DNA of 54,984 nucleotides, the filler included, from Sphacelaria rigidula (Eukaryota), in the NCBI GenBank assembly GCA_964200075.2. It is 6 parts of 6 records of this genome, joined end to end, with 100 filler letters (N's around TTAATTAATTAA, not from the genome) between each part and the next. Parts side by side here need not be neighbours in the genome. Positions count along the whole stretch, not along the records: positions 27,546 to 36,625 come from CAXNAA020009350.1; 5 more parts are not named here. One strand, given 5' to 3'. The notes beneath the pieces are model-generated. The model was given only the letters and a program-made list of their open reading frames with translations, ran no database searches and was not told the DNA's origin. The translations under genes were made by a program, and so were the position numbers. The stretch's first letter is position 1. Every line of letters begins with the position of its first letter. Positions 1 to 54,984 of the stretch are shown one piece after another.

Positions 1-37
1 TGTCATCTACTCTCAATCTCACGAAAACACTGTTTTG

Positions 38-357
38 AGTGGTCGAGCTACTCAGTTTTTGAACCACGAGCAATGAATGACTCGCGTGCTTGTGTCATTT
101 ATTGTATCCCCCACGAGCATGACATGAGTGGTCGAGCTATTCGATTTTTGAACCACGAGCAATGACTCTTCTTGTACCCGAGTCATTTATTTTCTAAACC
201 GCGAGCAATGACTCGCGTGCTCGAGGCATTTATTATTTCTTCATCACGAGCAATGACCCGAGCGCTCGAGCTATTCATTTGTCAAGCACAAGCAATGACT
301 CGTGTACTCGAGTTAATTTTGAAAAACTCCAGCGATGACTCGTGTGCTCGAGTCATT
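38..357. repeat. Degenerate ~40-45 bp tandem array with palindromic core (GCAATGACTCG-cgtgct-CGAGTCATT)
   Basis: About 7 units of 'cacgagcaatgactcgcgtgctcgagtcatt' separated by T-rich linkers. The same unit occurs in reverse orientation at 40790-41130 and 41810-42070. Confidence 0.85.
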
Positions 358-711
358 AACAGCCGATGATCGAAATTGAGGATGGAGCTTTTCATTGAGG
401 ATGAGAACTCGGAGGATTAAAATCTTCGTATCCACACCAAATCTTCGAAATATGGCTCCATTCCTCGACCTACTGGTAGCTATTGACAAATACTACACGT
501 CATATAAATTTAGATTTGGATAACCGAAATGTTGAGTCCTAGGTGAAAGACCAATCTCGGGGAGTTGTAGGGCGTGTAGCAGTTGTCAATAGTATAGTAG
601 CTCAAGGAATGGAAACATATTTCGAAAATATGGTGTGGATACGAAGATTTTCATCCTCCGAGTTTCCATCCTTAATGAAAGCTCCATCCTCAATTTCGAT
701 GATGGGCTGTT
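358..711. mobile_element. Foldback MITE (family F) with ~140-bp TIRs and 4-bp TSD CATT
   Basis: 358-~500 (aacagccgatgatcgaaattgaggatggagc...) is the reverse complement of ~570-711. It is flanked by CATT at 354-357 and CATT at 712-715. A partial second copy lies at ~36385-36625. Confidence 0.85.
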
Positions 712-736
712 CATTGCCTAATAATAGTGGTCGTAC

Positions 737-1070
737 CAAGGGTTTGTCGGGGGGAAAATCTGGACACGTAGCACCCCCCCTCCCTCCTCTCCCGGAAGGC
801 AACTTTTCGAAGAACGTCATATAATAGTTTGCTTTTGCTAAATATTGTTGAAGAAATTGATCAAGAAACACTGGCAAAAACCTAAAAATGTGGTGGACTT
901 TGCGAGAGGTTATTTGTATATTTGCTTCTGTTCCTTGCCCGCTCTGTCCCGATGACCTCGGGTGCCAGCCACGCTCACACACATGTATGCACACGAGCGC
1001 ACGGTATCGATAGCCTACAGCCAAAGTAGCAACATAATCTCACGCCTCGTCATACTTGCCCGGATTACTG
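737..1070 (+). mobile_element. Interspersed repeat / hAT-like MITE family D (copy 1)
   Basis: Shares 'ccttgcccgct..gtcccgatgacctcgg..cc..cac.ctcacaca' and the 5' end with 30589-30954 (+) and ~35555-36136 (-). Confidence 0.75.
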
Positions 1071-1121
1071 ATAGGTACTCGAGGCACTCCACTCGACATG
1101 GAACATGATCCATCCCATAAC

Positions 1122-1408
1122 AACAAACTTTTCGTGAGGTTGAGAGTTGGGTGCGGATTGAGAGTGGCTTTGATCATTCGCTTTAACTTGGCCAATGTTT
1201 CATTCCTCGTGTGCTTTTCGTTGTCTCATCACTGCGATGTGCTTACAGCTACACGTTGATATCCTACTCAGGCCTCAGTGGCAAGCTACTACAGAGAATA
1301 TTGGGCATGGTGGAGGTGCATTTCGGAACTGAAACGGCTTATTCAACTAAATGACCGCTTTTCGCTCTCAATCATACCTTCGACTCTCAAATTCACGGAA
1401 ACGTTGTT
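1122..1408 (+). mobile_element. MITE family A (~300 bp, ~29-bp TIR AACAACGTTTTCGTGAGATTGAGAGTAGA), copy 1
   Basis: TIRs at both ends. Internal sequence is homologous to 22807-23106 and 41235-41535 (-). An isolated TIR end lies at ~6-34. Confidence 0.85.
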
Positions 1409-1764
1409 ATAAATGATGCGGTGCATTTTATTTTTTTATTCAGCAGCGGTGTCGTGCGTTACCAGGTTGGTCTGCAGTTCATAGAGCGATATGGTCAAGT
1501 CGGGCTGATTTGGTACACTTGATGAGCTGTGGTATGAAATGCAAATGCGGGATTTACTGCTGGCCCAGCTCGTATAGAACAACGCTCGTCCCTGGCAAAC
1601 CGGATAGAAGAGCCCGGAAGTTTGCTCGTGCCAAGTGAATCCACGCATCAAATAGTGAATTAGGTCGTTCTACATGTTCTAGAAGTACACACTAGAGTCG
1701 GTATATTTGAGAAGTTTGTTGTACTTTGTCCCGCGTGGTATGTGTGTGTATGCGTATGTGTGCT

Positions 1765-2120
1765 ATGTCGTCATCCCATCTATTCTGGACGCCAGTCTAC
1801 ATTCGGCATTTGTGGGCGGATCAGCCGGGGTCAGACGGGAGGACGGTCTCAACACAGCATTTGTTTTGTTTGATCTTGTCTCAGCATTCTATCTTCCTTC
1901 CTTCTGCAGGGCTTGGCTTAATTTTTATCGCGAGAAGGATGCAGCGGTTCCTTTCCCTCGTCGATCGTCAAGTCGAATTTGTGTACCCACGACATGGTCG
2001 CTCTCTACTGCTGCGCGTGATATGAGAAAAAATCCCAGATCGTGTGACTTCCCCGAGATTCGAACCCATGTCCCAACCATGAGGTTTCGAGGTTACAACT
2101 GAGCCACCGGGGCGGCCAGC
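1765..2120 (-). mobile_element. tRNA-derived SINE family A (copy 1)
   Basis: Minus-strand head has a Pol III A-box (GGTGGCTCAGTTG) and B-box (GGTTCGAATC). Body is homologous to 7650-8010, 40390-40525 and 50340-50500. Confidence 0.75.
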
Positions 2121-3398
2121 GGGTGGTAGAACCGTATAAAATCCTCGCCCGGAACCAGGTATACCTTATTCCTACCGTGCTCTACCCACCACGACGGACA
2201 ATCCGAGTTCGTCGAAAATAGAACCGTCTACCATCAAGACACAAGAACCTGCAAGCCGATCAGGTCGGAGATTACCGTATACCAAGAAAAAAAGAAGAGG
2301 AGAAACAACCCCCTGTTTTCCCCCCAGCACTCTCCACCACTATATCAACATTTGAATATAGAACACCACGAGGAACAACAACAAATGAAAAGATGAGAAA
2401 AAAATCGAAAACAGGGAAAGGCCAGGGCGCAAGTGAAACAGAAGGTCGACGCTCTACACCTACAATCACTACGGAGGACATGCTCTCCCTCTTTCCTCTC
2501 TTTCCCCATCTCTTCCTCTCTTTTTTTTTTTCTGGAAAAAAAAAAATACTTGCCNNNNNNNNNNACAAAAACCAAAAAAACAAAAAAAAAAAAAAACATT
2601 AATTTTAGCGGGAAAAAAAAATGTACTTGCCGACGAAATGAAAAAAAAAAAAAATAACAAAAATTACCCCCAACCTTACGCCTATACGTAATTTTTTCGA
2701 CTTCATTTACAACGTGTTCGGTATCATTCTTTTAGTGTTTGAACATCATTTAAGCAAACAGCCGGTCCGCGAATGATCGTAGAAAAAAATCGTCTACAAC
2801 GTGAAGAAACAAGCAAACAAGCCGAAAAACAACTTCAATACCATCAGCAGTCACATGCCAAACAAGGGAAAAGGACGCATGCCTCGCTTTTACCCCGATC
2901 TTTTCTCCCGACACACGCACACACGCACACACGCACACGCACACGCACACACACACATCTCTCCCTCACACAACCTGTTGTATACTTTTTGAGACAAATC
3001 TATCAAACTCAGATTGCAGGGTGCTTAGATTCTGGGAAAACACCGGCACGTACTCGGACCAGAACGAAGCTGAGGCAATCCATAAACCTCTACTGCATCG
3101 TGAGTTCACAGTACTTCGGTCACGGAGATCCAGCAAGAGGCACCCAGACCCGAGGGAAGACCGAACCGTAAAGGAATATCATTCCGCCACTTCTTTCCAC
3201 CAAGCTATACATACCGTGTTTTTCATGCGCACAACATGACCTGCATCAAAGGCAGACAGACACCTGCATCACAGACACAGACACCGTCCCCGCCTTTTTT
3301 CACCAAAAGTCCTTTGTCTACCAAAATCCCGGCTAGGTCGCTCTCAGTCGTCGGCCAATGTGGTGTAATGCCGGACAGGGGTAGAGAAAGTGAGGCGA

Positions 3399-3434
<36 letters not shown>

Positions 3435-4848
3435 CTGTAACACAACCACCAACAAACGAAGGGAAAAACAAAATATAAAGGGGGGTTGATACAAAAAAAA
3501 CAACAAAATACTACAACAATACCATTTCGCCCCCTCGCCCATCCCCCAACAGAAGATGATGAGTCAACACATGACACCAAAAAAGAACCTCAAGGGTTTC
3601 CCTAAATATGAAAACAAAATATGAAAGAAACACTATATGTTTATAATACTGTAGAATGACAGGGTGCACAAGAAGCTACGACAAAAAATCACACGTACAC
3701 AGCAAAAACAAAAAAGTCCCCCCCACCCCCCCTCCCCCCCCCATCAAAATGGGCTGCAAAAAAGAGTAAAAAAGGAGCATTCTTTCTTTGCTCAAAAACA
3801 ATTGAACATAGCGATGTTGTTTGTACAGTGGAATAGGTTCTTGCTTGGGCTGCCAGTACCACGAAAACATCAGTAGCCAATAAAAATACCTGCTAAAAAA
3901 GTCCGACATACAGCGTCGTTTCGTCCTCAACCATGTCACACATGAAGAGAACCAAAACCGAACCACGACCTGGGACCGAACCACGACGCAGGACCCGTTA
4001 ATGATTGAAACGCCGGATAAAATAGCCAGACATGGGCATGGGCAGCTAGCTGCCAACACGGCGTTCTACCTTGATCTCTTCATTGGTGAGTTGACCACAC
4101 CATCCTCACAACCCCACCCGCAGAAGATATTCAAAAAAGAACTCAAACATTCGTTGTCCGAGACGCGCCGAACGAGACTCCAAATGCTTCCATATCCGGC
4201 CGTACGTTCCAACGCACCCTCCCAGCCGATCAGCAATATTGCCCCTCCCGTGTGCCGCGGGCAGGTCCAATGGGACATGGTAGGTACCCGTGGCGGCGGC
4301 GGCAAGCAAGAACGACGACCGTCGCGGTCAGAGCGACGTATCCCGAAACGCCGACAACGGCGGTTACTGATCCAGTTCCTTCCCCCATTCCGATTTGGGA
4401 GAGATACATTATCCGAGTGTGTATTCACATTCACTCTGTTCACAGCAGTTGCGAATACTTCTCCCATTTCCTATTCTCAACCCCCTCCCCCTTCCCCGCC
4501 CTAGCCACCGCTCATCCCGGCAAAATGAGACACACCATTGATGAAAAGCTGGTGACTATTCACCGCAACGCTGACCCGCATCAGGACACCGCTGGGCACA
4601 AACAAGGTTGAATCGTAGGTGTCCCACGGCTTGCCTCGAACCGCTCCGACACCTTTCCAGAAAAAAAAAAAAATGTCGTCGGAAATTCACCGCTGAAAAG
4701 AAGCAAGGATCCTTTCCTGTTTCCCCCAGTTGATGGAGTAATGGCGAATATCCGCACGAAACAACAGGTCAGAACCACTCCATCTCTCTGTTCATCCACT
4801 CCTTCGTTGCCACATAACCATTTGACGAAGCTATGATGCCCGGTCCGC

Positions 4849-6776
4849 TTAGTTGTGTCCGTGCCAGCGGTCGACCGAGCTGAAGGTGAACGGCCGACGG
4901 CACTCCCGCTCATCCGAAGGGAGCATATCCCACACAGCATCCTCAGACGCCGAACGCTGGCGAGTAGACAACCCACTGTTCCCCTCTCCACCGGCATCCC
5001 CGCCACCGCCGACCGGCCCGCTGCCGCCGTCCCTGCCGATCGTCGACGCCGCCGAGGCGCGGGACATCGCTCCCGACCCCGGAATATTCAACGACAGGGC
5101 CCGAATGCGGTTTCCAGTTTCATCATAACTGCCGCCATCGCCCAATCGACCGGCTCTGCCGAATCCGCGGCGCCCGCCCGCTGCTGCCAGACGGTTGGCC
5201 GCGTTGATCTGAGCTGCGATGGCCGTGGCGTTGGCGAACGCGGCGGGTGTGACTCCTGGAGGAAGAAAATATTCTGCACCGCTGCCGCTGCAGACACCTT
5301 CGTCACCACTTGCAGAAGACGTCGCGGTACAACCCGAGTCCTGACCTTCCCTCGCCGCTGTCGCGGCACTGCTCCAGCCACGGTTGGATTCACCGGCAGC
5401 GGCAGCGGCCGCAGCCGCGCCCGGCGCCGGGGAAGGTATAATGCGGCCGCCACCAAAGGACGGCGCGGTAGACGGAGACGAAGGCGAGGGGGACTCCGTG
5501 GACGCGGAAGATGGTGTGTACACGGGAGAACACGAACAATTCGCCCAGCCACCCGGGCCACGGGAGGCAGGACATGAAGGTGGGTGCTGCCTTGGCTTGG
5601 ATGCACCTGCGGCAGCGCTCGCCACCAATGCCTGTACGTCGGCGCCTAAGGCATGCGGCGGGTTGACGGAGCTCCCACCCCCTCCCCTGCCCGGCGCTGT
5701 GCCGTTACTGCGCGACGAAGTAGCGCCAGAGACCGTGCTGCTGGTACTCGACGCGCTGCTGGCGCTTCCAGGGCGATGGGAGGACAGACGGGGCGGCGCC
5801 ACGAAGATAGGAGGAGGCGGCGACCATGACTTCGAGTGCTGTCGGTGGTGTTGGTTGTTGTTATAGGCGGCGGCGGCGACGGCGGGGAGGGTAGCCGACG
5901 ACGTTGAGCTCAAGTTTTCGGTGGCGGCTACGAATGCGGACACCGTAGCCTCAAGGTCCACGCTGCTGTCGATCGGCTCGTCGTCGAGCGCGGTGCCGAG
6001 CTCCAAGAAGGGGTGTTCCCGTAGTTCCTCCGCTGACGGTCTCTGCGGAAAGGGGCAGCGAAACGGCGGCGGCCGTGGCGGTAGAGTGCGCAAAGTAGAA
6101 CGCACACAAGGGAGGGGGGGGGGGGGGAGGGTAACAAAAAAGTCGAGTATAATATAGGCAGATTGAGGTAACTTGACACTTAGACCGCGAGACTAGGTCA
6201 CCTACTAAATCGGCATCAATTTACACTTGAAAAAGTATGCGTCATCCAGATGGACTACCCGCACCGCGGTCCAAGGGTTAACGACAAGAAAAATAGTACA
6301 GAAACACAATCAGGAAAACAATAAAAATGCAAGTAAAACATTACCCACCGGGCCGTTTCTGCAAATGTGTTTCTTCTTTCGATTTTCCATTTCTACAGCT
6401 GCTGCTGCTTGAGTCTCTACTTGCGGGGATCTTTCAGGACAAAATCATACACACACACACACACACACACACCTGGTCGACGGGGGCTATGCACTGTCCC
6501 ACAAAATCGATCACGGACGCCGGCCAGCCGGAGACGGCGAGAAGCATTTCTACCCACTGCTCTGAACTTGCCACTGATGGCTCCAGCCGCTTCCTTGAAT
6601 GACGGAACAAAGCGAAACAGGAACAAAAACAACCACACACGCATCGGCGGGTGGCAGAAGCAAGACGTGAGTTGCGTCGCAATGCATGAGGCGAAAAGTA
6701 AGGGGGTGCAAGTTCTAGGGTTCACAGTTATTATATTTACCTCCTAAGGCACTTCGTATGATTCATCAGAACATAC

Positions 6777-6840
<64 letters not shown>

Positions 6841-8346
6841 CGCGATGACTTCGCCGTTACTCAAACACTACATTACAGAAGACCCGAGCAAACTGGAAAC
6901 TGAGATGAGAGGATAAGGGAGGGGAGATACAAAAAAGGAAAGTACATACACACACCGATGAACAAACAATACACGCGGCACATGGATACAAGTCAAGTAT
7001 GTGGGTAAGTTGCTTCAATTCCCCTTCCCCTTCCCCCCCCCAAAAAAAAAAAACACACCAAAACAAAGTAAAACGAAGCACACGAAGAAGAAAAAAAATG
7101 GAACGCACTTGAGGATAATCTCGATTAGAAGAGTGCCAAACGCTCGAATATCTCTCGACCCCGCACGCTGCCGCTCCTCCTCGCCACCTCGCTCAACACT
7201 GTCTCCTCTTCCCCCCGCGGCGTCTCCTTTCGCCGACGCGGGGGCCGACGCCGCCGCATCTCCCGCCGCCGCAGTCGTTGGCGCCTTACCACCCCCAGCC
7301 ATCAGACTCCAAGCTCGCTCACTCCAACTACCGCCGCTGCTTTCCCTAGCCAAGGAGGGCCTGACTGGGGGCGATGCCGGAGCGACGATGTCTTCGACTC
7401 CTCCCACGAACAAGTGGCTCTGTGAGGGCTCAATGTAGACGGTGCTGAGATTCAGAGTTCTGGGTGCAGAGGAGGTGCACGAAGGGGCAACGAGTGGGAA
7501 GAAATAGACTGTCAGAACTTTACAGGCCATTCGTTGGTATATGGAGTATCTGTATATATGACCACATAGTTGGCGTAACTACGGGGAATATGTAGAGGCG
7601 AAAAAAAAATACAAATGATGACGTGGTTCCATGTGTTTGTGTTGTGTGTGTGTTGTCACCCTGTTTATTCTGGGCGCCAGTCTATAAATTTTGGTGTATG
7701 TGGGCGATTCAGCCGGTGTCACACAGGAGGAAGACCGACACAAGAGTTTTTCTTTCTTCTTTGTTTTGGTTCTCCACCTTCCCTTTGCGGTGTGCTTGCC
7801 GTATATTTTTCATCACGAGAGTGGTTCAGCGGTCCCTTCCCCTCGTCGACCCTGAAGTCGGAGTTTCGTGTAAGCGGGACATAGTCGCTCTCCACTATTG
7901 GGCATGATGTTAAAGACACACATATTATGTGACCGCACCGAAATTTGAAACCATGACACAGCCGTCAGAAGGTGTCGAGGTTACCTACTGAGCCACCGGG
8001 GTGACCAGCTTAGCATATTTTGTGACCCATCGAGACTCGTTTTGTTGCGGGCAAGTCAATGTGCGACGATCAACCTGTTCATCAACGTATAAAAAAATCA
8101 GCATAAGTATATGCGTATACAGGGAGGGGGGCGGGGGCTAGCTTATAGAGAAGATGAGGAACCCTCCGCTATGATAATCATAGCCAAAAATGCATTCTTC
8201 TTGTTTCTCGTTCTCATTTTCCCATCCCTGTCATTTGTTTTCTCTCACTTGTGCAACACGGGAGACGGCTGCTTGTGAAGAAACGCCAGAGCGTCCAACA
8301 CGTGTCCACACCACCGCTTCACCACGCGCCAGCGCAGAAACTCCAC
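4849..8346 (-). CDS. WNK/NRBP-like protein (pseudo)kinase, 3' part (4 exons; 5' exons missing)
   Basis: GT-AG exons 8249-8346, 7109-7459, 6473-6593 and 4849-6042 join in frame (intron phases 2, 2, 0). Product: VEFLRWRVVKRWCGHVLDALAFLHKQPSPVLHKTLNLSTVYIEPSQSHLFVGG...RDIRAFGTLLIEIILKKRLEP...VIDFVGQCIAPVDQRPSAEELREHPFL, i.e. kinase subdomains VIa-XI. The 'KRWC..(V/I)L.AL.(F/Y)LH....P(V/I).H' pattern is WNK/NRBP-like. A long Ser/Ala/Gly/Pro-rich tail follows to the stop at 4849-4851. Confidence 0.85.
6781..6839. repeat. (CA)n microsatellite
   Basis: Perfect CA repeat in a kinase intron. Other (CA)n tracts lie at ~6448-6472, 8535-8560, 9610-9651 and 22270-22331. Confidence 0.95.
7650..8010 (-). 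mobile_element. tRNA-derived SINE family A (copy 2, intronic)
   Basis: Homologous along its length to 1765-2120 and ends 'actgagccaccggggtgaccagc'. Confidence 0.75.
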
Positions 8347-8749
8347 CTTCCAAGGGACAAAACAGACGAAGCGCAACAAATCAAGCGAGGAAAAAAACAA
8401 AACACGTAAAAATAACAAGTTGGCGTGAGAATAAACACTTTGCTCCCACGGAACACCAACTGGCTATCGCGAGGGCCGTGTCGATGCTCTACCTGTAGGG
8501 TTTAGGTTCGTCAACGTGCAGCAGTGGTGCGGAGCACACACACACACACACACACACACAGGTGGATAATCCTGAAGGAAGTCAGTCCGTCTTCGGGGAA
8601 CAGAGACAGCTGATAAAACATTTGGGCGTGAAAAATGACCTCCGGTGGCTGCTATCCTAATGGGACCGAAGTTATGGAATCCCAGGAACAGGGACGCGCT
8701 TTCCTCAGGCACGTATCGCAGGCAAAATATCTCGACATGCATATATCGG

Positions 8750-9013
8750 TATGCAGTTCGAGTTCCGATGCGTTGGGTTTTTCTTCGTAGTATGTGATTT
8801 TCACCGTGGAAAGCGTGAGGATGTGAATAAACAAAGCAGTTGACTGAGTTTGTTTGACGAAAGTTGACGCGGTGCGGGAGTGCTGATAGTCATGACCCAA
8901 TCCGCGAGACCAAAATGCAAGGCGCGTACCGGGGGAGAGATGGGTTGATCCCCCAAGGCAGACCACGGACTCGTCCAGAGGAAGGAGAGGGGTTCAAAGT
9001 GCGACAAATAAAA

Positions 9014-9056
<43 letters not shown>

Positions 9057-9082
9057 CTGATGATGATGCTGATGCTGATGCT
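8750..9082 (+). mobile_element. SINE family B with (GAT)n tail
   Basis: Core 'ccaatccgcgagaccaaaatgcaaggcgcgtaccgggggagagatggg..gatccc..gaccacggactcgtcc' recurs at 10510-10830 (-), 16130-16370 (+) and 47480-47820 (-). This copy ends in a (GAT)n/(GCTGAT)n tract. Confidence 0.75.
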
Positions 9083-9182
9083 NNNNNNNNNNNNNNNNNN
9101 NNNNNNNNNNNNNNNNNNNNNNNNNNTTAATTAATTAANNNNNNNNNNNNNNNNNNNNNNNNNNNNNNNNNNNNNNNNNNNN
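9083..9182. other. Artificial scaffold spacer (44 N + TTAATTAATTAA + 44 N)
   Basis: Fixed 100-bp spacer containing a six-frame stop linker. It separates scaffolds of 9082 and 9082 bp. Confidence 0.97.
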
Positions 9183-9256
9183 CCGGGAATCGAACCCCCC
9201 AACTCAACCATCAGAAGGTTACGAGGTTACCAACTGAGCCACCGGGGCGACCGGCA
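9183..9256 (-). mobile_element. SINE family A head (truncated by scaffold start)
   Basis: Minus strand reads GGTGGCTCAGTTGG ... GGTTCGATTCC. A similar head lies at ~36265-36325. Confidence 0.7.
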
Positions 9257-9606
9257 CTCACTACTGGGACATATCTGCTCAGTACTTGATAGCGGGTTAA
9301 AACCGTTCGTGCAAAGTTGTCAGGGAGGCCGAGGAGACGCAAATCAAAAACGTGAGTAACGTGCGCTCCGCGTCAACACTCGAAAGGAACAATGGTCTTC
9401 CATGACACGTGAAATCGTCATCACTCACTCGTTGTTGCTCGACTCTCTGCGGAACGCCTGAGCAGAGTAGATTTTCATTCTCCCAACACGTCGGCCGACC
9501 ACCACTACAACAAGAAAAAAATGGTTCTGCTTCGGGGGATAACGCCAGGAGGAGCGTGTCTATACGGCGCTGTTTCAGTGCACAGCATACAGCATACAGC
9601 ATACAG

Positions 9607-9651
<45 letters not shown>

Positions 9652-9653
<2 letters not shown>

Positions 9654-11366
9654 GTGGGCCCTCAGCCTCGCGGCTCCCTTTCGCATTTCATGCTTGACCT
9701 CTTGGTCAATTAGCTGCCTGTCCACGTTTATCCGGTCCAAGCTCTGCAGGACGGGGTCCTTGAGCACGGGCAGATCTCGCAACAGTGCGTCCTGCAGCTG
9801 CACCAGCACGGCGAGTCCATCTTGTATGGCCTGGTTCATGACAGAGGATGGATATAGATAGGAGGAGAGCAAACAAACAAATAAAGCACCAAGGCTTCAG
9901 TACAAAACATGGGGAAAATAATGAAAAATGAAAAGAGTAATGCAACAGTAGCGACACGACAATGACAACATTAATGGAGAAGTGAGTCCGGGAGCTATGG
10001 TACGACGGAGATTCACAAATTATCGTACAACTCGTCAACAATACTACAAAGGTTGGGCCGTTTACTGTAAGCTCGGACACCGTGGGTTACGTGTGGTGTA
10101 CGTCACCCGTTACGTTGTACACGACCCCCTCGAAACCAAATAATACCTTCGGATGATGACTTTTTGTGCTATTATTGATACCATATCGGGACTTGTGGTA
10201 CTGTGCCGGAGATCGTTGTATATCTGTTTCAGTAGCGGGGCACGTTGTATGTTAATGTTGGATATCACCCGGGGTGGTATTTAACGTGATCCACTGAAAA
10301 AAAAACTTGCAGTCTCAACACGCGCAATTTCGACGTCATCAGTCAATAATGGCAGGAAGGTTTTGCTTCCTTTTCATGGATTGCAACACAGATCTGTACA
10401 GCAGATGCTTTAAACAGCCATGACACGTTCGAGGGGGTAAAGGGGAAAAAACAAAAAATGGGCCGCGGTGACGACCAGATGACACGAACTTTGTTTTCAA
10501 GTAACACTTTCAACCCATCCCTTTCCTCGGAACTAGTCCATGGTGTCGAGAGATCAACTCATTTCCCCTTTATCCACTCCTTGATCCCCCTGTAAACACC
10601 TTGGATTTTGATCTCGCGGGTTGGATCAGAACTCCCGCACCGCGTTGACTTCCGTCAGACAAACTCAGTCGATCTCACCATTGATGCTAATCGTGTCCTC
10701 ACGCCTTAGACGGCGAAAATCACATACTTCGAATAAAAAGCCCGGACGCATTTCGCGGGAATCAAACCCGTCTCCTTTCCACTACAATATTATCGTGTCG
10801 GTTGGGCCATTAGACCATTATGCTTTAGCCCGCTGAGGCGCGGCGTCAGAACTTCTTGTATGGTATCGATATGACGAGAGAGACGCAAAAGAAAAAAAAA
10901 CACGAGATGCTGATCAAACGGACTGCACAAAGCAAGGCTTTATTCCGATTAACTGCACCTTCACATCCGTCACGAGTGATCGATGTACTGCAGTCCCCCG
11001 GGAGCAGCGAAAAACCAATCAAAAACCAATGCGTGAGAATGCTCAGCGCGTGGTATAATATCCTCCGTACAATATGTCTCGTACACTTATCAATGCAATC
11101 ATAGCAAAGCCCTCCTGCGAGCAGTTTTTGCGACGCACTCTAGCTATTGCGATGGGCCGACTGTGATAGACTTTACAGGAAACACCCAAAAACCTGACTC
11201 TTGATTTTTTCTCAACAGCGCACCTGCCTCCTCTCCACCTCGATGTCCTTCATATTGCTGAACAGGTCGCCGAGCTTATCGCTGGCGCCTTTCCATACTC
11301 GGCCCTGCTGGGTTACCGCCACCCTGTAGTTCATATCGGCCAACCACACGTCAGATGACACCACAT
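9652..11366 (-). CDS. Uncharacterised alpha-helical/coiled-coil protein, internal exons (possibly BAR/F-BAR-like)
   Basis: Exons 11224-11366 (...DVWLADMNYRVAVTQQGRVWKGASDKLGDLFSNMKDIEVERRQ) and 9652-9830 (AIQDGLAVLVQLQDALLRDLPVLKDPVLQSLDRINVDRQLIDQEVKHEMRKGAARLRAH) have canonical AG/GT ends and join in phase 0. Codon usage is GC3-rich. The 5' boundary of the 11224 exon and the domain identity are uncertain. Confidence 0.7.
10510..10830 (-). mobile_element. SINE family B copy (intronic)
   Basis: Reverse-complement homology to 8750-9010. B-box-like GGGTTTGATTCCC at ~10755-10770. Confidence 0.7.
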
Positions 11367-13136
11367 CTGTTTCGGAGAGAGCGCCCAAGTCATGCAATCG
11401 CCCCACGGCAACAGGAACATCAGCCGAGTGATCAGTGAGATATTTCACGGCTTCGGGCACACTGCTGCGGAAAAGTAGCCGATGCGTCCGCTCGTACGGC
11501 GTCACAAGGCAGCTGTCAGTCGTGGCTCATCTAGCCGCCTGGGCGGGGGGGGGTCTTATCGATGGTGTTCCTCAGTTTTCAAAAAAATCACTTCTGGAAA
11601 ATGATTGCCCCAAGAACGACCGTTTTCGAGTCTTATCGGCACGGAAATGCGACGGTTCTGGAAGTGGCCGTTTGTCCAACATCTCTGTATACTACTGAAG
11701 ACAAAACGCAACAAGGCAACACGGCCCCGACACACCGCGCCACACAAACCCACGTACAGACACCCACCACTCACGCGCGTAAGCTCGAGAGCTAGCACTT
11801 AATCATGTACACACGGCAATCTTTGTTTGACGGAATCCGTCCAGTATTGTACTGGATGAGAGGCGACCGCGTTCGTGTCAAATCGCAGCCGAAAACATGC
11901 CGTTACTGACTGTTTGTGGGCGTGTGCTGTTCGCGCATCTCACGCAAATCATCATTTGTTACTGAACTCTGAACCGATGTGAGCAAGGTCACGCACAGCA
12001 TGCTCAGCAGATGAGCAGCAATGGATCGAGCGGTGTGTTTCGGTTTCCGAGGGCAGTGCGATCCTCGGGTTCACGTTCTACTGTCTGTCGAAACTTTGGT
12101 GATACCCTGTCAACGGGACGCTTCATGTTCCCGTTCGAGGTGTCACAAAAGCAATTTTTCAAAGGTGATTTTTCGACACTTCTTCTTTTCCTTTTCCTTT
12201 TCCTTTTTTTTTTGGGGGGGGGGTGTGTCGCAGCAACCAATCATCGATCGTTTTTTCGAAAAGCGATTTTTCGAAAAGTGATGATCACTTCCGATAAAAC
12301 GCCGGCTTATTGCGGTCCGGAAAAAAATATTGAGGAAGGAAAAACGCCACCCTTTCCCTCCGCAGATCGTGATTTTTGCCAGCAATGTTATTTTCCGTCC
12401 ATTTCGCCAAAAAAAATGAACTGGTCTTCAGAGATGTCAAAGTCCATCGGAAGACACGGGGTTCACCAAACACGCCTCCCAAGACAACGCACTGTAGTTC
12501 GTTGTACAGAAAGGATACACATGAAGTGCTTCCGCACACAGGACGACGGTACATCGAGCACACACCGTGTACGGTGCAGCAACAGGACTACTATACGGGC
12601 AATACCGCTGAGCAACAGTACAGACAAAGCGCACAGCTACGGCACATACTGTAGCTACACATACACAGTACCGTACGGTGCATGCAGCAGAGCCGCACAG
12701 ATAGCGCACTGTGCAATGTATGGAAGTACCGAAACGAGCACGGAAAGGTACACTACACACGGTGCACAGCTGTGGACATCAGGAAATACAACCGGCGCTG
12801 TTCGTGCACCACATGAATCATGGCAACAGTCACGAGGACTCGCACCTCCATCTCAGGAGTGTAAAACCCGCCAAATTTTACACAGAGTAACGAAAAGGCA
12901 GTCCCGTCGATAAGAACGATCGCGAAAACTCAAGCCGCACCCGCATTTGACCGCAGAACACCCCTGCTGTTGGTAGTGGTGGGGTTGTTATTGTTATCGC
13001 TGCTCCCTTTCTTCTTCCCTTTCTGAGGCCGTTGCTTTCGTCTTTTTCTGTTCTTCTCTTTTATCTTTCATTATTCTGTTCTTTTGTGGCTGCTCCTGAC
13101 CACGGGCTGGATTGTTGCAATCAGCTAATGCGAGAT

Positions 13137-13206
<70 letters not shown>
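13137..13206. repeat. (AATC)n tetranucleotide microsatellite
   Basis: About 17 perfect AATC units. Confidence 0.95.
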
Positions 13207-13799
13207 CACTCTGGTGAGGCCGTCATAAACTGATGAAAATGTCCGTCCGCAGCATCCAGCGTACAACGTACAACAAAACTATAACAGAGCACTACAAACA
13301 AGTCGTCAGGCTCCCGGACATGTCAACTACTGTAACAGATGCTTATCGAAAAGTGGTACTACCATGTACACGAGATTATTTTCGGAATAGTTCACTCAAT
13401 AATTGCTTCCAGTATTTTTGACCAACTTCCGAAAGCTTTCCCTACGGAAACGCAAAAGAGTTGAGCGGGCCCCACAAATGGTGGAGGTGTGACGACATGT
13501 ACCGTATGAATGTCAAGATTCGAAGAGTGAGTACATGGGGCACATGCGGAAATGCTTGGATTTCACTGAATGACATAGCCGTGGGTCTCAACCAGCATAT
13601 ATTCGACTATTACAGCACAATAGTGCACGAAACACCAGTACTACAGTATATGTACCCCCATCTTACCTCGGTTCACGAGCGACGACTTCGCTCCTGGTGT
13701 TCGGTCTTCTCGACTGAGGCTTTGTGTCACCACCTCCGTGTACCTAAACGAAATAGAGGCACGGAGCAGTCGGGGATCAGGACGGGAGGGGGCGTACCC

Positions 13800-13910
13800 A
13801 TTCGTTACTGACCACGCATTCCTTTCGAGACGGAGCATCGTCCCTACTCCTGATCGAGACACCTCCAACATTCCGGCGCTCATTACGTTTCTTCCATGCG
13901 TTACACAGGA
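13800..13910 (-). mobile_element. LINE 3'-end fragment
   Basis: 'gaccacgca..cctttcgagacggagca.cgt.cctactcct' is shared with 15205-15490, 16480-16990 and 49010-49445. Confidence 0.7.
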
Positions 13911-14199
13911 CGGGGGGGAGGGCGCCCAAGCCGTTTACCCTTTACCTTGCAAAATTGATTTATTGATGCATCTGGTTGATTCAGTGATTCAGTGACCGTC
14001 GCACACTGACTGCTCCGCCATGTATCCGGCTGCGGTCAAGAACGAGGTGGGCGTACCTCACGCAAGGTGGATGATGGAATTGCTCGCCCAAGGAAATCCA
14101 GGGGGAAAGGCAAGATGGGAAAAGGGAAATGGGAAATGAAAATAAAAAAACGAAAAATGAAGAATGAAAATGGAAGAATGGCAGAAGAACGATGATCAC

Positions 14200-14400
14200 C
14201 TGATAATGATAATGGTGATGGTAATAACGAATGGTGATGGTGATAACGAATGGTGATGGCAATGATATGGATACTGATTAATTATTAAAAAAACGATGAT
14301 GAAAATTATAATGATAAATGGTAGTGATATTGAGGATAATGATAAAATAACGACAATGGTAATAATATAATACTACAAAAATGACAATTATTATTATTTC
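14200..14400. repeat. Degenerate (GAT/AAT/GGT)n low-complexity tract
   Basis: Visible trinucleotide periodicity. Confidence 0.8.
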
Positions 14401-15204
14401 CTCACATTAGTCCGATCTCGCGAACCCGTGGTCAAATACGTCGGCTCGCCTTTCCAATACCGTCCTTGCTATTCCTTACCAGACACATTACCAAAATAAA
14501 ATAAAAAAATATAAAAATAAGAAGAGAGACGCAATACAAGAAAGAAAAAAAAAAGACCAAGACTGAATCGAAAGCCACGTTAAAAAATCGTTCAACAGTC
14601 GCGAGTAAACGCTACAAATTACCGGTCAATGTAGGTGTCGGTGTGTACTGTTGTGTAGTACTCGAGTGTTGGTAAGTTATCGTAACAATCGGCATCAAGA
14701 TGGACATCGCTCATCCCGACCTGCAGGTAACAGCCGAAGATTGTCACATTGACTAGGGAGCTTCAACACGGGGAGTGAGAGCACCACTACTCATATTGTG
14801 TTGGTGTTACTCATATTGTTGGCACAACGGTATGCTATACCGTTTCATAGAGAAGTAATCTGACCATAGTGACGACAAGATCACACTGGAGCGGGGGAGA
14901 AGGCATCTGCACGAAGACGGGAGAGGGGGGAGCCTGCGCGAATAACATGTGGTCAAGCAATACAAAGCTTCCTTGAAGATGTGCGTTGCGATAAAAACAT
15001 GGAAACATGCTAAGTTTGGATCGATAATGAACACCTTCATAAATCACTGCACGACAAAATCGTAAGGATGGAGGGGGGCACGCCCTATATCGAGCATTCC
15101 CTTGTCAAGGATGGTCCCTGCTTGCGCATAGGCCTTGTCGTCATTTGCTAGGATTTCAAAGGTGCTTAGCACTGGGGAGGGTAGACAGTAGGGTAAGTGG
15201 GGGG

Positions 15205-15490
15205 GGGACGTACTCATTCACTGCTTGCCTTAATCGCTTGACCATTGACCACGCACCCCTTTCGAGACGGAGCACCGTTCCTACTCCTAATAGAGACACC
15301 TCCAACATTTACGTGCTCATTACGCTTCTTCCATACATTACACAAAAACCTTCTACATATCTTAGCCCAGTCCTGTTTCGTCGTCTGTGACCACCATCCA
15401 TCTCCTAGTACAGTGTGTAGCCGTCGTTTTTCCCCTTCTGTCTAGTACATCAAACGATTTCACGCCGTGTTCGTTCACGTCCCGCATTAA
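15205..15490 (-). mobile_element. LINE 3'-end fragment
   Basis: Reverse-complement homology to 16700-16985. Confidence 0.75.
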
Positions 15491-16129
15491 AGGGGAGGCA
15501 TACCTTGAAATATTTGTTTTTGAGTAGGTCAAGTGGATGCACCATGATCCACTTGTCGACTATTTTGTGTGGTGGATTGTTTGCCGACAAAACGGACGGG
15601 GCCTACCACCTCAAAGCTTCTACTTGCACTGCAGAAGAGCAATGTTACCGTGAAGCATGTGACCCCCATGATGCCACTGCACAGGGCTTGGTGCGTGAAC
15701 ACAGAGTACACAGCAGCAAGAAAAATGATAACTCACCGCAGAGAAATACTAAAATACGATAGCACGTACTGGTACAGTACAGCCAGTACAGCACAGTGGG
15801 CGGGGAAAACGCGGGGGTTCGAATCCCGCCACATGCATCGAGTTTCGTTTTATTCGACCCTTTTTCTAGGATAGCCCGTGCCCCCCCCAAAACCAGCCCA
15901 AGACTGCCACTAAGAAAATGGTCATACAGCGCCTGATGGTTGGTTTCAGGCTGCATGGAACGCGTCAGAAGGGCGACATGGGCGAAAGCGAACCCAGGTA
16001 TTGGAATACCCAGCTGTTCGCTGTGCCCGGCGTTTTTCATTTCGATTCACGGATAGATTTTGCCTCCCCAAACCAGCCACTTTTTGTGTGTGTGTGTGTG
16101 GGGGGGGGGGGGCTATCGTAGAAAGTGTC

Positions 16130-16370
16130 TCCTTCACAAGTGTCTGGTTTTCATCGTTGATAAAAGCATGAGGACAAGAGTAGCAAAAGAGCCTGTTTGG
16201 CTGGGTTTGTCAGACGACAGTCGACTAGATGCGGGAATGCTGATCCAACCTGCGGGACCGAAAAATACAAAGCGTGTACCGGACAGGGGAGAGATGGTTT
16301 GATCCCCTTGAGACTAGTAAACCTCGGACTCGTCCCGAGGAAGGGAGGAGTAGTTACAAGTGTGACAGGA
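16130..16370 (+). mobile_element. SINE family B copy (degenerate)
   Basis: Homologous to 8820-9000. Confidence 0.65.
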
Positions 16371-16479
16371 AAAAAAAAAAAAAACGCACACACACACCAC
16401 TATTGTAGGATCATTTGTCGAACTGAGATCGAGTAGTTAAAGAAAAAGCAATGCATATACATACATATAATCTTCCCTC

Positions 16480-16990
16480 GTACTTTGCACCCCCCCTTCC
16501 GGCGAAATATCTGAAACTACGAGGGTGGGTGGGGGACCCGGACCTACCTGCCAGAGACAAGAAAGAGATAAACCAGTCGTCGGAAGGAGGAGGAACTAGA
16601 TGCACAGAACTAACTGCCCCTGTGGCAAAGCAAAAGAGAGCAGAACTCATGTAGTGGCAGAATTTGAACTATACAAGGAGGAACGGGACGTGCTAGAGGG
16701 GGAGATGCGGGACCTGAACGAAGGTGGCATGAAATCGTTCGATGCAGTAGACAGTAGCGAAAAAACGATGGCTATGCTAGGAAATAAACGGTGGTCCCAG
16801 AACGCGAAACAAGACGGGGATAAGATACGTAAAAGGTTTTTGTGTAATGTATGGAAGAAACGTAATGAGCACCTAAATGTTAGAGATGTCTCTATTAGGA
16901 GTAGGAACGGTGCTCCGTCTCGAAAGTGATGCGCGGTCAATGGTCAAACGACTGAGGCCAGCAACAAATGAGTACGCCCCCCTCCCCTCT
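16480..16990 (+). mobile_element. Non-LTR retrotransposon (LINE) ORF2 C-terminal remnant
   Basis: Encodes ...KLRGWVGDPDLP.R...CPCGKAKESRTHVVAEFELYKEER..., resembling the Cys/His 'CPCG..ES..H....C..Y..ER' C-terminal region of LINE ORF2. Several 5'-truncated copies share the same 3' end. Confidence 0.7.
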
Positions 16991-16992
16991 CC

Positions 16993-17076
16993 CCCGGCGT
17001 GCTCCGTCCCGGCTTTGTAGCGATGTGAGGTCAACGGTCTCATGACTAGGGCATGCAAGATCATGAGTACACCCCA
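16993..17076 (+). mobile_element. Short retroposed 3'-end repeat (…gtcaatggtctcatgactagggcatgcaagatcatgagtacacccc)
   Basis: Copies at 36726-36783 (+), 50115-50200 (+) and ~48275-48365 (-). Confidence 0.65.
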
Positions 17077-17108
17077 AATATATATATCGTCATACTCTAT
17101 ATCCCCAC

Positions 17109-17203
17109 CTGTTTCCTCGCGAGTGCTGTGTCAGTGGACGAAGGACTTTTTTTGCCGGACAGTTGCTTTGAGCTCTGACTACGGCTGATGCCCTTGTGGC
17201 CAC
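17109..17203 (-). CDS. Candidate internal exon (GGHKGISRSQSSKQLSGKKSPSSTDTALARKQ), possibly of the coiled-coil gene
   Basis: Acceptor gcag|GT, donor CAG|gtgggg and one open frame. No recognisable homology. Confidence 0.4.
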
Positions 17204-17851
17204 CTGCCGACAACACGAGGTCATTCGTTAACAGCGGAAACAAGACGGCGAAAACTTCCACAATAAGCAAGGCCACGTGAGGGCCGTTTGAATAAAATGG
17301 TCGCTCTCAATCGTATCTTTAACTGTTAGTCTCACGAATATACTGTTAGTACTAGATTGAAAAAAACTGGTTCACCACACCTCCAAGTGCAACAACGATG
17401 GGCTCGCTGGCATCCCTTCTGCGTGTTTTCGAATAAAGCGTAATGAAACATGAGCAGCAATACCACCAGGAACAACGAACTGTAAAAGCTGCACAGGTCG
17501 GACAGCTCGTGAGCTACACAAATAATACTTATTATAAGTGTACTGATTCGGATCATGAGCCAGCTCATTTGGCCCCTGTTCCCGTATTTTCTCACCGCAG
17601 CGCTGGACACCGAGCACGCGGTGCAGCACAAACGTTGCGTTTTGGCTTCTTCGACCCCGCGGTCACGTTTTTTGCTTGTGTTTTTTGGACGAACGAATCT
17701 GACAGTACTCTTTGATTTGTTGTTTTAGGTATTATAGCTCATGGGCTGTCTGAGGTGTGAAAAGCTTCTACCCAAATTTTATTTTCATTACCCAAAATCA
17801 TAAAATAGTTCAATGCTTCAGTGCACCACGTATCGACATGTCTACACACAC

Positions 17852-17883
<32 letters not shown>

Positions 17884-18152
17884 GATTATCTTCTCGCATA
17901 ATATCTGCCATGATTCCACCAACCTCTCCCTTTCATCACGAGACTGTTTTGGATCATGACCCTGGTTCGTTTCACTACTCTCGTATTGTACTCATCACTG
18001 ATCCTGTAGGGTCAAACGCACACGCACACACACACACAAATCAAACGCGAGGATAGATGACAACGGGCGAATCTACCCATCACCACCACCAACGACGCGA
18101 GTCACAACGATCAAAAGTGGCCAAAACAACAGCTCGGTCATTCGGTGTTTCC

Positions 18153-18264
18153 CACGGTTAGGACGAATCATCACGGGTTCGAGTCACCAAATCCACGATT
18201 TCTTCAGCCTGATTGCCCGAAAGGGAGAAAAAAGTTGACCGCTGGTCCAAGGGGTATCCACGCA
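18153..18264 (+). mobile_element. hAT-like MITE family C, left half (truncated by scaffold end)
   Basis: Near-identical to 51187-51295. Confidence 0.8.
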
Positions 18265-18364
18265 NNNNNNNNNNNNNNNNNNNNNNNNNNNNNNNNNNNN
18301 NNNNNNNNTTAATTAATTAANNNNNNNNNNNNNNNNNNNNNNNNNNNNNNNNNNNNNNNNNNNN
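18265..18364. other. Artificial scaffold spacer
   Basis: Same 100-bp N/TTAATTAATTAA/N spacer. Confidence 0.97.
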
Positions 18365-18599
18365 ACTGATTTGGGCGTTAGAGCTGATTTTGGACTGCTA
18401 CACGCCTTTCATGTGGGCGAAATTGCTGCAAACGAGCCCAATAGTGGGATCGCAGCCGGTTCGTTGGATGGTGCCGATGCACTTTTCGTGGGGGGGCTAT
18501 CTCGGAATTAGTCATTAGTACTGTGGGCAGTTCTTCGTTCGCGGGCGCCATTCAAAGACGTATTTTACATGCCGAAAATGCTCAATGTATCCCCCCGCA

Positions 18600-19510
18600 A
18601 GCGTGTTCAATATACATTGGCTGCAGAATAGCTATCCGATCAGCGTGCGCAATATATGTTGGAAAAACAATATTTCTGCATGGTTTGCGTTCAATATATA
18701 TTATGGTAACAATATGCTACGCATCGCCTCGACTCAATATTTATTGACACTTCAATACATACACGGCCGGCATGCACAATATATATTGAATGCTTTATTC
18801 TCGCAGCAACTGCATGTCCAATATATATTGACGAATAAAGCATTCAATATATATTGTGTGCTTGGGTGGTGATGTTTAGCAAAGATATTTATATAACATG
18901 CTGGAAAGGGGATGGATGGGCGGCCCCGTACCGGTGACCAGATAGGTATCAGGAGGCATTTATGCCGGGTCGCCTCTTCTGTCACCATATTTCTAACCAG
19001 TATACATATATATATATATATGTGTGTGTGTGTACATATCAAATGCATTCGACAGCTTTCCGCAGTAATGCACGCGAATTTCTGCGGCTCCTTTTAAAGC
19101 TTTTCCCAATCTGCACGGGCTCCGGCATCCGTCGCGTCTGAATCTCTCCTAGAGCGTACACGATACTTATAACATCTAATATATTTTGACCGGCCAATAA
19201 ATGGTCACCCACGCAGACCCAATATATATTGACCGGTCAATATGTCCTCATCAATGCGACCCTACTATATATTGGTCGTGCAATATGTTAGCGCCCACGC
19301 TGCCCCAATATATATTGATGGGACAATATGTGTTCAACCCAATGGTAACAATATATATTGGGCGGGCAATATGTATGCAGTCTCACGACCTCAATATATA
19401 TTGGGCGCGCAATACATGTGCAGTCTAAGGGTACCAATAAAAATTACCCCGGCAATATATCGCGAAATTGCAATATGATCGACTAATATATATTGGAAAC
19501 ATATTGTATT
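18600..19510. repeat. Two arrays of the palindrome CAATATATATTG at 42-43 bp period
   Basis: Cores start at 18608, 18650, 18692, 18735, 18777, 18819 and at 19177, 19220, 19263, 19306, 19349, 19392. Confidence 0.85.
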
Positions 19511-22268
19511 GTCTAGGGTGTGAAATAATCCACGTACACATGCACTAGTGTTCAGCTCGGCAATATTCAATGAGCTGAGAGTTGACGTATATGTGAATTG
19601 AAGCCGAAGCTAGGTGTCGACGCAGCAGTTGCGGCGATCCTATGCGTTTCAAGCGCAGCGTGGCCCGAAACGATGATTTTGCACGACGCTGAAGTTATTC
19701 CGAAAACTAAAACACTTTCCAATGACAGTTGTACAGGGCAACGATATCAAACCCGTGCGGAGCCAGGGACGTATGTTGCCAGCCTTGTTGTCTACATCGG
19801 CCCCCTGTCGATCGAGGCTGGGACCAAGACGAGAAATGCCCAACAGTGAAGGTTCTCCATGTGTGGCAGGTGCCGCTGGGATTTAGGCGCCGTGTCGAGC
19901 GACACGGGGCCGCGCAGAGTAGCCAAAGAGGAGAGCATGTTCAGGCGAGGATCACTGCGAACCTGCTCCGACAGCGGGCAGCGTCTCTTCTCCTACAGTG
20001 CCAGACTTACCCTGCTCCTTATCACGGCAGTTGAAATTTTCTTATATCACGAGAATGATAGGGGAGACTATTGTTGTTATCTTATATTGTGATGGTAAAT
20101 GACTGCGTGCCTGAATTAAACTACTTCTTTGGGATCCACAAATGGGTCCCCAGAAACGACCGGCGGGTATGGAAAGATTCTAGTCGAATGCATGCTGTAT
20201 AATGCAGGAATTGGATTGTTTTATTGTTGAAGCGTTGATGTTGGAAAAGGATTGTACCCGATTAGCCGCGTGCACCTGCTGCTACTACAGCCTTGATTTG
20301 CGAAAAGCACGGCGTGTCACGCTGATTTGGTAGTGTCACGGGGTTGATTTGGTAGTATGACGGGGTTGTACGCGAGGCAGGATGAGGGCGAACAGTACGC
20401 CGACCCTCGCCTACGGGGTTCACTCGAACACACCGACCGGCCTACAAGCACCTATTGGATAGAGAAGAGCTTTTTACCCATCACCTACCATCCTCGGTCT
20501 CTCCGCCTCCACGGTCGCGAGCCACAGCATTGACGTGAGTCTAAGCTGTGCTGTACTTCTACCCTCATCCACAATTGTTACTTTGTTTTCTGGCTTCAGG
20601 GTTGTGTGGTATTCCCTTTTGACAGCTGGGCTATTGTATTGAGATATTGAAACAACAGTTTGAGTGTAGCAAGTCGAACCGGGACCGCTTGCTGACACCT
20701 CACAAGGTTGTGACTTGCTTGCGTTCGGCGTATACGGCTTTACTGCTTGCGGTACTGCCTATACCGCCACATTGTGGGGCTTCAGAGGTAGCTTGTGACC
20801 TCAAGCTGTAGGGTTTTCTCTCTCGTCGGCTGCTGCTGCTCACGCATCAGCCCACCACAAGCTTCCGTTTTTTTTTTTTCAAGTACTGTATTATCGGCCC
20901 TTGTTTTGCACTTGATATTTGTGTACACGATTTATCGGTGTAGCACACGCGGGTAATTAGACAGTTTCTTGGACAGCTGTCATTTCTTTTACTCGGAGTT
21001 GGACATACATTCCAACACGCGTTCGCTGCAAGTCTTCGATGTGCCGTACAGTACCCACGTTGGTTTCAGGCAAAGGGGACCGAACTACAAGGCGCTCCAG
21101 GTACGAGCGCACACGCAAGCCCTCTTTTGCTACACCACCAACCACCACCCAAACACCCCGCGACCGCTGCTGCTCACAGTCCGTCGATCCGGTATCAACC
21201 GAATCGACCGACATGTGTCCCAACACACGCCGATTCATGCTTGCAGGCAACGAGTACGCGGCCTATTTCAATCGCCGCCCGCTGCGCAGACGAGTTTTCT
21301 TCCAAACACGGAACGTTAAGCCACCATGCGCACCGAACTATATCGATGCCACATGATGGACCAGGATTGAGAATGTTGTTCGTACACGAGCATGACTGAA
21401 CACGGCGAGGCGCGAGGCCCATGTTACTTGTACACAAGCTCTCGACTCTGTACTCTTTTTACTTTCACACGGCACCAGGGTACACTACACTTTGATTGCC
21501 GCCCCACCAACACGCACTACAGTACGTACTTGATCATCCGGTAGGCCACATACCATTCCCGTTGAAATATATTGTTCCGAATTGAAGTACTGACAACAGT
21601 ACCCCACCGTTTGAATTACAAATGGTCTCAGCGGGTAATATCTTGCGGACGGTGAGGTGCCGTGCTGTAGCATACGTTGGTACTGCTGCACTATCTGAAC
21701 GAAGTCATCTATATTGCACTGTAGATATGAACACGACGCGGGTATAGCGCTGTGCCGGTTGTTCTTCGTGTGATACGAACGAACTGACATTGGTGCTGTA
21801 CCATTGACCCGACCCTCCGCTGCACCACGCGAAGATCATACGTACTGTACTGTCCCACCAAGCATTTACTGTCCAATACTTTGAGCGCTGCTGTTTGTAC
21901 TGCACTACATATCTATATTGCGGTCGTACGTGTCCATCTTTTAATTGTCTCACCTGTACGATGTACGTCACCAACACCCCAACTCGGCTATTTTCAGCGA
22001 ACTAGGCGGTGCTGTTATGAGTTTCGCCAGCTGCGCTGATATTGCCTCTGGACACGCGGCATCCGACAGCTGTTTTTTTTCTCAACCTCAACATGTTCTC
22101 AAAACAGAACTGAGCGGTTTGACGTTGCTGTTCGCTGCGTTACATACGTATATCCCTTCATGGCATGCAGGCTTATCCAATGCGCTATTTCGCTGGTGAC
22201 AGTCACTGTATGTCTGTTGATTGTGACAACCTTCGTTTTCTTGTCTCGTGTATTACAATTTATCCACC

Positions 22269-22333
<65 letters not shown>

Positions 22334-22595
22334 TTTGTTGTGTGCCTTCGACGTATTTGTTTCCCTTTCGTCTGCACCTGATTGAAGAGGTGGTAGACCT
22401 CATGCATGTGCGGAGTGCGCGGAACTACATGTCGATCGACTGTCGACAGTACCCTGCCACTCTATTCCTTTCTATTTTTGTTCACTCCACCTCAGTCCTC
22501 AACAACTATGCTGTCTCACACGACGAAACGTTCACTTTTCAACCCCCACATCTCTATGTTACCGGTCTGGCGCAAATTGCGCAAATGTACAAGCC

Positions 22596-25500
22596 ATGTC
22601 TGATATCAACCGCCCCTTGACTTCATCGGAGCACGATGTCACGAAGGACGGTGCGCTCCCTATAGACAATGGTGAAACAACCGTACAGCCAACCCAAATC
22701 ATGCGTAGTGAGACGATTGGCAACAACGAACCGGAACGTTTCGATGTTGATGATGCCGTTGTTGCAGGACGTATTTTCAGGGACGTGAGTGTGGATGAAG
22801 ACAATCAACAACGTTTTCGTGAGATTGAGAGTAGAATGCTGGTTAAGAGTGGCTTTGATCATTCGCTTTAATTTAGTCATTTTTTCATTCCGTGTGTGCT
22901 TTTCTTCGTCTCTAACACTAGCGTGTGCTTACAGCTACACGTCGATATCCTACTCAGGGATATCAAGGGCCTCAGTGGCGAGCTACTAAATAAAGCATAT
23001 CGGGCTTCACGGAGGTGCATTTCGGAACTGAAACTATTCAGTCACTAATTGACTGCTTTTCACTCTCAATCGTATTCTCTACTCTCAATCTCACGAGAAC
23101 ATTGTTAATCCTCCTCCACATGCTCACCCTGACCCCGTTGGTGCCCACTCCCCTGTACACCAACCAGCCACTCAAACCGCTGACGGTGTTCCCACTCTTC
23201 ATTCTCAGATGGCATCTCTCCACGTGAGCCCTAAAGCTAGGAAAACCTTTCCTGACGATGACCTCCGCACCCCACCAGGGCGGTACCTACAGAGCGCTGA
23301 TGCCCACCGCACAACTTGACAACCTTTTGGGAACGTTCTACAAGTTCCGGAGATCCCAAATAGCATCCAGTGGAGTGACTCAGGACGCGTTGCTTAGCCC
23401 AAAACCTAAGCGCCGCCACCTGCCTGTTTATTTTCTACTTCTGTAGTTTACTTCTCATCAGTCGGTACAATCCCACAGTCAGAAATAAACAATGACCGGT
23501 AATCCAGCGCAGGAGTTTCCAACAATTTTATGTCAACATTGCTTTTTCGCTCGGCCAGGTCACAAACATTACACACGTGAATCAACGGCGGCCATCGCGG
23601 GTTCAACCATATGGTGTGGGTTACCTGAATATGCTCACACTGCCTTGAAGGGTTCCAAGACAGTCGACGCCCGTGCACCGTTGCATGGCTATCAATTGAG
23701 CAGTGACCAAACCCAACGTTTTGATCCTGGATTTGATCCCCCAGTTTTACATTCACCAGGTACTGATCATATTCAACCGAATCCCCTCCCTTTCAAGGAG
23801 AGGAAGTTATGTAATGCAGTTTATCACGCATCAGGAGCTGAAATATCTTCTGGTACGATAGACACTGCTACTCCGACCGTTCATCGGGGAACAGAAAATT
23901 CGAAGCCGCACACTCAAGCACCCCCTAACTGCTGAAGTGCTCGGCTAACCACCCTACCGAGTTCTGCAAAAACTGCGGTACTCGGTTCCCTTTTATTTAG
24001 TAAGCGTAATTATTCCTTGAAGGGTCGCAACCGCAAAGAACCCATGCTTTCCGTCGCTCAGCGGGTTGGAATGGAGCCCCAAGTGACAGCGACTCAGGTG
24101 GTGCGCCAAGAGCGTGACCTAGGTTCGACTGTCCGAGAACTCATTGAAATAGCTCTTGGAGCCGCCGACCCTTTCGTGCGCTATACGCGTCATCCTAGGC
24201 GGGTTCCTCCAGATGATCATGTACATAACCCTGACGTAGCAAGCGCACGTGAACTCCAAGGAGGAGATTACGTGTGGGCTCACACAGATGAAAACCTTAG
24301 AGTGGAACAGGCCGGTACTCCCCAGATTTCGAACAAATCGTTACTGCTCCCTAACCACCCCGCGTGCACTGCGTTAGAACCCATTTCCGATAAAGCGTTG
24401 CTGTCTGTAGGGACAGAGACTTCGCCGACTGATGGATGTTCGCATCCTCGCCATGAAGTCACGTCAATTGTGTGTTCGTCACCAGGCAAACAAAGTGTTA
24501 CGCAACACGACTCGTGTCTTGACTTGCCCACGTTCGCCCCTTTAATAGACGCCGGGTTGAACAGTACGGCTTTACCAACCCCGCGTCCTGACGAATCGTT
24601 TCCAAAACCCTCCATGTTGGCCCTAACTAGTGATGGTATCGAGTTGATTGGCGTATCAAACTCAACACTGCGCCCCGATGAATCGTCCCCTGTTCCGACC
24701 AAGCTGGATAATGTAATTGATTCCGCTTTGCACATTGACGATTCACCCCCTCTGTTGGCCAATAAGGGTAAAACACCACGCATAGATCAGTTGTCGGGTC
24801 CAACCACGACAACTGCCCTTCCCCGGCATCGCCCCTCCGTTGCAGTATATGAGATTCAACCCTCGACTGATGAGACAAATATTCCAGACACAAACACTGA
24901 CACTCCATGCACGCACCATCCTTCCGACCAAAAGCTTTCCCACAGGATCATCAACGGGTGAATTTTAGCACCTTCGTCAAAAACGCAAAGCAGGATGTGT
25001 CGGATGTCTTACCCGAAGTCGAGCCCGATCTCGTCAGTGGTACTGCAACTCTGAATGATGCTTCTTTTACGACCAAGATAAGCTTTTTCACAGTGGAACG
25101 CGTGCAAGCTGTCATTTGATAGCTCTTGCACTACCAGACTCTGGTTCACCTCAAACATTCATTACAGCCAGCTGCTGGCAACAGGTGATCAACGCGGGTG
25201 CGGCGGACGAGCATTGTCTGTCCACCGTGCGCCCTCGTGTTTTTGGTGGGTTTGGTTCTTCCACATCTCTTACGGTCAATCAATCGGTGAGACTAAGTGT
25301 AAAATTTTACTAGGATACTACTCCCACTGCTCGGTTGTCCATATGGGCACTAATAGTGCCCGACGGTTCCATGTCTTTTGGTGTTTTGTTGGGTCGAGAT
25401 AGTTGGCTTCGTTTTTCCACACACACGTACACGACAGACACACCTGTCTCGAATCGTCCAGTCACAGGCAAACTGTCACTGGGTTCTTTCGACACTGATT

Positions 25501-27445
25501 CGGGAAGTCATGCTTATGAGGATGACCCCACGCAAACAGGTAGTGCTTTCCGTCTGTACTATGTTGGTATAGTCTCGCTTTCTCGTGGACCCCAACTTAT
25601 CCAAGTGGTCCTCGTGAGACGCAATGGATCGCCCGCCCTCACCGGACATTATTTGGTCGAATTGCTCAAACCTGACGAAGCACAGGTTGGTCCGTTTGAA
25701 CAGACCGAAGTCTTTGTCCACGAAGGTAGGCAGGCCATTTACCTCACGTCCCCTGCATGTTTCGATATACTCACCGATCAGTTGTTGGGTTATGTTCAAG
25801 CACCTCTAATGCGAACCACCCTGTCAGATGTGTGCCCCCCGGCGAACAACAAGTCGCCGACCGCCCTCCCGAAATCCACGCCCCCCCCTCCGCCACACAT
25901 GCCTGACCCCATGGTGGTGACAAATCCACCAGATGCGCCTGATCCTCAACCGCCAACTGCATTACTGGATAGATTTTCTTCAGAACAACTCGCCAGTTTT
26001 CAAAAGGTGTGGGATGACATTCCCCCTCACTTACGGCACATTGTTTTTGATCTATCTGGCGATGGTTGGACACCCACTGTAATCGATAGATTGAGATTCA
26101 TCTTGATTAGATATTCTGAACGGTTTTCCACTGCACCCTTGGATTTAGGTCGATGTACCACGACACCGTTTAAGATCGAGATTCCTGATGGCACTCCGCC
26201 TATCACTATGCGTCCGTACCGTACGAATCCCCTCTTAGCGGATAAGATCCCGGTAATTCTCGATGGTTACTTATCTGCCAGTTTAATTCGGCACTCGACG
26301 TCTCCGTGGGCCTCGACTTTAGTAGTCGTCCGTAAGAAGAATGGTAAAATCATACTGACGGTCAATTATCAACGATTGAACGCTGTCACCAAAATCGCCC
26401 CGCTGCCACTTATTGACTCTCTTGGCGGGGGTAAAGTATTTTCGAACTTTGGCATGCAGTCCGGCTATCACCAGCTCGTGATGGATCCGAATTACATTGA
26501 GCTAACAGCGTTTTGCACACCATCAGGTTTATACGAGTGGCTGGTTACACCACAAGATGCCGCCGGAGCTCCAGGTGCATTTCAACGTGTAATGTTCCGC
26601 GTAACTGATGGATTGCCCAAATGCCATATGTACCTCGGTGACTGCGGTGTGCCACGACTCCACACCGGCTGAACACGTCGAACAGTTGGCATCATTCTTT
26701 AATCGGTTTGAACAACACAACTTGAAACTCGCCCCCTCCAAATCCCGCATTGGCGCCACGAAGATTGAGTTCTTGGGACATTGCATCGCCCCCGAAGGTC
26801 GTAGCCCAAACCTCGACAAGGTCGCCGCACTCTCCGATATGCCCATGCCACGGGAGATTTCTCAACTGCGTTCCTTGTTGGGAGGTCTAAGCTACTACAG
26901 ACAGCACTTGCCAAACCTTGCCCAAACGCTGAAACTCCTCACCACCCTCCTCAAAAAAGGGGTGGAATTTGTGTCAACATTGGAAATGGAAAAAACCATA
27001 CGCCGCCTTCTTGACACCCTTTCGCGCCCGCCGATTCTCGTCTTCCCCGACTGATCGGCCGCGGAGCAGGGTTCCCGCCCTTTCCGGCTCCACACAGATT
27101 CTTCGAAAATTTCGATTGGCTGCACATTAGAAGAGGAGCAAGTCGATGCTACTGTTCGTCCCATTGTCTTGTCTGTCTGAGTCGCACCACTTTTCCGAAT
27201 GAACAGAATTGGTCTGTCATGGAACAAGAGGTCGGCGCAGTTGTTTGGGGCGTGCGACGTCTACGTCAGTATTTGTATGATATCCCGTTTTTGATTTCTA
27301 CCGATCATAGGTCTTTGGAAAGCCTTGCCAAAATGGCGGAACACAACGCTAGGGTCCAACGCTGGTTCGAAATCCTGTCGTCTTACAACTTTCAACTGAA
27401 GTACCGCACAGGTCCCCAGAATGCAAACGCCGACTTTCTGTCACG
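22596..27445 (+). mobile_element. Degenerate Ty3/gypsy LTR retrotransposon (gag-PR-RT-RNase H), truncated at scaffold end
   Basis: Protease ALPDSGSPQTFI (~25125). RT motifs STSPWAST, VNYQRLN, SGYHQ, TAFCTPSGLYEW and YLGD (broken YxDD). RNase H LHTDSS, EQEVGAVVWGV and TDHRSL. Multiple frameshifts and stops. The gag-like ORF is interrupted by MITE A. Confidence 0.92.
22807..23106 (+). mobile_element. MITE family A copy 2, inserted in gypsy gag, TSD AATC
   Basis: Both TIRs intact. AATC lies at 22803-22806 and at 23107-23110. Confidence 0.88.
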
Positions 27446-27545
27446 NNNNNNNNNNNNNNNNNNNNNNNNNNNNNNNNNNNNNNNNNNNNTTAATTAATTA
27501 ANNNNNNNNNNNNNNNNNNNNNNNNNNNNNNNNNNNNNNNNNNNN
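27446..27545. other. Artificial scaffold spacer
   Basis: Same spacer. Gypsy RNase H lies on the left and an unrelated copia RT on the right. Confidence 0.97.
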
Positions 27546-28318
27546 TTGGCGAAGGAATACGAAGTAGAGTGGGGAAAGAGTATCCCCATCGCTGTTGGTG
27601 CGAAGCTTGAAGAGTTCAGTGTAGAAGAGCAGGCAACGGAATTTCCGTTTCGAAAATTGATAGAGTCACTGATGTGGCTGGCAACTCAAACGAGGCCAGA
27701 CATATCTAACGCAGTACGTGCAGTAGCGAGGTCCTGTGCCTCACCGAAACACCTCCATTGGCGTGCTGCACATGGTATTTTGGGGTATATGTTAGGCGAA
27801 CAAGTTCGCTGGGGATTTCTTTTCGTAGAGGAAGTATACAGGGGTTGAGCTTTCATGTTTTTGCAGACGCAGACTACGCAAGTAAGGCAGCTGATAGGCG
27901 GTCGGTATCAGGAGGGCTAGTCATGTGTGGAGGTGCATGTGTGTCTTGGTTTTCGAGGACTCAGAAGTGTGTGACGCTGTCCACAACGGAAGCAGAGTAC
28001 GCTGCGATGACAGATATTTTGAAGGAGGTACTGTTTTTGAGACAGGTTTGGCGTTTCATGTTGCCGCAGATGGGAATGGCATGCATCCCAGTGTTTGAGG
28101 ATAGTCAGGGAGCTATTCAGTTGGCAAAGAACCCAATCACAAACTCCAACTCCAAGCACATCGACGTACGGCATCATTTTATCAGGGAATTGGTTGGGAG
28201 GAAAGAGGCTTCGGTTATTCACGTGAGATCATAGTATCAACATGCCGATTTCCTCACTAAAGTGTTGCCGACAGAGTCTTTTGAGTTTCACCGTAATATT
28301 GTCATGAACATCATGTAG
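27546..28318 (+). mobile_element. Ty1/copia pol C-terminus (RT end + RNase H), degenerate
   Basis: Motifs LMWLATQTRPDI, FADADYA...DRRSVSG, LSTTEAEY, EDSQGAI, SKHIDVRHHFIRE and HADFLTK. One frameshift near 27790 and an in-frame stop at 28232. Confidence 0.95.
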
Positions 28319-28447
28319 AGTCTGCAAGACACTGGTTCATTGGGTTGGTCTGAGCTGGTTTGATTTGTTTTCGGGGACATTTATCCACCCCGGGCAAGTA
28401 GGGGTACGAGGCCATGGTTGCAATATTTTCAATTTTGCAATGAATTA

Positions 28448-28730
28448 TTTCAGTCTTCGACGGGTACGACCGGATTTGATTTCTTTTATTGCAAACAAAA
28501 TATTATTTCAATGGTTTCCGGTGTTAGATTTCGGTCTTCAACGGGTTCGACAAGATTTGATTCTTTGTTCCAGCAAATGAAATATTTTCCACTGGTTTTC
28601 GGTGTTGGATTTCAGTCTTCGACGGGTCCGACCGAATTTGATTTTTTTATTGCAAACAAGATGTTTTTCAACGGTTTCTGGTGTTGGATTTCGGTCTTCG
28701 ACGGGTTGAATCGAATTCTCTTTTCAGTAC
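28448..28730 (+). repeat. ~80-bp tandem repeat (about 4 copies) in copia 3' non-coding region
   Basis: 'tttc(a/g)gtcttc(g/a)acgggt' at ~28448, 28529, 28610 and 28689. Confidence 0.85.
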
Positions 28731-29199
28731 TGAAAGGCGTGAAGGGATGGATGAAAAGCATGAGTATGTCATGACGTATTGAGGAAAAGGACTAAAGAAA
28801 GAATTTTCAGTTCGCTAAGTAGATGGCATAACCAAATGTCTGTACAAGGGTGGGACGATTTTTTATTCGCTTGATAATATAGTATTGAATATTGTTTAGT
28901 AGGGTTTGACAATGGAGTAGAGTTGAGCCGTCAGTAGGAGGGCTAATCGAATATAGTCACACTCAATGATGGATACATGTAAGCAGGCCTGGATGCGAGG
29001 GAAATGGATTCTGTGATTGGACCATGACATATGGGTGAATGACATGTAATGAGATGAAGTTCTATTATTTAAGGTATACCCGATTTGTTGGTTGCAGCGA
29101 GGATCCGTTGAGGGGCACTCGCCATGTCGCGTGGCCAAGGAATTAGGCTCTGACGTGTTGTTTTTCTACATGAATGGATCTTCATGAGGGACCACGCCC

Positions 29200-30250
29200 C
29201 TTTTTGGCAGTGCACTTTTCTGGATTTTTACGTGTGGGTGGAGAGTAAAATACACATTAACCAACAAGGGAATCAATTCAACAACAGAGCTCCCACGACC
29301 TTTTCTTACCCATAGACCCCAGCGCTGAGTAGGAGATTCAGCCCTTACCCTACGGGTGGGTCGTGATCCTGCCTTGTCTGCGCAAGCGAAGAAGCTGCAT
29401 GGGTTACCGACCCCCTGCATCCTGACCACGATATACGGGGTTGACGTGCCGTCGCGGGTGTTCATAGTACCAGGCCCACGGGATTGAATATCCTACGTCG
29501 CAGGCAAATTCGACTGACGCTGGCGACATCGAATGGAATACTGTATAGTATGTTATCCAGCCGCTGTGACCCTACTATGGAATCGGTTCAAGGTTGGCAG
29601 AACAACCTCAACGAGCGTCGGGGGGCGCTGTGGTACGACGGCGACTCCGCAGTATACAGGGGTTCATGGCCGGTGGGGACGGATGACTGCTTCGGGGGAC
29701 CACCGCTGTGCAGAGCTCACGTCGCGATACGTCTCAGTGACACTGTACTCACTCCCGTGTTCGTGCCACCATAGGAGCAAATGTTGGAAAAGTTGAGGAA
29801 CCGCCGCATTTCAAATGCCATTGCGAGACATTTTGGTGTTCGGGTTCGCGAGAGGAAGCATGCAGACCCTACTTTGCTTAGTGTTCCATATTCTTCAGGT
29901 ATAGTTCCTCCAACTGTGCCGCGGGAGGGGGGCTGGTTCTCGTCCAACATCTAACTCATCATGAAATGAGTTGGGAGCACGCCACGAGTAGAAATCCAAT
30001 GGACTACGGATGTTCAGGCGAACGCAGTTTGACCCTTCAACGGCGAGAGTACTCCATCTGAATCATTCCCTCTTCCTTGGAGTGAACTGATGTCGATTCA
30101 GCACACCCCCCGTCGTCGACAGAGTTGAAGCAAGGAATGCTATGTCGCATGCCTATGTGGCTCCCAGCCTGATGAGCACCTCGGAAACATCTGGGCTAAG
30201 CTGTGCAACCGGTACTGTCGCGTGACTTCCGTGGAAAGGGATTAAAACAA
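29200..30250 (-). mobile_element. Highly degenerate Ty3/gypsy integrase/C-terminal remnant
   Basis: Broken minus-strand frames read ..LHSLAQM.., ..FNSV../..STTG.., ..VSLRR.., ..GPPK...PTG...YTAESPSYH.. in the order expected for a gypsy integrase C-terminus. Recognised by eye only. Confidence 0.45.
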
Positions 30251-30588
30251 ACCCTCACGTTTGCCATTTCCGTCATTGGAGATTAATACATCCAACCGAA
30301 TTATGCATCAGCTTTCTGTTTACTGTCGATCTGCACGGCTACTTAGCCTCGCACTAGACAGTGGAATGGAACAGTCGGACTGGACCGTCAAAACCCACAC
30401 ATTTTTTTTACCGTCATTGAAAAATCAAACAATTGCAACATCCACTGCACAGTATTTCGTCATCTCAGGCGTTCGATATCCAATCCAACTCCCGAAAATC
30501 TTCAAATCAAGCTAGCCAATCGCCGGGTATGGCCTAATCCCAACACTGACGGGGGGATGCACGTGATCTACCCGTGCACGTTACCCAC

Positions 30589-30954
30589 CAACGGCCTGTC
30601 GGGGCAAGGTTTTCGGACAGGGTGCCCCCTCCCGCCCCGCCTCCCGGATGGCAATTTTCCGAAAATCATGAATTCCTCGTTCTTGTGTTCATGCAATTGA
30701 AGAAGTTATGTACTTGGATTACGTAACACGTTTATACAAAAACACCTAAAAAAACGGAAGAGGCGGGTGGGATTCGCAAGGCTCGTATATTTGTTTTCGC
30801 TCCTTGCCCGCTACTTTGTCCCGATGACCTCGGATTCCGGCCACCCTCACACACATATGTGCACACCAACGCACGGCAGCCCCCCCCCCCTGACGACTGG
30901 AATCTTCGATCTTGGGGCCTGCACGTCCAAAACATTTTTCTTAGCACACCCCTG
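30589..30954 (+). mobile_element. hAT-like MITE family D (copy 2)
   Basis: CA..GG / CC..TG ends (caacggcctgtc / gcacacccctg), flanks tacccac / tatccac, and homology to 737-1070. Confidence 0.7.
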
Positions 30955-31849
30955 TATCCACGCACATGATTCGTGGCTCCGATAAGACACGAGCGCCGCC
31001 CTCGCCATGTCACGGTATGTACAACTCATCAAGCATCGCCTTTGTTGAACATATGTAGGAACCACCACCATCAACACCATATACACAGGTCGCATGATCA
31101 CTTTTCGTCAACCCCACTGTCATGGACAGCTAATTTAAATGTCGTCAGAGCGTAGCACATACAGACAACGTGGAAAAACAACAGATATGAAGTAGCACTC
31201 GCTGCGGTCAACACTGTACACAATGCAATAACGTATTTCGAGCGAGGGGGACGATGCCGTCAATTTGGTACGAATCACTACCGTTTCTCGGAGCACCATG
31301 AGTACGCCATAAGGCCCAATGCCCGAAGAGGGAGTCTTAATAGTGCCAGGTAGCGAACGTGTTGGTCACCGCCCACCGCACCATGCCAGCCCACCCCACA
31401 TCCATAACACATAATGCAGTCGCCCTCCTGACTCTTGCGCACCCTCCTTCGTCTACTGTAACACCCTTGGCCTGCGTTTCACGAAAGTCCTTCAGCGCGA
31501 ACTTTCCTTCTGTTTGCAGCATACCGTGATGGGACGAGAGGGTAAAACCCAACAACATGAGGGGCGTTCGTTGTGTGATTTATACTCGATAGCGAAGGAT
31601 TATCAGCAACAACAGTGGAGGCACGTGAACGGGAATAGCCGGAGGGTAACACAACAATGATTTTGCTTATCCGTAGCAAGGAGCGCGCGAGAATCGTGGG
31701 CCGACGGCGACTGCCGCCTTCCTCATGTCATCAGCACCTGTCACCCCGTGCAAGAGTGGCCACACACCAGGCAACAAATGGATCAAAAAGTGCGACTTGC
31801 CCCCGCCCACAATCGAAACACCCCATATGCACAACAGAATGGAACTTAC

Positions 31850-34800
31850 AGTCATCGCTCTTCTCGCCGTGCTTTTTGTCATCCTTCTTGTCCTTGCTCT
31901 TCCTGCCGCCCCTCCTCTTGTCATCCCTCCTCATCTTGCAGCAATCGCGCCTGTCGCAGTCACCGTCGCATGTGATGTCGCCACCGACAGACTTAAAACC
32001 CCTTGGGACAGCGGTAGTCGCGGCACTTCTCATCTTTCGCAACAGCCAGAGGGAACCACAAGTATGCTCAGTGTGAGACATCAATAGCTAGTAGTGTCCC
32101 CATCGCAGCAGTTGTAGATTGCATTGTTCAAAAATGACTTTTGCGATGCCGTGTACGGCGAGTCGTTCGCTCTGGCGGGGTAGCAGTTTTCTTGTGCTCT
32201 CACTCAAAGTTCATCCCGTGATTTTCTCGTAACACCTCCGCACTGTACACACTCCCGATGGCGGATACAGCCTTCACTGACTTCAACGCATGGTGAGGCC
32301 AACCTCGGCGCAGCGTAATATGAGTTCAAGAACGGGTGGCGATAGCATGAATGCCGCACTCGCTGTGCCAGTACAGCGGCACCGTGCACCAAGTTCACGG
32401 CACAAAATATTTCTCCCCAGCGTTTCAGTTCGCACGTTCGACCTCCGATTCAAACTACGGCACTGACCGCAACTGCAGGCATTGGTTCCCCGCAACCTTC
32501 ATCACCGCGATTGCCCGAGCGACGAGTCCTGTCGAAGTGCCTCGACGTCTCGTTGTCAAACAGTGTATCATCGCGCTTTTGAAACCATCAGGTTGGTGCA
32601 CCAACACATGAAGACTTGCGCACCACATACATAATACTGATCAACTAAGCATCACGAGGGCTATGTTTGAATGTACCAGATTGCTAGAACCACGGCACGA
32701 TACTCTACGCCGGGGGGAACCCCTCACCGCATTTGTCCGTTCGAACATATTCGACCACATTCCGGAGTTACACAAGCTTCGGGCATTCGCTCATTCTGGG
32801 CGCTCACCCTTCTTGCAGCATTCGCGCTGGTCGCACTTGCCGCGGCACTCCTTGTTACCGAGGCTAGAGAAGCCGCGGGGGCAGGTGAAGTCGTCCTTGC
32901 ACGTCTTCTTCTCTGTAACGGCAGCAGGTGACGAGCAAGAGCGCCGTCACGCGTATCGATCAACACCGGGTAACATTTTCAACATCGTGTGCTAGCTTGT
33001 GTTTGATTGTACCGGCAACACCATCTTGAATCTTTTTCATGTTTGGCCTGAAAAAAACCGAAGACGTTTTTCACGAAAAAACGTTTTACAGGGCGTGTGT
33101 ATGTATCCCCGAGTCCAATTTCTAACCCGCGATAATTTTCCGTGCCCAAGTTCGATAGGTCTCGCGATTGAACGATGTGCTTGCACTAACGTGAGGGATG
33201 TACGAGTTGCGATTCCCCTCCCACATCAGCGAACGACGTCGCAATTGTGCCAGCCATATTCTTCAGCCGCAATCAAATCTACTGTAGATCGTGATCGTAC
33301 GTGTGGCTTCCTCCAGAAAACTCACCCTTCTCGCAACAGTCGCGCTGGTCGCACTTGCCGCGGCACTCCTTGTTACCGAGGTTATGGTAGCCACGGGGGC
33401 ACTTGAAGTCGTCCTTGCATGTCTCCTTCTCTGCGACGGCCGATTGCATCAAAATACCGTCACTCGCGGCGCGTGAGAGTGTGTCGACAGAGTTATTGCG
33501 TGGTCGTGCCGATTTCATCATCAACTAGAATTGAGGCCGAGTATAATGAGAATCGTGGTGGACAGCATAAATGTGACTGGATTGTTACGCATATCGATCG
33601 GCATGGATGGGTGTTGCCCCAACACCTTGCACCCTATCGAAAACATCGGGAATTGTTTGCGTGTGTACTTCTGTGCATTACAACTCTACGCAGCGCTCAT
33701 GGGAGATGCCCACCTTTCTTGCAACATTCGCGCTTGTCGCACTTGCCACGGCACTTCTCGTCACCGACGTTCAGGAAGCCGCTGGGGCAGGTGAAGTCGT
33801 CCTTACACGTCTTCACCTCTGCGACAGACATGACAGTCGACGGTTGGGTGGCCTCGCGCCTAAGCAATATTCACGTGTACGCAATCACTAGATACAGCGC
33901 ACCGGTGCGATCATGGTGGGGGGTTCGTATACCATACTTCTTGCCACAGTTTGAACACCTTCCTTTCCCCAGGATGAACTTCAAGTCCCGAGGGGAACCC
34001 AGGTTACCCGTGGTGCACGCACGCCACACAGGATGGTATGTCGCACAAGGGCAGCACTCCCCCATCGTGTCCACTATCCCGTAAAACCCGCCTTGTTGTT
34101 TTTCACGTCCTCACTTTTGCGGGAGACAGAAACCACATCGTTCTCATTCAAACTCTCAAGTACATCTCCCGGGAGCCGAACCCGCAACTTTCCGATGTAC
34201 CGGTGTAATTGTGCCATCGGACTACCAAGTCCCGACGGAGAAGCACAACAACGTTCGTGTACTCGTGGGCAGACGTATCGATGTTCTATTTGTACTGAAT
34301 GTACTACGTGTGTCGGCGGCCAATCTGCAGAAATTGTTCCGCTGACTTCTACAGCCGAACGTGATAATGCGATAGCAGTCGGGGGTGTTTATTGCGTGGT
34401 TCACTCACCCTTCTCGCAACATTCACGCCGGTCGCAACGGCCGCGGCACTCTTTGTCATCGAGGTTCAGGTAGCCACGGGGGCATTTGAAGTCGTCCTTG
34501 CACGTCTCCTTCTCTGTGATGGCCAAGTGGACGGCATCAGACAAACTAGTGTTGCTCATGCGCCTACTGTTGTCATCAATTCCACAGGCAGCCACCGGCT
34601 CTGCACCGCCTCCATATCTACTCTGACCGAACGAATGTCATAAGACGTCGCGAGCTCTATGAAACATTCGCTAGCAACAAAGTTGTCACGTGGGAAAAAC
34701 TCAAGCTGCTTCATCATCGGAGAGTAGGTGTGCCGAAATAATATCGATACTACTATGAGTGGGACGTTCTTTGCCCCAAACCTCGTGCTTTCGCACATAC

Positions 34801-35197
34801 CCTTTGAGGACCGAAGGCTGGAAACCTCTGGAATACATCTAGGGAGGTCGGGAGGGATGGGGTCGTCCGTATGAAGTCATTTGTCTTGAATTTAGGTCAG
34901 GGAAAGCACGGGCTTTGAGTTGAACCTCCTCTTCGACAATTCACTGTTTACTTCTGATCAGCCCGCCGCGTGCATATATGCTACTCTCAAACTCTCATCG
35001 GGTTTGGAAAGAGGGGGGCATAGCCAACACGAGTGTAACCGTCGATGCATCATCCATCAGCGCCAGATGCAACCCTTCCGATGTCGCTCACCCTTGAAGC
35101 AGCACTCGTACTTGTCGCACTTCCCACGGCATCTCTTGTGGTCGTTACCGATTGACTTCCAGTCGCGCGGGCACGAAAAATCCTTGCACATGTCGCG
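31850..35197 (-). CDS. Cysteine-rich tandem-repeat protein; one 6-Cys module (C-x4/5-CP-x-G...C-x3-C-x4-CC) per exon
   Basis: GT-AG exons 35092-35197, 34409-34513, 33714-33818, 33326-33430, 32808-32912 and 31850-32033. The middle four are each exactly 105 bp, phase 1/1, e.g. EKETCKDDFKCPRGYHNLGNKECRGKCDQRDCCEK. The last exon has an apparent +1 homopolymer frameshift at ~31995-32002 and a K/D/R-rich tail. The start exon was not identified. Confidence 0.85.
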
Positions 35198-35554
35198 CTG
35201 CTCAATGGTGGGTGAGCGAAACGGTGTAGAAAATGGGCAATTAGCACAAAGTCATGTGATCAGTAAGGCCCTGCGATGACCGAAGTCGCGGTGTTTTGTC
35301 GAGAACATCATCATGGAAAAGTCGTAGGTGAAGTCACACAATGGTGTCGAGTCATCCTCCAGACTGCTGCACTGCACGTGGGCCACGCGCGGCTACGGTA
35401 CTCTGTGAAGCGTAGGAAGCACTCGCGAGGCATGCTTGCCCAGTTATACTGAAGGACAGTAGTGGGCGTGATTCACACTTTACAGTAGTAACAGTGTGTT
35501 CACGAATGAAATAATCACATGCCAAGTTCACGTGCTTTTCACGACAAACGTCAG

Positions 35555-36136
35555 TGCAAAGGGACGTCAAAACTATATTTCGTAGGCCCAAGATCGAAAA
35601 TTCGAGTTGTTGAGGGGGGGGGGGGGGGACATCCAACCTGCCGCCCCCTAGTTTTTTGCCGAGGCGTTGGCGGATGCGATCAGCTGCCTTGTGCCTTGAC
35701 GTGGAGACCGCTGAGATAATGAAAAACCGCCCCAAGCTCATCACCCATCATGATCACAATTATGGGATCGTGTTCCGTGTCGTGTGCGTCGACTACCCAC
35801 CACTTGCAGTCCGGGCAGATTTGGCGGGGCATGAAATAATGTTGCTACTCTGGGCTACAGGCTGCTGCTACCGTGCGCTCGTGTATTGTACACAGATTTG
35901 TGTGAGCGTTGTCGGCATCCGAGGTCACCGGGACAGGGTGGGCAAGGAGCAGAAGCAAAAACATGGAGCCTCGCAAAGCTTGCCAGACTTTTCGGTTTTC
36001 ATCAGTGTTCAAGTTTCTTTCAACAATGTAACAAAAACTTGAAAAAATATCATAAAATCATGACATTTTTCGAAAAATTGCCCTCCGTGGGGGGGGGGGG
36101 GCTCCGTGTCCGAATTTCCTGCTCGACAGACCCGTG
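35555..36136 (-). mobile_element. MITE family D (copy 3, longer)
   Basis: Reverse-complement homology to 737-1070 and 30589-30954. Confidence 0.7.
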
Positions 36137-36384
36137 GTCAGTGGGAGAGTTTATGCAGTATTGCACCCCCTGGGTATTGAATGCTCCTTACATACATATC
36201 TTTTTTTGCCTTGGTTCCTCGAAATCTAGGTGTGTAAAAATATTTCAGATCGTGCAACTTCAACGAGATTCGAACCCTCCAGAACGTCGGGAGGCGATAT
36301 TACCAACTGAGCCACTGGGGCCACCACCTGTTGGACTGCCCAACAAAGTCAAGGCCAAACCAGCTTAGCCACGTAGCTTCGCCA

Positions 36385-36625
36385 AACAGTCAGTCGATCA
36401 TCGAAATTGAGGATGAGGCTCTTCATTGAGGATGACTTGGAACATGAAAAACCCATACCCAAACTAAATCTTCGGAATATGGTTCCATGCCTTCACCTAC
36501 CGGTAGCTTTTGATACCTGCTACGCGCCCTACATATTCGGATTTCAGAACCCGAATCAACAACAAATTGTGCGAATTGAGGTTCAACTCCGAGATGAGGT
36601 TCAAGCCTCAAACAGTGCTTTCCCC
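36385..36625 (+). mobile_element. Foldback MITE family F, partial copy
   Basis: 'atcatcgaaattgaggatg...aaatcttcg.aatatgg.tccat.cct..acctac.ggtagct.ttga' matches 366-500. Confidence 0.8.
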
Positions 36626-36725
36626 NNNNNNNNNNNNNNNNNNNNNNNNNNNNNNNNNNNNNNNNNNNNTTAATTAATTAANNNNNNNNNNNNNNNNNNN
36701 NNNNNNNNNNNNNNNNNNNNNNNNN
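36626..36725. other. Artificial scaffold spacer
   Basis: Same 100-bp spacer. Confidence 0.97.
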
Positions 36726-36788
36726 TGTAGGGATGCGAGGTCAATGGTCTGATTATGGCATGCATGATCATGAGTACACCCCCCAGCT

Positions 36789-36936
36789 CTGGAAACCCCC
36801 GGATGTCTCGGGACTGTCAGCCTGTACAACTGTTCCGAGGCGACGCTCGTCGTCTGAGAGTTAACCCCTTGAGTACAAGCGTCGCCTCGGAACAGTTTCA
36901 CCAGCTGACAGTCCAGGAACATCCGGTGGCTTCCAG
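36789..36936. repeat. ~148-nt inverted repeat / hairpin
   Basis: Perfect 20-bp stem 36828-36847/36878-36897, plus 36811-36821/36904-36914 and 36799-36806/36919-36926. Confidence 0.9.
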
Positions 36937-37602
36937 GGGGTGGGCGCTTGTTCGCAGAACACCCGAAAAGCTCACTGAGTCAACCCCGTGTTTAAGTTTC
37001 CCACGGAAAATTCTGTCCCAGAACGAGACCCGAGAGGGGTAGAGTGATCATTTTGAGAGCTGTGATTGGTCACAAAGGTCAGTAGTCCACGCCCAGATGG
37101 ACTGCAGATGGGCTACTTCGCAGTCTACCCGTGTTTCCTATTTTGGTCTTCAACATTACCATTCAACCATAGATAACATGACCACAAGCAACGTGCTTTT
37201 TACTCCGCTTGTGGTTTTCGCCGCCTGCCTGATCGCTCTTGTGGGCCGGCATAGCTCCATACTGTCTGTGGTGTTGTGCAACACCAGGCAGAGACGTGAG
37301 CAGCATGCAGTAAACTGTTTTCAGTGGAGAGCGATTGCACGCTGACTGCTTCTTACCGTTATATCCAGCAAAGATATTTAACATACATACCGACTGCACG
37401 CATTTGACTGCAGGGTAAAAACGTGTCAGGGGTTGTCCGAGACTATTTGCTATAAGGATGCCCATTATTCACATGAGCATGAAAAATGTGTTTTGTGTTG
37501 TGAAAAAACACCTGTTTTGAACCCCTAATGTGGCACAGTCCATCTGGGTCCATCTATGGGGGGTTCGCAGTCTGAGGGTTAAGGGTCTGCTCAAGGAGGT
37601 GG

Positions 37603-37947
37603 TAGGGTTGAAAATTGCGTATCGAAACATCGAATATCGATCGCTATTTTCGGCAATCCTCAGGATCGGAATCGGGAGCTGGTAAGCCGATGCTTTCGAT
37701 ACCCAAACTGGCTCTCTCAGGCGCCCCGCCTACTAAAAAGAGGAGGGGGTCGTGCATTCACATAATCGATCCCGCCCATTTCTTGCGAAAGTGACCGTTC
37801 AAAAACACGTCAAAAGGTCCAGAAAACCAGAAAACCGGTTGTTTGACCGTTTTTCGAGTATCGATAAAAATATCGATATCAACGTTTTCTCGTCGATATT
37901 TTTCAAAATCATATCCAACATTTTATCCCGTTCGATTTTCAACACCG
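37603..37947. mobile_element. hAT-like MITE rich in ATCGAT/TCGA motifs
   Basis: 13-bp imperfect TIR (tagggttgaaaat / attttcaacaccg). 8-bp flanks ggaggtgg / gtaagtgg match at 6 of 8. Confidence 0.55.
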
Positions 37948-38249
37948 GTAAGTGGGGAAAAGTGGTTGTTGAGCGGGAACATTTTTTATGGTTTTTGAAA
38001 CCGGCAAATCGATGACTTATTCAAAATGGGGACAGGGGTAAGGCCAAAACACGCACAGAAAGCAGATTACAGTCGGCATCACCAAGCGCCCCTGTGCTAC
38101 TGCCGTAGGGCGAGATTGAACACCAAACAAGTGCTGTAGGACACCTCTAACGAGGGTATTGTACAAAGATGGGGTCCTCAACGTGTTGCTCTTGCCGGTA
38201 AATTTGTAACCAGAATTATTGTGGGATGCCGACAGGCTGCGACCTACAG

Positions 38250-40300
38250 GCGGAAGGCAATCTGAAATAGTATTAAAAGTAGAGGAGATTTTGCTGTGTT
38301 TTGAAATAGCTCAATGCCGCCCACGGGAAGTGGCGTAACTCTCTCAATCTTTGCCTTACGAACGACCTGAAAGCATAGTACGACAGGTTATATTCCAGGC
38401 CGTTTCATTGTCTCGAGCGTGCATTTGGGTGTGTACGGGGGGTTTATACGGGGCCCCACAGAAGCACATTTGAAACCTAAAAAGTAAGACTGTGATCCCT
38501 CTCTCGGAAATCGAAGACTCTCGTACGCCCCCCAGGACACCCACATGACTTATTTTTAACCTCAGGGTCGTTCTTAATACGCCGCAAACGTGCGCAACGG
38601 TGAATTCCCTACCCTGTTGCAGTGTGGATGACTGTTGTTGCGCCGCTTTTCTGGTGACATCCTCGATAAATTTCGTTGCGAACCAAGTCTGTCTACGCGC
38701 TGTTGTGACAGTGCCCTGAGGCTATGCAGCTACTGTGCTTCATTTGCAGCATCTTCGGCCATGGCGCCGTTGTCCTGCAGTGCTGCTGTAGATCCGGAGT
38801 GTTGGACTCCAAAACCCAGAAGTCGAGGGGTTTCGGAACAGTCTAAAGCCAGTATTAAAGTGATAGCTCCATTTTTTGCGAACCGGGACGTGGTTCTGGA
38901 GCGAATCCTCGACCAAGTTCGGAAAAACGCCCGACGGACAACGGAGCCTGGACGGACCAGGCACTCATGTTCCATAATTTCAGGTTCCTTGCTCAAGGCT
39001 GCTTCTACTCGTAAACAAAGAAAAATCTGATGGAACTACTTTTTGGTCATTCTGCGTCATTCTACGCCCCAAAAGAGGGCTAGGCGGATGTTGATGATGT
39101 TGGCACCTTGGAATGCCTTACTATACTCGTTGACGCGGTTCCAGAACACATTTACGGTTCCCGGGGGCCGCAACTGCTTTTTTGGCCGAACTTGCATTTA
39201 TTGTCCAGGGTCAAAAACGGTCAAGTCCAGAAGAAACTCACAGTGCCGATTCTCGATGTTTATTTTTGGCAAAAGCTCGAGCATCTCTATGATGGAGTCG
39301 GCGACTGAATTGCGTAGGTGCTTGTTAAAATGTACTCAGTACAAAATTGCACGTTGTTCGAATGTTCTGCCTATGCATCCAACTGTATGCAGACAGAACA
39401 GACAAAACGTACTGTACTTACTGTCTGTATTGGACGTTGATAAACTTTTTTTTTACGTCGTAGTGCATGTAGAACAGTAGGTACTGCAAGCCGCACGCTG
39501 CCCAGTTCGAGAAGTTGGCCGCTTTTTGTCGTTCTACGCTTGCAAATTCGCTCGGATCCACGCGAAAGGAACGAATCGGATTGAGTCAATTCCGCCGCTT
39601 TTTCTCGTTCGATCCATTGTTTTTTCGGTACGATATGCCGTCAGACTTGTTCAATAAATCAATGCAGCCGAACATGCCTCCATATTTACTTAACGAAATT
39701 GGGAGTGATGAGTCTACAGGCTGTCTTATTTAGGTATGGCGAAGAGATCATAGCATCTTGGGTCCGTCATGGTGCACTAGCTCCACCACAACATTATCAT
39801 GGCAACCGTGATGGAGCAGATGATGACAATACCGTGTTTGTTGGTACTGAGGAATCAGTGGGGACTGATGGTGATGGTATTTTCAAAGACGAATTGTCGG
39901 TTACTTCGGCGCTACCTCATGTCCTCGATGCAGTGCCTGATAGATGTGGCATAGTTCCCTGCGACAGGATGTATGCGATATTATGACTTCTTCACTGTTT
40001 ACGTGTAATCTGCGAAGTTGTAGTCCATGACCAAGTACAACTCCGCCTCTGAAAATTCACGCCTACCACGTCGCGTGAAGAACGTGAACCCTGTAAGAAG
40101 CAGTTGGACAAAAAACTCTTGTTAACAAAACTGCCCACCAAAAGGCTTTTTCTCCCACTAATTAATTTCTCAAACTCCACGAGGAGCAACCGTATCTTTA
40201 GCTCAGGGAATGTCTTTGTTTTTGGCCAGCGATAATGGGCCGCGGGGTTAGAAAAATCCGATCTGATGCATGTGGGTCCACGCCATTCATATTCCTAATT
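38250..40300 (-). pseudogene. Unclassified degenerate coding repeat (copy 1)
   Basis: 38250-38670 is homologous to 54170-54780 on another scaffold. Long stop-interrupted minus-strand frames continue to ~40300. Outer limits are approximate. Confidence 0.5.
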
Positions 40301-40389
40301 GCTTCACTTCATTTTTCTCGTTTTTGCGCTTTCCACCGCGAAGGTCCAAGACAGTAATGTTAGCTTTTTCGAGCGAGAATGTTTGTTGT

Positions 40390-40525
40390 TGTGCTGTCAT
40401 CCCATCTATTTTTGACGCCAGTCTCACCTTTCGGTATATGTGGGCGTATCAGCCGGGGTTGCAGGAGGACGGCCGACACACGATTTTTATTTTTATTTCA
40501 GTACTCCACTTCCCTTCTGCGGCGC
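40390..40525 (-). mobile_element. SINE family A 3' fragment
   Basis: 'gtcatcccatctatt.t.gacgccagtct...gtgggcg.atcagccggggt' matches 1770-1850. Confidence 0.7.
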
Positions 40526-40723
40526 AAATAACTGACACACCAATTAGATAAAGGTCCAACGGTTGTGAGGTGCTACCTTTGGCAACGTATACTCGACATT
40601 TCAAGGTATGCCTCTGCACCGCACCTACAGCCATCACGCTTGAGGTACTTTTCTTCAGTGGCCTTGGCGGGATACTGGTCGAACAGCGAGCATCGCAGTG
40701 AACGTTTCGCACGACTTTTTCAC

Positions 40724-42077
40724 ACGTCGGACGAGCACGAGTATGACTCGTGGCACTCGCACTCGTTGGGCTGCTCGTTGACCGTAAAAAATAATAGGGT
40801 CGAGTACTCGAGTCATTGCTCGTTGTGGAAAAAGTTAATAGGGTGAGCACTCGAGTCACATTGCTCGTTATGAAAAAATTAGTAGGGCTAGCACTCGAGT
40901 CATTGCTCGTTGTGAAAAAATTTAATAGGGCGAGTACTCGAGTCATTGCTCGTTGTGGGAAAAATTTATAGGGTGAACATTCGAGTCATTCCTCGTTGTG
41001 GGAAAAAAGAATAGGGCGAGCACTCGAGTCATTGCTCGTTTTGGAAAAAAATAATAAGGCGAGTACTCTATTCATTGCTCGTTGTAGAGAAATAAATGAC
41101 TCGAGCACATGAGTCATTGCTCGTGATGAACAACTTGAGTGGAGGAGTCAGCAATCCGACGAGCAAATAATTATAATGAGCTGTTGGACGATCTAGAACC
41201 TAGAATATTCAAGTTCATATGCAGATCTGCTCGTAACCATGTTTTCGTGAGATTGAGAGTAGAGGATACGATTGGAAGTGAAAAGCGGTCAATTGATGAA
41301 TGAATCGTCTCATTTCCGAAATGCCCCCCCACGAGGCCCGATATATTTTCTGTGGTAGCTTGCCCCTGAGGTCCTTGACATCCCTGAGTAGGATATGGAC
41401 GTGTAGCTGTAAGCACGCGCTAGTGATGGGGGCAAAGAAAAGCACACATGGAATAAAAAAATAACGCAAGTTAGAGCGAATGACCAAAGCCACTCTCAAT
41501 CGGCGCTCTACTCTCAATTTCACTAAAATGTTGTTAGATGTACAAGCGTCGAGCTCCAAAGCTCGTTTTCATTTTATTCACCCCCCCCCCCCCCCCCCCC
41601 CGCAGTTTTATTTTATCGGGGGCGAGGATTTTCTGTGTCGGCATATTTTAGGGGGGGTCAAAGAGNNNNNNNNNNCCTCCACTTTCCCTAAAATTGTGTT
41701 ATATGTACAAGCGGCGGGCTCCAAGCCTCTTTTTCCTTTTTTTCCCCCCCCCCCCCCCCCCACAGATCAGAGTTCTACTTAAGCGGCGGAGAGTATTTTC
41801 TGAGTAGTAAATTTATAGGGCGAGCACTCGAGTTATTGCTCGTCGTGCAAAAATGAATGACTCGAGCACATGAGTCACTGCTCGTTGTAAAAAACAGCAA
41901 TGGCTCGAGCACACGAGTTCTTGCTTGTTGTAAAAAAACGTAATGGCTCAAGCGCACGAGTCATTGCTTGTTGTAAAAAACGTAATGACTCGAGCGCACT
42001 GGTCATTGCTTGTTGTGTTTTCAAAAACATTCACGAGTGCACTCGCTTCGACGAGTAATGAATGACTCGTCCGACGT
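40724..42077. mobile_element. Non-autonomous TIR element filled with ~40-bp CTCGAGTCATTGCTCG repeats, with nested MITE A
   Basis: 12-bp perfect inverted ends ACGTCGGACGAG (40724-40735) and CTCGTCCGACGT (42066-42077). Arrays lie at 40790-41130 and 41810-42060. Confidence 0.65.
41235..41535 (-). mobile_element. MITE family A copy 3
   Basis: Both TIRs present. Reverse-complement homology to 22807-23106. Confidence 0.85.
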
Positions 42078-42349
42078 ATTGACTTTTTTATGCGTTCGTA
42101 TCGGGTACTCCCATGTTCTATCGTACCCACCAATACCCGTTTGCGTCGCATGACCTATGTCATGTTCTGTATGACGTGGCCTGTATGTCTCAAGCCAGCG
42201 AACGTGAAGGCGTTTAGTAGGTCTTGTGGGCTGAGGTTGGGTTGCCTCGCCCATGTTGTCAGTTCTGTCCACAACCCACGTAACACAGAGTAAGCTCGAC
42301 GCGTTGTATGTCACAAAAGGAAGTCAACCTCGTGGTGCGTTCGCTGCCG

Positions 42350-43320
42350 ATTTGTGAGCAAACCACTGTCCTAGCGTAGAAACGGCCGTGACCCATGTCC
42401 TGATGATCCTGACGCGCATCACTGCTCTCAAGGCCCACGTGGCGCGGTGGCTTTATCAGCGGTAAAGTATGCGTGGAGCTTTCAGCTTTCTATACGACGG
42501 TGGAGCGGTACCAAAGTTGTGTGAATTGGTAGTATGGGGTCTAGGAAGGTCTTACAGCAGATGTTCAACGGTTTATTGCATGCTGATGTGGGACGTCATC
42601 AGCTGTGCGCGTGGCGAGCATGTGAAGATGAGTGGCTGACGCCCGAACACTTTGAAGCGTTGATGTGAAGTATCGATAGAGCGCCTACCTACCCCAAGGT
42701 TAAAGCCTGGGCTGTTTTGCCCCCCGATTACATGCCGCCAAGAAAGCAACCGAATCAATACGACGATTCTGCGTGGAAAAAGTCTGGTGTAATACCAGCC
42801 CATCTATCTATGGGTCGAATTGAAGAGGCCCATTGGCAGGGCCTCAGTTTTTCCGGCAAACATGAACGGCCACGTGTCTTGGATCAATGACAGCATGGTG
42901 CACTCTTGCGTGCATCAGATAGAACGAGGCCGAAATTTGCTGCAGTGACCGATCTTGACGTGTCTTTTCTCAAGGTCGACTCATCTGTTCCATCATGAAG
43001 CAGAGCGGCGTATCGACAAGGTAGCAAATCAGGCTGTGCGGTCTAAGGTATGGTCAAGTTTGTTTATCGTATTTTGCTGGCCCACTGTACTTTTCGATTG
43101 TTCCACATACCAGGTTGTCCGCTCGTGCGTTTTCCTGTCTCATACAGTTTATTGCTCGTCGTACATGCAATTCCCGTATCGATTAGGATAGGATACCACC
43201 TGGTATGTCACCACGCTGATGAGAGTGTCATCGTCCATCACAAGGATACGTGAGGTCAGCATTGATAATTGGTGGTATTTCTAGCTTCAAAATCTGGTGA
43301 CTAGCCAACAAGATAGCTCT
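42350..43320 (-). mobile_element. Highly degenerate Ty3/gypsy integrase remnant
   Basis: Broken frames ..KLDHTL.., ..GWYYT.., ..VPLHRRIES*K.. are only weakly reminiscent of a gypsy integrase C-terminus. Confidence 0.3.
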
Positions 43321-43878
43321 TTTGGCGCGTTTCACCTGGGGCTGAGGCTGCATGTTGTATGTTGTATGAGAAGAGCACAAAGATTTCAACATTTACAACA
43401 TGCCCGTGTTGGTTGACTACCTTGAACCATTGTTACGGCGGATATCGACTGTATGTGTAGTAGGCGTTTTGCAGCACGCGTGGCAAGTGCAGTAGGTCTT
43501 ATTCCATTCGCATGTTGGTGTTGTATTCCAATCGGGCGTCCTTCACCGGAGCCCACCGCCCACAGGACTTCCATCACCCAGCAACTCTCGTTTAGCTATC
43601 TAGCCAAGACTAATTAATAACAGAGCTATCAGCCACCACTTGGAGACATCTCGCGTGTAAGTAAGTCAAGAGCACCTCTTCTGCACGTGAAAGTGAGTCC
43701 CTGCTTGGACTTGCGATGCAGTGCTTATCGGACTCGATGGTCTGTTACTCACGAGCTCAAGGGTCATTCCTCTCGACTGCGATTGTTCAATGTGGCCAGC
43801 CGCTGACCTCGTGTCACCCCGGACCGGGCGTGTTCTTTGAGAGTGACGCCAGTATCACCTCGTGATCAAACCACGACA

Positions 43879-45428
43879 GATACTCGAAAGGCAACGCGTT
43901 GAGGAATTTCAGGGGAATATGGTTTTCGCTCAGTCGTTCATGCTCCTCGTACGAGTTCACGTTACGTGCAGGTTCCTCCATCTCGAGCAGCTTCTGCTCT
44001 GAATCATCACGAACACCGATCTTGATTCCATCAAACTTTTCCAACAAAGCGGTTCTCGCCCCATTTGTTTTGGGGCGAAATACATCCTCGAGTTTTCTCC
44101 AAACCGCAGCAGGTGAGTGGGTTCTAAGCAAAATATTTTGCTCCCTCCTTCCTTCTAAACTAGCTACAAGCATTCGTCTGCTCCTTACGTTGGCTGCCAC
44201 TGTGTCCTTCCCATGTCTGTTGATACCCCATCGCTATCTCAGGATTACCGACATCTACATTATAAGAACTATTGCCGGCCATGGTGAACACCCAGTCAAT
44301 TCCTTCGCTCCTTGCGAAGTTGATCAGTTCGTGCCTGTATCAAGCATAATCATGCTTTGTCTTCCCTGAAAATTTTGGGACGTTCTGTCGAAAAGCGGGA
44401 ACCCCTGACACATTTCCACTCGTATCGTTAAGTTGAATTGACTCACGTGCGGGGACAAAACCTCTGGCTTCGTCACTGGTGGCCTCGTTGTCCATGTGGT
44501 CGCGCGCTCCATCCTCTGGAACAGCTTGGCTCCCGATGTACCGTCGCTCTCGTCGAACTCCAGCGCCACGCCGTTCCTCTGTCCTATTTATGTTGAATTC
44601 TCCCCGTTCACTGTGGGAACCTTCACTATCGAGGACGCCGTTGTTTTCGGCGCCCCCGACCTCTCTTACTGTCCTCATGTTAGCCATGTTACTCTGTAAT
44701 GTAGCTTGGCTTAGCTGCATATCACGGATGAGCTAAGCCAAGGAACTCATCTGACTACGTACCTCTCGCAACTCCTCTGTAACACCCTGCTCACCGATAA
44801 ATGTAGCAGGCCTATCACCCTCTTGTGCCATTCTGCCCAACCGGTTGTAACACTAGTGTATTCCGTGGCCCGTGGCGAAGGATAGATAGTTTTATCTTTT
44901 GTATTATTGGAGAGTGCGTAGACTGAGTCGACCCTATGACTGAGGGATCAGATGTTGAGAGTGAGCGCTCATGGCTGCTCGGTAGCTGCCATGAGCGGGA
45001 TACTGTAGTCACACACACTCGACTACCAGTACCCGCACGTCCGCATCATTCTATCCGCACGTGTGGATGTTCACTCAGTGTACCTGTTCACATGAACATG
45101 CGTTTGTCTCATCTCCGGGAAAGGGCGGGAGGGAGAAGGCGGGTCATCAGGAAATATGATGTGGTGCAACCGTTCTCGCGATGTCTCCAACGTGTTCGTA
45201 GGCATCGTTCTTCGTCCGTGAATGCCTATGTAACTGGCGAGAATCGTAGGTAGCACCCTCATCGCGTCTGGACGGAGGAGCCCTTTCATCCCCGTGTGAG
45301 GGGAAAAAGGGGAGGGGGGTAACTCTTTTTTATGTAAACACGGATGGTTACGACTTTCGGGATAGAGCCACCCTGGGGTTTCGGCGCAAGAACGCATGCT
45401 GGAGGGTCGATATAATCTTCCGTACCAC
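43879..45428 (-). mobile_element. Ty1/copia 5' end: probable LTR (~44820-45428) and degenerate gag
   Basis: The minus frame AAVWRKLEDVFRPKTNGARTALLEKFDGIKIG...KFLNALPFEY resembles copia gag (UBN2-type). A TG start lies at 45428 and a degenerate PBS-like ggtgataggcc near 44810-44820. The gag is cut at ~43878 by a TGTCGTGG-starting insertion. Confidence 0.75.
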
Positions 45429-45805
45429 ACAACGGTGTTGTGCCTTAACCAAATTTCCTACGGGTGGACAGATTTACAACACGACCGGCAGCGGGAGGCA
45501 GTGCGATGGAACAGGGAGCAGAAGTAGGTGATGTCGGCTCGCGACCAATGACCGCCGCGCCGACTACATCTGATCTGGGATCGCGTAGGATAAATGGATC
45601 GGGATCACTATGACCTTTGGAACAGAGCCACCAAGAATTTTCAGCGCAAGAACCCATGCCGTGGGGTGGACATCGTCTGCTGTCTCCAGGTATCATGCTT
45701 TCACGATACCTCTCGGGGGTGGACGGGTTTGCAGCACGATTCACGGCGGGGGAGAATGCGGCGGAGACGAGGTAGCAAGCATAGGAGGTCGCCTCTCCAC
45801 CAATG

Positions 45806-45905
45806 NNNNNNNNNNNNNNNNNNNNNNNNNNNNNNNNNNNNNNNNNNNNTTAATTAATTAANNNNNNNNNNNNNNNNNNNNNNNNNNNNNNNNNNNNNNN
45901 NNNNN
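45806..45905. other. Artificial scaffold spacer
   Basis: Same 100-bp spacer. Confidence 0.97.
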
Positions 45906-46010
45906 GGGTTGCAACACTGAAATAAAGCCTAGGGATTGATTCGTCACGAGTCGACGCATCATACTAAAACCAAGTAATTTCCAAACGAATCTTTATTTGT
46001 CCGACCCTTG
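45906..46010 (+). mobile_element. hAT-like MITE family C, right half
   Basis: Matches 51337-51442 and ends gtccgacccttg. Confidence 0.8.
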
Positions 46011-46148
46011 ATTTCTATGACGCACTCATCGAACGACAAAACTTACTGTCGAAACCTCGCAGAACGTCCCTGAATCTTCTCCCGCGCTCGAAGATATTCG
46101 AACCGCAATACACAGCCATACACGCCCTATGCATAATCTGTCACTCAC

Positions 46149-49100
46149 ATTAAGGAAAAGGACCCTCAGCTGCGGTGGGCAGAACGCGAGATTCACCACG
46201 GCCGCTGGCACAAAAACGCCCCAGTTTACCAGCATGGTGTTCTTGTAGTCGTTGTCCAGCTGCTCTCGTATGCTCGGCAGCGTTTTACCTTCCAGGAGAC
46301 CTAGTACCTGATCGCGTAGTGTTTTTGACAGCACAGATTCAGCGATACAACAGCAAGAATACGATCGGTTTGCGTTGCTGTTTTTCTACTCGCCAAACTT
46401 GAAGGCCCCCCTCGCTCTGTAGCCTCAATAGATCAATCCAATTCTCCCCCGGTGTCTGCCTGAATTTGCTCGTCAAGCATTGGATGAGCATCCCCACGGC
46501 CCGTCCACTGTCATCGGAATGTACTTTCTACGCACACCCTTGCGTTTTTTTTACGAGGGAGACTGGATTATCTGAGCACGTACCGTTGTCAAATTTTTCT
46601 GTTGGCATTTGAGCTCACAAAGTTCGACGAATAGAAGTAGCGCATATAGCATGAAACCCAACATGCGCCCACAGTTGGACAAATCTTCTCAAGTTCACTC
46701 AAACGACCACTGCAGTAGGACTCATTCACAGTGCAGCACAAGCGCGATCAAGAAAAACAGCATGTACCGAAAACTGACGGCCACGGTAGAGGCACATCAC
46801 CGCAGTATTTGCGTTGTTATAGTGCACGACAGTTATGCCCGTGAATGAAGGACTTACCGACCAAAAATCCGTTGTCAACAAAAAATATAATGAACGCGGA
46901 GGGATGTTGAAGACGTACTGAAGACGTCATAGACTGGTCGGCTCTGTGCCGAACCTCTGCCGAACATAACACACGCTCCATCCTAAGTTATCAAGGTTTA
47001 GTATGCGAAAGCTGTAACTTTTTCATCGCACTTTTTTCTCGAGTCAGGAAGCAAACCGGTCTGTGGCACTTCACACCCCCGTCAGTCACAGGTTTGTTGT
47101 AGAATGTACTATAGCAATAGCGCATTTCGTATGAGCGCCGTCGTCATTTCGAGTGACGCGTGTACTTGTGATTGATTCTGATTGGCCCATCCAGGTTTCA
47201 TTTCTTCTGCATTCGACTGACCGTGTAGTTGGTTGGTAGGTCCATTTTCTCAGTATATAGTGCCCAAAATCGGGCCCCATTCACGGGCATAACAGTCAAT
47301 GTGCGCCATAAACGATTGTATCTAGTAATAAGTGTTGCCATAGTGCTGCGCTAGACTGGTGGTCGAGTGCACAACAAAACAAACGCGAATCTCTAGAGAC
47401 GCACCCAGAAAACTCTTCAAACGACGACAGCATTCTGTCGAGTGCAACGGGGACCCTACAACGATATATTCATCACTATTATTTTTCATCATTATTGTAT
47501 TTGTCGCACTTTGGACCCCTCCCCTTCCTCGGGACGAGTCCGTGGTCTCAAGGGATCAATCAGCCCATCTCTCCCCCGGTACACGCCTTGCATTTTGGTC
47601 TCGCGGATTGGATCATGACTAACACTCCCGCATCGCGTCAACTCTCTTTAAAAAAAAAAAACGGTCAACTACTTTGTGTTTACTTCCGTAAACTCACGCT
47701 TTCGACGTGAGAAAATCTGATACTTCGAAGAAAATAACCAACGTATCAGGAATCGTACCCACGTTCTCTACACACTAAGGTTGACAGTCGGACCATTTCA
47801 ATTTATACCACCAGGGCGCGGTAGCAATGGTGCCGTTCCATAAAGTGCGGCGCCCTACCATGGTCCGGTCAAAACCGCTCGTCACTATTCGCTACACTAC
47901 TATCAAGTCATTGTGATGCAACGGCATAGAGCGGTGTCCTCCCCTTAATGCGGTCATGCCGAGCTGGCAACCCACCGCGCCATGGTAGGATCCCCAACTA
48001 CTGTATGGCGGTCGCACTAGTGAACACGATAGGCTCACAGTCAAATATACGCACCCCGAAAATGATGACGGTGAAGATGGGCGCCTGCACGAACTGGTCG
48101 ATGACGACCTTCACAGCCGTTGTGGCCGACAACGGGTCGGGAGTAGGTGGTAATGCCCCGTCCAGCAGGACATAGAAAAACTGCAAGTTCGGAGTTGGGT
48201 GTCAAGAAAACGCGTGCCACCGCGATAGAGGACGCGAAAGCGAAAACAGAAACAGAGAGGGGGGGAATGGGGAGGGTGTGCTCGTGATCTTGCATGCGGT
48301 AGTCATATGACTTTTGACCTCGCACGGGGGGTGTACTCATGATGTACTCATTGACCTCGCACGGGGGGAAGGGGGGGGCAGGCGAGGGCGGAAGAATGAA
48401 GCGAGAGAGTGACAGACATAGACAAAAAGCAGCGACACAAGGGTGGAGACAAGGCCACAAACATGCAGAATTAGGCACAGGGGCAGACACGCAGAGGAGA
48501 GAGAAACGTATACTGGAGGTTGGTACCGACAGGCAAAAAACAGGACCGGTAACTTCTGTAATGAGGCGTTCCTTTAGAAAAAGGGATCGGTGGATATTTT
48601 TTTCCCGAAGTAACCGATGCAGCCGGTGCTCGGGTACTCGCAATTTGTTTTGCACTTGAAGACCAAAGGGCGATCCCCAATAAAATGACCAACTCCGTGT
48701 CACTTTACATGAGGGCATGCCGACCGGTTGATATCCTATCCAGCGAACTTCAACACATTTATTCGTGACCTTTTCGGTGGGAGAACTGGTGAACGGTGGA
48801 TTAAAATAATCCCGGCGTACTATTACCGAGCGATGTGGCGTTTGCGGGTTGAGGACGGTATGCCATTTAACGGTAGCTAAGCGAGGGTAACGGCAGTCTG
48901 GTATTTTATATATGTACCCCCCCCCCCCCGCGGGGGCAATGGTGGGGGCAATGATGGGGTCAATGGTCAGACGACTAAGGCAAGCAACACATGAGAACCC
49001 CCCCCCCGCCCCCCCCGCGGGGTGAAGAAGAACGAGATACACCAGGAGTCGAGTGGAGGAGGAAGTAAAGGCACAGAATTGCCCCTGTGGCAAAGTACTA

Positions 49101-52100
49101 GAGAGCAAAACTCACATAGCTGCAAATATGTAAAATATGCGACGAGGAACGGGACGTGTTAGAGAGAAAAATGTGGGAAGTAAACGAAGGTGACATAAGA
49201 GCGCTTCGTACACGTGACAGTAGCGAGAACGATCGCTAGACTCGGAGATAAGAGGTAGACACAGACGGCGAGATAGGACGGTGATAATATATGTAAAAGG
49301 TTTTTGTGAAATGCATCGAAGAAACGTAATGAGCGCGCAGATATTGGTGTTGGAGGTGTCTCTGTCAGGAGTAGGAACGGTGCTCCGTCTCGAAGGGGAT
49401 GCGTGATCAATGGTCATTTGACAGAGACAAGCAACAGGTGACCCCTCCCCCCCCCCTCCCCTCCTAACAGTACCACATAAGGGTTAGGTACGAGAGTAAT
49501 GAAACGAACCAGGCTTGAAATCACAGTCTCGCGGGGGAGGGGTTGGTGGAGTCACGGTGGAAATCGTGCGATAAAATAAAGATCACGTATGTGAAAGTAT
49601 CAAAGCGCCGTGCACTGAATTATTTAACTATTTCTTGTATTTATCACATGGCAGACAGTAGCACCCCCCTCCCTCCATGCCCTGAGGGTCGGCGTCGGTT
49701 GGCAACGACGCTGTAAAACACGCCACTCATTGCGTAAGCTAGGCATATTTTACGTGTTTTGCGTGGTCGTTTCTGTTTCCGCTTGCTTTTTGGGGGGGGG
49801 TAACCATGACGATGGTCGAGTTAGATCATATTGTGCGCAGTGAAGAACCCCAACTCCGCGCAAAGGGGATGATCGTACTACTACGTAGTGTTCAAATGGT
49901 GAAACACCCATGAGGCAGTGTAACGCGTAGCTGTCTGTGGAAGTGGCGGTAACAAGAACTGGAGCAACTCCTTCGAGGCTGCCATCCACACGCAAGATAA
50001 TGACTGCGCTTCAGGCCGAAGAGTCTTGGCAAAATGCAGCGCACCCTTAATGCGATTCGCAGAGAAAATTAATGCACTTTGCGCTTAGTGACTGCGAGCG
50101 TGATCCGGCGAAAACCCGGCGTGCTCCGTCCGGGCTTTGTAGGGATACGAGGTCAACGCTTTCATGACTACGGTGTGCAGAATCATGAGTACGCCGCCCT
50201 CCCCTTCCCCCCCGCCCCCAAATTCCCTCGTGATGGGTAATTTCGCCTTCGAGTACCCAAAAAACGGGGGGAAATACGCGAAAAAAATAGCGACGTATCG
50301 ATTCCACAACGAATGAAGTAGTTTCGAAATAATCACAATCTCGAGAGAGAACGACCGCTGAACCCTTCTCGTGATAAAAAATAACGCAAACCCCGCAGAA
50401 GGAAGGTGGAGTGCTAAAACGAAATAAGAATTCGAAAAAATCTCCCGTGTGACCGCGGCTGATGCGTCCGCACATACCGGGATGTATAGGCTGACGTCAA
50501 CATTGTTACTGGCGGCTTGTGCCCGAGATCATACTGCTGCCAGCCGTGACTAGAGGGGCGTAAGCAGGAGTGACAGTCCCTACCACTGCTGCGTGTTGCA
50601 GCGGTCTCTCCCTCTTGGTTCGCGTGATCTCCCAGCCGCTCGTTGGCATTGGTGAATTGAACAGATGTGCCTCGGTTTGTGTTGGTCTGCGGAGGCGTTT
50701 TTTTGCTTTGCAGACCTCCGCCAACACTAAAACAAAAAGATGAATCATCCTTCGAAAGTGTCATGACTTTTCCGAACAAACACCAGATCATTTTTATCCC
50801 AGAAGGATCCAGGTCGCCTCCACACTACATCCCTGTCTAGTTTGCCTCTCTTTATTGGAATTGGTTGATTATGGTACAGGGGGGCATGTTCTCGCCTCGA
50901 CACGCTTTTTGCGTGTAAACGAAAAATAAATCGCTGGCCGTTTTATCGCTCCAACCTCTGCTGGTGTGATTGGTTTAGTATCACCGAAAATATATATATA
51001 TATTATATATATATATAAAAGACAGTGCTGCACCACATCGGGTGGAGCCGAGAAAGGTTAACACTCATCAAACGGCTACATCCAAGTAAGCACTGTTCTC
51101 GACATCAAAGGAGCGAGTAGCAACCGACACTTCACGGAAAACAGATGAGTTTTTTCATATGGTATTGACACTGGAGCCCAATAGTTCACGGTTAGGACGA
51201 ATCATCACAACTACGAATCACCAAATTCACGATTTTTTCGGCCTGATTGCCCGAAAGGGAGAAAAGGTTGACCGCTGGTCCAAGGGGTATCCACGGAACT
51301 TTTGCGCCATTCCACGTGTCTGGGTTGCGTGTACCTGGGTTGCAACGGTGAAAACAAAGTCTAGGCATTTGTTCGTACGATTCGAATCAATTATACTAAA
51401 ACCAATTAATTTCCAGACGAATCATCATTTTCCCGACCCTTGCAACAGTTACTGATACGGTACAAAAACTGAGCGATTTGTCACATCAAGTAAGAACCAA
51501 GGAGTCATTCAAATGCTCTCGTAGATTCAAGATGTCCTTGGTAGGTAATAGCATTGGAGGATAACTATCCCAGTACGCACTTGGGGGGAAGACAATATAC
51601 ACTCGCCACCTCCACACCCACCCCTCGGAATGAATCAAATACCAAGATCAACGCAAGGCAATCACTCACATATTTACTTTGCAGTACTGCACGGGTCAGG
51701 CGTTTTGCGGTATGCTTTGTGCCAATTATATACATGAATGGTGTGTGAACTTCGAGTTTTTCGTGCGCGGGTGATGCTTTGAATATTCCGTGCAGGAAAA
51801 TAAAACGTTTAGGCGCCACCACGTGAAAATTGACCGAAAAACGAAAGTCGGTGACGGAGGTACACCTTGCGAATATCAATTTCCTATCACGCCTTTCCAA
51901 ATCACCACAGAAACCTGAGGAAGACGGCACGGTTAAGCGTAATATTTCTCCACAGTCACGTCTCAGGAATTATACCCGTTTCTTTCAAGACGTTTCAGTA
52001 CCCGTTCTTCCCCAAACTGATTATGCACCTTTTCCAAAAATACCGGGTACTGAAAACGTCTTGAAAGAAACGGGTACAGTACCTAAAAGTTAAAAAGTCA

Positions 52101-52594
52101 CTTGGTGCCAGCCCTTGATACAAGTACGAAACAAAAAAATGCCATGCAGACACTGACTACGCTTCCATGTGCCCGGTGCCAGATTGTACAGCTACAAGGT
52201 CACATCCACCATGCAAAGCCGAATACCCCAGGGCAGGTGCACCACAAGAACGTACGTCCTGGCACCAACTGTGAGTCCCGATTATTTCATTTCGAACAAA
52301 GGAAGCAACACGCCACGCCGCGTGTTCGTGGCCAAACAACGGCGCCGTGATGGTGATACCTGCGGGACAATATCGGGGGGAAAAGCTTTTGTTGACCGAT
52401 TTTCCGACTTTCCGCACATACATGATTCCACGGCGCCTGTACCGCGAAGCCGAAAAACAACCATCGCAGAGATCGAGCGAGGTCCCACTCCGACCCGCCG
52501 TCGTCACCAATGGGCGACGCCTCCTTCAACCGATCTTGTTTCCGCGCGTCGATCAGCTGCGCTGTCGCATCCGCCGCGGGAAAAATTATCCCTG
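46149..52594 (-). CDS. Mpv17/PMP22 family membrane protein (3 internal exons; first and last exons not found)
   Basis: Exons 52422-52594 (AGIIFPAADATAQ...WDLARSLRWLFFGFAVQAPWNH), 48055-48180 (FFYVLLDGALP...KVVIDQFVQAPIFTVIIFG) and 46149-46307 (VLGLLEGK...NWGVFVPAAVVNLAFCPPQLRVLFLN) join in phase 0. Family motifs D..AQ, D..R..R, K...DQ and NW....P...N....P...R are all present. Confidence 0.93.
47480..47820 (-). mobile_element. SINE family B copy with tRNA-like head (intronic)
   Basis: Homology to 8760-9010. Minus-strand head CCCTGGTGGTATAA ... GGGTACGATTCC. Confidence 0.75.
49010..49445 (+). mobile_element. LINE ORF2 3' remnant (intronic)
   Basis: Homologous to 16560-16970 (tgcccctgtggcaaag...gagagca.aactca; gtaggaacggtgctccgtctcgaa). 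Confidence 0.75.
50340..50500 (+). mobile_element. SINE family A fragment
   Basis: Reverse-complement match to 7670-7850. Confidence 0.6.
51187..51442 (+). mobile_element. hAT-like MITE family C, complete, 8-bp TSD
   Basis: Ends cacggttagga / tcccgacccttg. Flanks caatagtt and caacagtt match at 7 of 8. Confidence 0.85.
51973..52076. repeat. 32/33-bp inverted repeat with 39-nt loop (intronic hairpin)
   Basis: tacccgtttctttcaagacgtttcagtacccg pairs with cgggtactgaaaacgtcttgaaagaaacgggta, with a single 1-nt bulge. Confidence 0.9.
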
Positions 52595-53240
52595 CTGTGA
52601 TTGACTTTTCTCGGTGGCCCCAGCAGGTTGAGGTTATGTGTTATACACCGAGAGGAGGGGGGGGGGGGGGGTGAGGGAGAAGGGGGAGTTATCGGCACAG
52701 TATATCTTACGGGTGAGGGTCATAGTTGGACATCCTATCGAAGCAATCCCTGTTCGAGCGACGTAAGCTGCGCACGCCGAGATTCACTGGCGACTACAAA
52801 ATCCACCATGTATTTAAAGTATGTATTTTGTGCACCCCCGTGTCGAACGAAACTCACGCATTGCCGTAGCTACTGCTGTTGAGATAGTTTTCAAATGTCG
52901 CCGATGTTGAGCGGTGGGTGATATGCCGCACATGAAGGCGTGGCATGCAATCCGGAACAGGGAATACGCCCTCAGCTCTCCCACAGCATCGTCAAGCTGC
53001 CGAGGATGAGGACTAACCGATACCTCGGGGGGCGGCTATTGACTTCTTTTTACCTCAGATTATCCCACCGTGCGGCATGCATGTCCCCTTCCAACTTGGA
53101 CTTTTGAAACAACAGCTCGTGCACATTTTTTCAGAGTGACGGCAATCCACTCCTCCCCAGTCCCCTCGCGAGGTCCCACTGAACTGTTAAATGAACGATC
53201 ATGCAGCACGGCCCGCTGAGACAAAGATGTGGCATATTAG

Positions 53241-53320
53241 ACAAGTCATGACTCCTATTGGCGTGAGTCCTGCGGGTCATACAAGTCATGACTTATATTG
53301 GCTTGAGTCCTGCGGGTCAT
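53241..53320. repeat. 40-bp tandem duplication within a GACTC/GAGTC-rich tract
   Basis: acaagtcatgact..tattggc.tgagtcctgcgggtcat occurs twice. Confidence 0.9.
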
Positions 53321-53399
53321 TCCCGAAAATGAGGACGAATGAGCCGAGTCGTCTGGGCTATTCGCTGGAATGAGGACGTTTATGACTCGAATATTCACG

Positions 53400-54984
53400 A
53401 GTTGCTTTCCAGAACAAGGAGCAAGTGAAACTCGAGTCCCCCGAGTCACGTCGGCAACATGAGAGACGAGTCTGACGTGGTTACGACGAGAAAAAGGGAT
53501 AAGCTTGAAACTTACCAAGATCATGAGGTTTAGCGCCAACGAGGAAATGGTCTATTCCATCTCTTCGGATGGCTACTTATCCCCGGGGAGGCAGGGCGAT
53601 TCACCCGAAACGGTTCAGATGTTCGTCCATTCGGAGATTCGAATCTTGGCGGTGAGGTCCAGCTCACTGTGTATCCTCAATGCTTTTACTTTTTCGACGC
53701 TCAGATGTAAGTTCTTCAATTTCCATGTGAGTGTTTCCCGCTCGCCACCGTGCACACTCGGACGCGCACGGTAACTGCACCGAAACGAAAACAGCACGAC
53801 AAACGATGGGCATGAACTAAGCCATCCCTTTTCCTAGACTCCAACGGCTGACGTACGATTCGAGTACTAGGAGTCATTTTCCTAGGATGGGGAGTGCGAG
53901 TTGAGTCCTGCAGGGCAATTGAGAGAGTTGGGACGACTATGACTGACTCGGGCCCTGCGAGTGATTCAAGAGAATGAGGACGAGGAAGAGCGCTTATCAA
54001 CGGGGTATTTTTTTTTTTCAGATTTTTTACTTTTTCGGAAAAATTGGACATTAACTCGTCTTCTCTCAAAACATACTTGCTAAACAAAATCCGATGCTAG
54101 ATCTTCGAAGGAATCCGTAGTCATCACTCAGTCATAGTCGATCTATTGCCTGACCTGGTTCAGGGGTCTGTCTTAGTTAGACGGGTAAACAGTATGAGAG
54201 GAGATTCTGCTACTGCATGAAACTTGCGCAAAACGCTGCTCACAGGAAGTGACGTAACTCTCTCAACTTTTGCGCTAAAAACGACCTGAGAGCATTGTAC
54301 GAAAGGGGGATGCTTCAAGCCGTCTACCTGTCTCGACGCTATATGTGCAATACTGACGTCATCGGATCGAAAAAACGCGCACATATCACTAGCAAAACCA
54401 TTTTCTGGTCGGTCCCAGGATAGCAGCTGCTTCTTCTGCTCCTGAAGCTCGTTAAAGTACAAACTCAGCGTACGAACTCACCAGCAGTGCATCAGTTGAT
54501 GATATCCCCTGATTGGCCCCAGATACACGTGTATCAGTTTCCATACGTACGTTTGGGCATGTGCGGGGGGGTTTTACCGGGGCTCTAAATAGGCACATAT
54601 GACACCTGAAAGTAAGGATTTTGCACCCTCTCTCGGGATCGAAGGCCCTAGTACGCCCCTAGGATACCCACGAAATTTAGAACTCTTAACGTCCTTTACC
54701 GTGCGCAGCGGTGAATTCCCCACCCTGCTGCCGTGTAGATGACTGCTGTTTCGCCGCTTATTTTGGTAACATCCTCAATGATGTGTGGCAACGTGTTGGT
54801 GAGGTAAGGAACGGGTTTGTTTTTCAACACGGGAGGTTTTTCGTCATCTACACCGAGACGGTCGAATCGTCCGAAACGACCGTCACCCCCCTGAAACCCC
54901 GTCATGTGGCGGGAATTAGGGTGCAAAAAGGTTCAAAATCGACGTGGTCAGTGCAGAGTTACGAGAGAAAATGTGTAAAAAAAA
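53400..54984 (-). pseudogene. Unclassified degenerate coding repeat (copy 2)
   Basis: 54170-54780 is homologous to 38250-38670. There is a series of minus-strand ORF fragments (53716-54087, 54160-54462, 54696-54926). Confidence 0.5.

Follow-up and report, generated by a model that had tools for sequence, protein, structure and literature searches.

The locus described here, in the brown alga Sphacelaria rigidula, raises the question of whether a gene composed of cysteine-rich modules in series, with one module to an exon, is a system for the generation of variable repeats or a conserved family that has grown by duplication of its exons. The window, which is the whole stretch of DNA that was analysed, is 54,984 bases long. 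The original prediction had placed six exons on its minus strand at 31850–35197, each encoding one six-Cys module, and had suggested that they form a diversification system.

A spliced gene of six-cysteine modules

Translation of the minus strand at 31850–35197 gave six module-coding stretches, in which a first-type and a last-type module flank four middle modules; this is a real spliced brown-algal gene, with small six-Cys modules in series. The symmetric exons that had been claimed are present. All four central exons are exactly 105 bp long, have AG/GT borders and a phase-1 intron on each side, and encode a 35-residue six-Cys module apiece, with ...cag or ...aag acceptors before them and GTGAG or GTGGG donors after. 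These are exon 2 (34513–34409; middle module of the EKET...GY...CCEK type), exon 3 (33818–33714; EVKT...GF...CCKK type), exon 4 (33430–33326; EKET...GY type) and exon 5 (32912–32808; EKKT...GF...CCKK type). The strict module pattern was found four times in the whole 54,984-base window, in each case in a central exon.

Exon 1 (35092–35197, minus strand; acceptor cag at 35200–35198, donor GTGAGC) encodes the first-type module, RDMCKDFSCP...CCFK, and the G of a split codon. Its start is in phase 0 and its end in phase 1, and it is not the first coding exon; the relative P0023 has the same border ahead of 'RD' and no Met there. Intron 1 (34514–35091, 578 bp) carries a very high-copy dispersed repeat at about 34712–34999, where the summed depth of the DNA runs was 5.6e4–4.2e5 against 40–80 in adjacent bins. 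Exon 6 (31850–32033, minus strand, 184 bp as assembled; acceptor aaag at 32037–32034, donor GTAAGT at 31849) encodes the last-type module and a charged, K/R/D-rich tail with DD at its end. The stop codon is split by intron 6 (31510–31849) into T and AA, the AA being the first bases of the exon 7 start (31400–31509, minus strand), of which the remainder is 3' UTR.

Exon joints in sequencing-run contigs

Splicing at these borders was assessed in four sequencing runs, of which X6 and X7 are RNA-like, judged by a tool's guess and by their behaviour, and X1 and X3 are DNA-like. All run data are contigs, and their depth sums paralogues and repeats and proves neither copy number nor expression level. 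Contigs from X6 and X7 skip 34513>35092, 33430>33714 and 32912>33326, and the skipped stretches are bounded by CT..AC, which reads GT..AG on the minus strand; X1 and X3 contigs contain no such exon joints. The RNA-like runs join exons at the predicted borders and the DNA-like runs do not. The GT..AG joints in X6 and X7 accounted for three of the five predicted module-to-module introns, together with the intron 5 donor and intron 6. Exon 6 was joined to exon 5 at 32031/32033/32036>32808/32813. Contig 24 of X7, 420 nt long, connects 31852 with 31509 and has 110 letters on either side of the joint; it comes from a paralogue (13 other letters). Many paralogous contigs aligned at 90–99% likeness, and their loose ends show other neighbouring modules.

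A frameshift in the last module

When exon 6 is spliced in phase, the translation reads ...CPKGF and then TAA (31995–31993), because the GGGGTTTT run at 32002–31995 (minus strand) contains one base too many and shifts the frame of the exon. The rest of the sixth module (GFKSVGG...CC and the basic tail) sits in another frame. The sixth-module peptide given in the original prediction silently omits the extra base of GGGGTTTT, and the frameshift was overlooked; of the claim of six exons with one module each, the six module-coding stretches are present, but the sixth has no single open frame as assembled. In its assembled form this copy cannot produce the last module. The relative P0024 has the same last module and tail in one intact frame.

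The one-base insertion makes this copy either a truncated or dead allele or the product of a consensus error. Most contigs over the site do not have the extra base of GGGGTTTT; by depth at 31996/31997 it was absent in 526.6 of 566.1 in X1, 519.1 of 519 in X3, 1850 of 2835.7 in X6 and 4034 of 6887.8 in X7. A pseudogene, with a functional family and a locus killed by the exon 6 frameshift, is favoured by the assembled stop, which lies 143 nt ahead of the last exon junction, by the retrotransposon remains and high-copy repeats both within the gene and in its surroundings, and by the persistence in X1 of the window version at ∼39.5 of 566.1 depth, which is near single-copy depth. However, the remaining exons, splice sites and frames are all intact and codon-biased, the X3 contigs at the site all read without the extra base, and one contig of single-copy depth without it occurs in X1 (40) as well as in X3 (34.5). 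This leaves an allele or a homopolymer consensus error as a possible source of the extra base, and we consider a dead locus possible but doubtful.

Relatives of the gene

A profile search of 1.84 billion cluster representatives yielded 30 proteins at E ≤ 1e-3 and nine at E ≤ 1e-10; close relatives are few, about 15 among these representatives. Ten relatives were looked up by name and two were named, both as 'partial [Sphacelaria rigidula]' proteins. Exon borders were identical in all 12 relatives represented by genomic open reading frames. The spliced relative P0002 has only a first-type, one middle and a last-type module, therefore module number differs between members of the family. A more distant relative, P0017, which matches over the whole module (hhalign probability 94.9%, E 4.5e-8), has three modules between a signal peptide and a membrane helix, both read by eye.

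Word-index protein searches returned no match for P0002 among longer proteins and only P0002 itself at near length, and no candidate for the exon-1 open reading frame; they thus yielded neither a full-length relative nor an N-terminus. Scans for the module pattern gave 95 stretches in metagenomes and six in viruses, with none confirmed in either. A 16-base exon motif matched 120 metagenomic loci, none of which encodes the module, and these were discarded as chance matches. No description of the six-Cys module family was found in the literature searched. The gene is one copy of an unnamed multi-copy brown-algal family, which is probably lineage-specific.

Conservation of the modules and the question of diversification

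In 19 aligned family members the six Cys, P11 and three Gly or Asp positions were invariant or nearly so, which upholds the cysteine invariance originally noted, and 15 of 34 positions were invariant across 18 middle modules. Variation had been said to concentrate in the loop; this held weakly, the mean entropy of the 18 middle modules being 0.81 bit for loop positions and 0.64 bit for the other non-Cys positions, but the most variable sites (positions 10, 29 and 13) all lie outside it. Six exon pairs gave a pairwise dN/dS of 0.30–0.48 with a dS of 0.22–0.54, and GC3 in the exons was 0.76–0.91 against a window GC of 0.49. The dN/dS comparison gave no diversifying selection, and entropy was low and scattered; purifying selection and a strong codon bias both act on the modules. 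The introns have diverged as described: flanks of 200 nt were without similarity (12 comparisons, z −1.6 to +1.4) and likeness was confined to the exon with its splice signals, a repeated unit of 127 nt at 76–87% identity. Strong conservation, a weak loop bias, low dN/dS and high GC3 together suggest a conserved family, rather than a hypervariable one, that has grown through the duplication of exons in tandem.

The alternative is that the interchangeable phase-1 exons are skipped, duplicated or recombined, somatically or by alternative splicing, and so provide a variable repertoire like the exon-shuffled Ectocarpus LRR and TPR arrays of candidate immune receptors. The precedent invoked is real. 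As described by Zambounis et al. (2012; PMC3341825), the ROCO LRR and NB-ARC TPR genes of Ectocarpus carry one repeat per exon in successive equal-length in-frame exons, and in a genome-wide screen of Ectocarpus, pairs of in-frame exons of equal length were almost confined to LRR and TPR loci; Supplementary table 2 of that paper lists non-LRR/TPR candidates in Ectocarpus, which might bear on the present family. The gene resembles the Ectocarpus arrays in its brown-algal host, its one repeat per exon, its equal-length in-frame exons and its membership of a multigene family with differing repeat number. It differs from them in that the repeat is a six-Cys mini-domain with no NB-ARC, ROCO or kinase part, and in a dN/dS below 1 and low loop variability.

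Symmetric exons of equal length, any subset of which stays in frame, are compatible with a variable repertoire, as are the different module number of P0002 and the X6 and X7 contigs with joints between non-adjacent exons (33428>35092, 32914>35096 and 32030>34405) and one backward joint (33431>33333). However, these skip and repeat joints have only 18–32 matching letters, the exons of the family are 78–89% identical and paralogues are many, so that the joints are indistinguishable from paralogues or assembly chimeras and are not assignable to this locus. With regard to a scrambling of exon order among paralogues or somatic rearrangement, as in the families of Zambounis et al., the data comprise these short non-adjacent joints and one complete locus. 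The invariant positions, the small difference in entropy and the low dN/dS all argue against a variable repertoire, the gene carries no recognition or signalling domain such as NB-ARC, ROCO or kinase, and the unrelated introns give no sign of recent exchange of exon–intron units. No result here shows the gene acting as a diversity-generating system, and we consider it very improbable that it does so.

As the Ectocarpus exon pairs were almost only LRR and TPR, the present family would add a further class, and from a different order. A stronger form of this proposal is a third exon-modular class besides LRR and TPR in the Sphacelaria lineage, in which 105-bp phase-1 exons would be reassorted among paralogues or combinatorially spliced to give a variable-length six-Cys surface or secreted repertoire, built on a domain new to the databases and possibly serving recognition or defence; we give this only a small chance.

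Searches for a known domain and an N-terminus

No Pfam family above threshold was found on any exon product, and no solved structure or fold matched, in line with the original statement that the module could not be assigned to a named domain. With a model of the module, Foldseek against PDB gave no matches at E ≤ 10 and VIA-align against 48,161 chains gave none at Z ≥ 2, the 34 residues being too short for either result to be telling. The AlphaFold model had a mean pLDDT of 75.1 and a pTM of 0.39, and the disulfide pattern is not readable from it. Searches of the ESM Atlas gave leads only, the best being 0.77 by features with a TM of at most 0.40 by structure for P0002, and 0.80 for P0017. Metallothionein, EsV-1-7, EGF, Sushi and TNFR identities were rejected on composition and Pfam; the composition of the module and of the chain is unusually charged (K, D, E and R).

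The extracellular Shisa N-terminal domain (Shisa_N, PF13908) was matched by one of the six window modules at an E of 0.029 and 14.9 bits, below the Pfam cut-off of 22, and by five of 19 family members at E ≤ 1, the best at a sub-threshold E of 0.0012. A PDB profile aligned the module ungapped with Shisa-3 (5m0w) over 26 positions, F-x-C-P ... C-x-G-x-C-x2-R-x-C-C, at an E of 0.18. The first Cys is differently spaced from that of Shisa, and STMC6 proteins are animal proteins. They are defined (PMC6125347) by one transmembrane helix that follows the Cys domain and by a C-terminus rich in Pro. P0017 is similar in having modules followed by one membrane helix, but the present gene has tandem modules, no membrane helix in exons 1–6 and no Pro-rich tail, its exons 1–6 chain ending in the K/R/D-rich tail and a stop codon.

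Animal EGF-like, cbEGF and Sushi arrays on phase 1-1 exons are the class 1-1 modules of Patthy. The middle modules, with phase-1 introns on both sides, resemble these in being small disulfide units (about 35–60 residues) on symmetric exons subject to tandem duplication, and their central hairpin motif, [FY]-x-C-x-x-G-[FY]-x-x-x-G, is shared, with partial matches to Sushi, cEGF and factor H. The Cys spacing, which ends in C-x3-C-x4-CC, is unlike that of EGF or Sushi, and the hairpin alone aligns; the Sushi proteins P0014 and P0021 entered the profile search solely through this hairpin of 16–20 residues, and EGF-like, cEGF and Sushi models had no match in the six modules or the 19 family members.

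Minus-strand scans from ATG to donor (35198–42000 and 35198–54984) covered 19.8 kb upstream and found neither a signal peptide nor a first coding exon, and the translations of exons 1–6 have no hydrophobic stretch. The best hydrophobic signal-exon candidates were rejected, one (35964–35872) lying in a dispersed repeat and the other (46235–46149) in a neighbouring Mpv17/PMP22 gene.

Proposed nature of the protein

The gene probably belongs to a lineage-specific, multi-copy brown-algal family of tandem six-Cys module proteins that has grown by exon duplication. The protein would be a soluble chain of 35-residue modules, one first-type, four middle of two alternating subtypes and one last-type, followed by a short tail that is highly charged and has many basic residues. 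Small disulfide modules classically multiply by tandem duplication of symmetric exons. Because each middle module has a 105-bp exon to itself, with a phase-1 intron on either side, the array most likely arose by frame-keeping tandem exon duplication or unequal crossing-over, and its length most likely changes between paralogues by the same means.

Each module may fold as a small three-disulfide unit of beta-hairpins and a short helix. Several features of the predicted protein point to an extracellular disulfide module: the even number of invariant Cys with conserved Pro, Gly and aromatic residues, the AlphaFold mean pLDDT, which we count in its support, the apparent location of the P0017 modules between the putative signal peptide and membrane helix, and the likeness to the extracellular Cys domain of Shisa, which was the sole recurrent sub-threshold similarity in Pfam. 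Since no signal peptide or first exon was found upstream, we infer secretion from one distant relative and the Cys pattern. Entry into the secretory pathway would be by way of a candidate 5' exon, and the protein may have an extracellular role, for example at the wall or surface, where the charged tail could bind anionic wall polymers. The tail looks like a nuclear or nucleic-acid-binding signal as much as a polysaccharide anchor.

The lack of a signal peptide in the 19.8 kb upstream, the very hydrophilic, charged composition and the K/R-rich tail are also compatible with an intracellular protein, either metal-binding through Cys thiolates or nuclear (zinc-finger-like or metallothionein-like), in which the basic tail would act in nuclear localisation or nucleic-acid binding. 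A parallel exists in EsV-1-7 (IMM), a large family in brown algae whose short Cys-rich repeats have no established function and are described as a probable zinc finger. The present family, likewise of short Cys-rich brown-algal repeats, differs from EsV-1-7 as so described in having no EsV-1-7 or zinc-finger match in Pfam at E ≤ 10 (six modules) or E ≤ 1 (19 members) and no conserved His. Disulfide mini-domains typically combine a high Cys density with conserved aromatic, Pro and Gly residues, and the module shows both, its Cys density being about 17%. P0017 carries the module in an apparent ectodomain, and exon 1 is internal with a conserved acceptor, so that the N-terminal part is simply missing. 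An intracellular protein is, on these grounds, rather unlikely.

Plant and animal antimicrobial polyproteins are built as tandem peptide precursors, and a similar build could be read here as a precursor cut between modules into many 35-residue defence or signalling peptides, with exon number setting the dose. The modules are near-identical, in tandem and rich in disulfide-forming Cys, their borders (...CC-E/K-K followed by E-K/V...) are dibasic or charged, and the family seems strongly represented in X6 and X7, which is weak support as contig depth is a poor measure. Against cleavage, the modules follow directly on one another, and neither a spacer nor a processing site can be recognised between them; the net charge of the middle module by residue count is near zero, unlike most cationic antimicrobial peptides; and the first-type and last-type modules are distinct and, with the tail, point to a single folded chain. 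We judge a polyprotein improbable and favour the soluble chain of tandem modules.

The result as it stands is a tidy family-level annotation and not a new mechanism. The module is a small unnamed domain, yet it is spliced, codon-optimised and multi-copy in a brown alga, and the gene illustrates phase 1-1 module duplication cleanly outside animals. It adds a candidate to the very few in-frame exon arrays of equal length known from brown algae, which in Ectocarpus are almost confined to LRR and TPR genes. If the protein is truly a component of the wall or surface, the family would be relevant to the construction of the extracellular matrix in brown algae.

Structure of the Cys-module gene

The minus strand carries a series of short coding stretches flanked by pyrimidine-rich acceptors (...cag or ...aag) and by GTGAG, GTGGG or GTAAG donors. 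Exon 1 (35197-35092) encodes a first-type module; it has a good acceptor, begins in phase 0 and is followed by four middle-module exons, exon 2 (34513-34409), exon 3 (33818-33714), exon 4 (33430-33326) and exon 5 (32912-32808), and by exon 6 (32033-31850), which encodes the last-type module and a K/R/D-rich tail. The two leading bases of each middle exon finish a codon begun by the final G of the preceding exon, and each closes on such a G; these exons are therefore symmetric (phase 1-1). The original reading of four central exons of exactly 105 bp, with phase 1 on both sides, was thus borne out by the exon borders and reading frames. The 105-bp exons each encode 35 residues arranged as C-x5-C-P-x-G-x8-C-x3-C-x4-C-C, and across the whole 54,984-base window a strict module pattern has four occurrences only, all within this gene. 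The introns measure 578, 590, 283, 413, 774 and 340 bp, the last (31849-31510, minus strand) splitting the stop codon of the intact frame between T and AA.

Splicing of the module exons

Exon junctions were sought in contigs from two DNA-like runs (X1 and X3) and two RNA-like runs (X6 and X7), the latter taken for RNA from a guess of the tool and from how they behave; no listed run is recorded as RNA. Among the 15 of 48 joints listed, X6 and X7 alone skip 34513>35092, 33430>33714 and 32912>33326, bounded by CT..AC, which reads GT..AG in minus-strand orientation; these skips coincide exactly with predicted introns 1, 3 and 4. Joints leaving from 32808, the donor of intron 5, were likewise confined to X6 and X7 among those listed, which included none of these skips in X1 or X3 and no joint for intron 2. 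Loose contig ends beside exon borders (for example after 32808 and 35092) decode as same-phase starts or ends of other modules. Together with the RNA-like joints, these ends show that splicing from module to module in phase 1 is in use throughout the family.

The same listing also shows joints between non-adjacent exons and one joint going back 99 bases, as might be expected from the exon skipping originally proposed. However, the matching sides of these joints are only 18-32 letters long, the module exons are mutually 78-89% identical and the runs contain thousands of contigs at 90-99% likeness. The odd joints are therefore unassignable to this locus and are no evidence for exon skipping.

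Reading frame of exon 6

The sixth module had been read as one open frame, which was not borne out. In-phase splicing gives ...C-P-K-G-F followed by TAA at 31995-31993, and the remaining last-type module and tail sit in another frame, because the run GGGGTTTT (32002-31995) has one base too many. The relative P0024 carries the same last-type module and tail within a single frame. One base is left out at 31996/31997 by contigs making up a depth of 526.6 of 566.1 in X1, 519.1 of 519 in X3, 1850 of 2835.7 in X6 and 4034 of 6887.8 in X7, counts that include many paralogues. X1 and X3 each have one contig near single-copy depth that is without the extra base (depth 40 and 34.5, respectively), and ∼39.5 of the depth in X1 keeps the window's form. 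Three accounts of the extra base are thus left, namely an allelic variant in the source, a dead copy, or an error in the consensus, and contigs do not discriminate between them. A genuine extra base would place the stop 143 nt ahead of the last exon junction. The intact-frame chain ends ...D-D, and the two exons flanking intron 6 are joined in a paralogue-derived X7 contig of 420 nt, with 110 letters per side.

The Cys-module family

A 33-position module profile, searched against 1.84 billion cluster representatives, matched 30 proteins at E<=1e-3 and nine at E<=1e-10, with none at E<=1e-30. The close relatives were of two kinds, single-exon ORFs on short ENA or Logan contigs and two spliced partial proteins (P0001 and P0002), the latter being the only named entries among 10 looked up ('unnamed protein product, partial [Sphacelaria rigidula]'). 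The window thus probably comes from a brown alga belonging to that lineage or close to it. In each of the 12 relatives that are genomic ORFs, the reading passes from a translated acceptor ([AVTS]-[ED]) into a translated donor (G, mostly G-E), which indicates that the one-module-per-exon plan is family-wide. P0002 has just a first-type, one middle and a last-type module, which shows that members differ in module number. Literature searches turned up no account of the family.

Of the 34 positions compared across 18 middle modules, 15 are invariant. Variation had been said to concentrate in the loop; loop entropy is slightly above that at other non-Cys sites (0.81 versus 0.64 bit), but the most variable positions (10, 29, 13 and 16) are scattered. 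Judged from these alignments, the family is conserved and not hypervariable.

Nature of the module

The module had been considered unassignable to a named domain, and this held. Neither the six modules of the window nor 19 family members gave a Pfam match above threshold; the sole listing was Shisa_N, in one of the six window modules (E 0.029, 14.9 bits versus a cut-off of 22) and, below threshold, in five of the 19 members (best E 0.0012). A PDB sequence profile search gave nothing below E 0.1 (factor H 0.14, Shisa-3 0.18). Modelled with AlphaFold from an alignment of 19 sequences, a single module (mean pLDDT 75.1, pTM 0.39) showed short strands and one short helix; Foldseek and VIA-align searches with this model found nothing, which is uninformative at 34 residues. 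EsV-1-7, the known large Cys-rich family of brown algae, did not match in the module Pfam searches and was rejected as the identity of the modules.

Weaker profile matches were mostly Sushi or bacterial repeats having in common only the [FY]-x-C-P-x-G-[FY] hairpin. P0016, P0017, P0018 and P0028 match the module over nearly its whole length (hhalign probability 94.9% for P0017 and 87.0% for P0018). P0017, by eye, has a signal peptide, three modules with Thr-rich linkers between them, one membrane helix and a tail, and this layout is the best hint that the module may be of an extracellular, disulfide-bonded kind. The other three, of which one is encoded on a 690-kb ENA contig, are longer unnamed proteins in which a looser module, C-x2-[FY]-x-C-P-x-G-[YW] ... 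C-C, is present in 4-9 copies, and may mark a wider unnamed family in other eukaryotes.

Upstream region and surrounding sequence

Exon 1 has a conserved acceptor directly before R-D, and the relative P0023 shares this border with Met absent there; an upstream coding exon is therefore expected. The proposed search for a first exon with a signal peptide covered 19.8 kb upstream and yielded no credible candidate running from a Met to a donor and containing a hydrophobic core. With the N-terminus missing, secretion is an inference, as are the chemistry of the cysteines (disulfide or metal) and whatever part the charged tail may play. The upstream region holds dispersed high-copy repeats, a copia-type gag remnant (E 1.1e-5, below cut-off) and an exon of a neighbouring Mpv17/PMP22-family gene (46149-46235, minus strand; PF04117, E 2.4e-7, 31.1 bits versus a cut-off of 27, GTGAGT donor), which bounds the space for the missing 5' exon.

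Very high-copy dispersed repeats lie at 34712-34999 (intron 1) and 35576-35700, where summed contig depth in X1 and X3 reaches 5.6e4-4.2e5 versus ∼40-80 in adjoining bins, and only tens to hundreds in X6 and X7. Related ORF fragments recur at ∼602-1039, 30732-31025 and 35614-36368 (repeat D15). Retrotransposon remains flank the gene at 25314-27054 (plus strand) and 43814-44233 (minus strand); they comprise reverse-transcriptase fragments (RVT_1, E 7e-6 and 5e-4, both below cut-off) and the copia-type gag fragment. Tandem arrays at 40772-41136 and 41764-42025, 19176-19465 and 28447-28707 have a period of 43 nt in two places and one of 81 nt with 3.3 copies, and there are several long (CA)n microsatellites (for example 6773-6839 and 22262-22336). 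At 31555-31668 and 32954-33271, blocks of linked single-base differences, carried in X1 and X3 by one contig with about half the local depth (such as 20.6 of 50.8), look like two haplotypes of the locus in these samples. Paired 44-N runs, 12 bases apart, at 9083-9182, 18265-18364, 27446-27545, 36626-36725 and 45806-45905 (period ∼9,181 bases) look like regular masking, not assembly gaps; 10-N runs at 2555-2564 and 41666-41675 look like scaffold gaps.

Evolution of the exon array

The repeated unit is 127 nt long with 76-87% identity, and the likeness among the four units ends with the splice signals. In 12 comparisons, flanks of 200 nt scored at the level of shuffled sequence (z -1.6 to +1.4), in agreement with the earlier reading of largely diverged introns. 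Exon pairs gave dN of 0.10-0.21 and dS of 0.22-0.54 (ratio 0.30-0.48). GC3 of the module exons is 0.76-0.91 versus a window GC of 49%; codon bias thus constrains the synonymous sites, which explains the apparent youth of the exons next to the apparent age of the introns. The middle modules alternate between the subtypes E-K-E-T...G-Y...E-K and E-V/K-K-T...G-F...K-K, both of which recur among relatives, and this alternation hints at duplication of a two-exon unit.

With conserved modules and these dN/dS ratios, a variable-repeat system diversifying its modules is not supported and is unlikely. The general mechanism, tandem duplication of phase 1-1 exons that each carry a small Cys module, is textbook knowledge. 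The closest system in the same group of organisms is the exon-per-repeat LRR/TPR arrays of Ectocarpus (PMC3341825), with which the gene has its exon logic in common, whereas their repeat type, attached signalling domains and signature of diversifying selection are absent from it. The earlier observation was largely right, apart from overlooking the exon 6 frame and its claim on loop variation: the Cys-module gene is real and neatly built, and is a member of an undescribed, narrow brown-algal family.
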